Positions 1 through 64,000 of a stretch of DNA of 64,000 nucleotides are shown piece by piece. Positions within the stretch are counted from its first letter, which is position 1; each line of letters begins with the position of its first letter. This DNA comes from an uncultured delta proteobacterium (lineage in GTDB: Bacteria; Myxococcota_A; Polyangia; Polyangiales; Polyangiaceae): contig CAWJCS010000006.1 of the NCBI GenBank assembly GCA_963841435.1, positions 224,001 through 288,000 on the forward strand. The letters are read 5' to 3'. Position numbers and translations under genes: made by a program. The notes beneath the pieces were generated by a model. The model saw nothing but the letters and a program-made list of their open reading frames with translations. It searched no databases and was not told the origin of the DNA.

Positions 1-294
1 CTGCGGATGAGCGAGCTCGAAGCAGAGATCCGTGTCACTGGCGGGTCACCCATCGCCCCAGCCAACCTCCAGCGCATCTTCGACCGCTTCGAGCGGGCAG
101 GCGGGCCACGCTCGGCCGGCGGCCTCGGCGTGGGACTCTACGTGACGCGCCAAATCGTGGCGGCTCACGGGGGCACCATCGAGGCCCGCTGCGAGCCGGG
201 GGACGTCCCCGTTTTCCTCGTGGCGCTACCGCGCTGGACGGAAACCGAGCCGCTGTCACCCGTCGCCGCGTCAGCGCGCGACGGCGTGGCATAA
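1..294 (+). CDS. C-terminal HATPase_c part of a sensor histidine kinase (5' end outside window)
   Basis: IFDRFER...GGLGVGLYVTRQIVAAHGGTI matches the F/G2 boxes. Confidence 0.75.
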   Translation: MRMSELEAEIRVTGGSPIAPANLQRIFDRFERAGGPRSAGGLGVGLYVTRQIVAAHGGTIEARCEPGDVPVFLVALPRWTETEPLSPVAASARDGVA

Positions 295-392
295 AGCCGC
301 GCCCCCGGACGGCGACGCCGCTCGAACAGCGTCGCTTTTTCCCTGGTTCCGAACACACGTTGCACTGGCATGATCGATGCTTCAACTAGCTC

Positions 393-833
393 ATGCTGCC
401 AAAACCGTCCGCGTTGTTCGGGGTCCGGAGTCGCGTGCTGCGGGACTGTGTCCCACGGGTGCTATTGGCCGACGACGACCCCGACATCCGCGCCGAGCTG
501 GCCTCCATCCTCGCCGAGGACGGCTGCTCTGTCGTGGAGGCGCGGGATGGCTACGAGCTCATGGACCTCCTCGCTCCGTACGCCACATCGCCCGGCGTAG
601 CACCGTATGACGCGATCGTGACCAACGTCATGATGCCCGGGTTCAGCGGTCTCGACGTGCTCACAGCGGTAAGGCGTCACCTTGGCAGGACGCCCGTCCT
701 GGTCGTCACCGCCTTCGGCGACACTCGCACTTGCCTCGCCGCGCGGGCGCTCGGCAACGTCGCCGTCATGAAGAAGCCGATCGATCTCGACGATCTCCGG
801 GCCACTCTGGCAAACTTGCTCGAAATGGCCTGA
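393..833 (+). CDS. Single-domain response regulator; phosphoacceptor position reads Asn
   Basis: VLLADDD...IVTNVMMPG...VTAFG...KKP receiver motifs; start uncertain. Confidence 0.85.
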   Translation: MLPKPSALFGVRSRVLRDCVPRVLLADDDPDIRAELASILAEDGCSVVEARDGYELMDLLAPYATSPGVAPYDAIVTNVMMPGFSGLDVLTAVRRHLGRTPVLVVTAFGDTRTCLAARALGNVAVMKKPIDLDDLRATLANLLEMA

Positions 834-1274
834 GACTGGCGCCGCGGGGCCGCCCTTCAGTGCTTCGAGGCACGCCGACGGCGCGGCGCAGGGACTGGGC
901 CGTCTCCCCAAAAGCGGCGCTCGGGTCCCAGATCCGGAGCGAGAGCCCGGGGCCGTCCTTCCGGATCGCGCTCGAAGACACCCCGAGCTCCACGACGCAG
1001 TCGCGATCGTACGGGTCGTTGCCCCACCTGCCTCGCCGGCGCTCGAGCGGCACGCCGTTCAGCGTCGCCTTTGCGTCGGGGGCAGGGAGCTTGCAGGGGC
1101 CTTGGGGTCGTGTTCCGAAGCCACGATTGCGACGGCGCCCAGCGAAACGAGAGAGACGGAGGGGTTGAGCGTCGGGTCGGGGATGTCGGCCAGGCGCTTC
1201 ACGGGAGAGCACGCGAAGGCAGCGCCGAAGACGGCTACCGCCCCACGTGCGAGCTTGCGGCTCGGGTCCCTCAC
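766..1274 (-). pseudogene. Frameshifted putative lipoprotein, last gene of the antiporter/MscS operon
   Basis: GTG overlaps the MscS stop (GTGA); MRDPSRKLARGAVAVFGAAFAC lipobox; reading continues in another frame near 1100 (PCKLPAPDAKATLNGVPL...); 3' end uncertain. Confidence 0.4.
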
Positions 1275-2185
1275 CGCTCCGCGCCCACACCCGCGCCTCC
1301 CCCGACCCTCCGGAGCGTCGCCTCCAGTTGCCCCCGCGCATCCCTCTGCGCCCTCGCCGCCCAAACCTGGATCTCCACGGTCACGATCCGCTCGTTCTCC
1401 GCGCCCCGCGTCACGTCCACGAGGCTCTCCGGCGCTCGATACGGCGACAGCGCTGCCACCTGACGCAACCGCTCGAGCATTTTCTGGTCCGGCCGCTCTT
1501 CGAGCTCCAGTCGCACGCGGACGGGCACGCTGTTGCGCGCTCGCCCGACGACGACGGGTAGCTCGTTCAGGAGCCGATTCGGCACGAGCACGGTCGAGCC
1601 GTCCGCGCCGCGTAGGTAGAGCTGCCCGATGCCGACCTCGCGGACGACGCCTTCGTGGTCGCCGACTTTGACGCGGTCCCCAACCCGAATTCTGCGCCGC
1701 AGCGTCAGCGCAATCCCCGCGAACACGTTCGGCACGAACCCCGACAGGAACAGTGCGCCCAAGAGCGCCGCCATGAGAAATACCCCCGTGAGCACCGGCG
1801 CAACCCCGAGCGCCCCGCGCAGGAGCGTCAGAGTGGCGAGTAGCGCGACGACCAGGCGCAAGAGGCCCGAGGTGCGCGCCCAGCGGCGCTCGCCGTCGAA
1901 GCCGAGGCGCCAGGCGAGCTTGACCAGCGTCTGAATCAGCGTGTTCAGCGCGAAGGCGAGCGCGACGACGAGCGCGATGAAAAGGAGGTGTGTCGGCCCG
2001 AACAGGCTGCCGAGGGCTTCGCTTTCGTTCAGGAGCGCCTCGACCCCGGGAGCACCTCCCTTGGCCCCGGGGGACGTGCCAGGCGCCGTGCCCCGCGACG
2101 CGCAGCCGAGCGCAACGAGCGACCCCGCGACGACGAGCAGAGCGGCCGGGACCCGTGCCAAGGAGCTAGCGCGTGATGCCGGCAT
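1271..2185 (-). CDS. mscS: MscS-family mechanosensitive channel
   Basis: TM helices followed by NVFAGIALTLRRRIRVGDRVKVGDHEGVVREVG...DGSTVLVPN. Confidence 0.85.
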   Translation of the reverse strand: MPASRASSLARVPAALLVVAGSLVALGCASRGTAPGTSPGAKGGAPGVEALLNESEALGSLFGPTHLLFIALVVALAFALNTLIQTLVKLAWRLGFDGERRWARTSGLLRLVVALLATLTLLRGALGVAPVLTGVFLMAALLGALFLSGFVPNVFAGIALTLRRRIRVGDRVKVGDHEGVVREVGIGQLYLRGADGSTVLVPNRLLNELPVVVGRARNSVPVRVRLELEERPDQKMLERLRQVAALSPYRAPESLVDVTRGAENERIVTVEIQVWAARAQRDARGQLEATLRRVGGGAGVGAER

Positions 2186-5100
2186 CGCGGAGGGCTCCTA
2201 GGACTAAGGGTTTGAGACGGGGGACGACGGTTAGGCGCGATTCGGTCTGGGGGTCGCGGGAAAGGACGCCGGAGGAGAGGAAGAAGTGGGTGTGGCGGCC
2301 GATTTCGGCTTCGGTAAGCTCGAGGTAGCGGGCGAGCTCGGGCTCGTCGAAGGGGCCGAAGCGGGTGAGGTGCGAGAGGATGGCGAGCTGGCTCGCGGAG
2401 AGGTGCGTGAGCAGGGAGAGGCCGATGCGCAGGTCCAGCTGGAGCTCGAGCTCGATGGAGCCGTCGGGCGCGACGCGCGCGGCGCGAAGCCAGGAGAGGA
2501 CGGCAGCGCTGAGGTTGCCTTCGGTGCTGCGCGCGAGCATGCGGAGGAAGACCCCGCGCGCGTCGCCGAAGCCGAAGCGGCGCAGGAGCTTGCTGAGGGC
2601 GGTCCGGGGGTAGACGACGGCGCGACGGCTGATGCCGTGGCGCCCTTCGAGGAAGCTGCCGAGCTTTTCGACGGAGAGGGGTGCGATGGCGATGACGCGC
2701 GTGAAGGCAGGCTTGATGGGCATGACCTCTTCGAGCAGCGCGAGGCTCGATTGCTCGACGGCCACGAGCCAGAAGACTTGGCTGTCGGTCGCGACGACGA
2801 GCTCGAGGAAGCGCGTGAGCTCGGCGATGCCCGCCGCGTCCGGCGTGAACCATTGCTCGAGGTCGTCGATGAGGACGGTGGTACGGGTGTCCTTGAGGGC
2901 GAGGGCCATGTCGCTCACGCGGTCGCCGAGGCCGAGCTCGATGGAAAGGGCGCGGACGATGCCGATGCTACGGCGCCATTCGATGGGCTCGGGGCGGATG
3001 ACGCGCGGGGCGCTGAGCTCGACCTCGCACAGGTTCAAGAGCGAGGTGCGGCCTGAGCCGGAGCGGCCGACGAGCAGGGCGGAGCCGCGCCGGCCCTGGA
3101 GGCTGCTTCGCTCCGTGGCGAGGAGCTCCTGCAGGGTCTCGCGGTTGGCGGTGAAGAGGGCGTGCTTGCGCACGGGCTCGGCGCGCCAGAGGCGGGCGTA
3201 GTCGCGCGGCAGGTGCGTGAGGTCGGCGAAGCGGGCGAGGTGGGTGTCGAGCGAGGCGGCGTCAACGCCTTCGCGCTGGTAGCGCGCGCGGACGCCTTTG
3301 GACAGGTCGCTGCCGAGCAATCGGGCCCAGGCGGCGCGGCCGCGCGTGGTGAGGCGGGCGAGCGCCAGGAAGGGGCGCTCGAGCGGGCGCTTGAGACGCG
3401 TGAAGAAGGTGATGTGCTCGGCCTCTTCGGCGCCCCGCGCGCGGACCTCGAAGATGCCGGTGATCTCGCGGTAGGCGGCGCCGGCGCGCTCGCGCACGCC
3501 GCGGCTCGCGCTCTGTTGGCCCTGCTCCAGCGTCTTTAGCTGCTCGTCGAGGCGCATCAGCGCGCGGTCGAAGGCGCGCTGGACCGCTTTCATCTCGGTC
3601 TCGGCGCCGTGCGGCGGCGTTTCGAGGGCGTGCTCGCAGATTTCGACGGCCTCGCGGATGCGGGCGCCCGTGACGGCCATCTCGGCGAACACCTGGCGCA
3701 GCTGCTCGTCGAGCGCCGGGAAGAGGGTTTCGATGAGCACCTCTTCGACGCGCACGCGGAGCTCGACGGGCTCGACGCGGTAGGTCGCCGGGCTCGGCTC
3801 GGCGTCGAGGCTCTGCGCCTGCGGCACGAGCACGGTGGCGGGCAGGGTCTCGATGCTGACGCGGATCTCGCGCGCGACGCTGCCGACCGTCGCGGCGGAG
3901 CGGAAGCGCGTGGCGGCGAGAGCCAGGCGGCGCTGCGCTTCGGGCGGGCAGGTGCCACGCGCCCACTCGGCGAGGACGGCGCGCCGCTCGACGCCGAGCT
4001 CCGCGGTCTTTGCGATCTCCGTCGCGAGCTCGCTCAGGCGCTGGCGCGCGGCGCCGAGGACGGAGCTGGCGACCTCGAGCGAGGCCTGGGCAGGACCGAG
4101 CACGGTCGCGTCGAGCGTCCTGCGGATGCGAGCGACCAGGCTCTCTATTTCGAGCTTGGCCTTGAGCTCGGCCTGCTTGCCCTCGAGCACGGGCTTCCAC
4201 GCCGCGGGATCGGCGCGCAGGCGCTCGAGGCGGCGGTGGATGCTCGGCTCCTTGTCCGAGAGGCGGATTTTGGCGCTGGGCAGGCTCGGCCCGCCGGCGA
4301 TCGCGAGCGAGCGCACGAATTCTTCGAAGCCGGTCAGGACGTAGAGGCGGGAGTGGCGCTCGAAGTTGACGAGGAAGCGCGCGAGGCTCGAGCTCGCGGC
4401 CAGGCGGGTTTGCTCGCGGTCTTCGCCGTTCTGGCGCGAGCGCTCGAGCTCGGTGAGCAGGTGCGCCTGCGCTTCGCTCCAGGCCGAGAGGGTGGAGAGG
4501 GCGAGGCCGGCCAGGCGCGCTTCGAGCGTGAGGCGGGCCACCAGGCGCGAGGGCACGCGGCGCGTGGCGGGACCGAAGCGGAAGAGGCGCCCGACGGCGC
4601 GGCTCCGCTTGCGGAAGCGGACGCGGAAGGGATCGCCCGGGAGCACTTTCTTGTTCGTGCGCTCGAGCGGGACGAGGGTGCGCGATTCGACGGAGCGCAG
4701 GCGCGCTTGCAGATCGCTGAAGAGGCGGTGGCACGCCGCCGCGCGATCCGGCAGGTCTTCGGCGTGGGGGACCTGGCTCCAGGCGTGCAGGGCGTCGGCG
4801 ATGTCGTCGTCGCTCTCGACCTCGGTCAGGACTTTCTCGAGCGGGCCACCGATGGTTTTGACCCAAGGCTCGAGCTCGGTGTGGAGGAAGTCGTCGAGGC
4901 GCTCGGAGATGTCGGCGTGCAGCACGACGACCAGATCCTGGAGCTTCTCGCTCTCGAGCTCGCCCGCGATGGCGGTGATCTCGCGCAGCTCCTCGACCGC
5001 GACGGGCGGCACCTCGGTGCTGCGCTCCGGATCGGCCCCGGGGGGCGCGCCGCTCGGCGTGGTGGCTCGTTCTGGCTGCTCGGCCTCGCCTTCATGCGTT

Positions 5101-6374
5101 TCGCCCGCTCGCTTGAGGATGCGCTTGAGGGCGATGGGGCCGACCAGGAGGTTGATGGCGACGCCCGCCATCCCGAGCGTCTTCAGCTGGTCGCCGACCA
5201 TGGGCAGCTGCTGCGCGGACAGGCCCACGAGGCCGAGGGTCACGCCCGCTTGCGGCAGGTAGCCGAGCCAGGCGTGGTCGCGGATCAGAGGGCGCTCATG
5301 GCCGAAGCGACCGCCGACGCGCGAGGCAACGCGGTAGCCGACGGCGCGCGCGAGGGCGAGGGCAATGGCGACGGGCAGGATGCCGAGCGTCGAGTGCAGG
5401 TCGACGCTGGCGCCCGCGATCGTGAAAAAGACGATGAAGACGGGCAGCGCCACCATCTGCACGGCGGGCATCAGATCGTGCTCGTGGCGGCTGGCGTTGC
5501 GCACGACGAAGCCGGCGGTGATGAACACCAAGAGCAGCTCGAGGTGCAGCGTCCGCCCCACCTCCGACACGACCAGGATCATGGCCGCGACGAAGAGCAG
5601 CATCTCCGCCTTGACCAGGCGGATGTACAGGATGAGCAGGCCGCCGAGCACGGCGCCGGCGAGGAGCGAGCTGCCGAGCTCCTTGCCCACCAGGACCAGA
5701 ACCGATTCGCTTTCGTGCTCGCCGGGGACGAGCCAGCTCTTCGAGAGCGCCACCGCCACGGCCAGGCAGATGACGACGATGAGGTCCTTGAGGACGGCGG
5801 CGCCGAGCACGAGGTCGGTGAGGCGGCCACGAGCGCGGGACTCGGTTTTGACGGCGAGGGCGATGGCAGGCGAGGTGCCGATGGAGAGCACGCCGAGCAC
5901 GAGCGCGACGGAGTAGACGTGGGCGCGATCGCCGAACCCGAGCGCGGGCACCGAAAGGGCGATGGCGACGAAGGTGCCGCCCACGAGCACGACGCCGAGC
6001 ACGATCTTGACCGCGATGGTGCCGAGCAGGGTGTAGAGGACCTTCGCGATCTCCTTCACGTCGAGCTCGAGACCCGCGCCCGTGGCGATGAGGCCGAGCG
6101 CCAAGGCGTTGAACATGCGCATCTCGCCGACGACGCTCTTGGACAGCACGTTGGCGACGGACGGGCCGAGCGCGACGCCGGCCAAGATGTAGCCGGTGAC
6201 GCGCGGCAGGGTGAGCCCGCTGCCGACCTCGGCGAGCGTGAAGGAGGCGAGAAGGACGAAGCCGATGGCCGCGAGCGTCATCGGATCGCGCGCGCCGGGG
6301 ATGGGCTCGGCGCGCAGGAGCTGCAGGGAGAACATCACCCCGAACAGCACCAGAAGGACGATGATCCGCCTCAC
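2166..6374 (-). CDS. 1402-aa cation:proton antiporter fused to a long helical region, a P-loop ATPase-like domain and a C-terminal wHTH
   Basis: N-terminal ~420 aa multi-TM (LPRVTGYILAGVALGP, TSPA, LKD, PQAGVTLGL); Walker A-like GRSGSGRTS; Walker B VLIDDLE; wHTH-like tail. Confidence 0.8.
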   Translation of the reverse strand: MRRIIVLLVLFGVMFSLQLLRAEPIPGARDPMTLAAIGFVLLASFTLAEVGSGLTLPRVTGYILAGVALGPSVANVLSKSVVGEMRMFNALALGLIATGAGLELDVKEIAKVLYTLLGTIAVKIVLGVVLVGGTFVAIALSVPALGFGDRAHVYSVALVLGVLSIGTSPAIALAVKTESRARGRLTDLVLGAAVLKDLIVVICLAVAVALSKSWLVPGEHESESVLVLVGKELGSSLLAGAVLGGLLILYIRLVKAEMLLFVAAMILVVSEVGRTLHLELLLVFITAGFVVRNASRHEHDLMPAVQMVALPVFIVFFTIAGASVDLHSTLGILPVAIALALARAVGYRVASRVGGRFGHERPLIRDHAWLGYLPQAGVTLGLVGLSAQQLPMVGDQLKTLGMAGVAINLLVGPIALKRILKRAGETHEGEAEQPERATTPSGAPPGADPERSTEVPPVAVEELREITAIAGELESEKLQDLVVVLHADISERLDDFLHTELEPWVKTIGGPLEKVLTEVESDDDIADALHAWSQVPHAEDLPDRAAACHRLFSDLQARLRSVESRTLVPLERTNKKVLPGDPFRVRFRKRSRAVGRLFRFGPATRRVPSRLVARLTLEARLAGLALSTLSAWSEAQAHLLTELERSRQNGEDREQTRLAASSSLARFLVNFERHSRLYVLTGFEEFVRSLAIAGGPSLPSAKIRLSDKEPSIHRRLERLRADPAAWKPVLEGKQAELKAKLEIESLVARIRRTLDATVLGPAQASLEVASSVLGAARQRLSELATEIAKTAELGVERRAVLAEWARGTCPPEAQRRLALAATRFRSAATVGSVAREIRVSIETLPATVLVPQAQSLDAEPSPATYRVEPVELRVRVEEVLIETLFPALDEQLRQVFAEMAVTGARIREAVEICEHALETPPHGAETEMKAVQRAFDRALMRLDEQLKTLEQGQQSASRGVRERAGAAYREITGIFEVRARGAEEAEHITFFTRLKRPLERPFLALARLTTRGRAAWARLLGSDLSKGVRARYQREGVDAASLDTHLARFADLTHLPRDYARLWRAEPVRKHALFTANRETLQELLATERSSLQGRRGSALLVGRSGSGRTSLLNLCEVELSAPRVIRPEPIEWRRSIGIVRALSIELGLGDRVSDMALALKDTRTTVLIDDLEQWFTPDAAGIAELTRFLELVVATDSQVFWLVAVEQSSLALLEEVMPIKPAFTRVIAIAPLSVEKLGSFLEGRHGISRRAVVYPRTALSKLLRRFGFGDARGVFLRMLARSTEGNLSAAVLSWLRAARVAPDGSIELELQLDLRIGLSLLTHLSASQLAILSHLTRFGPFDEPELARYLELTEAEIGRHTHFFLSSGVLSRDPQTESRLTVVPRLKPLVLGALRDAGITR

Positions 6375-7702
6375 GACGACGCCTCCCCGTGGCCAGGCGT
6401 CGGGAGCGCGGGCGCGGGCGGCGACGAGCTCGTTTTGGGCTCGGGGGCGAGGTTCACGTCGCTGCCGAGCTCACCGGCGTCCGACAGGACGCGGCGGGTG
6501 ACGCGCTGGCTGAAGAGCTCGGAGAGCAGCGTGCCGAGCAGCACCGTCGTCAAGACGAGCGACTCCCATTTGGGGAAGCGCATCGCAAAATCGACGGCGA
6601 TGGCCGTGGCGAGCGTGCCCTGGCCGAGGAAGGCCAGACCGATGCGCGGGACCGGCTCGCTCAAAAGCAGGCGCGAGAAGAAGCCCGTGACCAGGCGGCG
6701 CGCCGCGACGCGCACGACGACGTAGGCGAACGGCATGAGCCAGGCGAGGCCGCGTACCGGGGACCAGAGCGCGCCCGCGAAGATCATGGTGAGCACGAAC
6801 AGGACGTGCTGCAGGCGGTCGAGCTCGTGGCGCAGGCGGCCGGCGTGCGAGGAGGTGGTGGCGACGGTGAGGCCGGCGAGGAGGTTCACGAAGAGCGGCG
6901 AGACGGCGAGCACGGCCCCGGCTCCGGCGGCGAAGGTGACCAGGCCCACGCTCGCGAGGAAGATGCGGCTCGGATCGCTGTCCTTGCCGATGAACAGGCC
7001 GAAAAGCAGACCGAGCACGACGCTGCCGGCGATGGCCGCGACCTCCCACTGCCAGACGTGGAGCGAGATGCTGCCGCCGCTGCCCTCGGCGGCACGCGTG
7101 GTCGCGAGCACCAAGCCGAGCACGATGACGGCCGTGAGCTGGCTCGCCCGGGCGGCCGCCTGCAGGACGTCGGTCACCGGGCCCGCGGCGCCGTGCACGC
7201 GAATGAGCCCCTCGATGAGCACGCTCGAGGTGACCGCGGCCGCCGCGCCGATGCAGAGCGCGAGCCAGAGGTGGTCGCTCGTCAGGTAGACCTCGAAGAG
7301 CCAGTCCGTGCCGCGCAAGAGCTCGCGCTGAAAGACCACGTGGTGCAGATCGCCCGGGACGAGGCTCACGAGCAGCGGGAGCAGGCAGGCGCCCGTGAGC
7401 GCGACGACGCCGAGCGCCGAGCCGAAGCCCAAGAAGGCGAGGCGGGGCGTCTTGATCGCCTCGCGGCCGCGCAGGCCCACGACGAAGCCCGTCAGGCCGA
7501 GCAGCAGCGAAATCAGCGGGCGCACGAAGTCGAGCGTCGACTCGTGCAGAAGGCCGAGGCCCGCATGCGGGCCGATGAGCACGCCGACGAGCATGTACTC
7601 GGCGCCGGACAGCACGACGTAGCGAGACGCGAAGCGCGCGACCAGGCGCCCGATGATGAAGCTCGAGATCACGACGACGACGAGCAGCAGCGTGACGCTC
7701 AC
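6371..7702 (-). CDS. Cation:proton antiporter-family membrane protein
   Basis: Multi-TM; SGAEYMLVGVLIGP and GQGTLATAIA; 4-bp overlaps with both neighbours. Confidence 0.75.
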   Translation of the reverse strand: MSVTLLLVVVVISSFIIGRLVARFASRYVVLSGAEYMLVGVLIGPHAGLGLLHESTLDFVRPLISLLLGLTGFVVGLRGREAIKTPRLAFLGFGSALGVVALTGACLLPLLVSLVPGDLHHVVFQRELLRGTDWLFEVYLTSDHLWLALCIGAAAAVTSSVLIEGLIRVHGAAGPVTDVLQAAARASQLTAVIVLGLVLATTRAAEGSGGSISLHVWQWEVAAIAGSVVLGLLFGLFIGKDSDPSRIFLASVGLVTFAAGAGAVLAVSPLFVNLLAGLTVATTSSHAGRLRHELDRLQHVLFVLTMIFAGALWSPVRGLAWLMPFAYVVVRVAARRLVTGFFSRLLLSEPVPRIGLAFLGQGTLATAIAVDFAMRFPKWESLVLTTVLLGTLLSELFSQRVTRRVLSDAGELGSDVNLAPEPKTSSSPPAPALPTPGHGEASS

Positions 7703-8967
7703 GGCGCTTGCTCCTGGCTGCTGCGAAGCTCGCGATCCTTGGCGGCCCAGGCGGTCGCACCGTCGGGGGCGACGGTGACGCTGTGAGCGTCCACGATGGT
7801 CACCGAGAGCTCGCCCTTCGGCGTGTCTTTGAGCGCCCAGTCGAGCGCGTCCTTCGGCGAGCCGGTGCGGACGAGCTGGTCGTAAACGCCGCGCGCGAGC
7901 AGGCGCTCGAGGATGGGCTCGCCCGAGCCGCTGACGAACACGGCGCCCGCGGAGCCGACGTACAGGGCCGCGCCGGGCACGGAGACGTCGCCCACGCGGC
8001 CCGGCAAGCTTAGCCAGGGTCCGCCGCCGCTCACGACGCCCACGAAGGTGCCGCCCGCGCAGCGAGCGAGCACTGCCACGGTGTCGCCGCCCACCGGGGC
8101 GGGCGCGCGGGGGAGCGGAGGCGGGCGCGGTGCCGACGTGGCGGGCGTCGAGGCGCGGGGCGCTGGGAGGGCGGTGGGTGCGGCGGGGCGAGGCGCGGAC
8201 GGTGCGTGCGGCACCCGGCGCGGGACGTACGCCTGCCAGACGGCGGGGGCTCCCGCGACGCCGGCGTTCGGCCAGGCGACGACGCCCGGCTCGGGCGCGC
8301 CGCCGTCCGGCGCTTGGAGCTCGGCGAGCAACGCTTTGTAGCGCGCGGTGCTCGCCTCGGTGCGCACCTCGAAGGTATCGACGCCGAGCAGGCGTGCGAA
8401 GCGCAGGGCGCCGGCGCCGGCCAGCGTGTGGTGCGGCGTGTCGGCGACAGCGCGCGCGACCTCGGAGGGGTGGCGGACATTGGTGAGCCCGGTGACCGAG
8501 CCGAATTGTCCAGCCGAGGTCATCACCGCGGCGTCGAGCTCCACGCTGCCGTCGAGCCGAAGCGCGGAGCCGATGCCGGCGTTGAGCGCCGGATCGTCCT
8601 CGAGCACGGCGACACCGGCGACGGCCGCATCCAGGCAGCTCGCGCCCGAGTCGAGCGCCTGCTCGGCGCGCTCGAGCGCGGCGGTGACGCTCGCGACCTC
8701 GCCCGGGCTCGTGCCGATGCCGGCCACGGCAACCAGCGCGACGGGGCCCGCGGGAGCCGACGCTTCCGCTGTCGCGCCGGCGTCAACGAGCGCGAGCGGA
8801 TCCGGATCGCCGGGAGGACGCGCGCTCGCCGCGCCGGAAACAGACGCGGCCGGCGCGCTCGCGCTCGGCTCGCGCCGCTCATGGGTGCTGCGAATGCGGC
8901 AGCCCGAGGTCGCCAAGAGGAGCGGTCCAAAAGCGGCCGCCACGGTCAGGAGTCGAGCCGGGTCCAA
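7699..8967 (-). CDS. Isoaspartyl peptidase/asparaginase-like Ntn hydrolase with lipoprotein signal
   Basis: LEDDPALNAGIGS, ELDAAVM, GDTVAVLA (nucleophile Thr), GRVGD; LLLATSGC lipobox; start inferred at TTG 8967. Confidence 0.8.
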   Translation of the reverse strand: MDPARLLTVAAAFGPLLLATSGCRIRSTHERREPSASAPAASVSGAASARPPGDPDPLALVDAGATAEASAPAGPVALVAVAGIGTSPGEVASVTAALERAEQALDSGASCLDAAVAGVAVLEDDPALNAGIGSALRLDGSVELDAAVMTSAGQFGSVTGLTNVRHPSEVARAVADTPHHTLAGAGALRFARLLGVDTFEVRTEASTARYKALLAELQAPDGGAPEPGVVAWPNAGVAGAPAVWQAYVPRRVPHAPSAPRPAAPTALPAPRASTPATSAPRPPPLPRAPAPVGGDTVAVLARCAGGTFVGVVSGGGPWLSLPGRVGDVSVPGAALYVGSAGAVFVSGSGEPILERLLARGVYDQLVRTGSPKDALDWALKDTPKGELSVTIVDAHSVTVAPDGATAWAAKDRELRSSQEQAP

Positions 8968-9072
8968 GGGACGGGCATGGTACACGACCGGGCGCGCAGC
9001 GCAGGCTGCGTCCGGTCTGCGTAGCGGTGATTGCGGACCGAATCCGTCCGCAATTGGGGGTAGGTTCCGGGC

Positions 9073-9696
9073 ATGTCCCTCGTCCTCTTTCACCACCCGT
9101 TTTCCCGTGCTGCCGGCGTCCTGTGGATGCTGGAGGAGGTTGGGGTTCCCTACACACTCCGTTTCATCGACATCACTAGGGGTGAGCAAAAGCAGCCCGA
9201 GCTCTTGTCGCTCAATCCCATGGGCAAGTTGCCGACCCTCACCGACGGCGACACGGTGGTGAGCGAGTCGGCGGCCATCGCCCTTTATCTCGCCGATCGC
9301 TACGCGCCGGGTCGGCTCGCTCCGCCCATCGACGATCCGCGTCGCGGTCCCTACCTGCGCTGGTCGTTCTTCGCGCCCTCGGTGATTGAGCCGGGAGTGA
9401 TGGCGAAGCTCGGAAGCTGGCAATATCGCGAGAGCGCCGCCGGGTGGGGCTCACACGGCGAGATGCTCGCGGCGATGAAGAGCGCCATCACGGGCGACTA
9501 CATTCTGGGCGACAGCTTTTCGATGGCCGACGTCGTGTTCGGTGGGACGGTGCGCTACATGCTGAGGGTGGCGTCGCTCGAGCCCGATCCGGTCTTCGAC
9601 GCCTACGTCGCGCGCCTGTCGGCGCGGCCCGCGTTGAAGCGGGCGGACGAGCGCAACGCCGCAATCATCGCGGAACGCGGGTTGATGTCGAGGTAA
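9073..9696 (+). CDS. Glutathione S-transferase
   Basis: LNPMGKLPTL, SESAAIALYL, FSMADV motifs. Confidence 0.92.
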   Translation: MSLVLFHHPFSRAAGVLWMLEEVGVPYTLRFIDITRGEQKQPELLSLNPMGKLPTLTDGDTVVSESAAIALYLADRYAPGRLAPPIDDPRRGPYLRWSFFAPSVIEPGVMAKLGSWQYRESAAGWGSHGEMLAAMKSAITGDYILGDSFSMADVVFGGTVRYMLRVASLEPDPVFDAYVARLSARPALKRADERNAAIIAERGLMSR

Positions 9697-9699
9697 GGA

Positions 9700-9734
9700 T
9701 CGCGTCGCGTCGCGTCGCTTCGCTTCGCTTCGCT
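9700..9734. repeat. Pentanucleotide microsatellite (TCGCG)3(TCGCT)4
   Basis: Read directly, just after the GST stop. Confidence 0.85.
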
Positions 9735-9759
9735 GGTGCGCAGGATGGCCGCGAAACGG

Positions 9760-10250
9760 AGGAAGCAGCAGCTCCCCTCGCGCTCTCCCATCGCGACTCG
9801 CCGCCAGCGCCGCTCCCCCCTTGGGCTCGCGACGGATACGACTTCTTGCGCGCCAAGCTCGCGCTCGATCCCGAGCTCGTGTGCCCCCGAGGCGCGAACT
9901 GCGTTTCGGTCTACGCCGTTCTCTCGGAGGTCCGCGCCCTGCGCGAGGCCGCGGCTCCCCTGCTCCCCGAGCTCGTCTCCTTCCTCGAGTCCAAAAGCAC
10001 CTCCCTCCACATACCGACCCTTCTGGTGTTGAAGGGCATGCGCGAGAAGGCTCGCCCCGCCGTTCCCAAGCTGGTCACTCTCCTCGGGCGCGACCCGAAC
10101 TCGGGCTCGGACGACGTCGACAGCGAGACCTTCTTCGTCCTCGAGGCGATCGCAGCGGCACGCCCTTCCCCGGCGAGCGTGAAGCGAACTCTCCTCGGCA
10201 CGGTGCGACGGGATTCGGAGCGATTCGACAACGTCGCGGCGCCACCGCGG
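9760..10250 (+). pseudogene. HEAT-repeat-like protein fragment
   Basis: AAAPLLPELVSFL...KARPAVPKLVTLL repeats; no clean start or end; boundaries approximate. Confidence 0.35.
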
Positions 10251-10409
10251 GAGCTCCGGCCCTGGATGCTCATTGGGGGGAGGGCCGGCGCGCCGCCGAC
10301 GCTCGGCTGCACGTCTTCGCCCACGGCGATGAGCTTCGTGGCTTGGGACCTTCTTGCGTGGCGGTGCACGCGGTGCTTGGCACGCACGGCGACGCGCCGT
10401 GCCAGCCCG

Positions 10410-12332
10410 TTACATCGACACCTGGGAACCGACCTCGACGACGCGCTGCTGCGGCAGATTGAAGAACGCCGTGGGGCGGACGGCGTTTCGTGAAAGAAAC
10501 GAAAACAGGTGCGTGCGAACGCGAGCCATCGTGCCGCGTCCCTCGGGAAGCACGAGCTCGTTTCCGAGAAAGAACGTCGTGTACGCGATGGGTGGCGTGG
10601 GGGTGTCTTCCCTGGCCAGGAGCGCAACGACGTCCGGCTGCTCCATGAAGCCGTAGCGGGCAACCACGCGCGTGAATCCGTGGCTCAATCGCTCCACCCG
10701 GACCCGCTCGCCGTCATCGACACGGGAAACTTCTTCGATGACGATGGTGAGGAGCAGGACCTGCTCGTGCACCGCGTGGTTGTGCAAGAAATTGTGCATC
10801 AGCGCCCGTGGAGTTCCTGCGGGGTTGCCCGTCATGTAGACGGCCGTGCCAGGGACCCTTAGTGCCGGCTCGACGCTCAGAAGCTCGAAGAAATCGTCGA
10901 GTGGCACCATGTTGTCCTGGACCCGTTTGCCGAGCAGCGTCCTGCCCCGATACCAGGTCGTCATGATCGTGAACACGAGGGCTCCGACCGCCAGCGGAAA
11001 CCAGCCACCCGCGAAGAGCTTGACGATCATCGATCCGAAGAACGCGACGTCGGCGCTCAGAAACACGGTCGTGACGGCGATCGATTGCCACAGCTTCCAG
11101 CCCCAGAGCCGCTGCGTGACCACGAAGGCCAAGAGCGTCGTGATCAGCATCGTCGCGGTCAGCGCCACGCCATACGCGGACGCCACGTTGGTGGAATTCC
11201 GAAATCCCACCACGACCGCGATGGTCGTCACCATCAGCAGCCCGTTCACCAGTGGAACGTAGATCTGCCCTATCTCGCGCGCCGAGGTGTGTCGGATGAG
11301 GAGCCGCGGCAAGTAGCCGAGCTGCACGGCCTGCCGCGTCAACGAGAACGATCCCGAGATGATGGCCTGGGACGCGATGATCGCGGCCAGCGTGGCGAGC
11401 AGCAGCAGCGGGTAGCGGGCCCAGGCAGGAGCCAACAGGTAGAAAGGATTGTCGACTGCTTCCGGATTGGAGAGCACGAGCGCCCCTTGACCGAAATAGT
11501 TCAGGAGCAACGCTGGGCAAACCACGGCAAACCAGTCGAGCTGGATGGCCCGCTCGTGAAAGTGCCCGAGGTCGGCGTACAGCGCCTCACCCCCGGTCGC
11601 GACCAAGAAGACGGCGCCGAGAACGAGAAACCCCGAAAGGCCATTTTCGACGAAGAAGCGCACAGCGTGGACGGGATTGACGGCCGCAAGCACGCCTGGA
11701 AAAAAAAGGATACCGCGGATCCCGAGCACGGTTAGCGCCGCGAACCAGACGAGAATGACGGGCCCGAAGACGGCGCCGATCCCGGCGGTCCCGCGCTTCT
11801 GGAACAGGAACAGCCCGACCAGGATGGCCACGCTCAACGGGACCACGTATCGGCTGAAGTCGGCGTGCCCGACCTCGAGGCCCTCCATGGCTCCCAACAC
11901 CGAGATCGCCGGCGTGAGCACGCCGTCGGCGTAGAGCAGGGCTGCTCCGAACAGGCCGAGCACGAGGACCACCGAGCGCGCCCGCCCCGTGACCTTGCCG
12001 TGTACGAGCGCCATCAACGCGAGGATCCCACCCTCGCCCCGATTGTCGGCTCTGAGCACGTACACGTGGTACTTCAGCGTCACGACCACGACGACCGTCC
12101 AGAAGATGAGCGAGAGCACACCGAGGACGTTCCCCGTCGATACCGCGACAGCGTGGGATCCGCGAAAGCACTCTCGCACGGCGTAAAGAGGGCTGGTCCC
12201 GATATCACCGTAAACGACTCCGATGGCCGCCAGGCTCAACCCGAGCAGATAGCGGCCTCTTGGCGCCTCCTCGGCGCGGCGCGCTTCGCGGGCTTCGTTC
12301 ACGGGCTCCGATCCAGCGTCGAGGTCGAGCAT
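10410..12332 (-). CDS. kup: KUP/HAK/KT potassium transporter
   Basis: GVVYGDIGTSPLYA, ADNRGEGG, GEALYADLGHF, GQIYVP. Confidence 0.96.
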   Translation of the reverse strand: MLDLDAGSEPVNEAREARRAEEAPRGRYLLGLSLAAIGVVYGDIGTSPLYAVRECFRGSHAVAVSTGNVLGVLSLIFWTVVVVVTLKYHVYVLRADNRGEGGILALMALVHGKVTGRARSVVLVLGLFGAALLYADGVLTPAISVLGAMEGLEVGHADFSRYVVPLSVAILVGLFLFQKRGTAGIGAVFGPVILVWFAALTVLGIRGILFFPGVLAAVNPVHAVRFFVENGLSGFLVLGAVFLVATGGEALYADLGHFHERAIQLDWFAVVCPALLLNYFGQGALVLSNPEAVDNPFYLLAPAWARYPLLLLATLAAIIASQAIISGSFSLTRQAVQLGYLPRLLIRHTSAREIGQIYVPLVNGLLMVTTIAVVVGFRNSTNVASAYGVALTATMLITTLLAFVVTQRLWGWKLWQSIAVTTVFLSADVAFFGSMIVKLFAGGWFPLAVGALVFTIMTTWYRGRTLLGKRVQDNMVPLDDFFELLSVEPALRVPGTAVYMTGNPAGTPRALMHNFLHNHAVHEQVLLLTIVIEEVSRVDDGERVRVERLSHGFTRVVARYGFMEQPDVVALLAREDTPTPPIAYTTFFLGNELVLPEGRGTMARVRTHLFSFLSRNAVRPTAFFNLPQQRVVEVGSQVSM

Positions 12333-12417
12333 GGTCGAGGCCAGTCTGGCCTTCCCGTCGTCGGCGCGTTGCAAGGATTGCCGGCGCGGGCGTCAGGATT
12401 TCGTTAAGGGTCGTGCG

Positions 12418-13158
12418 TCAAGCTCGCGAGCGCGGCGCGGGCGCGGGCTCTTCGTCTCTCAGCCGATATCCGACACCGGGCTCGTTCGCCAAATAGCGCG
12501 GGCGCGTGGGATCCGGTTCGATCTTGTGGCGGATCTGGCCCATGAAGACGCGCAGATACGCGGTGTGCTCCACGTATGGCGCCCCCCACACCTCTCGGAG
12601 CAGCTGGCGGTGCGTGACCACCCTGCCGGCGTGCTGGACGAGCACGGCGAGCAACTTGTACTCCGTCGGCGTCAGGTGGACTTCCTTGCCGTCCGTGAAG
12701 ACCTGGCGTCGCGCCAAGTCCACTCGAAGCGCTCCCGTTTCGAACACCGCGTCGGCGCGGTCCGAAGCCCAATCGACGACGTGCCGGAGCGCGACCCGGA
12801 TCCGTGCCAAGAGCTCGCCCGTGCTGAACGGCTTGGTCAAGTAGTCGTCGGCTCCCTCGTCGAGGGCGCGGATCTTGTCCTCGTCGCGGCCGCGCGCGCT
12901 GATGACGATGATCGGTGCGCGCGTCCATTCCCTGAGACGCGTCGTCACCTCGATGCCGTCGATGTCAGGCAGGCCAAGGTCCAGCAAGATGACGTCCGGG
13001 TTGTGGCTTCCGGCCTGCACGAGGCCGTCTTTGCCGCTCGTGGTCTCCACCACCCGGTAGTCGTGCGCCGTGAGGGTTGCGCGCAGGAATCGGAGCACCT
13101 GTGGCTCGTCGTCCACGATCAAGACCAGCGGCCGTGGCCTCCCCGTCGCTTCACCCAT
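12418..13158 (-). CDS. kdpE: KdpE response regulator (REC + OmpR wHTH)
   Basis: LDLGLPD, GADDYLTKPF, LTPTEY...HRQLLREVWG...EPGVGYR; overlaps the kdpD stop. Confidence 0.93.
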   Translation of the reverse strand: MGEATGRPRPLVLIVDDEPQVLRFLRATLTAHDYRVVETTSGKDGLVQAGSHNPDVILLDLGLPDIDGIEVTTRLREWTRAPIIVISARGRDEDKIRALDEGADDYLTKPFSTGELLARIRVALRHVVDWASDRADAVFETGALRVDLARRQVFTDGKEVHLTPTEYKLLAVLVQHAGRVVTHRQLLREVWGAPYVEHTAYLRVFMGQIRHKIEPDPTRPRYLANEPGVGYRLRDEEPAPAPRSRA

Positions 13159-15862
13159 CGGAAAGCTCCGGGAGGCCGCCGTCGGGAGGCCGCCCCTCCA
13201 CGGGCAGCGTGAAGCGGACGCTGGTGCCGCCACCCGGGCGCGACGAGGCGTGGATCCGCCCACCGTGTGCGACGGCAATCGCTCGACAGATGGCCAGGCC
13301 GAGCCCGACGCCCGGCGGGCGCGTCGTGCCGTGGCCTGCGCGATAGAACTTCTCGAAGACGCGTTCCTCCTCGCCGGGGGACAGACCGGGCCCGCGATCA
13401 GCGACCTCTAGCTCGACTGACCCTGGTCCGCTCTCGGCCGTCACCTCGATCGCGGCCGTGGGCGGCGTATGTTTGGCGACGTTCTCGAGCAGGTTCACGA
13501 GCAGCTGTTCGACCAACACCGCGTCGAACGGGGCCAGCAAATCCCCGGGAACGCGCGTTTCGACCTCGCGACCTGCCAGCAGGGCGTCGACGCGATTCAG
13601 CGCGGCTCCGACGACTTCCTCGACGGATTGCCACTCTTTCGTGATGACGACCTGGCCCGATTCGAGACGCGTCATGTCGAGAACGTTGGAGATCAGCCGC
13701 TCGAGGCGATTGGTCCCCTCGACCAGTGTTTCGAGGAGCTCGCTCTGCGTGCTCGGGTCGAGCTTGTCGCGGTTGTCGGCGAGCGTGGTTGCCGCGCCCT
13801 TCATCACGGCCAGGGGGGTGCGCAGATCGTGCGAAACCGAGCTCAACAGCGTGCTGCGTAGCCGCTCGGCCTCGACGGTCACTCGGGCGCGCTCCGTTTC
13901 GCTCGCGAGCGTCGCGCGCTCGATGGCCATTGCCATTTGGGCGGCGAAGGCGTCGACCAGGCGTTGCTGCTCCGGGTCGCTGAAGCGCTCCGGGTCGTCC
14001 GCGAACGAGGCAAGGACGCCGAGCGGTTCGCCGCTGCCGCTCGAGCCCACGAGCGGCAGATAGTAGCCATCGTCGCCCGGCAAAGTGCTCGTACCGCGCC
14101 CGGCCTCGCGTCGGTTCGCCCACACCCACCCTGCGAGGTCCAGCTCGTGCGTCGCGGGAACGGCAAGCCCATCGGTCAGATAGCTGACCTCGAGCGCGCC
14201 GTCGGCCCCGCGCTGGAACAACGCTACCCTGCACTCCAGCGCCTCCTCGATATGACGCGCGGCTATCCTCGAGAGGTCGCTCGCGGCCTGGGCCCGCGAA
14301 AGCTCCCGGCTCATGGCGTACAGCATGGCGGTGCGTCGCTCCGTGCGTTGCGAGATGACCGCCTGGTCCCGAACGCGTTGGGTCAGCCCCGTGATGACGA
14401 GCGCGACCACGAGCATGACGCCGAAGGTGACGAGGTAACGCAGGTCGGCGACCGTGAACGCGTAGTACGGCGGAGTGAAGAAGAAGTCGAATGCCAGGAC
14501 CCCCAGCGTCGCCGCGAGCACCGAGGCTCCGAACCCCGTCCGCACGGACACCACGACGACCCCTAGGAGGTAGATCATCACGACGTCGGGCAGGTCGGTG
14601 CGTCCGAACAAGAGGGCGCTCACCACCGTGGCGCCGACGATGACGCCGGCCGCCGTCGCATACCCTCCTCGCCGGCGCGACGTGACACGGCTCGGGCGAG
14701 CGGGGGCATCCGTGGCGGACTCGCCGGCGGTAAAGTACACGTCGATTTCGCTTTCGCTGCCGAGGATGAGCTCGTCGACCAACGGCGTCGTGACCCGGTC
14801 CCGGAAGCGGCGCGACCGCGGCTTTCCGAGGACGATCTTGGTCACATCGTGCTCGCGTGCGAAGCGCAGGATCGTATCCGCGGCGTGCTCGGCGGCAAGC
14901 GTCACGGTTTCTGCGCCGAGCTCTTCGGCGAGCCGGAGGTTCGCGGCAGCGCGCGCACGATCGCCGGGCGGCAGCCTGAGCGTCGCCGGCGTCTCGACCA
15001 TGACCGCGTACCAGCGAGTGCGCAGGCTCGCCGCCATGCGCCGCCCGGTGCGCAACAGATCCGCGGAGTATGGGCTCGGACCGATGCAGACCAGCAGGCG
15101 GTCGCCGGCTCCCCATGCCTGCTCGACGCCATGAGCCCGGCGGTACTCGTCCATCTCCGCGTCAACGCGTTCCGCGGTGCGGCGCAGCGAAAGCTCGCGC
15201 ATCGCAATCAGGTTGCCCTTGCGGAGGAAGCTCTGGGCTGCCCGCTCTGTCCGCTCCGGGAGGTGTATCTTCCCCTCACGCAGGCGGGCGAGGAGCTTCT
15301 CCGGCGGTAGATCGATGAGCTTGATTTCGTGGGCGCCGTCGAGAATCGAATCCGGGACCGTATCGCGCACGCGTACACCCGTGATCTGGTAAACGACGTC
15401 GTTCAGGCTCTCGACGTGTTGCACGTTCAGCGTCGTGCACACGTCGATGCCTGCGTCGAGCAGCTCCTCGACGTCCTGCCAGCGCTTCGGGTGGCGCGTG
15501 CCTTCGGCGTTCGTGTGCGAAAGCTCGTCGATCAGCAGCAGCCGGGGCCGGCGCGAAAGCGCCGCGTCCAGATCGAGCTCCGGGACCTTCCGACCACCCT
15601 CGTCGAGCTCCTTGCTCTCTAGAAGCTCGAACCCGGCCAGCAGGGTCGCCGTCTCGAAGCGACCGTGCGTCTCCACGACCCCCGCGACCACGTCCACGCG
15701 CTCGACGTCGCGCTTGTAACCCGCCTCATCGAGCATCGCGAAGGTCTTGCCCACGCCCGGCGCCGCGCCGAAGTAGATCGTGAGCTGTCCGCGCGCCCGC
15801 TTGCGCTCCTCACCCTGCGCGCTCCGCAGCACAACGTCGAGGTCGGGCCGGGCCGCCGTCAT
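13151..15862 (-). CDS. kdpD: KdpD sensor histidine kinase
   Basis: GAAPGVGKT, DELSHTN..KRWQDVEELL, Usp domain, 4 TM, GAF, SHDLRTPL, HATPase. Confidence 0.96.
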   Translation of the reverse strand: MTAARPDLDVVLRSAQGEERKRARGQLTIYFGAAPGVGKTFAMLDEAGYKRDVERVDVVAGVVETHGRFETATLLAGFELLESKELDEGGRKVPELDLDAALSRRPRLLLIDELSHTNAEGTRHPKRWQDVEELLDAGIDVCTTLNVQHVESLNDVVYQITGVRVRDTVPDSILDGAHEIKLIDLPPEKLLARLREGKIHLPERTERAAQSFLRKGNLIAMRELSLRRTAERVDAEMDEYRRAHGVEQAWGAGDRLLVCIGPSPYSADLLRTGRRMAASLRTRWYAVMVETPATLRLPPGDRARAAANLRLAEELGAETVTLAAEHAADTILRFAREHDVTKIVLGKPRSRRFRDRVTTPLVDELILGSESEIDVYFTAGESATDAPARPSRVTSRRRGGYATAAGVIVGATVVSALLFGRTDLPDVVMIYLLGVVVVSVRTGFGASVLAATLGVLAFDFFFTPPYYAFTVADLRYLVTFGVMLVVALVITGLTQRVRDQAVISQRTERRTAMLYAMSRELSRAQAASDLSRIAARHIEEALECRVALFQRGADGALEVSYLTDGLAVPATHELDLAGWVWANRREAGRGTSTLPGDDGYYLPLVGSSGSGEPLGVLASFADDPERFSDPEQQRLVDAFAAQMAMAIERATLASETERARVTVEAERLRSTLLSSVSHDLRTPLAVMKGAATTLADNRDKLDPSTQSELLETLVEGTNRLERLISNVLDMTRLESGQVVITKEWQSVEEVVGAALNRVDALLAGREVETRVPGDLLAPFDAVLVEQLLVNLLENVAKHTPPTAAIEVTAESGPGSVELEVADRGPGLSPGEEERVFEKFYRAGHGTTRPPGVGLGLAICRAIAVAHGGRIHASSRPGGGTSVRFTLPVEGRPPDGGLPELSDG

Positions 15863-16037
15863 GGGTCCGATGCACCCTGACACACCTTGTATAAGGAACT
15901 TGCAAAATCAGCTGCTGGGGGGCTCCTTCGCCGCCGACCCAGCAACCGTCGGAGATTCGCCGCGCGTCAACCGGCAGACGAGCGGCGCCGCTTCAGGGGC
16001 ACCCTTTTGCGAGGGCGGTGATTGACTCGGGCCGCGG

Positions 16038-16260
16038 TCAGCGTGCGTGCTTCGCGACGCGCCAGACGCCACCCGTTTCCTGCGTGAAGTCGAGGTTGTC
16101 GGCGTCAACCGCGAGCGCGTGGGGGTTGGTGAGCGAAGAAACGATCGTGACGGCGTCGCCGCCGTCTCGCGGCGCGCTCTTGATCGAATCGCTGACGGCC
16201 CAGTACACGGACGTGTCGTCGAGGGCGAGCGCGGCGAGCGCGATGGAAGCCGGCCGGCGC
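16038..16260 (-). pseudogene. C-terminal remnant of a beta-propeller (DUF5050-like) protein
   Basis: LALDDTSVYWA...PHALAVDAD...GGVWRVAK resembles the repeats of 31915-32964; no N-terminus. Confidence 0.5.
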
Positions 16261-16645
16261 TCGAGCCGCCAGATCGGCGCGCCGCGGAGCGACATTCCGC
16301 ACCGCAGGCCCCCTCCGGCCACGCTCGTACGGCGACTCGGAACCTAGAGGCAGAAGTGGGCGGGTGGGAGAGGGTGCCTGACGATGCCCGCATTCTCGGG
16401 GCTCGGACTCTTCATCCTCCTCGGCGGCGGTGATTCGGCGGACGCTCGTGGCCTGGCCCGCCCTACGCTTCCGTTCCGAGCACAGCGTCCAATGCTTCGG
16501 CTCGCGAGCGTCCGGAAGCAGCCCCCCGCCTCTTCGAGGATTCGTCGGGGGGGCTTCCCGTCCGGATTCGCGAGGTTGGCGTAGCGAGAGCGAATTCCTC
16601 CACGGCAGCCGATCATTTTCGTGCTCCCCCCACAAAGGCGAGACG

Positions 16646-18025
16646 ATGCCGACCGATCTCGCATCGAGCCCGCCCGCTGGGTCGGGCCGGCCCGGGAAGG
16701 AGGCCGATGACCGCACGCTCGCCAACGAGCTCTTCGACCGCCTCTTCCCGATCTGCCGGAGCATTACCGGTCCGGGCATCGAACAGAGCTTGCACATTCT
16801 CGGGGAGGTACTGCCGCTCGAGCTCGTGCGCGTGCCCACTGGCACCCAGGTCTTCGACTGGACGATCCCACCCGAATGGCACTTGCGGGCCGCGCGCCTG
16901 AGCGGGCCGGACGGCCGCACGATCGCCGACGCAGCGACATCCAATCTCGCGATCGTCAACTTCTCGATCGGCGTCGATCGGCGCCTGTCGCTCGCCGAGC
17001 TCCGGGCGCATCTGCACTCCATCCCGCAGCTACCGGAGGCCGTTCCCTACGTCACGAGCTACTACGACAGGGGGTGGGGCTTTTGCCTGCCCCACCGCGT
17101 GCTCGAGGGGCTGGAGGAAGGGGAGTACCACGCGTTCATCGACGCCGAGCACCGAGACGGGCACCTGGTCTACGCCCACGGCACGCTGCCGGGGCGCACC
17201 TCGCGGGAAGTGCTGCTCACCTCGTACGCCTGCCACCCCTCGCTCGCGAACAACGAGCTCAGCGGCCCAATCGTACTTGCGTTGCTCTGGCGCCGGCTCG
17301 CGGCGTGGCCGAGCCGACGCTACACCTATCGTTTTCTAGTCGGGCCCGAGACCATCGGGGCGATCGCCTACCTTGCCGAGCACGGCGAGCACCTGCGCGC
17401 GAAGCTCGATGCAGGGCTGGTGCTCACCTGTGTCGGCGGCCCGATCACTCGCTTGAGCTACAAGACGACGCGCCGCGAGACCGCGCTCATCGACCGCACG
17501 GTCTTGGCGCTCAAAGATTAGGGAGATCTACAGATCGAGATCCGCCCCTTCGTGCCGCGGGGCTCGGACGAGCGGCAATACAACTCCCCCGGTTTCAATC
17601 TGCCGGTCGGCCAGATCGCCCGAAGCGTCTACGGCGAATACGAGGGCTATCACAACTCACTCGACACCAAGGCGTTCATGAGTATCGACTCGCTGGTCAA
17701 CAGCGCGAATCGCATCGAGCGGTTGCTCGAGGCCTTCGAAGGGGCAGGTCGTTTCCGCAACCTGAAGCCGTTCGGCGAGGTCCAGCTCGGTCGTCGGGGA
17801 CTCTACCCCAACAAGGTTGGCATGGGCGCTCGACGCGACGGAGACGCGTCGGCGGACGAACGGACGTTCGCAAGCCGCGTGGTGACGGTTCTCAACTACG
17901 GCGACGGCGAGCACGATATGATCGACATCGCCGCGCGCTGCGGCTGCCGCTTGCAGGAGCTTTCACCCGTGATCCAGCGACTCGAAGAGGCGGGACTCGT
18001 CGAGCTCTGCGGGGAGCCGCGATGA
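16646..18025 (+). pseudogene. DUF4910 (peptidase M28-like + HTH) protein interrupted by in-frame TAG at 17519-17521
   Basis: RSITGPG, PYVTSYY, CHPSLANNELSGP, GSDERQY, YHNSLD; ORFs 16430 and 17552 are in the same frame. Confidence 0.85.
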
Positions 18026-18819
18026 AGGTCGTTGCGCTCACCGGAGACGGCCCTCGGCATGCCTACATCGCGGCGGTGCTCGCTCGCGCGGGGTTGCTCG
18101 CAGGGCACGTCGTACAGACGCGCGAGCCGGCTCTGCCAGAGCCACCGCGCGGCATCGGACCCGAGCTCACGGCGCTGTTCGTGCGTCATTTCTCCGATCG
18201 CCAACGGATCGAGCAAGGCTTCTTCGCGAGCTTCGTGGAGCCGCACCCCGGTACCGCCGTGGTGCAGGTCTCACGACACGAGATTTCAGGGCCAAAGACG
18301 TGGGAGCTCATCGCTCGCGTGGCTCCCGACCTCGTGATCTCCTACGGAGTCGCGCGACTGGACGAGTCGACTCTCGCTCGCATGCCCGAAGCCCGTTGGA
18401 ACGTGCACGGCGGCTTGTCGCCCGCTTACCGTGGCGTCGCGACTCACTTCTGGCCGAGCTACATGCTCGAGCCACAGATGACCGGCATGACGCTCCACGA
18501 GCTCACCGAACGGCTGGATGGCGGCCCCATCGTCCATCAATCGGTCGGGCCACTCGTGGCGGGCGACGGGATCCACGAGCTCGCTTGCCGAACGGTGGAG
18601 CGCTTCGGCAGCGAGCTCGTGCGGGTGATCGAGCTTTTCGCCGCCGGCCGACTGACAGCGCCGAGGCCCCAGGAATCTGCCGGCAAGCTTTGGCTCGGTC
18701 GCGACTTTCGCCCCGAGCACCTGCGCCTGATCTACCAGACCTACCAAAACCGCATCGTCAACGCCTACCTCGGAGGTGAGCTACTCCCGCGCGAACCGAA
18801 GCTCTTGCGGCAGCTCTGA
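18022..18819 (+). CDS. Formyltransferase-family protein
   Basis: NVHGGLSPAYRG, GMTLHELTERLDGGPIVHQ; ATG overlaps the upstream stop. Confidence 0.85.
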   Translation: MKVVALTGDGPRHAYIAAVLARAGLLAGHVVQTREPALPEPPRGIGPELTALFVRHFSDRQRIEQGFFASFVEPHPGTAVVQVSRHEISGPKTWELIARVAPDLVISYGVARLDESTLARMPEARWNVHGGLSPAYRGVATHFWPSYMLEPQMTGMTLHELTERLDGGPIVHQSVGPLVAGDGIHELACRTVERFGSELVRVIELFAAGRLTAPRPQESAGKLWLGRDFRPEHLRLIYQTYQNRIVNAYLGGELLPREPKLLRQL

Positions 18820-18911
18820 GGCCTAGCAGTGATCCATTCTGGCGGGCGGGCGAGATCCACCCTTTGTTGCATGGGTGCGGACGAGGTGGCGAGATCGTGA
18901 AATGGCGCTCT

Positions 18912-20300
18912 TCACGGCGCGTTCGTTTCCGCGAGCCACTGCTTGGTCTTCGTCCCGAAGTCGTTGAGCGAGGTGAAATTCGCGTCGGTGAACATGGGCG
19001 GAGCCCAGCCGTTGTCCGTGACCCAGGCCGACCAGCTCGCCCCGTTGCCGTCGACCGTGGAGCGGAAATTGGCAAACCACATCGGGTCGTTCGTGCCACC
19101 GATCGCGTCGTTCGAAGCGAGGATGTAGCCCCATTCGGTGATGAACACGGGCACCTTGGCGGTCGCCGTCGCGAGCTGCTGCTCGGTCGTCGGGTCCCAG
19201 TTCCCAGGGTAGATGTGCATCGTGTACATCAGGTTCTCGCCCGTGAGCGGCGAGCTCGACGCATCACCCGGCTTCTGACACCAAGACATCGACGGCACGA
19301 TGACGATGTTGGCGGGCGCCGCGCTCCGGATCGTGTCCACCCACGCTTGCGCGCGCGGCTTGAAGGTGGCCCACGGCGTGCTGGCGTCCATCGGCTCGTT
19401 GAACGGCTCGTAGAGCACGTTGCTTCGATCCGCGTATTTGGGCGCCATGTACTGCCAGAACGCGGTGGCCTCCGACGCCGAGTCCCCGTCCGTGTCGTCG
19501 ATCTGGTGAAAATCGAGAATGACGTAGTAACCCTTCTCGGTGAAGTAATCGACCGAGGGGTCGAGCAGGTCCGACACGTACTGGTCCGCGCTCGGCCCGT
19601 TCTGCTGCCCGCCCGCGCCACTCGGGAACGGGTAGGGCGACGCGTACGGGTAGTTGCCGTTGTGCGAGACGCGCGGGTAGACCGGAATGCGTACGACCTT
19701 CGGCTCGAACCCGGCCGCGAGGATCTTGTCGATGCGCGTCTTCACCGCGCCAAAATCGTGGTCGGCGTACGCGTAGACTTGGCCGAGATCGATGAAGTCG
19801 ATGCCGCGCAACACGACCGTGTTGCCGCCGGCGTCGACGAGCTTCGGGCCTTCGACGTGGAGCGGTGGAATGCCGTTCGTGCCGCCGCCGCCCGTGCCGC
19901 CTTGGGGCATACCGGCGCCGCCGCTCGTGGTCCCGCCGCTACCCGCCGTGCCGCCTTGAGGCATGCCGGCGCTGCCGCTCGTGGTCCCGCCGCCGCCCCC
20001 CGAGCCGCCGGGGGCCGCGCCTGCAGTCGAGCCACCATTCCCGCCGGTACCGGGTCCGCCGGACGCTGCGCCGCCGCCCATGCCCTTGCCGGCCGCACCG
20101 CTCGCGCCACCCGATGCGGTGCTGCCACCCGATGCGGCGCTGCTGCCACCCGAGCTCGCCCCGCTCGCCCCGCTCGTGTTTCCGGAACCGCCGGACCCTG
20201 CGCCGGCGCTCGCGTCATCGTCGTCACCGGAGCTCTTCGAGCTGCAAGCGACGAGGAGAAGGAAGGCGGAGCAAAGGGTGTAACGGGGAAAGGTGCGCAT
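18912..20300 (-). CDS. GH5 glycoside hydrolase lipoprotein with Gly/Ser linker
   Basis: LLLVAC lipobox; YVILDFH, YEPFNEP (acid/base), HIY, FITEWG (nucleophile). Confidence 0.9.
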   Translation of the reverse strand: MRTFPRYTLCSAFLLLVACSSKSSGDDDDASAGAGSGGSGNTSGASGASSGGSSAASGGSTASGGASGAAGKGMGGGAASGGPGTGGNGGSTAGAAPGGSGGGGGTTSGSAGMPQGGTAGSGGTTSGGAGMPQGGTGGGGTNGIPPLHVEGPKLVDAGGNTVVLRGIDFIDLGQVYAYADHDFGAVKTRIDKILAAGFEPKVVRIPVYPRVSHNGNYPYASPYPFPSGAGGQQNGPSADQYVSDLLDPSVDYFTEKGYYVILDFHQIDDTDGDSASEATAFWQYMAPKYADRSNVLYEPFNEPMDASTPWATFKPRAQAWVDTIRSAAPANIVIVPSMSWCQKPGDASSSPLTGENLMYTMHIYPGNWDPTTEQQLATATAKVPVFITEWGYILASNDAIGGTNDPMWFANFRSTVDGNGASWSAWVTDNGWAPPMFTDANFTSLNDFGTKTKQWLAETNAP

Positions 20301-20413
20301 ATCGGGGAAGCGGATAAGCATGAGCCAGACGAGAGAGCGAGGCCAGGCGCTCGGCGGTGCCATGGCCGGAGGCGCGATGAGAAAAGTGCGGCCGGGTGCT
20401 GAGCTCGCGCCGC

Positions 20414-21061
20414 TCAGCCCGCGAGCGGGGTGCAATCCGAGTACGCGCACACGGTGCTCTTGCCCTGCCCCACGCTGATCCAGATGTTGCCGAAGATCCG
20501 GCAATCGAGCGTGTCGAGCAACTCGAGCCTCCGTGCCCGGCGCGGGCGGCGTGGTCCTGCAGGACTCCGGTGCGTAGAAGGGGCAGGCGTAGCGCCAGCC
20601 CGTGCGAAGATCTTCGAGGACGGCGTTGCTCTCGGCGTCGATGCTCACGAAACGCATGGTGTCGCCGAGCTCCGGACAGACGCCGACGCACGTACCGCTC
20701 ACGCAGCCGCCGCCGCACGGGATCGAGACGCTCGTGACCATCCCGGTCACGGTGTAGATCGCGGCGCCGGGATCGGAGCCGCCGCCCACGCTCTGTTGAG
20801 TGCTCTCGCACTTGTAGTCGATGAGATCGCCGCTCGAGTCGCACTCGTCGCTGAAGGTGCCATTCCCGCGCCTGCCGCCGCGCCATTCCCACTCGAACCA
20901 GCCCGTGCGGAAGACCCGCCGGCTCCGGCCGTGGCTGCGGATGCTCCGCTCCCGCCTTGCGTTTCGACCGAGTCGCTGCCGGAGGAGCCGCAGGCGAAGG
21001 CCGCCGGCGCAAGAACGCCGAGAAGTGCCAGCCTGTGCCACCCCACACGGAAGAAAGGCAT
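20414..21061 (-). pseudogene. Cys-rich lipoprotein broken by two frameshifts
   Basis: AAFAC lipobox and Gly linker; frame change near 20865 to GTFSDECDSSG...; second change near 20525 to LLDTLDCRIFGNIWISVGQGKSTVCAYSDCTPLAG*. Confidence 0.55.
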
Positions 21062-21113
21062 CTTTGGTTCGCGTGCAACCACCGTGCCGGCGCGGGCAAC
21101 TGGGCCACCGGGA

Positions 21114-21300
21114 GGTAGGCACCCGGCTTGTACCGGTAGGCACCCGGCTGTACCCCCTCAGACGGCGTACTTGCTGTCTCAGACGGCGTACTTGCTGTCT
21201 CAGACGGCGTACTTGCTGTCTCAGACGGCGTACTTGCTGTCTCAGACGGCGTACTTGCTGTCTCAGATGGCCTACTTGCTGTCTCGGACGGCCTACCTGC
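21114..21300. repeat. 21-bp tandem repeat CTCAGACGGCGTACTTGCTGT (5 perfect + 2 degenerate copies, 21157-21300), preceded by two copies of GGTAGGCACCCGGC(T)TGTACC
   Basis: Read directly; lies between divergent genes. Confidence 0.95.
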
Positions 21301-21525
21301 GAGCGCGCCGACGCTGCCGCACGAGGGCGACTCGTCTCGTCGGCCTCCGGCAGGTCTCGAGGGTCCTCACGAGTCTGTTGGCACCGACCGAATCGCCGGG
21401 CGCGGGGCAGCGAGCCGTCAGCGGAGTGCGCACGGGCCGGAGCCGTGCGCTCGGAGCCTCGGCAAACGTGTAGCGACGAGAGGCTGCGCGCATCGTTCGG
21501 CTCGTTGCGTGGTAGCGTTCGATTC

Positions 21526-22584
21526 GTGCGGGCGCGCGCGTACCTCGTGGCTGCGGCGGTGGCGTGGCCAGTGAGCGTGGCGTCGGCCGAGACGCCGGGA
21601 GCGAGCGAGGGGACGCCGCCCGAGTGCTCGGAGGCCGCGCAGGCGCTCAAGACCTACGTGCTCAGGCGCGAAACCGAGGCGCGGACGTGGCCGGGGCGTG
21701 ATCCGGCGCATCTGCTCCGCGCGATCTCACCAGCTTGCCGGCGGGCCGTGACGGAGGGTCAGTGGCGCGAGCTTGCCAGCACGCTGCTGCCGCTGGCGGA
21801 GACGGACGACGCGCTCAAGGGCGCGACGTGCGAGCTTTCCCCCCCGGAAGCCTTCGACCGCATCACCGAGTGGGTCCAGGTGCCGACCGACCACGAGAGC
21901 TACGTCTACGACGCGGTCTGTGCGGAGGCGCTGTTTCGTCACCGCCGCAGCGATTTCGATCGCATCGTGGCTCCCTCACTTTCGGCTACGCAAGGGCCAT
22001 TCGTGCCGGGCGTGGTGCAGCGCTTGGCAGAGCGATTGCGTCCCGAGGAGCGCGGCGTGCTGCTCCCCGCTCTGGAGGCTGCGACCCAAGCGAGAGCGGG
22101 CGGCCGAGACGACCTCTTCCGGGTGGTTTGTAGCGCCGAGGCGGTTCGTGTCGCCCCACCCTGCCGCGCTCCCGCTCACCTCAAGGACGAGTGGGTGGAC
22201 GCCGACCGCGTCCGACAGGTCGCTCCCGCGTTCGCCGTTCACGTCGGCGGCGCGCTCCTCTACGCCGCCGCGTGCTTTCTCCTCGCGCGCCGGTCACCCA
22301 CCAGCTGGCCCGCGCTTGGCATGGGCATGGTCGGCGCGATCGGCCTTGCGATCGCGCTGGTCTGGATGATCCTGGCCGACCCACTGGACGGGCCCGGAGA
22401 GACGAGTGGGATCGGTGTCCTCCAGGCCATCTTGGCGACCCCGGTCGCGGCAGTGGTCGGAGCCGTCAGTGCGTGGTTGGTCATTGCCCGGGCGAAGGCG
22501 CCCGCGCTGCCTCTATGCCTCGGGCTGGCGGCGCTCTACGCGTTCGTCGCAGGAACGTACGCGTGCCACTCCTCCGGCTACTGA
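21526..22584 (+). CDS. Hypothetical protein with signal peptide and C-terminal TM helices
   Basis: VRARAYLVAAAVAWPVSVASA signal; ~4 hydrophobic segments at the C-terminus. Confidence 0.65.
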   Translation: MRARAYLVAAAVAWPVSVASAETPGASEGTPPECSEAAQALKTYVLRRETEARTWPGRDPAHLLRAISPACRRAVTEGQWRELASTLLPLAETDDALKGATCELSPPEAFDRITEWVQVPTDHESYVYDAVCAEALFRHRRSDFDRIVAPSLSATQGPFVPGVVQRLAERLRPEERGVLLPALEAATQARAGGRDDLFRVVCSAEAVRVAPPCRAPAHLKDEWVDADRVRQVAPAFAVHVGGALLYAAACFLLARRSPTSWPALGMGMVGAIGLAIALVWMILADPLDGPGETSGIGVLQAILATPVAAVVGAVSAWLVIARAKAPALPLCLGLAALYAFVAGTYACHSSGY

Positions 22585-23814
22585 TGGGCGGATGCAGCGG
22601 GACCACGGGGACCTGGTTCGGTCGCTTCTGCAAAGTGGCATCCGCGGCGTGCTCGTGCGCTTCGCTCGAGAGGTAAGTGGACGACGCCGGAGCGCCGCAA
22701 GCCCCAGCATGAGCCACAGCGACGCGCCCGATCTCGGCGCGTGCCCTGGCCGCACGCTGCAGCCAATCGTGCCCTCCACGTTCGACGTGGCCGTGTCACT
22801 CTCGGGCTCGTTGTCCGGGGTCGCGACGCCCGCGGTTCCCGCCGGCGAGGATGGCTCACTTGCGCCTGCACCGCCGGTCTCGCTCACGCTCGCGCCGCCA
22901 TTGCCCGCGCCGGCTCCCGCATCGCCCGCCGCTGCGCCGCCGCTCCCCGAGGCTCCGATCCCGGCACCCCCGCTCGAGGAGCCGCCGGCAGCCGGAGCGC
23001 CACCGACACCTGAAGCGCCGGCCGACATGTCGACGGCGCCTCCGGCTCCAGCGGCGAGGCCACCCGCGGATCCGCCACTGGCCAGGCCGCCCGCGCCACC
23101 ACCTGCATCGCCCGCGCTCCCCGCGGCCCCTGCGAGCCCGTCGCTCGCGCCAGCTGTCCCACCGCTCCCCGCCGAGCCACCCGTCGCCGTGGCTCCGCCC
23201 GCGCCAGGGGCGCCCCCCGCCGACCCGTCATTCGCCACTGCGTGCAGGAAGCACGTTGCGCAGCTCTGGTTGGACGAGCGGCGGCCCGCGCGGTTCTCCT
23301 CCACGATCGTCACTTTGGCGGCGACGGCATCCACGGTATCGATGACCGCGATGTGGCCCGTCGAGGCGTCGGCGCCGCACACGCCGCCCGCAAAGACGAT
23401 CAGATCGCCGTGTACGGGCGTCGGCGAGATGGTGAGGTTCGCCGGTAGCGCTCCGTCGCACCATTCTTGAGCGTCGCCGGAGCGGTACGACACGTTCCAG
23501 CGGAAGTACAGGTACCGGTAGGCGAGCTCGGTGCACTGGTAGCCGCCGCCGCGCTGTGTACGCACCCAGTCAGCGTCGATTTGCGTGAGACTCGTGTCCA
23601 CCCCGTTGTTCGACCAGATCGACGCGTTGGTCGTGGTGTCGCATTGGGCGTAGGCCGGGATGCCGTTGACCTGGCGATTCTCGGGCACGACCTCGCTGCA
23701 GATGTCGAGGGCGTCGCTGGCTTCGCCGAGCTCGTCTCCGCTTGGCGGCGCGCCGCAGCCGAGCAGTGCCAGGAGGGCGGGGAGTGACCGAAGCGCAAGC
23801 GATCGGAGCTGCAT
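22513..23814 (-). CDS. CHAP-domain lipoprotein with Gly linker and MYXO-CTERM-like tail
   Basis: YQCTELAYRY, GDAQEW, GDLIVF, GHIAVI, VEEN; GCSVRPG...LWLMLGLAALRRR. Confidence 0.85.
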   Translation of the reverse strand: MQLRSLALRSLPALLALLGCGAPPSGDELGEASDALDICSEVVPENRQVNGIPAYAQCDTTTNASIWSNNGVDTSLTQIDADWVRTQRGGGYQCTELAYRYLYFRWNVSYRSGDAQEWCDGALPANLTISPTPVHGDLIVFAGGVCGADASTGHIAVIDTVDAVAAKVTIVEENRAGRRSSNQSCATCFLHAVANDGSAGGAPGAGGATATGGSAGSGGTAGASDGLAGAAGSAGDAGGGAGGLASGGSAGGLAAGAGGAVDMSAGASGVGGAPAAGGSSSGGAGIGASGSGGAAAGDAGAGAGNGGASVSETGGAGASEPSSPAGTAGVATPDNEPESDTATSNVEGTIGCSVRPGHAPRSGASLWLMLGLAALRRRPLTSRAKRTSTPRMPLCRSDRTRSPWSRCIRPSVAGGVARVRSCDERVERRQPEA

Positions 23815-23892
23815 CGTGTTGGGCGGAGCTTGGGCGCCTTGTCGCGAGCGGGGGAGATGTCCAATGGGGCATCCCGGAAACTTCCAACGGGG

Positions 23893-24694
23893 CTACTCCG
23901 TCGCGATGGTCACGATCGAAACCTCAGCCGCTCGGCCGACCCCGACGTCCAGGTAAACGCCGTCGGCGAGGCGCTGGCACGAGCCCACATCCGAGAGCAT
24001 GCCGGCGAGGGCTGCCTCCGCCGTCGTCCCGAGCGCATAGCTTTCACTCCACGACCGAGGCGCGTAGCCCGTCAGTGCCAGGCGCTCGCCGGTCGAGCGG
24101 CCGCTCGAGTCCACGAGCCCGAGTGCCCCGCTGCCATCGAGAATCGACTGCGAGCACGCGCGCCTCGCAGAGAAGCCGGGGGTCGAGCCGGAGTGCGCCA
24201 ACGGCCGTCGAGGGCGTCGCTCCACCGCAGGTCTCGCCGCCAGTCGTCCTCAATGACTGAACTAGTGAAAGGAGCTCGTCCTCGTGGCGCCGGTCGCCCT
24301 CGGTCCAATCGGCGACCGGCGCGCAGAAGTCATTCGCTGGGAGCGCCGCCGGTACGCACGCTCCTTCGACACAGGCCTGCTCGCTCGAGCACGTTCCTGG
24401 CTCGCAGCGCGGCAGGCACACCCCCGTGGTCGGCACCGGCGCACCGCCGCCGCAGGCCGAGGACGCCGCCGGATCGGCCGGCGGCGCGCAACGGCCGGGG
24501 CCCAGCGCGTCGCAGTCCGCGTCCGTCGCGCAGGCGAGCGTGCACGTGTTGCAGAAGCAACCGAGCGCCCCACCGCACTCGCCGTCGCTTTCGCACGCCC
24601 TGAGCCAGTTCGTGTTGCTTCCCACGTCCCGCCCCGCGAGCGGCGCGTTGCACGCAGCGAGCAGCAGGCCAAGGACCCCAATCCGGCGCCGCAT
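23893..24694 (-). pseudogene. Cys-rich lipoprotein with CAP/SCP-like C-terminal domain; +1 frameshift near 24142
   Basis: LLLAAC, GSNTNWLRAC; ELLSLVQSLR...LRLDPRLLCEAR, then next frame GERLALTGY...DVGVG; extra T in GATTCTC. Confidence 0.7.
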
Positions 24695-25683
24695 CAGGGC
24701 TCGCTCTCCGACGTGACGCACTGACCGAAGTAAAACGAGACCTGGATCTCCTCACCCTCGGGCGCCGGGTGCGAAACGTTGTGGCTCTGCACCTTGTTCC
24801 AGAGCTCGTTCACCTCACCGCGGATGCGCTGCAAGAGCCCGAGCACCTCGTCGTGGTGAGGGTGCCCGGTGTGTACGAGAAACTTGAGCGTCGCGCCGCC
24901 GTTCACGTCCGCGTGGGTCGAGCGCGTGAGCCCGCGCCGGACCTTGGTGCCGATGGCTCGCACCACGGTCTGAAAATGATCGAACACGGCGGCCTCCCAG
25001 CCGTGCTCCGCGTCCACGGGCACGATCAGCGTGGCGGCGCTGAAGACCGCACCGTCCCCCTGACCCGCACGGCTCACGTGGCCGTCCGCCTCGAGCGCAG
25101 CGAGCGTTTCGGCGAGCGCCTCGTCCTTTATCCCGAGCTGCTCGCGGAGCGCGGGCCGCGTCGTGCCACCCGAGCGGTAAACCATGGCCCAAACGATCGG
25201 CGCGAGCGACTCCCGACGCTGTTCGTCGATGGCTTGCGCCAGGGCCTTTTGCCCGGAGATCCCGAACACCGCGCCGTCCCCGGAGCCCGTCCGGGACACG
25301 AGCCCGCTCGATACCAGGTCACTTAGCACCGAGCCCACGACCACCGGATCGTCGCGCACGAACCGCGCGAGGATTTCGCGTCGCGAGAGGCTTCCCGCCC
25401 CGTCCAGCGTTTCGAGCACTGCCTGCCAGAGCGTCCGGTCCCGGACGCTCACGCTCTCCGTGAGCCGCTGCACCTTCTTCTGGTAGCTCCGGATCGCGAG
25501 CCCGAACATGTCCGCCGCGACCTTGCGCGAGATGCCCTGCGCCTCGATCTCGCGCGAGAGCTCCACGAACACCTGATCGGCGATGTGCGAAAGAGGCGCC
25601 CGGATCCCCGCCGCCGTCGAGAGGTGGGCGATGAGGACCGTGGTCTGATGGACGATGGCGTCGATCAGAAGCTTCGTGTTCAC
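24694..25683 (-). CDS. Uncharacterised HTH/wHTH protein (DUF6502-like), putative regulator
   Basis: ISRKVAADMFGLAIRSY HTH; two wHTH-like segments; abuts the downstream lipoprotein. Confidence 0.7.
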   Translation of the reverse strand: MNTKLLIDAIVHQTTVLIAHLSTAAGIRAPLSHIADQVFVELSREIEAQGISRKVAADMFGLAIRSYQKKVQRLTESVSVRDRTLWQAVLETLDGAGSLSRREILARFVRDDPVVVGSVLSDLVSSGLVSRTGSGDGAVFGISGQKALAQAIDEQRRESLAPIVWAMVYRSGGTTRPALREQLGIKDEALAETLAALEADGHVSRAGQGDGAVFSAATLIVPVDAEHGWEAAVFDHFQTVVRAIGTKVRRGLTRSTHADVNGGATLKFLVHTGHPHHDEVLGLLQRIRGEVNELWNKVQSHNVSHPAPEGEEIQVSFYFGQCVTSESEP

Positions 25684-26356
25684 GCTCGGGTGGAAGTATC
25701 ACGCGCCGAGGCCCGCGAGGAGGTGCCGCGGCCCCGCCCGAGCAGAAAAACCCCGCATCGGGTGAGCAGGTGTCCAACGGGGCACCGCCAAAAGGGAGCA
25801 GGGATCGTCCGTGCCTAAAGCGGTCCGACGCAGCGAGTCCCGAGGTCGGGCACGTCCGCAGCAGTGTCCAGCTCGAAGGCGAAGGGGGGAGTGCTCGATC
25901 AAACCGACGCGCACCGGCCTCGGGCTCTGCACTCGGTAGGAGGTTGAACTTGCTGCGCAATGGGATTGGAGGCGCGTCCGACCGCGGGCGCCATCGGCAA
26001 GTCAGCGACGCGACGGACCACCAGCCAGACGGCCGCAATCGCCAGGCCCGCAACGACCGAAAGCGCGCGGGGCGGGAAGCAGCGCGAGGGAGCGCGCGAA
26101 GCGCGTCACGCGCTCCCATGTCACGCCGTCGGTCGTCCCCGGTAGCATCGTGATTTGCAGGAGGTGGATCCCGAAAATGTCAGGGGCGAGCTCGAGGGAC
26201 TTTCGATCGACCAAGCCGCCATCGAGCTCGCGCTGCCACCCGCCGACTCGTGAAACGCCTGTGTCAACTTGGTGCTTGACGACTCGCTGGCACCGCGGTT
26301 CCGTCCGCTTCCGGTGATGCCCCAGCAGGCTCGCCCCAGAAGGGACAAAGGGCACA

Positions 26357-27550
26357 ATGCGCTCGAACGTACTCACGGTGATCGGCTTGTTGGCAGCGGG
26401 AGGACTCGTCGTCGTCGGCTGCGGCGGTGACGACGACAACAACGGCGGAACGGGTGGACGCGGCGGCGCGAGCGCGGGCCAGGCTGGAAAGGGCGGCGGA
26501 TCCGGAGCCGGACAAGGCGGCACGAGCGGCACCGGTGGCAAAGGCGGCTCCAGTGGCTCGGGCAACGCCGGCAGTGGCGGCACCAGTGCGGGCACCGCAG
26601 GCACGGGTGGCTCGAGCGGCACCGGTGGATCGACCGGCGGCACCGGAACCGGGGGAACGAGTGGCACGTTGACCGGTGGAGCGGCCGGTGAGGCGGGAGC
26701 CGGCGGCGAACCGTCGGGAGGTCAAGGCGGCGAGGGCGGTGCTGGACCGTCGCAGGACGTGATCGACCGCGGCGCGTACATCGTACGCCACCTCGCGCTG
26801 TGCGGAGGCTGCCACACGGCAACGAACGGCCTCGAGCTCGGCGGCAACCCCGCCTTCCGCGGCGGCGGGTTGCCCGCACCCAACCTGACGCCCGATCCGA
26901 CGGGCATCGGCGACTGGACCGATCGGCAGATCATCGACGCTTTGCGCAACGGCATCGACGACGAAGGGCGCCACCTCGACCCGAGCATGCCCTACTGGTT
27001 CTTCCACAACTTGAGCGATGACGACGCACGGGCCATCGTCGCATTCTTGCGTAGCCTGCCGCCGTCCTCCGGTGCAGTCGGCGATGCCAACCCGGACTTT
27101 GCAACGCCTCCCTCACCGCTCTCGCTGTCGGACTTCCCCGACTCGAGCCTCGGAGTGAGCGACGCGGACTACGTGGCAGCGCAGCAGGGTAAGTACCTGG
27201 TGAGCTCGGCGGCGCGCTGCGTGAGCTGCCACTCGACCTCGAGCGGCGGCCTGCCGCAGCAGAGCTTCTTCGCGGGCGTCGCGCCGAGCAACAGCACCAG
27301 CATCTTCGCTCCCAACATCACCCCGGACGCGACCGGCCTCTCCGGCTGGACCGCCGCCGACATCGCCACCGCGCTCCAGGAAGGCACCGACAAGAGCAAC
27401 GTCGCCCTCTGCGGCTCGATGCCTTCGGCGAGCAAGGGCTATGGGGGGCTCACCGACGAGGATGCCTACGCGATCGGCGTGTACATCACGACCATCCCGG
27501 CCGCCGCCAACTCGGCCGCCGACCCCAGCCTCGAGCCCGCCTGTCCCTGA
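26357..27550 (+). CDS. Diheme c-type cytochrome lipoprotein
   Basis: VVVGC lipobox; CGGCH and CVSCH; PNLTPD/PNITPD; MP axial Met motifs. Confidence 0.9.
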   Translation: MRSNVLTVIGLLAAGGLVVVGCGGDDDNNGGTGGRGGASAGQAGKGGGSGAGQGGTSGTGGKGGSSGSGNAGSGGTSAGTAGTGGSSGTGGSTGGTGTGGTSGTLTGGAAGEAGAGGEPSGGQGGEGGAGPSQDVIDRGAYIVRHLALCGGCHTATNGLELGGNPAFRGGGLPAPNLTPDPTGIGDWTDRQIIDALRNGIDDEGRHLDPSMPYWFFHNLSDDDARAIVAFLRSLPPSSGAVGDANPDFATPPSPLSLSDFPDSSLGVSDADYVAAQQGKYLVSSAARCVSCHSTSSGGLPQQSFFAGVAPSNSTSIFAPNITPDATGLSGWTAADIATALQEGTDKSNVALCGSMPSASKGYGGLTDEDAYAIGVYITTIPAAANSAADPSLEPACP

Positions 27551-27684
27551 CGATGCTTCGATCCCGAGCTCCGTGACTTCGTCGTTGGGGAGCACGGCCG
27601 CTCGTCGCGAGCGGCCGCGCAGCGGCGAGCGCGTGGACGGCGTCGCGGCTCCGACCCGGCTCTGACCAGCGTCGTCGTTGCCGG

Positions 27685-28104
27685 TCAGCGGCTTGCACCG
27701 GCGTAGCCGCCCTCGCCCGCGTTTCCCGCATCGCCGGAGCACAATGCGCCGTTCCGCAGCCAGCTCCCGTGACAGCAGTAAAAGGAGACGGAGCCGCAGT
27801 GGCTGGCGAGCCATTCCCACGTCGAGCAGGTGACGGTTTCATCGTTGCACGGGCCATAGGGCTCGAATCCGACGTCCACCGTCATGGCGGTGTTGGTAGC
27901 CTCGTCGTACCTGTAACAGCTGGCGGGTTTCTCACAGTTGGCGCCGTCGATGCTGCCACCCACACCGCCGCCTCCGGCAACGCCCGCGCCCCCCGCGTGC
28001 GCCGCGCCGTCGTCCTTCGGAGGGGTCTCGCTTCCGCACCCGAGACCTTGGCCGAGCGCCACTGCAAGAACGGAAGCGGCCCACAGCGCGCGTTGGCCGG
28101 CCAT
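27685..28104 (-). CDS. Small Cys-rich lipoprotein
   Basis: ALGQGLGC lipobox, Gly linker, multiple Cys. Confidence 0.6.
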   Translation of the reverse strand: MAGQRALWAASVLAVALGQGLGCGSETPPKDDGAAHAGGAGVAGGGGVGGSIDGANCEKPASCYRYDEATNTAMTVDVGFEPYGPCNDETVTCSTWEWLASHCGSVSFYCCHGSWLRNGALCSGDAGNAGEGGYAGASR

Positions 28105-28448
28105 CCAGCCCCGAGCTTCGCACCGCGCGGCCCGCGCCGCCAGCCGAGCCCGACGTTGCTCAGTCTTCGAGCTTGATCGGCTCGAACTTCGACGCGAGCA
28201 CGTGGCTGACCGCGACGGCGAGCAGGTACGCGAGTCCCTTCGAGCCCCTCACGTGCGACAAGAGCCGCGTTCGAGGCCGCCGCCATGAGCTGAGGATTGC
28301 GCGAAGCCTCTTGGCTCAGGGATCGTTTTGAGGAGAGCGTCGCGCGACGCGTGCCTTTACATGCGCGGCGTGAGGATCGTAGGTTGCCGTCGGTTTCGAC
28401 CGGACCATCGGTCAGTTCCGAGCTGGGGTTTCCCGGGGTCTAGCGCAG

Positions 28449-28817
28449 ATGGGATCTTGCGAGCGACGTTCGTACAGCGCCAGGCGGTGGGCGATCGTCC
28501 TCGGTGCGTGCGTGGTGCCGGCTTGCGTGATCCTGGAGGACCGAGCCGAGATCGTCGGACCCGCGGGGTCAGGCGGTGAGGTGAGCGTCGGAGCTGCGGA
28601 CACGAGCGCGCGCGCCGGACAGGGTGGCGAGGTGGAAGGTGGTGCAGGCGGCGAGGGAGGCGCGGGCAAGCCAGCGGGGGCGGCGGGAGACGACGCGGGC
28701 GCGGCGGGCGAAGCGGGGCACGAGGAGCCGCCCGAGGTGGCCGGCGCAGCACCCATCAGCTCGGCGCATCGGTGGGAGTTATTGTCGCGACGGGCTGTGA
28801 ATTGTAACGAAAAGTGA
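28449..28817 (+). CDS. Putative lipoprotein made of signal and Gly linker only (possibly truncated)
   Basis: VVPAC followed by a Gly/Ala/Glu-rich linker with no domain. Confidence 0.4.
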   Translation: MGSCERRSYSARRWAIVLGACVVPACVILEDRAEIVGPAGSGGEVSVGAADTSARAGQGGEVEGGAGGEGGAGKPAGAAGDDAGAAGEAGHEEPPEVAGAAPISSAHRWELLSRRAVNCNEK

Positions 28818-28978
28818 AGCTCGGTGTTTTTGCGACAATCAGGCGAGCGATTCTCAAGTGGCCTGCGCTTGCGCGCCCTCGTGCGCCTCGGCTATCGGGT
28901 ATCGCGCTGCACCCATTTCCGCGGGAGCGTCGCTCCCACACGTTGTCCGAGCACGAGCCTACGAGTAAGCTTTACACC

Positions 28979-30727
28979 GTGCGTTCTGTCCACAGCCACC
29001 GAAGACGGGGCTCGCCTCCGTCAGTTGCATGCGCACGCCGCGGTGCCGCTGCGTTGCTTGCTGGCATGAGCCTCGCTGGAACCGCAAGCGCCAAGCCCTT
29101 CATGGACTACCTCCAGCCGACGCCCATCGTCGCGCCGCTCAGCTCGGCAACCTGGGGTGTGGCGGGAGTGTTGCCGCGGGACCTGTCTAACGGCATCGAG
29201 AGCACCAAGGGTGCGGGCGTCCACCCAGACTACTACTACTGGGACGGACAGATCATCAGGGCCAAGGACGGCAAGTACCACCTGTTCATGAGCACGTTCT
29301 CGGGGGACACGAATTTCGGCACGGGCTGGTTGAACTCCGACGCCTACCATGCCGTCAGCCAAACCAACGTGCTCGGCCCCTACCAACGGCAAGACTACGT
29401 GTACAGCAACAACGGGTCGCACAAGGGACACAATGTCTCCGCGGTCGAGTTGCTGGACGGCACCTACGCGGTCATCGTCAGCGAGATCGTTCCCTTCACG
29501 ATCTACACGTCGAGCTCTCTCGACGGTCCGTGGACGGGCTGCCAACCCACGAGCCAAGTGGGGGCGTCCAATATCAGCCTCTTCGAGCGTCACGACGGCA
29601 GATTCGAAATCGTGGAGCGCAACGGGACCATCGCGATCTCCGACACCCTATGCGGTACGTACGTGAAGCAGAAGCCCACGTGCTCCTATACCCAGGCCGG
29701 TACTGACAGCATCTACCCGCAGCGGACCTCGATACCAGGCGTTTCCAATCCGACCTATACCTGGCAAGAGGATCCCCACATTTGGCGCAGCGGGGGCGTT
29801 TACCACGTCATCTATTCGGGTTCCGGAGATCGCGTTGGCTGGCACGTGTATTCGGTCGACGGCATCACGAATTGGCAGGATAACGGGTACGCTTGGTCTC
29901 CGCGCGATTACCAAAAGATCTTCTGTTACGAGGGCACCACCACCTGCACGCAGTGGTACAAGATGGAGCGCCCGAGCGTGGTTCTGCAAAATGGTCACCC
30001 CACCCACATCACCTGGGCCGTATCGGATGTTGACAAGGACAACCAGGTCCTACCCGGCACGAATCACGGCACCAAGATTGTCGTCGTGCCCTTCGACGGC
30101 GTGACTTTCGACAACGACTTTGGTGTCGACGGCTCCGGTGGTGCCGGGAGCGGTGGTGCTGGGAGCGGTGGTGCCGGGACCGGTGGTGCTGGGACCGGTG
30201 GTGCCGGGACCGGTGGTGCCGGGACCGGTGGTGCCGGGACCGGTGGTGCCGGGACCGGTGGTGCCGGGACCGGTGGTGCCGAGAACGGTGGCGCCGGGAC
30301 CGGTGGTGCCGAGAACGGTGGCGCCGGGACCGGTGGCGCGGGTGGAAATAGCGGAACAGCGGGCACCGCTACCGGCGGCAATGCCGTTGGCGGCTCGACG
30401 AGTGGATCGAACACCGGCGGGGCAACGATGGTCGTTGCGGGCATGGGTGGCCAAGCCGCAATGGGCGGCGCTTCGACCGCTGCTGGTGGCGCCGCGGCAG
30501 CAGGTGGGGCCGTAAGCAGTGGTGCAGGAGGGCAGTTGGCGACTGGTGGTCTACCTGCGGTTGCCGGGGCGGCAGCGTCGGGCGCTTCGAATACCGATGC
30601 CGGCGGTTGCGGTTGTCGAGCCGCGGGCGGGCCGTCGCCGTCGCAGTCGAAGGCATTCGCCATGTTGGGTATTCTCGCTGTGTTGGGCCGCAGGCGTTCC
30701 AGTCGCCGAAACAAGGCTAGGGGCTAG
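28979..30727 (+). CDS. Secreted five-bladed beta-propeller glycoside hydrolase (GH43-like clan) with MYXO-CTERM-like tail
   Basis: YYWDGQII..DGKYHLF, QEDPHIW, KMERP; GCGCRAAG...LGILAVLGRRR; start uncertain. Confidence 0.8.
   Translation: MRSVHSHRRRGSPPSVACARRGAAALLAGMSLAGTASAKPFMDYLQPTPIVAPLSSATWGVAGVLPRDLSNGIESTKGAGVHPDYYYWDGQIIRAKDGKYHLFMSTFSGDTNFGTGWLNSDAYHAVSQTNVLGPYQRQDYVYSNNGSHKGHNVSAVELLDGTYAVIVSEIVPFTIYTSSSLDGPWTGCQPTSQVGASNISLFERHDGRFEIVERNGTIAISDTLCGTYVKQKPTCSYTQAGTDSIYPQRTSIPGVSNPTYTWQEDPHIWRSGGVYHVIYSGSGDRVGWHVYSVDGITNWQDNGYAWSPRDYQKIFCYEGTTTCTQWYKMERPSVVLQNGHPTHITWAVSDVDKDNQVLPGTNHGTKIVVVPFDGVTFDNDFGVDGSGGAGSGGAGSGGAGTGGAGTGGAGTGGAGTGGAGTGGAGTGGAGTGGAENGGAGTGGAENGGAGTGGAGGNSGTAGTATGGNAVGGSTSGSNTGGATMVVAGMGGQAAMGGASTAAGGAAAAGGAVSSGAGGQLATGGLPAVAGAAASGASNTDAGGCGCRAAGGPSPSQSKAFAMLGILAVLGRRRSSRRNKARG
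30137..30346 (+). repeat. 15-bp coding tandem repeat, ~14 units of GGAG(T/S)/GGAEN
   Basis: GGTGGTGCCGGGACC units read directly. Confidence 0.9.
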
Positions 30728-30766
30728 GTCGCCCAAAGCGCCGGCCACCTCCCGGACTCGAACAGC

Positions 30767-31522
30767 TCAGCTGTTCGTCGCTGGGTCGTTCTTCTCGCTC
30801 GCTCGTCTCGTGCGCCCACCTTGGGCTCTCTTGTGCCGTGACTCGGCTAGTCGAAGCTCTTTGGCGATGCGCTCGATGGCGGCTTCCCGCGATTCGGTCG
30901 AGCGCCGCAGGTAGCCGAACGCGCCTACTGCGAGCGCGAGCCGCGCGGCGACGGCCGGTGCCGCGCGAGGCCCCTCCCATTTTCGGCCGAGCTCCTTCCT
31001 GATCGTGTCGTCGGTCAGCTGCGCGAAGGCGCCGTCGGCGCGCGCGAGTGAGGTGCGCACCGCATCGGCACCGGTGGCCTCGTACGTGACCTTGCGGCCG
31101 CTGGCGCCGAGCTCCACCTTGGGGCGCCCATACGCCCTCGTGGTCAGCCGTTCGCCCACCAGGCGCCCTTCGTCCGCCTGCGCGAGCCGAACGATCTCGT
31201 CCATCAGCATGCACAGGTTGGCGTCGTGACTCGTGGTGAAGGGCAACAAGGCCTGCTCCACCCACGTGGAGTGCTCCGGCGAGGGATCCACGACCGCGAG
31301 CACGGCCTGCTGCATGAGCAGGTACGCGTTCCATTGCTCGGGCGTCGGACTCGCGCCGGGCTCGAGACTCACGCCCGTCAGCGCTTCGAACGCTGCGCCG
31401 ATCGAGCCGAGGTTCTGGACGACCCCGGGGCCGACCGCGAGCACGCGCGATATATCGGATTTGCCCCCGATCGCCTTGGAAACGACCGGCTTTCCGCCTT
31501 TCCTGGTCCTGCTCGGTCGCAT
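30767..31522 (-). CDS. Hypothetical protein
   Basis: 251-aa ORF with plausible composition; no recognised motif. Confidence 0.55.
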   Translation of the reverse strand: MRPSRTRKGGKPVVSKAIGGKSDISRVLAVGPGVVQNLGSIGAAFEALTGVSLEPGASPTPEQWNAYLLMQQAVLAVVDPSPEHSTWVEQALLPFTTSHDANLCMLMDEIVRLAQADEGRLVGERLTTRAYGRPKVELGASGRKVTYEATGADAVRTSLARADGAFAQLTDDTIRKELGRKWEGPRAAPAVAARLALAVGAFGYLRRSTESREAAIERIAKELRLAESRHKRAQGGRTRRASEKNDPATNS

Positions 31523-31914
31523 GAGTGCGAGCCTACCTCATCGGAGGCGGTCGCCACAGGGTGTCACGCTGGCGCGTTGGTTTTGATCTGGAGGAGGTAG
31601 GGCCGCCCCGGTTTCCGCTACGATGACACGATACGACCTCTGCCGGAAGAGCGGCGACAAGCTCCTCGTCGTCACCGTGCTCGACACCTGCGCCGACAGC
31701 GGCCCCGAACCCCATGGTATTCTCCGCGCTCGGGAGGCCTGGTGGCACATCGACTGACATGCCCGTGTACGACAGCAAAGTGACCGTCTCTGACGATCAA
31801 ACGCGCATGGGCGGGTGGTGCCGGCGGCTTCGAGCTCCAACTCGTGTCCCAGTTCGTCGGTCGCTTCCCACCGCTCACCACCTACTACCTCGCGCTCGGT
31901 GATCTCGGCTTCCT

Positions 31915-32964
31915 GTGAAAAAGCTCCTGTCACTTGCGCTCCTCCTCGCCGCCTGTGGCGGGAGAACCGGATTCACGATCGACGACCTCCCCACGGACGC
32001 CCCGACCGCCCCAACCGACACTCCCGCCGAACACCCGTCCGAAAAGCCCGCCGTCGGCGACAGGAACCCGCCTGATACCCTGTGCACCGGCGAAGCGAGC
32101 GAGCCGATGCTGCTCGCTACCGGCACGGACGGAGCGGCTTCAATCGCGGTTTACAACGGCACCGTGTACGTCGCGTCCTTTTACGCGGTCAACGGCAAGG
32201 TTTGGAAGATCGCGCGCGACACGGGCGCGCTCGAGCTCATCGCCACGAGCCAGAACGGGCCCACCTCGATTGCCGCCGACGCAAGCGGCGCCTACTGGAC
32301 GACCGCCGAGGCCGTCGTCCACTACCGGGCGGGCGGAGTGCTCGAAACCAGCGCGACCAGCCTCGACCATCCGGGCGAGGTCGCCCTCGGCAGCAACGGT
32401 TTCTACGTCGCCGACCGCAGCAACACGGGCACGTTTCCCGTCAACACGCAGGGCAGGATCCTCGCCTTCACCCCGCACCGCCGCGACCTCGTCAACGGCC
32501 TCGGCCTCCCCACGAGCCTCGCCCTCGATGATCAGAACATCTACTACACCGACTGGGTCAATTTCACCGTCGGCCGCGTCTCGCGGAGCGGCGGCGACGC
32601 CGCGACGCTGACCGCCAACGTCTTTTACCCCGACGACATCGCCGTCGAGGGCAACCTCCTCTACTTCACGGGCTACGACCACGGCGTGTTCCGATTCGAG
32701 CTTCCGAACGGCCCTGCCGTCCAGTTCTTCTCGACCGACATTGCCCTGCGTGACCTCGCGTTGGACGCGACGGACGTCTACGTCGGCGGCCACGACACGA
32801 TCGACTGGAACTCCGGCGCCCTCTACCGCATCCCTCGCAACGGCGGACCGCTGGAGACCGTTAACCAGGGCCACTCCGTGTTCGGCATCGCCGTGGACGT
32901 GGCCCGCGTGTACTGGACACGCGGCGGGGCAGGGGAGGTGTGGATGCGCTGCAAGGGGGAGTGA
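31915..32964 (+). CDS. Beta-propeller lipoprotein (DUF5050-like repeats)
   Basis: LLLAAC; repeated IAADASGAYW / LALDDQNIYY / IAVDVARVYW. Confidence 0.85.
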   Translation: MKKLLSLALLLAACGGRTGFTIDDLPTDAPTAPTDTPAEHPSEKPAVGDRNPPDTLCTGEASEPMLLATGTDGAASIAVYNGTVYVASFYAVNGKVWKIARDTGALELIATSQNGPTSIAADASGAYWTTAEAVVHYRAGGVLETSATSLDHPGEVALGSNGFYVADRSNTGTFPVNTQGRILAFTPHRRDLVNGLGLPTSLALDDQNIYYTDWVNFTVGRVSRSGGDAATLTANVFYPDDIAVEGNLLYFTGYDHGVFRFELPNGPAVQFFSTDIALRDLALDATDVYVGGHDTIDWNSGALYRIPRNGGPLETVNQGHSVFGIAVDVARVYWTRGGAGEVWMRCKGE

Positions 32965-33134
32965 TGGCTACGCGGTCAGCGATGCGCGACCCGCTCATGG
33001 TCCCCTGGCGGCGGTCGAACGCCTGAGCCCCCGTCGAGCAACCACCCATCCAACGCCACCAAGCACGATCGTGGTCCCCGCGCCGCAGAAGAAAAGCCGC
33101 AGTGCAACAGGTTAGGGCTCATTCGGCCTCGTGC

Positions 33135-33746
33135 TCAACCGAGCTTGCTTTTCAGCGCCGCCATCAGCGAGCTCGTCAGCTCCTGCTCTGGCAGGATGCG
33201 CTCGATGAATAGGTCGCGGCTCAGCCGGTCGAGCGCGTCGGCGACGCTCCCATACCAGCGCGAAGAGCTCTTTTCGGCCTCGTTGAGCAACGAAATCGAG
33301 TATTTCTCACTGAGCACCGCACCAGGCGTCGCGAATACCAAGGGAAGAGCGCCCCAAACCCCCCCCATCGTGGGCGCTCGGCTCCCGGATTGTTCGATGC
33401 GCCGAGCGAGCTCGCCCGCGCGAGTGCGGTGGGAAGCGTGGCAATCCACGATCACGCTCGTGTGGTCGTACAAGGCCGGCAAGACCCGCGCCTCGGCGTA
33501 AGCTTCGACGGCTCCGAGCTCGTGGCGACAGAGCGCGATCAAGAGCTCGAACTTGTCGATGTCGGGGTCGGTTCTACGAAAGTCCGCGTCCGTCGTCCGC
33601 TGGTGGAACTGCCGTGGCTCGTCCTCGCGGGCGTCGTCCTCGTCATCGTAGTCCTTTTCCTCTTGCTCGCTGTGCTCGTGCAGGCCCGGACGCACCAGCG
33701 AGCGCGGAACTGGCTCAGTGCACGTCGTTCGTGTTGGTCGTTGCAT
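33135..33746 (-). CDS. Ferritin-like (DUF2383/PA2169-like) protein
   Basis: LCRHELGAVEAY, SHRTRAGELARRI, LNEAEKSSSRWY four-helix pattern. Confidence 0.7.
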   Translation of the reverse strand: MQRPTRTTCTEPVPRSLVRPGLHEHSEQEEKDYDDEDDAREDEPRQFHQRTTDADFRRTDPDIDKFELLIALCRHELGAVEAYAEARVLPALYDHTSVIVDCHASHRTRAGELARRIEQSGSRAPTMGGVWGALPLVFATPGAVLSEKYSISLLNEAEKSSSRWYGSVADALDRLSRDLFIERILPEQELTSSLMAALKSKLG

Positions 33747-33783
33747 GGGATCAAACTCCTTCGCGGGGTCAGGTGCAACATCG

Positions 33784-34320
33784 TCAATGGACGCGCTCGA
33801 GGCCTTCGTGCGTCAGCCAGGCTTCGTAGCGTTGCTTGCGGCGCTCAATCTCCTGGGGAGTCGGGGCGAAGGCGCGCGCGCGGCCAAGAGGACGGCTCGC
33901 CCTCGGCGGGGCTGGCAGCTCGTCCGTCGCCCGCGCCTCCGCGGGCGCTGCCGGAGCGCTTAGCGCCTGGACGGCGTGATACACGTCGGGACGATCGAGC
34001 CCGTCGGGCTCCGGACCAGCCTCGAGCACCGGGTCCCAGGGCAGGGTCGCACGGTCGAGGACCTGGCGGACGCTGGCGATCGCGACGGACAAGCGCGGTC
34101 GAAAGGCAACCACGGCAAGAACGACCGAGCCCGCGATTCCGGCGATGCCCAGGGTTCTCGCAACCAGCGCGCGAGCTCGCGCGGCGTCACGCATCAGCCC
34201 CGCGGGGCTCATCGAGTCCGCCGAGGTTCGTGAGCTCTGACCAACACGGTCGTCGAGCGAGCTCGGAACCTGCATGAGCTCTCCTTCCCACAGAGGGTTG
34301 GTCGGAAACGGTCGGGCCAT
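33784..34320 (-). CDS. Hypothetical single-TM protein
   Basis: TLGIAGIAGSVVLAVVAF TM; charged C-terminal helix. Confidence 0.5.
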   Translation of the reverse strand: MARPFPTNPLWEGELMQVPSSLDDRVGQSSRTSADSMSPAGLMRDAARARALVARTLGIAGIAGSVVLAVVAFRPRLSVAIASVRQVLDRATLPWDPVLEAGPEPDGLDRPDVYHAVQALSAPAAPAEARATDELPAPPRASRPLGRARAFAPTPQEIERRKQRYEAWLTHEGLERVH

Positions 34321-35201
34321 GGCTGGCGTGGAGCAAATCACGTGCCACCGCCGCCGCGACCCCCAAGGGCCCGGGAGGGGCGAACCTGCCGCTTCGCCTG
34401 AGGGCGCTTTGCGGCGGCGTCGCGTTCTGCCTCGCCAAGACGCTGGCGACTCGCGCAGCAGCGTGGGAAATCCTTGAAGCCAGCCTGGAACGTCGCTCCG
34501 CTCTCGCCAATCAGCGCCAATGCTCGCTGACCAGTTCGGAACCCGCGCTTCAGCGCCTTCTCGTCGAGCTGCCGTGAGTGACACCGCCGGAGCGGACGGA
34601 AACCACGGCTCTGTCGCAGTCACGCGCCCTCGGCGGTCGCACTTTCGCGGCCGGCCATTCGAACAAGGCTGGCCTCCATGGCGCACGAGACGAGATTCAC
34701 TCGCGTGATCGCCCGGCACGAGGACGAGACCTCGGCGCAGGCGGGTTCGAAGACATGGCGGATACCTCCGAGCCACACGCGAACGTGCGGCACAAGAACC
34801 GGAAAACGTCGAGCGACGCCGCAAACGCAGCGTCAACTTGCGAGTCACGAGCCCCGTCTACGAGACGGAGCGCTCGGTTCGTGCGACCAGGGTCGGCCGA
34901 GGATGCGGACTCCGCAACGTTGGGTGGCTCCGGTCCAACAGGTAGGCCTGCGTTGCGATGGTAGCCCGACCGATCGAATCGTCGCACCCGTGTATCGGAT
35001 CTTCTCTGGTTGACCCTGGCCCGCGGCCAGGCTTCTGGCTCTAGATTTCTCGGATGCACGAGCGAGCGTCTTTCGGGGCTGCGCGAGCGATTTCTTAGAC
35101 GCCCGCTTCCCGCACCGGACTGAGAAAGCGCGTTCTCAGCCAGGGTCGGGGCCGCCTTACGCCTCGTCCCCGAGCTCGATAGGCTAGTCTCCAAGCAAGC
35201 T

Positions 35202-36467
35202 GTGACGAGCGCTGGGACGGACGGGACGGGCAACTCTGGTGGACCAGGTGACTGGCTCGTGGGCGGAGGTGAGCTCGGCAGGCTCATGCGCGCCGTGGAC
35301 TGGGCCGAGACGCCGCTCGGGCCGAGAGAGTCGTGGCCTCAGAGCCTCTGCACGGCGGTGAGCCTCTGCCTGGGCTCGCGCCACCCCATCGTGCTCTGGT
35401 GGGGCGACGAGCGCGCCATGTTCTACAACGACGCGTACCGGCCGATGCTCGGCGACAGCAAGCTTCCGCAGTTCCTCGGTCGCTCCGGTGAGGATTGCTG
35501 GGCGGAGATCTGGCACGTCATCGGTCCGATGATGGATCAGGTGCTCGCTACTGGCGAAGCCACCTGGTCGGAGGATCTGTTCCTGCTCATGATGCGCCAC
35601 GGGTACCTGGAGGAGACGTATTTCACCTTCTCCTACAGCCCGATCCGCGACGAAAAAGGCGTTCCACGCGGGATCTTCAACGCCTGCAGCGAGAGCACGG
35701 GCCGCGTGCTCGGCGAGCGGCGCCTTAAGGCGTTGCGCGGCTTGGCGGTGGAAGCCCGAACGGCCGCCGATGCCGCTCAGCGTTGCGCGGACGCGCTCGG
35801 CCAGAACGCCCGCGCCGTGCCCTTCGCGCTCGTCTACCTCTTCGACGAGACGGGCAAAGCGCTACACCTGGGTCTCGAAGTCGGCACGCCCGCGAGCCCG
35901 GAGGCGGTGACCATCGGCACCGAGGAAACGGCCGGATGGCCCTTCTCTCGGGTAGCGGCGGGTGGACGGGCGGAGCTGGTCACGAACCTCGCAGAGCGGT
36001 TTAGTTGCCTGCCAGTCGCGCCCTGGGACGAGCCGGCGCACCAGGCCCTCGTGCTCCCGATTGCACGCCCCGGGTCGCCGCAGGCCACCGGGGTGCTCGG
36101 GCTCGGCATCAATCCGAGGCGGGCTCCGAGCATCTTGAACCAGGCGATCATGAACCTCGTCACCAACGCGCTCGACGCGATCAAGGGTCCTGGCAAGGTA
36201 ACCCTCCGGACCGGAGCAGAAGGCGAGTCGTACGTCATCAGCGTCACGGACACGGGCTCGGGCATTCCCGAGGCCATTCGCGACCGCATCCTCGAGCCGT
36301 TCTTCACGACCAAGCCCGTCGGCCAGGGCACCGGCCTCGGGCTCTCCATCACCTATTCGATCGTGAAGAGGCACGGCGGAGATCTCGAGCTCTCGCCCTC
36401 CGCCACGCGCGGGACGGTGGCGAGCATTCGGATCCCGCGCGCTTGGAGCTCGGGCTCGGCGGCGTGA
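35202..36467 (+). CDS. PAS-like/GAF sensor fused directly to HATPase_c; no HisKA domain
   Basis: [32 protein letters not shown], then abruptly [15 protein letters not shown]...GTGLGLS. Confidence 0.75.
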
Positions 36468-36578
36468 TCATTTTTCAGCCACCACAGGGTCAACCGGGGT
36501 CCACGTGAATCGCCCTCGGTAGACCTGGTCGTGGAGAAATTTTGGAGAAGAAGGGGTCGCCCGACACCCTCCGTCGTC

Positions 36579-37769
36579 CTAGCTAAGAGCGCCCGCGCGA
36601 ACCTCCGGGAACGCGACCCCTGGCCTGGCAAAGAGGTAGCCCTGAAGCAGATCACAACCCAGCGCGACGAGCGAATCGCGCTCGGCAGCGGTCTCCACGC
36701 CCTCGGCGACCGTCAGTTGACCCATGTCTCGGCAGAGTGCCATAACGGAGGCGACGACTTTCTGCTTCACGGGGCTGCTATCGATGTCGCGAATCAGCGC
36801 CATGTCGATCTTGACGACTTCGGGCTCGAGCAAGGTAAACGTGGTGAGGCCTGCGTAGCCCGCGCCGAGGTCGTCCACAGCGATCCGAAAGCCGGACGTC
36901 CGCAAGGCGCTGACGTGGTCGGTCAAGTCCTTCACACCGTCAAGGGACGCGCGCTCGGTCACTTCGAGCACGACCCGCGGCGCCAACCCCGACAAGGTCG
37001 CGGCCCAGCTTACTAGCTCGGGGTCGGCGAGCTCTTCGGGATGCAGGTTGACGAACAGCACGGTGCCCTCACGAGCTCCACGCAAGGCCTTGCCGGCGCG
37101 ATCCCGCACCGTTCGCCCCAAGCGGAAGACTTCACCCAACCGCTCTGCCGCCTCCAAGACCTGGCCTGGGCCAGGGAGGCCGGGTTCCCGACTGCGAAGC
37201 AACGCCTCGTAACCGAAGACGGTTCCGTCCCCGGCGCGCACGATCGGCTGGTACGCAACCCACATCGACTCGAGCGTGCGCTCGAAGCACGCCGCCAGCG
37301 CATCCCGACCGCCGTCGTCGCTTTCGCTGCCAGAGAGCCGTGACAGAGCCTCGCGCTTGAGACGCCCCATTCGCACGAGTTGCCGGGCCTTGGTGACGGC
37401 CCCAAGGAGCGCGCTCGTTTCCACCGGCTTGACCAGGTATTTCAGAACGCCGTGGTCGATCGCCTCCCGTGCACTATCCAGGCCGGGCACCCCGGTCATC
37501 AAGATGACCGGCAGATCCGGATCGTGGCGACGAATCTCCTGCAACAGCTCGAGCCCCGACATGCCAGGAAGACTGATATCCGTCACGACGACATCCACCC
37601 CACCGGCGGCCACGCATTCGAGCGCGGCAGCCGCCGTCGAATGTGTCGTCACCAGGAAATTGTGCCGCTCGAGAGCACGCTTGATCGCCCTCAGCAAGCC
37701 AAGCTCGTCGTCCACGACCAGGACCGTGCCGCGAAGCGATGAGACGGCCGCGCGCCCAAGATGACCCAT
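36579..37769 (-). CDS. REC-EAL c-di-GMP phosphodiesterase response regulator
   Basis: VVDDE, TDISLP, YQPIV, YEALLR, LEVTE, DDLGAGY, AEGVET, QGY. Confidence 0.92.
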   Translation of the reverse strand: MGHLGRAAVSSLRGTVLVVDDELGLLRAIKRALERHNFLVTTHSTAAAALECVAAGGVDVVVTDISLPGMSGLELLQEIRRHDPDLPVILMTGVPGLDSAREAIDHGVLKYLVKPVETSALLGAVTKARQLVRMGRLKREALSRLSGSESDDGGRDALAACFERTLESMWVAYQPIVRAGDGTVFGYEALLRSREPGLPGPGQVLEAAERLGEVFRLGRTVRDRAGKALRGAREGTVLFVNLHPEELADPELVSWAATLSGLAPRVVLEVTERASLDGVKDLTDHVSALRTSGFRIAVDDLGAGYAGLTTFTLLEPEVVKIDMALIRDIDSSPVKQKVVASVMALCRDMGQLTVAEGVETAAERDSLVALGCDLLQGYLFARPGVAFPEVRAGALS

Positions 37770-38237
37770 GTGCTTCTGTGAGGATGGGCTGGTCCTCACC
37801 GATCCGCAATGCTGCGCGCCGATCCATGTGCACCAACGTGGGCGACTGTGTGCTTGGTCGGCCCCGGATGGCGAGCTCGAGCGCATCCGGCGCGTCATCG
37901 AAGCAATCCTTGGGTGAGAGCAGGCGCGCCAGGCAGTCCGAGAGGGTTCAGCGGCGCCACCGCCACGTTGACCTTGGGCCGTCCCACGCTACCCTCCTCT
38001 AAGCTGACGACCATTTGGTCCTTCCATTCAAGTGGGCCAGGTCGGGGGACCAATGCACATGGGATGCTCCAAAGCAGGGCTCGTACCTAGTGGCGAACGC
38101 GGACCCGTCATATGCCGCTGGGCGCCTGGAGATGGCCTTGATGCCCCGGTCCTCACGCTCGCACTGCCTAGCGGGTACGGGACGGCCGTCCGAAAACGCG
38201 TGACGCGTGCGTTCCTTCGGCGCGAGACGAGGCGACG

Positions 38238-40158
38238 ATGACGCCAACCGCCGAACGTGTCCTCGTGGTGGATGACGAGCCGCAGGTTTTGGTCGCGCTC
38301 TCCGATCTGCTCTCGGACGAGTTCGCAATCCTCACGGCGGATTCTGGTGAGCAAGCGCTCACCCTGGCCGAGGAGGAGCCCGACCTGGCGGTCATCGTTA
38401 CCGATCAGCGGCTACCCGGCCTGTCGGGCGACGAGTTGCTCGCTCTGCTCGAGGATCGATCGGCCGCCACGCGCATCCTTGTCACGGGGTATGCCGACCT
38501 CACCGCCGTGATCAGGGCAGTGAACGTAGGTCGCCTTTTCGCCTACGTGTCGAAGCCCTGGAGCGCGGAGGACCTGAGGCTGAAAGTGCGTCGTGCGGCC
38601 GAGCGGTATCGCCTGACGAACGAGCTCGCCCGCGAGCGACAACTGCTCCACGATCTCATGGACAACGTGCCGGACGGCATTTGTTTGAAAGACCGCGAGC
38701 TTCGGGTTTTAGGTACGAATCGAGCGTTTTCCATGCTGCTAGGCGTCAGCGCTCCGGACACGCTCGTGGGCAGGCGGCTATCGGAGGTTCTCGGCGAATC
38801 ACCGGACGCCGGTCACAGCGAAGCCGAGGAACGACGAATCCTCTCGATGGGGTCAGCGGTGCAGGACCTCGTCACCGAGCGCCAACTCGCGCATGGCAAG
38901 CGATGGCTGTCGGAGACCAAGGCCCCGATCCGGAACGCCTCGGGGGAGGTCATCGGCCTCGTTGGCATCACGCGCGACGTGACCGAGCGCGTGGAGACAC
39001 AGGAGGCGCTTTCGCGGGTCGAAGAGCAGCTGCGCCAATCGCAGAAGATGGAAGCGATCGGTCGAACTTGCCGGAGGCGTGGCGCACGATTTCAATAACC
39101 TTTTGTCGGTGATCCTGGGCTACGGCGAGTACGTTCTCGAGCGACATCCCGAGCCGGACGAGGCACGCGACAACGTCGTGCAAATCATCGCTGCCGCGGA
39201 TCGAGCGGCAGCCCTCACTCGCCAGCTACTTGCCTTCAGTCGTCAGCGACCGATAGAGCCCGTGGTCATCGACCTCAATGCCGTCATTCTGGACACCGAA
39301 AGGATGCTGCACCGCCTAATCGGCGCGGAGGTCGTGATCCAAACCGATCTGCAGCCGGACCTCGCCTCGATCCGCGCTGATCCCACTCAGCTCGAGCAAA
39401 TCCTCTTGAACCTGGTCGTCAACGCGCGGGATGCAATGCCGGGCGGCGGCAGCATTCTCATCAGCACGCGGCTTAGCTCGAAGGATGCGCCCGAGCGCAG
39501 CGCAGGACCGAACCCCGCGGCTTTGGTGGAGCTCTGCGTCGCGGACACCGGCAGCGGGATGGACGATGACACCAAGCAGCACCTATTCGAACCATTCTTC
39601 ACGACGAAGCCGGTGGGCAAGGGGACGGGACTGGGCCTTGCCACCGTCTACGGGATCATCCAGCAGTCCGGAGCTCGGATCCGCGTGGAAAGCGACATCG
39701 GCGTCGGGACGCGCTTCCGCATGTGGTTTCCAACGGCAGGCGAGGAGACGCGCTCGTCGCCGCCGCGGCCCGAGCACAAGGGACGACCCCGCGGAGCGGG
39801 AACCGTGCTGCTCGTCGAAGACGAGGATGCCGTGCGGCGCGTGGCGGCAAGGACCCTCCGCGAGCAGGGTTATACGGTCCTCGAGGCGCAAGGGGTGGCG
39901 GAAGCGCGTCAGCTTTGCGAGCAGCACCGCGCGACCATCGACCTGCTGCTGACCAACGTCGTCATGCCGGAGCTCAGTGGCCCGAAGCTCGCAGAGGAGC
40001 TAACCGTCATTCTCCCCGGGTTGCGTGTTCTTTTCATGTCGGGCTACTCGGGCAACGCCTTCCAACACTCGGTCATGCCGGCCGCCTCGTCCTTCGTCGA
40101 GAAGCCCTTCACGCCCGCCGTTCTCGCCAGGAAGGTCGCCGAATTGCTGGACAGCTGA
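38238..40158 (+). pseudogene. Hybrid kinase REC-PAS-HisKA-HATPase-REC with +1 frameshift at ~39066
   Basis: QKMEAIGR / LAGGVAHDFNN is split by an extra A in GGTCGAACTT. Confidence 0.88.
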
Positions 40159-40260
40159 CTGATTGCAGGGGTCGGTCGCTGCCACGGCTTGGTCCCGCGC
40201 GCTGGGGCAACGCCGCTTCCCGGGTTACCGCTCCACGACGGTGCGCGGTCGCGTCCCTGC

Positions 40261-42852
40261 TCATCCGGAGGGCAGCGTGCTCGGCGTGTAGCGGCGCCCG
40301 AGCAGCCCGGGGATCTCCTGCGGGGCGACGGGCTTCGAGATCAGATAGCCCTGGATCTCGTCGCACTTGAGGAGCCGGAGGAATCGAGCCTGCTCGCGGG
40401 TTTCAACGCCTTCGGCGATGACGTCGAGCTCGAGCGCATGGGCGAGCGAGATGATGGTGGTCACGATCGAGGTGCTCTGCGGATTTTCAACCATCTGCAG
40501 CACGAACGAGCGGTCGATCTTGAGCGCGTCGATCGGGAGGCTCGCAAGGTACGAGAGCGAAGAATACCCCGTCCCGAAATCGTCGATCGCAACCCGCAGC
40601 CCGAGGTCCCTGGCGGTGGCGAGCTTCGCGACACTGCCGGCGAGGTCGTCCACGAACACGCTCTCGGTGATCTCGATATCGATGCCCGCGGCGTCGTGCG
40701 GGTAGAGCGAAAGCACGTGCTCCACGCGTGCGACGAAATCGGGCGCCCCCAGCTGAAGTCCCGAGACGTTCACTGCGATGCGGGGGACCCTCACGCCGGC
40801 GGTTTGCCAATCGGCATACTGCCGCGCAGCGCGCTCGAGCACCCATCGACCGACCTCGCGGATGAGACCGGTCTCCTCGAGTACGGGGATGAACTGCCCC
40901 GGGGACACCATGGCTCCGCCCTCCTCTGCCCAGCGGATGAGCGCTTCGAGGCCGACGATCTGGCCTGATTTCAGATCGACCTTGGGTTGATAGTGGAGAT
41001 CGAACTCCTCCCGCGCGACGGCCCGGCGCAGCCTGGTCTCGAGCGAGAGCTGCTCGGCGACGCGGGCGTTCATCGTCGGTGCGTAAAAACCGTAGGGTTG
41101 TAGGCTCGCCTTGGCGCTCTTCAAGGCGGCCTCCGCGCTTGCGAGGAGGACCTCGGCTCGGTCGCCGTCCGTCGGGAACATGGCTACTCCCGCACGCGTC
41201 GCAACGCTCACCTCGTGCCCGGCGATCAAGAATGCTTCTTTGAATACGCCCGGCAGGTCGTTGTCGACGACCGAACCCACGGACGTTTCACTCTCGAGTG
41301 CGGGCAAGACCAGTGCAAAGACGTTCCCGTCGAAGCGGGCCACGGTGCCAAGGCCGTCGAGCGCCTCGAGCCTGCGCGCGACCTGGATCAGCAGCTCGTC
41401 GCCGCCGCCGCGCCCGAGCGCGTCGTTGAGCTGACGGAATCGGCCGAGGTCCACCAGGACGAGCGCGAGCTGCTGCGCGCTTCGCTCGTGCAAGATCAAC
41501 TGCTGTGAGATCCTATCGAGCAGGAGCCTGCGATTCGGCAAGCCCGTGAGCGCGTCGTGGAAGGACAGAAACTCGACCTGCTGGCGCTTGTCGATGTGAT
41601 CGAGCGCCAGCGAGACGCTGCTCGCCGTTTCGCCAACGAGCTTGAGCACCTCGTCCTCGAAGAAGAAGGCGTCGCGCGCGAAAAGGAGCAGGCTCCGCCC
41701 GCCGCTCGCCCCACGGTGCAGCGGAAAGGCCACCATCGCGCCTAAACCCTGCTCCAGCATCGTTGAACGCAACGCAAAGTCACCCACCGCCTGTAGGTCG
41801 TCCATGACCATGCGGAGCTCGGTGGAATTTTCCAGTCCAGGAACGCTGGCCCAGACGGCCCCGATCACATCCAGCACCGCCTGGTGCGAGACGCCATCGG
41901 CAGCTGCGCGCGACAGGACGTGCGTTCCGGCCACGCCCACCTCCATCACGGCCGCTGCGGCGAGCTCGCCGACGCCGACCGCGACCCTACAAACCTCGCT
42001 GACGAGCTCCGACGGTTCGGAGAGACGGACGATGGCAGCGTTCACGCTGCTCATCAATGCTCGCATCTTGCCGATCCTGACGGCCCGTTCTTCTTCGGCG
42101 CGGCGTTGCGTCACATCGCGCGTGACGCCGACCAGGCCGATGACCGTACCGCCGACCCCGCGAATGGCCGCCTTGCTCTCCGACAGCCAGCGCTCTGCGC
42201 CCCTGCAGCGCAGCTTGCGTGTGACGTCGGAGATCGAGGTCTCCTGCTCGATGAGCGCGCGCTCGGCTTTCTCGGTGGCCTCCGCGTCGGCACCATCGTC
42301 GACGAGGTCTCCCAGCGACCGTCCGAGGACGTCCGACACCCCGGAGCCGAATAGCGTGCCGAACGCGCGGTTGGCGCGCCGGAACCGCAGCTCGAGATCC
42401 TTGAAGTAGATACCGTCGGGAATGTTATCCATGAGGTCATGGAGTAGCTGCCGCTCCTCGGAGAGCTCCTTTGCCAGGTGATAGTGTTCGGCCGCGCGGC
42501 TCACCTTGAGCCTGAGGTCCTCGCGTTCCCACGGCTTCGAGACGTATGCGAAGAGGCGCCCGTCGTTCACCGCACGAACGATTGCGGCGAGATCGGCGTA
42601 ACCGGTTAGCAGGATGCGGGTCGCCGAAGAACGATCGGCAGCCCGCGCAATGAGCTCGTCGCCGCTCATGCGAGGCATCCGCTGGTCGGTCATCACGACG
42701 GCGAGCTCGGGCTCCTGCTCGACGATGTGCAGCGCGCGTTCCGCCGAGCCTGCGCTGACCACCCGGAACTGCTCCGAAAGTAGGTCCTCGAGCGCCACGA
42801 GCACCTGTGGCTCGTCGTCCACGACCAGAACGAGATCCTTGGCAGTGCCCAT
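40261..42852 (-). CDS. REC-PAS-GAF-GGDEF(degenerate)-EAL protein
   Basis: DALTGLPNR; DGNVF in place of GGDEF; EALIRW, DDFGTGYSS. Confidence 0.92.
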   Translation of the reverse strand: MGTAKDLVLVVDDEPQVLVALEDLLSEQFRVVSAGSAERALHIVEQEPELAVVMTDQRMPRMSGDELIARAADRSSATRILLTGYADLAAIVRAVNDGRLFAYVSKPWEREDLRLKVSRAAEHYHLAKELSEERQLLHDLMDNIPDGIYFKDLELRFRRANRAFGTLFGSGVSDVLGRSLGDLVDDGADAEATEKAERALIEQETSISDVTRKLRCRGAERWLSESKAAIRGVGGTVIGLVGVTRDVTQRRAEEERAVRIGKMRALMSSVNAAIVRLSEPSELVSEVCRVAVGVGELAAAAVMEVGVAGTHVLSRAAADGVSHQAVLDVIGAVWASVPGLENSTELRMVMDDLQAVGDFALRSTMLEQGLGAMVAFPLHRGASGGRSLLLFARDAFFFEDEVLKLVGETASSVSLALDHIDKRQQVEFLSFHDALTGLPNRRLLLDRISQQLILHERSAQQLALVLVDLGRFRQLNDALGRGGGDELLIQVARRLEALDGLGTVARFDGNVFALVLPALESETSVGSVVDNDLPGVFKEAFLIAGHEVSVATRAGVAMFPTDGDRAEVLLASAEAALKSAKASLQPYGFYAPTMNARVAEQLSLETRLRRAVAREEFDLHYQPKVDLKSGQIVGLEALIRWAEEGGAMVSPGQFIPVLEETGLIREVGRWVLERAARQYADWQTAGVRVPRIAVNVSGLQLGAPDFVARVEHVLSLYPHDAAGIDIEITESVFVDDLAGSVAKLATARDLGLRVAIDDFGTGYSSLSYLASLPIDALKIDRSFVLQMVENPQSTSIVTTIISLAHALELDVIAEGVETREQARFLRLLKCDEIQGYLISKPVAPQEIPGLLGRRYTPSTLPSG

Positions 42853-43046
42853 GGTAACCACCCTTCAATCCGAGCAATCCGAGCCCAAATCCTAGCACGA
42901 CCATCGCGTATAGGTGACGGGGCGCCCCCTCGTTGACACGCTGAAGAAGAGACACCTATCATCCCACGGTTATCCGGAGAAAAAACGCAGGCTCAGCGGG
43001 CGGCGCGCAGGTTTGGGGCTGCTCGAAGGCGTGGGCGAGGGCGCTC

Positions 43047-44222
43047 GTGGTTGTCGTCTGCTTGCTTGGTAGCTCGCAAGCGGCGGCGCAGGACAGTGGT
43101 GCCGAAGTGCCCTGGGTCGAAGTGCACGGCTTCGTCAGCCAGGGGTTCATCCTGAGCAGTCGCAACAATTACCTCGCGAGGTCGCGCCGCGGCAGCTTCG
43201 AGTTCGCCGAGGTCGGGCTCAACGTGACGAAGAACGTCACGGACGATTTCCGCATCGGCATGCAACTCTTCACGCGGGACCTGGGGCCCGTCGGCAACTA
43301 CAAACCACAGTTCGATTGGTTTTATCTCGACTATCGTTTCCGCGACTGGTTCGGCATCCGGGCCGGTCGGACCAAGCTGCCGTTCGGCCTGTACAACGAG
43401 GATAGCGATACCGACTCCGCGCGCGTGCCGATCCTACTTCCTCAGTCGCTCTACCCGACCGGCAATCGCGACGTGCTGCTCGCCCAGACCGGCGGTGAGG
43501 TTTACGGCTATGTGCCCCTCGGAGCCGTCGGTGCCTTCGACTACCGCCTGTACGGCGGGACCATCTTCATCGACGACACCCTCCTCGCCTCACCTGCGGC
43601 GACCGTGACGCGCGTCGATATTCCGTACATCTTCGGCGGCCGGGGCATGTGGGTCACGCCGCTCGACGGGCTGCGTGTCGGCGGCAGCGTGCAGGCGCTC
43701 CGGATCGAGATCGACTACCAGCTGAGCCCCGCCACCGTAGCCGCGCTCCAGATGGCCGGGCAGCTGCCGACGCCCTTCGGAGGGACGTTCGCGTATCGGT
43801 TGCCCTACCTGCTCGGGGTGGGATCGCTCGAATACGCGGCCCACGATCTTCTCCTGGCCGCTGAATACTCGCGCTGGCACACCTCGTATTCCACGGACCC
43901 CAAGGTCGTACCCGACGGCCACGTCACGGCAACCCGCTGGTACGTGATGACGTCCTACCACGTGGCGCCCTGGTTCACCCCCGGCGCGTACTACTCCGCG
44001 TACGACAACGGGAGCTACGGCCCAAGGCTCCGCAACACGTATCAGCACGATCTCGCTGTGACCGCACGTTACGACTTGACCGACAACTGGCTCGTCAAGC
44101 TCGAAGGGCACTACATGCGCGGCACGCTCGGGCTTTCGAGCGAGCTGAACTCGGGCGAGAAGACGGCGCTTCTGGCGCGTGAGTGGGGCGTTTTTTTGAT
44201 CAAGACCACGGCCTATTTTTGA
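43047..44222 (+). CDS. Outer-membrane beta-barrel (porin-like) protein
   Basis: Signal peptide, VHGFVSQG, GRTKLPFGLYNE, alternating aromatic strands, C-terminal Phe. Confidence 0.8.
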   Translation: MVVVCLLGSSQAAAQDSGAEVPWVEVHGFVSQGFILSSRNNYLARSRRGSFEFAEVGLNVTKNVTDDFRIGMQLFTRDLGPVGNYKPQFDWFYLDYRFRDWFGIRAGRTKLPFGLYNEDSDTDSARVPILLPQSLYPTGNRDVLLAQTGGEVYGYVPLGAVGAFDYRLYGGTIFIDDTLLASPAATVTRVDIPYIFGGRGMWVTPLDGLRVGGSVQALRIEIDYQLSPATVAALQMAGQLPTPFGGTFAYRLPYLLGVGSLEYAAHDLLLAAEYSRWHTSYSTDPKVVPDGHVTATRWYVMTSYHVAPWFTPGAYYSAYDNGSYGPRLRNTYQHDLAVTARYDLTDNWLVKLEGHYMRGTLGLSSELNSGEKTALLAREWGVFLIKTTAYF

Positions 44223-44232
44223 GGATGCCAGC

Positions 44233-44730
44233 ATGCGCTCGGGAGCCGGTGACCGTCATCCTCTCGTCTTCGTTCGAAGCGGCGGGGTATCGCGAAGGAT
44301 CGTGCTCGCTGGACCTTGGCTGTGCCTGCTGTCGTGGACGGAGCCAGTGGCAGCCGACCGTGCGACCACGACGTTCGTCGTCGTTGCGAATCGGGGCGTG
44401 TCCGTGGCCGTCGTGGAACGCACGTTCCTGGCGGACGCATTCTTGAAGAACCGCACGCGCTGGCCGAGCGACGACCCGATTCGGCCGGTCGATCAGAGCT
44501 ACGACTCGCCCGTGCGAAAGGCATTCAGCGAGGCCGTCCTCAAGCGCTCGGTGGCCGCCGTCAAGAACTACTGGCAACAGCGCATCTTCTCCGGCCGCGG
44601 CGTGCCGCCGCCTGCGCTCGATGGGGATGCCGCCGTGATCGACTACGTGGCGTCGCACGGGGGTTCCGTCGGTTACGTGTCGGCCGGTGCGGCGCTCGGC
44701 GAGACGAGGGTGCTCACGGTGAAGGGGTAG
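44233..44730 (+). CDS. Short periplasmic-binding-protein-like (PstS-like) protein
   Basis: VVVANRGV...YWQQRIFSGRGVPP...VIDYVASHGGSVGYV. Confidence 0.8.
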   Translation: MRSGAGDRHPLVFVRSGGVSRRIVLAGPWLCLLSWTEPVAADRATTTFVVVANRGVSVAVVERTFLADAFLKNRTRWPSDDPIRPVDQSYDSPVRKAFSEAVLKRSVAAVKNYWQQRIFSGRGVPPPALDGDAAVIDYVASHGGSVGYVSAGAALGETRVLTVKG

Positions 44731-44737
44731 CGGCGTC

Positions 44738-47700
44738 ATGCAGCTTTCCTTGCGCGCGAAGCTGATGTCGATCGTCGGGGCGACGACGGTGGCCTTCGTG
44801 GCGCTCTTGGCCGTCGAAACCTGGCTGGGCGTTCGTCAGGCGGAAGATCTCGACAACGTCGAACGGCGCATGGTGCCGAAGCTCGAGCTCGGGCCGCGGG
44901 TCGAGGCGTCGTTCGCGCGACTCCGCCAGAACATGCAGGATGCCGTGGCAGCACAGGATGCGGTCGCGCTCGACGACACGATCCGGCAACGCGGCGAGCT
45001 AATCGGCACTCTGTCCGCGGGAGACGCCCTCCCCGCCGGTGATGCCGCGCGGCTCCGGCACGCGATCGTTTCCTACCACGAGGCCGCGTACGCCGCGTCA
45101 CGTCGCCTGCTTCGCGGTGAGAGCGGCGAAGCCATGGTCAACGCGCTGGCGGCCATGCAGGTCAAGCAGCGGGCGACCGAAGAGCTGATCCGGCGCACCA
45201 CGCGTCTCGATCGGGGGGAACTTGCTGGCGGCTTCGCAGCCATCCGAGCGGGCGTTGCCTCGAGGACGCGGTACCTGCTGCTGATCGGTGCACTCAGTCT
45301 GGCGCTCGTGCTCGCGCTCGCGAGCTGGGTCGGCCGGGGCATGCTCCGGACTCTCGGCGACATGTCCCGTGGCGTCTCGCGCTTTGCCACCGGTGACTTC
45401 AAGGAATCGATCCCCGTCACGACAGAGGACGAGCTCGGCCAGTTGGCCAAGGAGGCCAATCAGATGGCTCGCAGCCTGCAGCGTTCGGCGTGGCTCAAGG
45501 GCAGCCTTGCAGCGCTCTCGGACGAGTTGCGCGGGGAGCTCGAGCCCGCAGACGCAGCCGCGCGGGTGATTACCTTCCTCTGCCGGCAACTCGAGGCCGT
45601 CGCGGGGCTCCTCTATCTCGAGAAAGCCGGCGTGTTGAACCCCGCGGCGACGTATGCACGGAGCACGGAACGAGGCCTCCCGGCGCCGAGCTTCGCGCAT
45701 GGCGAGGGCCTGCCGGGTGAAGCGGCTCTGAGAAACGAAATCACCGTCGTCGCCGACCCGCCCGGGGCTTACCTCACGGTTCGCTCCGGCGTCGGTGGGG
45801 CCCCGCCCCGCGCGCTCGTCTTCGTGCCCGTGAAACGCTCGGAAAAGACGCTGGCCGTGATCGAGCTGGCCTTGTTTGCGCCGCTCCGCAACGATGCGCG
45901 CGAGCTCCTCGAGTCAGCTCGCGAGATGATCGGCATCGCGATCGACGTGGCGCGCTCGCGCGCCGAGTTGCGCGCCCTCCTGGAGCGCTCCCAGAAACAA
46001 ACGGAGCTCCTGGGCGCCCAAGAAGAGGAGCTCGTGGCCAACAATCGGGAGCTCGCCGAGCAGCAGGAGGAGCTGCGCCGCGCCAACGAGGAGCTCGAGC
46101 TGCAACGGCGGGCGCTGAGCGAACAGAATGCGGAGCTCGAGGAAGCTCGGGAGACGCTGATTGCAAAGGCGAACGAGCTTTCTCGCGTCAGCAGCTACAA
46201 GTCGCAGTTCCTCTCGAACATGTCGCACGAGCTTCGCACGCCCCTCAACAGCATGCTGCTGCTTTCGCACTTGCTTTCCGAGAACGAGGGGAAGAACCTA
46301 ACTGACAAGCAGATCGAGTTCGCGAAGTCCATCCACGGAGCGGGTACCGACCTGCTCGGCCTGATCAATCAGGTGCTCGATCTTGCCAAGATCGAGGCCG
46401 GCCATGAGTCGGTCAACGTGACCGGCGTCGTGCTCGAGGACGTACTGACCAGTCTGAGGCGCCTCTTCGATCCGCTCGCCCAGAACAAGGATCTCGAGCT
46501 CACCCTCGAGGCAGAAACCGGCGCCCCCGCTCACATCGAGACCGATCGGCAGCGCCTCGAGGGCATTCTGGTGAACTTGCTCGGCAACGCCATCAAGTTT
46601 ACCGGGGCGGGCAGCGTTAGACTGCGCGTCTTCAGTCCCCGACCGCCGCTCCCCGAAGGCCTGAAGGAGGGGACGACGCTTGCTTTCAGCGTGTCGGACA
46701 CCGGCATCGGCATCGACGAGGCGATGCGCGAGCGGGTGTTTTCGCCCTTCGAGCAGGGCGATACGCGAGCTGTCCGAAGCTACGGGGGCACTGGGCTTGG
46801 GCTCGCTATCGCCCGCGAGTCGGCCCGGCTATTGGGCGGCGAGCTTGTTCTCGAAGGGTCCAACGGAATCGGCAGCACTTTCACCTGTTACCTGCCGGAG
46901 CGCTACGAGGGCGTCACGCGCGTCGAGCCCGCTCCGGGCGAACCGGGTCGCCGACCCGCCTCCGACGACCGAGCGAGCCTCCGCCCTGCGGACCCGTATC
47001 TACTCGTCGTGGAGGACGACCCCCTGTTCGCCGAGCAGCTCGTCGAGCTCATCCACACGCGACGCTTCCGTGCCGTGGTGGCAGCGACCGGCGGCCACGC
47101 GCTCGAGCTTGCACAACGGCATCCGCCGCGGGGCGTGCTGCTCGACGTGAAGCTACCCGACATCGACGGCTGGACGGTGATGGAGCGGTTGCGTGACGAC
47201 GCCCGCACCCGTTCCGTGCCCGTTCACTTCATCTCGGGCGTCGACACGCCAGGGCGCGCGCTTTCGCTCGGGGCGGTGGGCTATCTGCGCAAGCCTGCAT
47301 CGAAGGACGATCTCGTGGCCGCCATCCGGACGCTGACGCGACCACCGGCCCTGGAGACGGCCAGGGTTCTGGTCGTCGAGGACGACCCGTCCGCGGGCAA
47401 CTCGCTGGTCGAGCTTTTGCGCAGCGCGTCGATGGACGCAACGCACGTCACGAGCGCCGCTGCGACGATCGACGCGCTCACCAACGAGCGTTTCGGCTGC
47501 GTGGTGCTCGACCTCGGCCTCCCCGACATGGACGGTCTTGGCTTGCTCGAGATACTTCGTGAACGCGGCGACCTCGTGACGCCGCCTGTCGTGGTTCACA
47601 CGGGTCGCGCTCTGACCCGTGAGGAGACGCGCCGCATAGAGCGCTACGCAGATGCCGTCGTCCTGAAAGATGGTAGCTCCGCCGAACGCCTGCTCGACGA

Positions 47701-48166
47701 AGTTCGGCTATTCGTCCTCCACTTGAAGGATTCGAACGGAGGTGCGATCAGCGTGGCAGGCGACGTGCTTCCCGAGATCTCCCTCAAAGGCACCCACATT
47801 CTGCTGGCGGATGACGACATGCGCACCGTCTACGCCGTTTCGGCTTTGTTGCGCGGCAAGGGTGCCGAAGTCCTCGTCGCCGAGAACGGGCGCGAGGCGC
47901 TGGAGGCGCTGGCCGCTCACCCGACTCTAGGTGTCATCCTGATGGACATCATGATGCCCGAGATGGATGGCTACGAGGCGCTTCGACGGCTGCGTGCGGA
48001 CGCTCGTTTCGCAAAGATCCCGGCCATTGCGCTCACGGCGAAGGCCATGAAGGGAGAGAGAGCGCGCTGCCTCGAAGCGGGCGCGACCGAGTACCTCACC
48101 AAGCCCGTTGACCCGGCTCGCCTGCTGACTCTACTCAAGGCCTGTCTGGAGAGCACGTCCGCGTGA
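44738..48166 (+). CDS. Hybrid sensor kinase TM-HAMP-GAF-coiled coil-HisKA-HATPase-REC x3
   Basis: EDELGQLA, FLSNMSHELRTPLN, GGTGLGLAI; three receiver domains. Confidence 0.95.
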   Translation: MQLSLRAKLMSIVGATTVAFVALLAVETWLGVRQAEDLDNVERRMVPKLELGPRVEASFARLRQNMQDAVAAQDAVALDDTIRQRGELIGTLSAGDALPAGDAARLRHAIVSYHEAAYAASRRLLRGESGEAMVNALAAMQVKQRATEELIRRTTRLDRGELAGGFAAIRAGVASRTRYLLLIGALSLALVLALASWVGRGMLRTLGDMSRGVSRFATGDFKESIPVTTEDELGQLAKEANQMARSLQRSAWLKGSLAALSDELRGELEPADAAARVITFLCRQLEAVAGLLYLEKAGVLNPAATYARSTERGLPAPSFAHGEGLPGEAALRNEITVVADPPGAYLTVRSGVGGAPPRALVFVPVKRSEKTLAVIELALFAPLRNDARELLESAREMIGIAIDVARSRAELRALLERSQKQTELLGAQEEELVANNRELAEQQEELRRANEELELQRRALSEQNAELEEARETLIAKANELSRVSSYKSQFLSNMSHELRTPLNSMLLLSHLLSENEGKNLTDKQIEFAKSIHGAGTDLLGLINQVLDLAKIEAGHESVNVTGVVLEDVLTSLRRLFDPLAQNKDLELTLEAETGAPAHIETDRQRLEGILVNLLGNAIKFTGAGSVRLRVFSPRPPLPEGLKEGTTLAFSVSDTGIGIDEAMRERVFSPFEQGDTRAVRSYGGTGLGLAIARESARLLGGELVLEGSNGIGSTFTCYLPERYEGVTRVEPAPGEPGRRPASDDRASLRPADPYLLVVEDDPLFAEQLVELIHTRRFRAVVAATGGHALELAQRHPPRGVLLDVKLPDIDGWTVMERLRDDARTRSVPVHFISGVDTPGRALSLGAVGYLRKPASKDDLVAAIRTLTRPPALETARVLVVEDDPSAGNSLVELLRSASMDATHVTSAAATIDALTNERFGCVVLDLGLPDMDGLGLLEILRERGDLVTPPVVVHTGRALTREETRRIERYADAVVLKDGSSAERLLDEVRLFVLHLKDSNGGAISVAGDVLPEISLKGTHILLADDDMRTVYAVSALLRGKGAEVLVAENGREALEALAAHPTLGVILMDIMMPEMDGYEALRRLRADARFAKIPAIALTAKAMKGERARCLEAGATEYLTKPVDPARLLTLLKACLESTSA

Positions 48167-48989
48167 GCGTCGAGGACGAGCCCGAACGGATCGAAGTCGA
48201 GTTGCTCCTCGAGGCAATCAAGCGCCGGTACGGTTACGATCTGGCTCAATACGTGCCCGGCTCGATGGTGCGCAGGGTGCGCGCCGCCCTCGCTCGGTCT
48301 GGGCTCGAGCACCTGGGCAACGTCCAGCATCGGCTGCTGCACGACCCCGAGTGGTTTTCCTCGTTGCTCGACCAGCTCACCGTCCAGGTCAGCGAGATGT
48401 TTCGGGATCCGGGCTTTTATCGGTTTTTTCGCGAGCGGGTCGTGCCGCTGCTTCGCACCTACCCGGAGCTTCGATTCTGGCACGCGGGGTGCTCGTCCGG
48501 TGAGGAGGTGTACGCGAGCGCGATCCTGCTCGAGGAAGCGGGCCTTTACGATCGAACGCAGATCTACGCCACGGACCTCAGTGCCCGAGCCGTCGCGTTG
48601 GCGAAAGAGGGTGTCTACGCTGCAAACGTCGCGACGAGCTTCGGGAACAATTACGAGCGCTCGGGCGGCTCCGCGCGCTTTTCCGACTACTATTCGGTCG
48701 CGTATGGCCGCATCGCCATGCGTGACGCATTGAAGCGGAACATCGTCTTCTTCCAGCACAATCTCACGCAGGATCACGCCATCGGAGAAATGAACGTCAT
48801 TTTCTGCCGCAATGTGCTCTTCTATTTCGAGAAAGGACCGCGTCGCCGGGTGCTCGAAGTGCTCGCCAACAGCCTCTGCCGCGGCGGCTTCCTGTGCCTC
48901 GGGGCGACAGAGTCGGCGCCCGACCTCGCGGCGGGGACGCTTGTGGAGCTCGCGCCGGGCGAGCGCATCTTCCGTCGCGTCGGGGTCGC

Positions 48990-48993
<4 letters not shown>
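48163..48993 (+). CDS. cheR: CheR-family protein-glutamate methyltransferase
   Basis: SEMFRDP, WHAGCSSGEEVY, YATDLS, IFCRNVL, LCLGATES. Confidence 0.93.
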
Positions 48994-50234
<1,241 letters not shown>

Positions 50235-50263
50235 CGTTCGTGCAAAAGCCTTGCTGTAGACGG

Positions 50264-50460
50264 TCACGCCGTGACTGGAAACGCTGAGCCCTCTCCTCGC
50301 TTTACCGTGCGCGCCGGCCTTCCCTTTCGCCTCCGCGCGACCGATCCCCGGTCACTGGTGAGCACGGACCGGGTTCGTGTCACCCTGCCACCCGGATTGC
50401 GGCTCCGATCCTCCTCAGACGGCCTACTCCGCTCTCGTGCAGACCTGGACGCATCGGTTC
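50264..50460 (-). mobile_element. Possible orphan non-coding end of an IS110-family element
   Basis: Minus strand CCAGTGACCG...GGGAAGGCCGGCGCGCACGGTAAAGCGAGGAGAGGGCTC resembles my recollection of IS110 leaders; unverified. Confidence 0.3.
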
Positions 50461-50601
50461 CTCGTCCGCCTGGAGCGACGAAACAGCACACCACCGAGAG
50501 CCACGAGGGCGAGCCAGGGGGATGCGGTCCCGGGCGTGGACGGGCGCGCCAGGCTGCACCGCTTTCGCTGTCGGCGGACGAAGGAGCCGTACAACGCCCA
50601 G

Positions 50602-50750
50602 CGAGCAACGGGAGTTGGAGGAGTTGGTGCGGAGGCGGACGGCGCGGGCCGGGCACGTCCGTAGAGCGCGGGTCGTGCTGTTGGCAGCGCAGGGTGTGAC
50701 GTGAACGTGGGGCTCCACGTGGAGGCGCTAGGGGTGAGCGTGCAGCGGTG
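50602..50750 (+). mobile_element. IS630-family transposase N-terminal remnant
   Basis: EQRELEELVRRRTARAGHVRRARVVLLAAQG, then stop. Confidence 0.65.
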
Positions 50751-50935
50751 AGGGCCGGCACTTTCGCCCTCTGCCTCCCTCCGGCGATCTGGTCGAACAT
50801 CATTTTTTCTGCCCCTTGCCATGACGTTCGGCCGGGCGGGGGGTGCGCCGGAACAGCGGCGGTATTGGGCCGACTTGCTGTGCGCGTCGTACCGTCCTTG
50901 CCCGAGGCCCCGTTATCGGGGAACCTGGAGTCTTG

Positions 50936-52777
50936 GTGTCGTGGGATAGCCGTCGCCCGGCGCGCGCTCTTGCCGCCTGCCTGCTCGCCTTCGTGTGGAC
51001 GATGGGCTGCGGCGAGAGCCAGCGTCAGGGTGGGTCCGCCCGAGCGACCGGCGGCTCCGGCGGCGCCGACGATGGGGGCAAGGGCGGTGCGGGCAGTGCG
51101 GGGACCGGTGTCGGCGGCAGTGCCGGCGGTGGCTCGGGCGGTGACATCTTCGTCGGGGAAGGGGGAATGGACGGTGCTTGCGAGCGCGAGGTCACGCTCC
51201 AAGCAGTGGTGCTCGGCGAGCCGGCACCGTTCGATCTCGTCATCGTGGCCGACCACTCCGATAGTCTCGCCTGGTCGCGCGACGAGCTGACGAGCGGCCT
51301 CCAGAACCTCTTGACCAACGTGCAGGGGCGCTCGGTGCGCGTCTTCTTGCTCACGCCGACGCAATACGGCGCTTCCAGCCAGGCCGCGAACACGGCGTTT
51401 TCCACCACCACCATCGTCGCGTGGCAGGATCCACTGACGCTCGAACCGTTCGAGAACGCCGTCACCGAGTACGTCGAGACGTGCACCGATCCGATGGGCA
51501 TGACGATCGACTGTCCCGAGCCCGCGAGCCAGGTGCTGCGCAGCGAGCATGGGACGTGGAACTTCCTCATACCGGAGCCGATTGCGGTGATCCGGCCGGA
51601 CATGACCGACGCCGAGTTCGCGGACGAGCAGGCCGCCGTCGCCGACGCGATTCTCGCGCTCGGCGGCAAGGGCTCGCCTCAAGAGCAACCGCTCTGCACG
51701 CTGGGTCGCTACGTGAGCCAGCGGGCAAGCATGCTCCCCAAGAATGCCGTGTTCGTCGTGATCAGCGATGAAGACGACGTGAGCGTGCCCGACGACTGCC
51801 TCGTGAGCTTCGACATGTCGATCCACGAGAACGTGACCCAGAGCGGCACGGAGCCCTGCAACGCCGACTGCGACGCCTACCGCTACGGGATGACGGGCGA
51901 CACCTACCTGAAGATCTACCCGTACACCTGCGCGGCATTCTCGGACAAGGGCGCGCGAATCGCCGGCAGCGAGCGAGGCGGCTGGCTCAACGTTCCGTCC
52001 ACCGAAGACTGCACGGGGCTCACGGGCGCCTGCTCTCCCGAGGAGGAAGCCGAGGCTGGAAAGTGGTGCGACAGCGGGCTCACCCTCGTCGAGTGCACGC
52101 GAGAGTGCACGCCCCGGGTGACGCGGTGCGAAGTCACGCTGAGTGACCCGAGCATCGACGCTTGCAACGAATCATTCAGCTACAATGGGCAGACGTGGGC
52201 GAATGTCGCGGCGTACTGCGCCACGCTCGGTACTGGATTTCGCGACTGCTCGGGCGGCGGCGTCAATTACGTGACCTCCACGAGCATCTCGGGCTCGCAA
52301 TCGCACCAAAATCTGATGCCGGGCTCGGACACGGGCGCCGTCGCCAAATACTTCACCTCGCAGGCCGAGGGTGTCTTCGGTGCCGGGCAGTATCTGGTCG
52401 AGGGCATCGTGTTCGATCCGCGCTTCGGCTGCCAGCTCGGCGCCGGCCAGAGCTACGCCACGAACATCGCCGCGGCGATCGGCGACTCGACGCACGTCTT
52501 TTCCCTCTGTGACGCCTACGCTCCCGCACTCGACGGCGTGCTCGACTTCGCCCAAGCGCTCATCGAGACCGAGTTCACGCTCACGCTGAAGGACGACGAG
52601 CACGTGACGGCCGTGGTCGTGATCGACAAGACGGGCTCGGAGCGGACCCTCACGACATCCCAGTACACCTTCGACGAAGCATCGGGGCACCTCAGCATCG
52701 ACAAAAGCGCGATCACCGCCGAGGATGCGAACCTGCGCGTCGAGGTGACCTCGGATTGCAGGCCAGTCGTGAAGTGA
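50936..52777 (+). CDS. Cys-rich vWA-like lipoprotein
   Basis: WTMGC lipobox, Gly linker, DLVIVADHSDS (DxSxS), VVISDEDD. Confidence 0.75.
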   Translation: MSWDSRRPARALAACLLAFVWTMGCGESQRQGGSARATGGSGGADDGGKGGAGSAGTGVGGSAGGGSGGDIFVGEGGMDGACEREVTLQAVVLGEPAPFDLVIVADHSDSLAWSRDELTSGLQNLLTNVQGRSVRVFLLTPTQYGASSQAANTAFSTTTIVAWQDPLTLEPFENAVTEYVETCTDPMGMTIDCPEPASQVLRSEHGTWNFLIPEPIAVIRPDMTDAEFADEQAAVADAILALGGKGSPQEQPLCTLGRYVSQRASMLPKNAVFVVISDEDDVSVPDDCLVSFDMSIHENVTQSGTEPCNADCDAYRYGMTGDTYLKIYPYTCAAFSDKGARIAGSERGGWLNVPSTEDCTGLTGACSPEEEAEAGKWCDSGLTLVECTRECTPRVTRCEVTLSDPSIDACNESFSYNGQTWANVAAYCATLGTGFRDCSGGGVNYVTSTSISGSQSHQNLMPGSDTGAVAKYFTSQAEGVFGAGQYLVEGIVFDPRFGCQLGAGQSYATNIAAAIGDSTHVFSLCDAYAPALDGVLDFAQALIETEFTLTLKDDEHVTAVVVIDKTGSERTLTTSQYTFDEASGHLSIDKSAITAEDANLRVEVTSDCRPVVK

Positions 52778-53040
52778 GGGCCGAGCCCGCCCGACGTGCG
52801 AGGGGCGGTACTCGACGTTGACGTTGGGAGACTAAGCTGGACCAACCGCTACACCGGGATCAGCTGCGCCCGCCCCGGGGGAACATGGTCGCTGCGAACC
52901 CCGCGAGACAATGCGCCGCCGTGAGGACGCGGTTGGGGCTCACCACCGTCCCGCTGCACTCGAGACTGACGCTCGGGCGTGACTCGCTCTCGGAGTGAGA
53001 TGCCCTGCGCCGCCGGATCATTCACTTTGGTGCGTGCGCG

Positions 53041-53214
53041 CTCGGGGACGCGTGCGACGCGCGGAGCGAGGGGAGCTTCGCGTGCAGCGAGGACGCGAGG
53101 AGCATCGTCAAGTGCTCGGGCGGCCATTTCGTCGCGGACGAGAGGTGCAAGGCGGGGACCGAGTGCCTGGCCGAGCCCAGCAGCACGCGCTGTGGTAAAC
53201 CTGAAAACGCATGA
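53041..53214 (+). pseudogene. 3' remnant of a Cys-rich protein gene
   Basis: LGDACDARSEGSFACSEDARSIVKCSGGHFVADERCKAGTECLAEPSSTRCGKPENA*; stop overlaps the next ATG; in-frame stop at 52996 upstream and no start. Confidence 0.5.
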
Positions 53215-53558
53215 TGCGCGCGGCCGCCGACCTCCTTGCCTTGCTCCGGGCGCTCGCGCTCGTGCTTGGCATGCAGCTTTCGGGTGTCGCGCACTTCGCG
53301 TCGGAGGCGGTGGAGGCGGTCGCGTCCGCGGACGTTCACCACGAGACATGCCCCGCGGACGGTCCGTGCGACGACTGCCCGCCCGGTTGCCCGCGGTGCC
53401 ACTGCTCGAACGGGCTCCGCTCCGTCGCGCCGGAAGCGAGCGCTCCGCTCGTGGGGACGCTCGAGTCGTCGGTCGAGCCGAGCCTCGCTCTCGCGCAGCA
53501 AAAGCCGCCGACTCCCGAGCTGCCGCTGCCCTTCCGCCCGCCTCGTCTCGCCGCGTGA
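53211..53558 (+). CDS. Small His/Cys-rich putative metal-binding protein
   Basis: Hydrophobic N-terminus; HHETCPADGPCDDCPPGCPRCHCS; C-terminal FRPPR. Confidence 0.75.
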   Translation: MMRAAADLLALLRALALVLGMQLSGVAHFASEAVEAVASADVHHETCPADGPCDDCPPGCPRCHCSNGLRSVAPEASAPLVGTLESSVEPSLALAQQKPPTPELPLPFRPPRLAA

Positions 53559-53735
53559 CCTGACGTCGCGGACCTCCGCGGCGCGCCGCGGCCCGACCAT
53601 CACGGGCCCCCAACCGCCAACCCGCTCTTCGCGAGTCCCGGTGCCTCGGCGCCGGTGGCTCCCACGTCTTCCCGGCGCCGGGGCCTCGCAGGCTCTCGGC
53701 ATGCCACTCCCCACTCATTACTCGGGAGTTTCCCC

Positions 53736-54932
53736 ATGTTCCATCGCTCTTGGGCCGTCGTTCTCACGGCGGCCATCGGGCTCCACGTCCCTGCGTGCCA
53801 ACGCACCGTGGAACCGAGCCACGACGACGCTCGCGAGGCCGCGCCCTCCACGAGCGCCGAGCCACCGCACGATCACGGCCACGAGAACCTCACGCGCCGG
53901 CTCGTCGTGACGAAGGAGGTCGTCGAGGCCGCCGGCATCACGGTGGCCGGCGTGAGGAAGGTCGCGCTGTCCGCCGCCCTGAGCCTGCCCGGAGAGGTGA
54001 GCGCGGATCCGGATCGCGTCGCCCGCATCTCCTCGCCCGCCGCCGGCCGCATCGAGGCCGTGAAATTCCGCGAGGGGGAGCGCGTGAAGAAGGGTGAGCC
54101 GCTCGTCGTGGTTCGGGTGCCGGAGCTCGCGAAGGTGCGGGCCTCATACCTGTCGAGCCTCGCGAAGGCGAAGTCGGCGCACGTGAACGCCACGCGCCAG
54201 CGCGCGCTGTTCAGCCAGGGGCTCACCGGCGAGCAGGAGGCGCTGAACGCGGAGACCGAGGCGGAGGCGCTCGACATCGAGGCGCGCTCGACGGCTCAGC
54301 AGCTCGGCGCGCTCGGCGCCGGAGCGGCGGGCTCGTATTCGATCACCGTCAGCTCGCCGCTCGACGGCATCGTCGTGTCGCGGGAGGCGGTCGTCGGTCA
54401 GCCGGCGATCGCCGAGCAATCGCTCGGTACGATCGCTGACCTTTCGGAGGTCTGGTTTCTCGCGCGCGTGTTCGAGAAAGACCTCGGGCAGCTCCGGACG
54501 GGCGCGCCGGCCGAGGTGCACCTGAACGCCTACTCGGGCGAGCACTTCGCGGGCACGGTCGAGTACGTCGGCCAGCAGATCGATCCGGTGGCGCGCACCG
54601 TGACGGCGCGCGTCCGGCTCGAAAACCCGAAGGGCCTCTTGCGGCTGGGGCTGTTCGGCACCTGCCAGGTGTCGATCGCCGGCGCCGAAGCGGCAGGGAC
54701 GAAGCTCGTCGTCGCGCACGAGAGCGTCACGGATGTCGGCGGGAAATCGGTCGTGTTCGTGCGAGAGAAGGACGGCGCCTACGAGCTCCACGAGGTGACG
54801 CTCGGGCGCGAGGCGCTCGGCAAGGTGGAGGTGCTGGGAGGCCTGCGCGAGGGCGAGGAGGTCGTCACCGACGGGGTCTTCACGCTGAAGAGCCTGGTGC
54901 TGAAGGGCTCCTTCGCCGAAGAGGAGCACTGA
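53736..54932 (+). CDS. czcB: CzcB/CusB-type RND periplasmic adaptor
   Basis: HDHGHE; ISSPAAGRI..GERVKKGEPL; IADLSEVW; IDPVARTV. Confidence 0.9.
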   Translation: MFHRSWAVVLTAAIGLHVPACQRTVEPSHDDAREAAPSTSAEPPHDHGHENLTRRLVVTKEVVEAAGITVAGVRKVALSAALSLPGEVSADPDRVARISSPAAGRIEAVKFREGERVKKGEPLVVVRVPELAKVRASYLSSLAKAKSAHVNATRQRALFSQGLTGEQEALNAETEAEALDIEARSTAQQLGALGAGAAGSYSITVSSPLDGIVVSREAVVGQPAIAEQSLGTIADLSEVWFLARVFEKDLGQLRTGAPAEVHLNAYSGEHFAGTVEYVGQQIDPVARTVTARVRLENPKGLLRLGLFGTCQVSIAGAEAAGTKLVVAHESVTDVGGKSVVFVREKDGAYELHEVTLGREALGKVEVLGGLREGEEVVTDGVFTLKSLVLKGSFAEEEH

Positions 54933-54935
54933 GCG

Positions 54936-57900
54936 ATGGCGCTTTTTCGCGCCATCGTGCGCTGGTCGCTCGGGAACCGCCCGGCGGTCGTGCTGCTCGC
55001 CCTGCTCCTCACGTTGCTCGGCGTGCATGCCGCCGTACGGTTGCCGATCGACGCGCAGCCGGACGTCACGAACGTCCAGGTACAGATCATCACGTCGGCC
55101 CCCGCGCTCTCTCCGGTCGAGGTCGAGCAGTACGTCACCGTGCCCGTGGAGCGCGCGATGGCCGGCATCCCGCGGACGACGGAGGTGCGCTCGATCTCGA
55201 AGTACGGCCTGTCCGTCGTCACCGTGAGCTTCGAGGACGGCACGGACACGTACTTCGCGCGGCAGCTCGTGAGCGAGCGCATGCCGGAGGCCGGCGAGGC
55301 CGTCCCCGCCCAGTACGGCCGCCCCGAGATGGGGCCGATCTCGTCCGCGCTCGGCGAGGTCTTTCAGTTCACGGTGGAGAACCCGAAGCTTACCCCCATG
55401 CAGCTCGAGGAGCTCCTCGACTGGCAGATAGGTCCGGTCCTCCGCACGGTGCCGGGGGTGGTCGAGGTGAACAGCTTCGGCGGGGAGGACCGGCAGTACC
55501 AGGTGGTGCTCGACCCGAAGCGCCTGCAGGCGACGGGCATCTCCGTGGCGGAGGTGATCGCCGCGCTCGAGCGCTCGAACGCGAACGCCGGCGGCGGCTA
55601 CATCGAGCACGCGCGCGAGCACTTCGTGATCGGCACGACGGGCCTCGTGAAGAGCCTCGACGACCTGAGGAACGCCGTCATCGGCGCGACGACGCAAGGC
55701 ATCCCGATCACCGTCGCGACCGTCGGGGACGTGAAGTTCGGGCCCCGTCTGCGCCGCGGCGCCGCCTCCAAGGACGGTGAGGGCGAGGTGGTCGTCGGGG
55801 TTGCGTTGATGCTGCTCGGGGAAAACTCCCGCACGGTGACGCTCGCGGTGAAGGACAAGCTCGCGGCGCTGAAGCCGTCCCTGCCCCCCGGCACGAAGGT
55901 GGAGGCGTTCTACGACCGCTCGGCGCTGGTCGACCGCACCATCCGGACCGTCGCCACGAACCTGCTCGAAGGCGCGCTGCTCGTCGTCGGCGTGCTCTTC
56001 TTGCTGCTCGGCAACGTCCGAGCCGGGCTCGTGGTGGCGGTCACCATCCCGCTCTCCCTGCTCGTCGCCGTCATCGCCATGAACGGGCTCGGGTTGTCGG
56101 GAAACCTGATGAGCCTCGGCGCGATCGACTTCGGGCTCATCGTCGACGGCGCCGTCATCATCGTCGAGAACGCGGTCCGCCGGCTCTCCGAGCGGCGGCG
56201 AGAGCTCGGGCGCGACCTCGAAGGGCCCGAGCGCCTGGCGCTCGTGGAGACGTCGACGCTCGAGGTGAGCTCCGCGAGCGTCTTCGGCGTCGCGATCATC
56301 GCCATCGTCTACGTGCCGGTGCTCGCGCTCACCGGCATCGAGGGCAAGCTATTCGGCCCGATGGCGACGACCGTGCTGCTCGCGCTCGGCGGCGCCTTCG
56401 TGCTGTCGCTGACGCTGGTTCCGGTGCTGACGAGCTACTTCGTCCGCCCCACCGCGGCCGAGCACGAGACGTTCTTGCTCCGCCTCGCGGCTCGGGCGTA
56501 CAGCCCCGCGCTCGCCTTCGCGATGCGGCGACGCGTCGCCACGGTTGGCGCTGCGGTCGTCGTGGTCGCGGCCGCGGCGGCCCTGTTCACGCGCGTGGGC
56601 GCCGAGTTCGTGCCGAAGCTCGACGAGGGCGACGTGCTGGTCGAGGCCCGGCGGCTCCCAGGCGTCGCGCTGACGGAATCCGTCGCGACGGACGCGCGGA
56701 TGCAGAAGGCGATCCTGACGGTCCCCGAGGTGTCACACGTCGTCAGCAAGACGGGCGCTCCCGAGCTCGCGACCGACCCGATGGGCATCGAGCAGACGGA
56801 CGTTTACATCGCCCTCCGGGACCGGAGCGCGTGGCGCGCCGGCGTCACCAAGGAGGACCTGGCCGGCGAGATCTCCGCGGCGCTCGAGCGCTCCGTGCCC
56901 GAGGTCGCGGTCGGCATCTCGCAGCCGATCGAGATGCGCACGAACGAGCTCGTCGCGGGCGTTCGCTCCGACGTGGCGGCCCTCGTCTACGGCCCGGACC
57001 TCGACGAGCTCGGCCGCCTGGGGGAGCGCGTCGCCCGGGCGCTGCGCGGCGTCCCCGGGGCGGAGGAGGTACGCGTCGAGCAGGTCGCGGGGCTGCGCTA
57101 CCTCGTGATCGACCCCGACCGGCAAAAGCTCGCCCGCTACGGCCTCGCCGTCGCGGACGTGAACCAAATCACGGAGACGATCGCCGTCGGCCACCACGTC
57201 GGCGACGTGCTCGAGGCCGAGCGGCGTTTCGGCATCGTGGTCAAGACGGACCACGGCTACGCTGGCGACCTCGGCGCTCTGCTCTCCCTTCCGCTCCGCT
57301 CGGTGAGCGGGCAGGTGGTTCCGCTCGGCGACGTGGCGCAGGCCCGTTTCTCGACCGGCCCCGCTCAGATCAGCCGCGACAGCCAGTCGCGCCGCATCAC
57401 CGTCGAGTTCAACGTCGAGGGTCGCGATCTCCTCTCCGTGGTGCACGACGCGCAGGCGGCCGTGGGGCGCGCCGTGAAGGTGCCGACCGGCTACCGCGTC
57501 GAATGGGGCGGCCAGTTCCACCACTACGAGGAGGCGCGCTCCCGCCTCGCCGTCGTCGTGCCGCTCGCGCTCGCGCTGATCGCGTTCCTTTTGTGGATGG
57601 CGCTCGACGACGTCCGCCGCGCGCTCGTGATCCTCCTGAATGTGCCCTTCGCGGTGGTCGGCGGCGTCGTCGCGCTCTACTTGCGCGACATCCCGTTCTC
57701 GATCTCGGCGGGTGTCGGCTTCATCGCTCTGTTCGGGGTCGCCGTGTTGAACGGCCTCGTCCTCATCGCCTTCGCCGATCAGCTCGAGAAGTCCGGCGCG
57801 CCGCCCACGCTCGCCATCCAGAAAGCCGCCGAGCTCCGGCTCCGCCCGGTCCTCATGACCGCGCTCGTCGCCTCGCTCGGCTTCGTCCCCATGGCGCTCT

Positions 57901-58046
57901 CCACCGCCCCCGGCAGCGAGGTCCAGCGCCCGCTCGCCACGGTCGTCATCGGCGGCCTGATCACCGCGACCCTGCTCACCTTGCTCGTGCTTCCGACCGT
58001 CTACTCCCTCGCGGCACGACGGCGTGGGGGCCCAGGAGGGGGGTAG
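54936..58046 (+). CDS. czcA: CzcA/CusA heavy-metal RND permease
   Basis: PIDAQPDVTNVQVQ, SLGAIDFGLIVDGAVIIVEN, RLRPVLMTA, GSEVQRPLA. Confidence 0.96.
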   Translation: MALFRAIVRWSLGNRPAVVLLALLLTLLGVHAAVRLPIDAQPDVTNVQVQIITSAPALSPVEVEQYVTVPVERAMAGIPRTTEVRSISKYGLSVVTVSFEDGTDTYFARQLVSERMPEAGEAVPAQYGRPEMGPISSALGEVFQFTVENPKLTPMQLEELLDWQIGPVLRTVPGVVEVNSFGGEDRQYQVVLDPKRLQATGISVAEVIAALERSNANAGGGYIEHAREHFVIGTTGLVKSLDDLRNAVIGATTQGIPITVATVGDVKFGPRLRRGAASKDGEGEVVVGVALMLLGENSRTVTLAVKDKLAALKPSLPPGTKVEAFYDRSALVDRTIRTVATNLLEGALLVVGVLFLLLGNVRAGLVVAVTIPLSLLVAVIAMNGLGLSGNLMSLGAIDFGLIVDGAVIIVENAVRRLSERRRELGRDLEGPERLALVETSTLEVSSASVFGVAIIAIVYVPVLALTGIEGKLFGPMATTVLLALGGAFVLSLTLVPVLTSYFVRPTAAEHETFLLRLAARAYSPALAFAMRRRVATVGAAVVVVAAAAALFTRVGAEFVPKLDEGDVLVEARRLPGVALTESVATDARMQKAILTVPEVSHVVSKTGAPELATDPMGIEQTDVYIALRDRSAWRAGVTKEDLAGEISAALERSVPEVAVGISQPIEMRTNELVAGVRSDVAALVYGPDLDELGRLGERVARALRGVPGAEEVRVEQVAGLRYLVIDPDRQKLARYGLAVADVNQITETIAVGHHVGDVLEAERRFGIVVKTDHGYAGDLGALLSLPLRSVSGQVVPLGDVAQARFSTGPAQISRDSQSRRITVEFNVEGRDLLSVVHDAQAAVGRAVKVPTGYRVEWGGQFHHYEEARSRLAVVVPLALALIAFLLWMALDDVRRALVILLNVPFAVVGGVVALYLRDIPFSISAGVGFIALFGVAVLNGLVLIAFADQLEKSGAPPTLAIQKAAELRLRPVLMTALVASLGFVPMALSTAPGSEVQRPLATVVIGGLITATLLTLLVLPTVYSLAARRRGGPGGG

Positions 58047-58254
58047 GCGGGGAGTTTTTGCGGAGCGACTCGAGCGTCACCGAAGCGAACCAATCGTCCG
58101 CGGAGCGGGCCCGGGCGTCGTTGGAGCGAACCGAGCGTCATCGGTGCAAGTCCTGACGACACGGCTTGCAGTTTCGGCTTAAGCGCCCCCTGTGGGCCGA
58201 GCGTGGAGATGTTGGAGAAGGCAGAAAATCGGATTCCAAGCAGCTGAAATCGTT

Positions 58255-58287
58255 GTGGAGGCGCCGGGAATTGCACCGTCGCATATG
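58255..58287 (-). repeat. att-like copy of the tmRNA 3' end (33 bp; 1 mismatch to 62027-62059)
   Basis: Plus strand GTGGAGGCGCCGGGAATTG is identical to 62161-62179 and is followed by CACCGTCGCATATG. Confidence 0.92.
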
Positions 58288-58431
58288 CGGGCCCAGGTGG
58301 CGCAGCTCATCGAGGACCTCGACCGCCTGCCGCGCCGGGTAGCACGGAGGGTGTTGACCGAGGCGGACGCGGCGCTGCTGCAGGCGGTTCTCAGCGACGA
58401 GTTCGACTGATTTGCCTCGTGTCGGGGGCGC

Positions 58432-58785
58432 TCAGCCAGCTCTCCAGTTGTCGATGACCATCTCGTACCCGACGGCGCGCACATGCTCAAAATGGGTGAC
58501 GTTGCCGGTGACGATCGGCAAATCGGCGTTGATTCGACCGGCCAGGCGCCCAGCCGCATCGTCGAAGGGCAGAACTTCCGCGGCCGCCAGGGACGCCTCG
58601 AAGTGAGCCACGCGATCTTCGCGCCCCATCCGTCGAAAGCCGTAGACGATCTCGGCCACCGTAACGGCCAACGTCGTGAACCGTCCGTGTTGTGCCAGAT
58701 ACGCCGCGGCTCTTGCTGCAACGGCAGCGTCCTTGTCCTTGATGATCTCTGAGAGGATGTCGGTGTCGAGCAAACGCCTACTCAT
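58432..58785 (-). CDS. vapC: VapC PIN-domain toxin with apparent internal in-frame deletion
   Basis: LLDTDILS, TVAEIVYG, VLPFD, IVTGN..HF; the usual DxLIAA helix is absent. Confidence 0.85.
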   Translation of the reverse strand: MSRRLLDTDILSEIIKDKDAAVAARAAAYLAQHGRFTTLAVTVAEIVYGFRRMGREDRVAHFEASLAAAEVLPFDDAAGRLAGRINADLPIVTGNVTHFEHVRAVGYEMVIDNWRAG

Positions 58786-59026
58786 CGATCGTCCGCATGC
58801 TAGCGGTGGTCCGCGCCTGGTAGACGAGCGAACACATTTGGTTAACGAGTTCCGGCTCGTCTGCCATTAGTCCAAGCAGCGAAGGTACAGGGGACGCACC
58901 GACCGGCGGCGGCTTGGGTGTATCCTGGTCAGCGTCGTGCACGGCGCGCTCGATGAGTCGGCGACGCTCGTCGAGCGGCAGACGACGAATCGCAGCGAGG
59001 ATCTCGTCTGTGCTGGGGGAGGCCAC
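58778..59026 (-). CDS. Putative antitoxin
   Basis: 82 aa, 8-bp overlap upstream of vapC; IRRLPLDERRRLI, SLLGLMADEPEL. Confidence 0.75.
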   Translation of the reverse strand: MASPSTDEILAAIRRLPLDERRRLIERAVHDADQDTPKPPPVGASPVPSLLGLMADEPELVNQMCSLVYQARTTASMRTIDE

Positions 59027-59357
59027 GGCTTAGTATAGCGTCCGCCGAGAGCTCGGAAAGCCGGGCTGAAAACGCTTCGTTTCAGGCTTAGGCCCCTGGC
59101 GTTGGCCCATGCAGACGCTGGTGGCTTGCCTACGGCAGGCTAGGATGCCGATTTCGGGCAAGGGTGACGATGACGGCGACGTCGGCACGACGCTCCTGGT
59201 GCAGCCACCAGACGAGAGTCTGGGCGGTGGTACCTTGCCCATGGATCGCACCGTTCCCACAGGCGGGCGCGGCTGCATCGTCGCGACGACTTGCTCCAGG
59301 ACCGCATCGGCAGACACCAGCTCTTGTCCGGCTGCAGTGGTCTCGCCGGTTGGGTCC

Positions 59358-59624
59358 TTGACGTTGACAGCCGCGTTGGACCTGCACGACTTCGTGATCG
59401 AGGTGGAGTTCGCCGACGGGATGGCTGGCGAGTACGATCTTTCGCCGTTGTTCGCCAAGAACACGGTGCTGACCCGGCCGTGGGTGGATGCCGATTACTT
59501 CAAGCGGTTCATGATCGATCTCGGTGCGCTCGGCTGGCCCAACGGGCTCGAGCTCGGCCCCGAGACGATTCGGCGACGGCTCGAGGAGCAAGGCAAGCTC
59601 CATCGGTCCCAACGCGTCGCCTGA
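59358..59624 (+). CDS. DUF2442-family protein; N-terminus possibly truncated
   Basis: IEVEFADG..YDLSPL...YFKRF..LGWPNGLELGPETI. Confidence 0.8.
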   Translation: MTLTAALDLHDFVIEVEFADGMAGEYDLSPLFAKNTVLTRPWVDADYFKRFMIDLGALGWPNGLELGPETIRRRLEEQGKLHRSQRVA

Positions 59625-59843
59625 GGAGGCCGTGGCGCGCCACGCGCGCAAGTGGGCGGGCGGAGCAGGACGTTGTTCCGCTCCCTCACCCTCCCACCTC
59701 CCGTTGCTTTCCATGGCCGACAATCCCTCAGCCGCAATTGCTCGAGGCGTATACCGCCGGGTGTTCGGTTTCGGCAGAGCTGCTAACCTTCCCCGACCGT
59801 GGTGGAAGGACCTCCCGCGCTCAGGACAAGGGCTGTCGGCGCC

Positions 59844-61238
59844 GTGAGACCGGCCTTGTACCTCGCCGCGCTCGCGCTCGGCGCTCTCTCGGCGCTCGGG
59901 GGTTGCGCGGACAAGTCGGCAGCAGACGACGACGCGCCGCACGCTGCGCGCAGTGGCGCCGGGGCGGCGGGTGCGGCCGCGGGCAGGGGTGGAGGCGCCG
60001 GCTCCGCGCCCCTCGCGGGCGGCGGTGGAGGCTCGGGTACCGGCGGCGTCGCCGGCGCGGCGGGCTCGGCCACGGCGGGCGGCGGGGGCACGGTGTGGGC
60101 GGGCGCGTCTGGGGGCGGCGGCGAGGGCGGCGGCGAGGGCGGAGAGAGCGCCGGCGGCATCGGCCCCGCAGGCGCGGGCGGCGCCGGGCCGGACGAGGGA
60201 GTCTGTGATGGCGACTTCCAGATCAACACGCTGGACCAGTTCGCCGAGTTCTCGGCGCGGCACTGCCGCGTCGTGACGGGAAACCTCGCGATCGCGATCG
60301 TGGACGGGCTCGAGGATATGACGGGCCTCGAGAGCTTGGAGGAAGTTCAGGGCACCGCTTCTATCGGCTACGACCCGGATCTCGGCTCGCTCGTCGGCCT
60401 GGGCAATCTGCACCGCGTCGATATCCTCAACATCGGTGATAGCCCCATCCTTGCGAGCCTTGTCGGGCTCGAAGGCCTCGAACAGGTGCGGCACTTCTAC
60501 CTGACTCGCCTCCCGCACCTCCTCGATCTCTCGGGCCTCGACGGCCTCAAGACCATCACGGGGTCCCTCATCATCGACGAGGCCCCGTCGCTCCAGAGCT
60601 TCGAGGGTCTGAGCTCGATCGAGTCGATGATGGGGCTCGTCGTCCAGTCCTGTGCGTCGTTGCCGGATTTCACGGGGCTCGAGCGACTGAGCGAGCTGTC
60701 GATCGTGTCTGGCCCGAATCCGTCACTCACGTCGCTAGCCGGGCTCGAGTCGCTGGTCAACGCGAACATCGGAGTCGAGGACAGCCCGCTACTCACCGAC
60801 ATCTCGGCGCTTTCGGGTCTACAGGACGCCGAATTCGTGGTGTTCCGGAACGTGGGGCTTTCGGATCTGTCGGGGCTGGAGAGCTTGGTGTCGGCGCATG
60901 CGATCCAGCTGTCGAAGAACGAGCAGCTGGTGGATCTTTCGGGGCTCGAGAATCTGACCGAGATCCGTTCGAATTTGCAGGTGATCGACAATCCGGTGGT
61001 CCAGAATCTGGATGCGCTCGGGTCGGTGACGAGTATCCCGCAGGGGGTTTGGATTTCGGGCAATGCCGAGCTGGAGCATCTCGGGCTCGGTGCGCTGACG
61101 CAGGCGGGGACGTCGTTCCAGGTTTACGACAACCCGAAGCTGCCAGAGTGTCAGGTGGACGAGCTGCTACAGCAGATTGGGATCACGTGTCCGATCAATG
61201 CGTGCAGGGGGAATGACACGGCGGGGACGTGTCCATGA
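59844..61238 (+). CDS. Receptor L-domain/LRR-like lipoprotein
   Basis: ALGGC lipobox, Gly linker, repeated LxGLExL..L.I..NPxL; NPKLPECQV cap. Confidence 0.85.
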   Translation: MRPALYLAALALGALSALGGCADKSAADDDAPHAARSGAGAAGAAAGRGGGAGSAPLAGGGGGSGTGGVAGAAGSATAGGGGTVWAGASGGGGEGGGEGGESAGGIGPAGAGGAGPDEGVCDGDFQINTLDQFAEFSARHCRVVTGNLAIAIVDGLEDMTGLESLEEVQGTASIGYDPDLGSLVGLGNLHRVDILNIGDSPILASLVGLEGLEQVRHFYLTRLPHLLDLSGLDGLKTITGSLIIDEAPSLQSFEGLSSIESMMGLVVQSCASLPDFTGLERLSELSIVSGPNPSLTSLAGLESLVNANIGVEDSPLLTDISALSGLQDAEFVVFRNVGLSDLSGLESLVSAHAIQLSKNEQLVDLSGLENLTEIRSNLQVIDNPVVQNLDALGSVTSIPQGVWISGNAELEHLGLGALTQAGTSFQVYDNPKLPECQVDELLQQIGITCPINACRGNDTAGTCP

Positions 61239-61405
61239 GATGCGCGGAGTCTCTCAAGCCCACATGATCGTTCGCTGACGGATCAACTCGTTCGCACGGC
61301 GTAGTGTGCCCAAACCAGATCACCCGGAGATTGCGGCCAGCATCGCCGAGCTCCTCGACGCGAGACCGACCACTGCGAGAGTTTCATGCCGTTGAATTGA
61401 AGCCG

Positions 61406-61815
61406 ATGCAAAACTCGACATCATCATTCGGCTTCGCTGATCCAGCGCTCGCGACTTCGCCGGCGGTAGTTGCGGAGGTCCCCCCCCCAGCCTCGGCACC
61501 AAGGCGGCGTTGCTCGATGAGCTGGATCGGCGCCTGCAGTTTCCCGATTACTTTGGAGAGAACTGGGATGCGCTGGATGAGTGCATTCGCGACCTGTCCT
61601 GGTTGCCGCCAGGTGCTGTCATCGTGAAGCACGTCAACCTGCCGCTCGTCGCTGACCTAGCGAACCTGAAGAAGTACCTCTCGATTCTCAGGGATGCGGT
61701 GCAAGAGTGGTCGAGTTCGGGAGAGCGAGAGCTAATTGTCGTGTTTCCGCCTGAAACTCAGGAGCGAATCGCTTGGCTACTGCGCTCGGCAGCGCGTGAT
61801 GCTGAGACCCCGTGA
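61406..61815 (+). pseudogene. Barstar-family RNase inhibitor, frameshifted at a C9 tract (61480-61488)
   Basis: LQFPDYFGENWDALDECIRDLSW; ATG 61406 joins in frame with C7 or C10. Confidence 0.85.
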
Positions 61816-62026
61816 TCGAGAATCCCATCGTATGGCGGCCGCTCTCAGGCCCGCGGGGGAGCGAGGGGTCCGCGAGGCTATCCCATCGCTGAGCAGCGGC
61901 GGCGCGAGATGGCGACGACGAGCGACGCCACGATGTTTACGGCGCCGGAGCGCGGGGCCCGAGTCGTTTACCTCGGGCGCGGACCCGGGCGACGGCGTTA
62001 CGGCGCCGAGCGTTGCGGTCCGTTGG

Positions 62027-62059
62027 GTGGAGGCGCCAGGAATTGCACCGTCGCATATG
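62027..62059 (-). repeat. Second att-like copy of the tmRNA 3' end
   Basis: GTGGAGGCGCCAGGAATTGCACCGTCGCATATG. Confidence 0.92.
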
Positions 62060-62135
62060 TCGATGGATCGCGCCGCGCGGTCCGGAATGGACAGCGCACG
62101 GCGTCGCACGAAGGTCTAAATTCCCGGCGGCGACA

Positions 62136-62160
62136 CGCTCCCGCCCAATGGGCGGGAGCG
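62136..62160 (-). terminator. GC-rich hairpin immediately 3' of ssrA (no U-tract)
   Basis: CGCTCCCGCCCA-A-TGGGCGGGAGCG perfect inverted repeat. Confidence 0.65.
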
Positions 62161-62501
62161 GTGGAGGCGCCGGGAATTGAACCCGGGTCCGCGAGGCTTC
62201 CGGTCAGCCTTCGTTCACGTGCGTAGCCGCATTGCCCAAGCGGCGGGGTTGCCGGATTCGGCCGGCGCCTAGCTTCCGGTTTTCTCGACCCCGACGCCGG
62301 AAGCGTCGGCGGGGCCCAGCCTTAGTATTGACGCCCTTCCGCTACCAAGACGATCTCACGGTCGGACGGCTTTCACTGTTTTTTAGGCAGCGAGAGCGAT
62401 TGCGTTGTCGTTCGCAATTGGTACGGCCCGATTTTGAAGAGGGTCGGGTGCCTCCGCACGCAGACTAACGTTCAGTCCCCACGTCGAAACCGATCGCCCC
62501 C
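62160..62501 (-). ncRNA. ssrA: tmRNA; tag reading frame ANDNAIALAA* at 62415-62383
   Basis: 5' GGGGGCGATCGGTTTCGAC; 3' CCGGGTTCAATTCCCGGCGCCTCCACC; acceptor stem with G3-U; tag ORF. Confidence 0.97.
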
Positions 62502-62523
62502 GAAGGGGTGTGGGTGGACTTTC

Positions 62524-62551
62524 AACCTAACGCCCGGGGCGGGGGAGTCAA
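62524..62551 (-). promoter_or_regulatory. Putative sigma70-type promoter of ssrA
   Basis: TTGACT-N16-TAGGTT, ~22 nt upstream of the mature 5' end. Confidence 0.5.
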
Positions 62552-62585
62552 GCGACGGCCAGGCCGGTGAGCCGGCGGAACAGGG

Positions 62586-64000
<1,415 letters not shown>

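Follow-up and report, generated by a model that had tools for sequence, protein, structure and literature searches.

The window, by which we mean the whole 64,000-nucleotide stretch of DNA analysed here, carries four translationally coupled minus-strand genes: an Asparaginase_2 lipoprotein, a CPA-like partner, a CPA fusion protein and an MscS-like protein. By sequence inspection, stop and start codons overlap in GTGA at 7699-7702, 6371-6374 and 1271-1274, and the MscS-like gene begins within the last 20 nt of the fusion gene (2166-2185). The first-pass annotation had described five overlapping minus-strand genes; four of these ORFs and all of the named overlaps stand, but the fifth (766-1274) is not a single ORF. 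The features are as follows.

7699..8967, minus: Asparaginase_2-family (isoaspartyl peptidase / L-asparaginase type) protein (PF01112, 1.2e-40), in ORF 7699-9423 with a likely start at TTG 8967 or GTG 8985
6371..7702, minus: ORF for the degenerate CPA-like partner, 443 aa, a polytopic membrane protein with a collinear match to the fusion CPA domain
2166..6374, minus: ORF for the CPA-AAA+ fusion, 1402 aa
5088..6374, minus: CPA (Na_H_Exchanger) transmembrane domain, residues 1-429 of the fusion (PF00999)
5784..5789, minus: Lys196-Asp197, at the place of the CPA ND/DD ion-binding motif (aligned to the NHE9 ND)
3270..4982, minus: family-specific helical region, about residues 465-1035 (~570 aa), from the AlphaFold2 model
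2169..3269, minus: predicted AAA+ ATPase module of the Orc1/Cdc6-RuvB type (alpha-beta-alpha base, helical lid, winged helix), from AlphaFold2 and fold searches
3042..3068, minus: Walker A GRSGSGRTS, residues 1103-1111, with Arg1109 for the canonical Lys (translated sequence)
2856..2876, minus: Walker B VLIDDLE, residues 1167-1173, with Asp1170 and Asp1171 (translated sequence)
1271..2185, minus: ORF for the MscS-like predicted channel, 304 aa (PF00924)
1059..1274, minus: doubtful 71-codon ORF with a lipobox-like N-terminus, whose GTG overlaps the MscS stop (GTGA)

The genes at the two ends of this array appear peripheral. At the downstream end, the frame that opens at GTG 1274 ends at 1059, and 766 is the end of another frame, which has coding-like GC3 only at about 840-1000; the 71-codon ORF may represent the 5' part of a gene that was frameshifted and runs on to 766 in that other frame. 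A search of 80 related loci found no relatives of the fifth-gene pieces (P0005, 0 of 80), and even at E ≤ 1 it gave three matches only, all at chance level. The 71-codon ORF is outside the conserved module. At the upstream end, a homologue of the Asparaginase_2-family protein precedes the module in 20 of 81 loci, so this gene is accessory rather than a core part. The protein, the first of the lipoproteins in the earlier description, carries a lipobox-like signal (LLLATSGC). Kup, KdpE and KdpD adjoin the module in the window, with the same neighbours in 0 of the 80 other loci, so the wider neighbourhood of the window adds little. The trkA-trkH genes, discussed below, are absent from the operon in the window itself.

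Conservation of the module

Could the fusion be an artefact? The C-terminal 973 aa of the fusion matched 1039 clusters at 50% identity, and among the matches listed, most were ~1400 aa long and matched at positions 430-1400. PF00999 was found in 20/20 near-length homologues, and a CPA domain was detected with an author-built HMM in all 119 of the checked relatives of at least 1250 aa. The joining of a CPA domain to an ATPase and winged helix, as first proposed, is thus real, widely conserved and no artefact. All of the named sources belong to Polyangia or Bdellovibrionota, and the marine myxobacteria Enhygromyxa, Plesiocystis and Paraliomyxa are among them.

We then compared gene order in 81 loci, i.e., the window plus loci from Polyangiaceae, Nannocystaceae and Bdellovibrionales, using HMMs built from the same loci as were scored; TrkA and TrkH were identified with Pfam. 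The partner lies upstream of the fusion in 70/70 evaluable loci, adjacent in 28 and in the order partner-TrkA-TrkH-fusion in 42. The gene directly upstream of the fusion was the partner (30) or TrkH (44) in all 74 cases. An MscS-like gene lies directly downstream in 70/70 evaluable loci among the 81 that include the window. The co-occurrence of these genes across loci, implied when they were first proposed to form a system, is therefore borne out: the partner, fusion and MscS-like genes travel together across Polyangia and Bdellovibrionota, and gene order is stable from Polyangiaceae to Bdellovibrionales. The module itself is patchily distributed, appearing in 1 of 47 genomes of the window's genus in a stricter first look with the C-terminal query, and in 4 of 151 genomes sampled from the order with the helical-part query (10 candidates scored per genome). 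In the literature, we found no published description of the module or of an ATPase-linked MscS.

The 304-aa protein is MscS-like by its domain, with channel activity predicted: PF00924 matches residues 151-209 (9.3e-13, 48.5 bits against a cut-off of 20.2), and hydropathy indicates a signal or lipobox-like N-terminus and three hydrophobic helices before the MscS beta domain. Its linkage to the fusion, part of the original proposal, proved very strong and extends beyond the downstream position. At least six relatives have the MscS domain fused on the same polypeptide; it is C-terminal and above the Pfam cut-off in P0025 and in the 1515-aa ORF of L025, and the other four cis fusions (P0024, P0121, P0131 and P0172) were found with an author-built HMM. 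As an independent recurrence of the link, membrane proteins with the same AAA+/winged-helix module and no CPA domain also have MscS directly downstream, in 7/7 loci. Such CPA-less paralogues are present across the window's genus, and that of G000 overlaps its downstream MscS gene by 4 nt.

The CPA domain and its degenerate partner

PF00999 matches residues 41-421 of the fusion (2e-21, 76.7 bits against a cut-off of 26.2) and was found at E ≤ 1e-3 in 25/35 scanned relatives. The ion-binding site has one familiar and one unusual residue, Asp197 and Lys196, both invariant in 20/20 family members. Asp197 aligns with the Asp of the NHE9 ND motif, which is CPA-motif position 7; the available part of PMC6181914 gives an essential Asp at this position (EcNhaA D164) in 94% of CPAs. 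Position 6 is Lys196 rather than Asp, Asn or Gln (DD, ND or QD), the residues described there in the available parts of PMC6181914 and PMC10224563. With a positive charge fixed next to the binding Asp, the domain may not exchange cations in the usual manner.

TM4 of the fusion reads G-T-S-P where NHE9 has A-T-D-P. An L-S-S-T in the unwound TM4 characterizes K+-selective Kef-like CPA2s, according to the available portion of PMC6181914. We considered such an identity for the fusion and rejected it on the G-T-S-P motif, on a TIGR00932 (CPA2) score of 43 bits, below the cut-off of 238, and on domain profile searches of the fusion that detected no TrkA_N/RCK/KTN domain.

The partner has no Pfam match, even at E ≤ 10, and its homology to the CPA fold comes from author-built HMMs and a collinear alignment with the fusion CPA domain (26% over 411 aa, E 4e-4). 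In the window, its motif positions 6-7 are Ser-Gln, versus Asp/Asn-Asp; of 60 partners, 47 have Q at position 7, 8 have E and 2 have D. The Asp is thus kept in the fusion (D197) and lost in the partner, and the same split occurs in an unfused pair on contig C3, which adjoins an MscS-domain gene. Because the partner is without the Asp needed for transport, it is probably a non-transporting subunit, if the two proteins pair. The two had been described as paired antiporters; that they form a heteromeric exchanger, as first proposed, is suggested solely by synteny and by translational coupling. Among CPA proteins, both a conserved Lys-Asp ion site and an obligate partner that lacks the Asp are unusual in themselves.

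The helical region and the AAA+/winged-helix module

The AlphaFold2 model of the C-terminal 973 aa (pLDDT 90.4) places a family-specific region behind the CPA domain; its helices are very long, with one spanning ~80 residues, and it also has two small beta hairpins. For this region we found no Pfam match at E ≤ 0.05 and no PDB sequence match, and structure searches returned generic or designed helical bundles only.

The AAA+ module that follows was modelled with a pLDDT of 93.4 and a pTM of 0.91. Foldseek matched it to RuvB, Orc1/Cdc6, ORC and SSO1545 (E 4e-10 to 1e-7), and VIA-align to Cdc6 in ORC (Z 15.3, rmsd 8.4, 273 aligned) and to Orc1/Cdc6 (Z 15.1, rmsd 8.7, 301 aligned). By the base, lid and winged helix of its predicted structure, the ATPase groups with Orc1/Cdc6 and RuvB. 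Profile matches to nSTAND1, AAA_16 and MarR were weak; the window nSTAND1 match (E 0.011) scores 15.8 bits against a cut-off of 27.1, and the relative P0108 reaches 33.2 bits. The window fusion has no repeat domain of the STAND sensor type after the winged helix. The composition first reported for this extra region, i.e., long helices, GRSGSGRTS, VLIDDLE and a winged helix, is upheld by sequence, AlphaFold2 models and fold matches alike.

The window departs from the canonical Walker A, GxxGxGK[ST], at Arg1109. This replacement had been noted at the outset and is present, but it is specific to a clade rather than a trait of the family: of 67 proteins, 35 have K at the Lys position, 31 have R and one has M. 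The acidic pair of Walker B is retained, with D1170 invariant in 20/20 family members and, among K- or R-type proteins, D1170 in 65/66 and D1171 in 55/66. The Arg-type proteins keep GxxGxG, D1170 and R1245, each in 31/31, which indicates that the nucleotide site is under selection. In the window's clade, the Arg-for-Lys replacement suggests nucleotide binding with little hydrolysis.

A candidate switch for ion and osmotic balance

Taken together, these features suggest that the operon regulates ion and osmotic balance by an undescribed route. We give about an even chance to the reading that the operon in the window is one representative of a conserved, uncharacterised membrane module that serves cation/osmotic homeostasis as a nucleotide-switched exchanger with MscS. 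An ion or osmotic role was the first-pass suggestion, and it fits the insertion of trkA-trkH in 42/70 loci. CPA proteins normally work as dimers; for this reason, the Asp-less partner may pair with the CPA domain as a scaffold, and the Asp-bearing CPA domain would be the transporting subunit. The cytoplasmic AAA+/winged-helix module would act as a nucleotide-dependent switch, not a motor, in a role analogous to the KTN/RCK of Kef and Trk. Its nucleotide state, or a change in its oligomerization, would set exchanger activity, and this state would be coupled to the adjoining or tethered MscS-like valve. In this way, a cell facing a salt or osmotic shift would coordinate the uptake of ions, ion/H+ exchange and the emergency release of solutes.

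Several observations count against the homeostasis reading. The patchy distribution is unusual for core homeostasis; the invariant Lys at motif position 6 and the G-T-S-P of TM4 count against a homeostasis exchanger; and winged helices of the Orc/Cdc6 type usually bind DNA, which counts against a homeostasis switch. A bolder variant, to which we assign a modest probability, is that the AAA+/winged-helix-MscS pairing is a new class of regulated mechanosensitive valve. Anchored in the membrane by a CPA exchanger or by other transmembrane domains, an Orc/Cdc6-like switch would dock onto the cytoplasmic cage of MscS. Opening of the channel and ion/H+ exchange would then depend on each other and on nucleotide state, and the Lys-Asp CPA site would work not as a classical antiporter but as a sensor or gated leak. 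If true, this would be the first ATP-regulated MscS and the first AAA+-regulated secondary transporter.

The fold of the ATPase invites other explanations. Its P-loop is nearest to AAA_22 and AAA_16 by Pfam, and its best structural matches include the loaders and remodellers ORC/Cdc6, RFC, TnsC and MuB. It is tempting to see in it a factor that uses ATP to assemble or remodel the MscS-like heptamer or the whole membrane complex, with the CPA or other transmembrane domains mainly as an anchor, particularly as MscS is its constant partner with or without the CPA domain (70/70 and 7/7). We consider this unlikely: Arg or Met at the Walker A Lys in about half of the family is a poor fit to a working motor, the MscS cis fusions imply a permanent 1:1 association rather than a catalytic one, and the invariance of D197 and the rest of the CPA core argues for a CPA domain that is more than an anchor. 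The nearest folds, Orc1/Cdc6 and RuvB, are also DNA-binding ATPases, and the winged helix weakly matches MarR, MarR_2 and Sigma70_r4, as might be expected if the fusion were a membrane-tethered, DNA-binding one-component regulator that turns a CPA-sensed ion state into transcription control. Yet the MarR-type scores are all below cut-off, MscS transmembrane helices directly follow the winged helix in at least six relatives, pinning it between two transmembrane domains, and no conserved regulated target is evident beyond the operon itself, so that we regard this role as rather improbable.

Finally, the first-pass annotation had raised an outside chance of defence by membrane depolarisation. In an abortive-infection or defence system of this kind, a STAND/Orc-like NTPase would sense invasion and open the CPA protein and MscS so that ion gradients collapse. 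The patchy distribution in genus and order would suit such a role, as would the STAND-like Walker B (hhhhDD), the sub-threshold nSTAND1 matches with one member above cut-off, and structural matches to Avs, BrxC and NLR NTPases at Z 11-13. PADLOC-DB 2.0 matched the fusion to the AAA region of PtuA and to mad8 (E 0.016), with no match for the other three proteins. However, the PtuA match is weak and spans 42 P-loop residues only (E 1.7e-4 to 3e-3), and a C-terminal sensor repeat domain is lacking. The conserved neighbours are trkA-trkH, the second CPA gene and MscS rather than mobile or defence genes, gene order is stable from Polyangiaceae to Bdellovibrionales, and CPA-less paralogues occur genus-wide. 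The defence proposal thus finds little support, and we think it very unlikely.

Comparison with known systems

In textbook accounts, bacteria control their ions and turgor with CPA exchangers, Trk and MscS, for which RCK/KTN, CBS and cyclic-nucleotide domains are the known regulators. Here, a family of more than 1000 sequence clusters appears to wire a putative P-loop AAA+ switch to an exchanger and, in all loci examined, to an MscS-like channel. If the proposed coupling is true, it would be a new regulatory principle for both transporter families, and the module would be a defined system in which to test how cells coordinate uptake, exchange and emergency release.

The module shares its three-tier arrangement of base, lid and winged helix, with Walker A and B, with Orc1/Cdc6, RuvB, the archaeal ATPase_2-type proteins (SSO1545, PAB2304) and STAND NTPases. 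Unlike these proteins, it is predicted to be tethered in the membrane behind a transporter, and about half of the family has Arg in Walker A; DNA-replication or recombination neighbours are absent, as are STAND sensor repeats. MscK and the MscS-like channels with cyclic-nucleotide domains also add a regulatory element to the MscS core (PF00924), but the extra element here is a separate or N-terminally fused AAA+/winged-helix protein with its own transporter domain. In TrkA-TrkH K+ uptake, an RCK ring responds to ATP/ADP and gates a channel-like transporter. Our proposal for the fusion follows the same principle, in that a nucleotide-binding module in the cytoplasm would gate a pathway for cations, and trkA-trkH lies inside the operon in 42/70 loci, but the fusion has a P-loop AAA+ fold in place of the Rossmann-type RCK.

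A further parallel is KefC/KefB, glutathione-gated K+/H+ antiporters of the CPA2 group with a C-terminal KTN/RCK and the ancillary subunits KefF/KefG. Both systems have a CPA-fold exchanger with a large cytoplasmic C-terminal regulatory appendage (nucleotide binding is predicted here), an ancillary partner gene and a K+-homeostasis context (PMC10224563, available part). In contrast to KefC/KefB, the appendage of the fusion is a ~570-aa helical arm and an Orc/Cdc6-like AAA+/winged-helix module with no KTN/RCK detected, and it has G-T-S-P...K-D where the Kef motif reads L-S-S-T...Q-D. In place of a quinone reductase, the partner is a degenerate CPA paralogue, and here an MscS gene is obligately linked.

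Gene organization of the module

A run of minus-strand genes occupies the GC-rich region of the window (GC 0.70-0.72 over 2-10 kb, compared with roughly 0.65-0.70 for most of the remaining window). At its center is a 1402-aa protein, hereafter the fusion, which is preceded by a degenerate CPA-like protein, hereafter the partner, and followed by a MscS-like gene:

7699-9423, minus strand: Asparaginase_2 protein (Pfam, 1.2e-40)
6371-7702, minus strand: partner (no Pfam match)
2166-6374, minus strand: fusion, 1402 aa (Na_H_Exchanger at residues 41-421, 76.7 bits, cut-off 26.2)
1271-2185, minus strand: MscS-like protein (MscS beta domain, 48.5 bits, cut-off 20.2)
393-833, convergent to the minus-strand module: response-regulator gene

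Beyond residue 421 of the fusion, Pfam gave nothing further above cut-off. The likeliest start of the Asparaginase_2 gene is TTG 8967 or GTG 8985, upstream of a lipobox-like LLLATSGC.

The first-pass annotation had described five genes with overlapping ends. Its three GTGA stop/start overlaps and its 20-nt overlap are present, as are the two motifs it had pointed to in the fusion, GRSGSGRTS (residues 1103-1111) and VLIDDLE (1167-1173). The fifth gene, placed at 766-1274, is not one ORF: the region comprises two different frames, neither with relatives in 80 related loci. On the minus strand, GTG 1274 opens a lipoprotein-like frame of 71 codons with its stop at 1059; another frame runs to 766 and has coding-like GC3 only around 840-1000. 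A gene may have been frameshifted here, or the assembly may contain an indel; the region also reaches into the 3' end of the response-regulator gene that converges on it.

The fusion is the normal form of its family

The fusion is real, and it is the normal form of the family. Its absence from relatives, or an artefactual origin, had been named as the case against it; the fusion proved to be the usual form among relatives. A word-indexed search with residues 460-1402 gave 20 cluster representatives of 1387-1522 aa, the window's protein among them, and PF00999 is present in all 20; identity ranges between 26% and 87% in the 19 relatives. With the C-terminal 973 aa as query, an exhaustive HMMER search, clustered at 50% identity, yielded 1039 clusters at E<=1e-3, of which 318 reach E<=1e-10 and 104 reach E<=1e-30, and among the matches listed most are 1350-1470 aa long with an aligned region of about 430-1400. 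We also scored CPA with a custom HMM in 166 proteins (P0007-P0172), each recognized by a custom C-terminal HMM. All 119 proteins of at least 1250 aa match the CPA HMM, as do 7 further proteins of 900-1250 aa; the CPA-negative proteins, many of them probably fragments, comprise 4 in the 900-1250 aa range and 36 that are shorter. One source names the 1391-aa Enhygromyxa salina protein P0023 a "diguanylate cyclase/phosphodiesterase," which looks like a mis-annotation because Pfam finds only PF00999 in it.

Predicted fold of the C-terminal appendage

Pfam matches of the window's fusion to nSTAND1, AAA_16 and MarR are all sub-threshold, and in 35 relatives matches to AAA_22, AAA_16 and nSTAND1 recur near the cut-offs. 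An AlphaFold2 model of residues 1030-1402 from a 77-row alignment (pLDDT 93.4, pTM 0.91) retrieved RuvB, Orc1/Cdc6, eukaryotic ORC subunits and archaeal SSO1545 in Foldseek, at E values of 4e-10 to 1e-7. The model of the C-terminal 973 aa (pLDDT 90.4, pTM 0.79) aligns in VIA-align with Cdc6 in ORC (Z 15.3, rmsd 8.4, 273 residues aligned) and with Orc1/Cdc6 (Z 15.1, rmsd 8.7, 301 aligned), followed by RFC, TnsC, MuB, BrxC, NLR and Avs NTPases at Z 11-13. On these results, the C-terminal module consists of an AAA+ base with a lid and a winged helix. The CPA-ATPase-winged-helix fusion proposed at first pass is borne out by PF00999 in the 20 near-length representatives and by the AAA+ and winged helix of the AlphaFold2 model.

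In the model, residues about 465-1035 form two small hairpins and very long helices, of which one spans ~80 residues. Searched within the 973-aa model, this helical arm matched generic or designed helical bundles alone, at Z about 14, a range called non-specific, and the helical region had no usable match in the ESM Atlas. Against PDB sequences, the C-terminal 973 aa had no match at E<=10 and the profile of alignment A1 had none at E<=0.001.

CPA sites in the fusion and its partner

In HMMER alignments, A-T-D-P and N-D of NHE9 align with G-T-S-P and K196-D197 of the fusion, and both K196 and D197 are invariant in 20/20 family members. According to excerpts of Masrati et al. 2018 (PMC6181914), the Asp at CPA position 7 is essential and found in 94% of CPAs; these excerpts and those of a Kef review (PMC10224563) give D, N or Q at position 6 and L-S-S-T...Q-D for Kef-like K+ exchangers. 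The fusion thus retains the essential Asp, whereas the adjoining Lys196 is not among the residues described in these excerpts, and, unlike the Kef-like exchangers as presented there, the fusion lacks the Kef K+ signature.

The partner is collinear with the CPA domain of the fusion (26%, E 4e-4), and its position 7 is Gln in 47, Glu in 8 and Asp in 2 of 60 sequences. An unfused pair on contig C3 of the window's own genome splits likewise, S-D versus S-A. In this locus (L098, G000:C3:824000-836000; 2777-9329, minus strand), a gene for a 608-aa MscS-domain protein is followed by the CPA-like pair, 450 aa without the motif Asp and 456 aa with it, and then by two TauE/SafE exporter genes; adjacent CPA-like pairs resembling it occur in many genomes of the genus. 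An (R/D)AGE motif lies right after the last TM helix in all four CPA-like proteins of the genome (the L098 pair, and P0002 and P0003, at residues about 420-427), and is possibly a common cytoplasmic docking motif.

Walker A variation

Among 67 full-length proteins (66 from the 80 public loci, plus the window), the Walker A Lys position is Lys in 35, Arg in 31 and Met in 1. The Arg-type proteins keep GxxGxG (31/31), the Walker B residues D1170 (31/31) and D1171 (30/31), and R1245 (31/31). On a FastTree tree built without the P-loop columns, the residue label switches at least 4-6 times, and the window falls inside an all-Arg clade of 11 with a Polyangiaceae MAG as its neighbor. The label changes and the retained site residues argue that Lys>Arg is a clade feature and that the remainder of the nucleotide site is under selection.

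Conserved neighborhood and links to MscS

Of 146 loci confirmed in a pattern scan of GTDB species genomes, 80 were retained, from Polyangiaceae, Nannocystaceae (Enhygromyxa salina, Plesiocystis pacifica SIR-1, Paraliomyxa miuraensis) and MAGs of Bdellovibrionales. By plain tblastn, the partner was detected in 73/80 of these loci and MscS in 65/80. We then scored 81 loci, including the window, with synteny HMMs made from the same loci, counting only those with sufficient flanking DNA. The co-occurrence with MscS proposed at first pass holds across genomes, with a MscS-like gene directly downstream of the fusion in 70/70 evaluable loci. Directly upstream (n=74) is the partner in 30 and TrkH in 44. 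The partner was found in all 70 loci evaluable for it, adjacent in 28 and in the order partner-TrkA-TrkH-fusion in 42 (TrkA and TrkH identified by Pfam). HMM envelopes suggested an in-frame fusion of TrkH to the exchanger; in L056 TrkH has its own frame, which ends where the fusion starts, so the long TrkH-fusion frames are GC-rich read-through.

An Asparaginase_2 gene lies upstream in 20/81 loci, and clustering and Pfam place an M28/PA peptidase gene after MscS in at least 13 Nannocystaceae-type loci. A Peptidase_M28 + PA domain protein comes right after MscS in L031, L034, L035, L044, L048-L050 and others; Polyangiaceae-type loci instead have the Asparaginase_2 gene before the module. A periplasmic hydrolase therefore recurs at one operon end or the other. 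Immediately upstream of the module, genes for Kup (K_trans), KdpE and KdpD are arranged head-to-tail (10410-15883, minus strand), with no kdpFABC recognized in the next 10 kb beyond them; they flank the module in the window only (0/80 other loci) and were not retained as part of it. Further along, DUF4910/DUF2172 is split over two consecutive plus-strand ORFs (16430-18025), the front of DUF4910 at 16430-17521 and its end plus HTH_47 at 17552-18025, which may be a frameshifted or split gene.

The AAA+ module is also joined to MscS in cis. PF00924 follows the winged helix above the Pfam cut-off in P0025 and L025 (a single 1515-aa ORF), and a custom HMM finds MscS there in P0024, P0121, P0131 and P0172 (E 6e-14 to 1e-26). 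In addition, the window's genome and its genus encode CPA-less proteins of about 1050-1150 aa with a signal or TM segment, coiled coil, about six TM helices, AAA_22 and winged helix. A MscS-like gene directly follows the CPA-less gene in 7/7 loci fetched from the genus, and the unfused CPA pair on C3 adjoins its 608-aa MscS-domain protein. Judged from sequence, the cis fusions and CPA-less paralogues are two independent lines joining the AAA+ module to MscS. At least 294 clusters belong to the CPA-less family, and none carries a name more specific than "AAA family ATPase," "ATP-binding protein" or "hypothetical." In L097 of the window's own genome (G000:C5:210000-226000; 6774-11173, minus strand), a gene for a 1150-aa CPA-less protein, with an Ala/Pro-rich stretch after the signal/TM and a canonical Lys in the AAA_22 P-loop, overlaps a MscS-like gene by 4 nt.

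Within the genus and the order, carriers of the module are few. In a stricter first look with the C-terminal query at E<=1e-10, the window's genome was alone among 47 genus genomes; with the family profile, the other 46 (a count that includes the unpublished G046) had unfused CPA genes and CPA-less paralogues only. The helical part, for which 10 candidates were scored in each genome, was found in 4/151 genomes sampled from the order. In this lineage the module is thus an accessory one, although its gene order is stable across phyla.

Proposed role

The architecture, fold, conserved sites, synteny and cis fusions established here largely confirm the first-pass observation, and partly support and sharpen its interpretation. 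We infer that the CPA domain, which carries the Asp, pairs with the partner, which lacks it, and that the AAA+/winged-helix module would act as a nucleotide switch in place of an RCK domain. To control ion and osmotic balance, this module would be functionally coupled, and probably physically as well, to the MscS-like valve. Less likely rival readings are that the AAA+/winged-helix module is an assembly factor, or that the fusion is a membrane-tethered regulator. A defense system, also raised at first pass, is disfavored because the neighbors are ion-transport genes and the single PADLOC match is limited to 42 P-loop residues.

Full-text literature searches turned up no paper on a CPA-AAA+ fusion or an ATPase-linked MscS. 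The family is a variant of CPA and MscS systems that is widespread yet unannotated, and its appendage would be a new kind of regulatory module.
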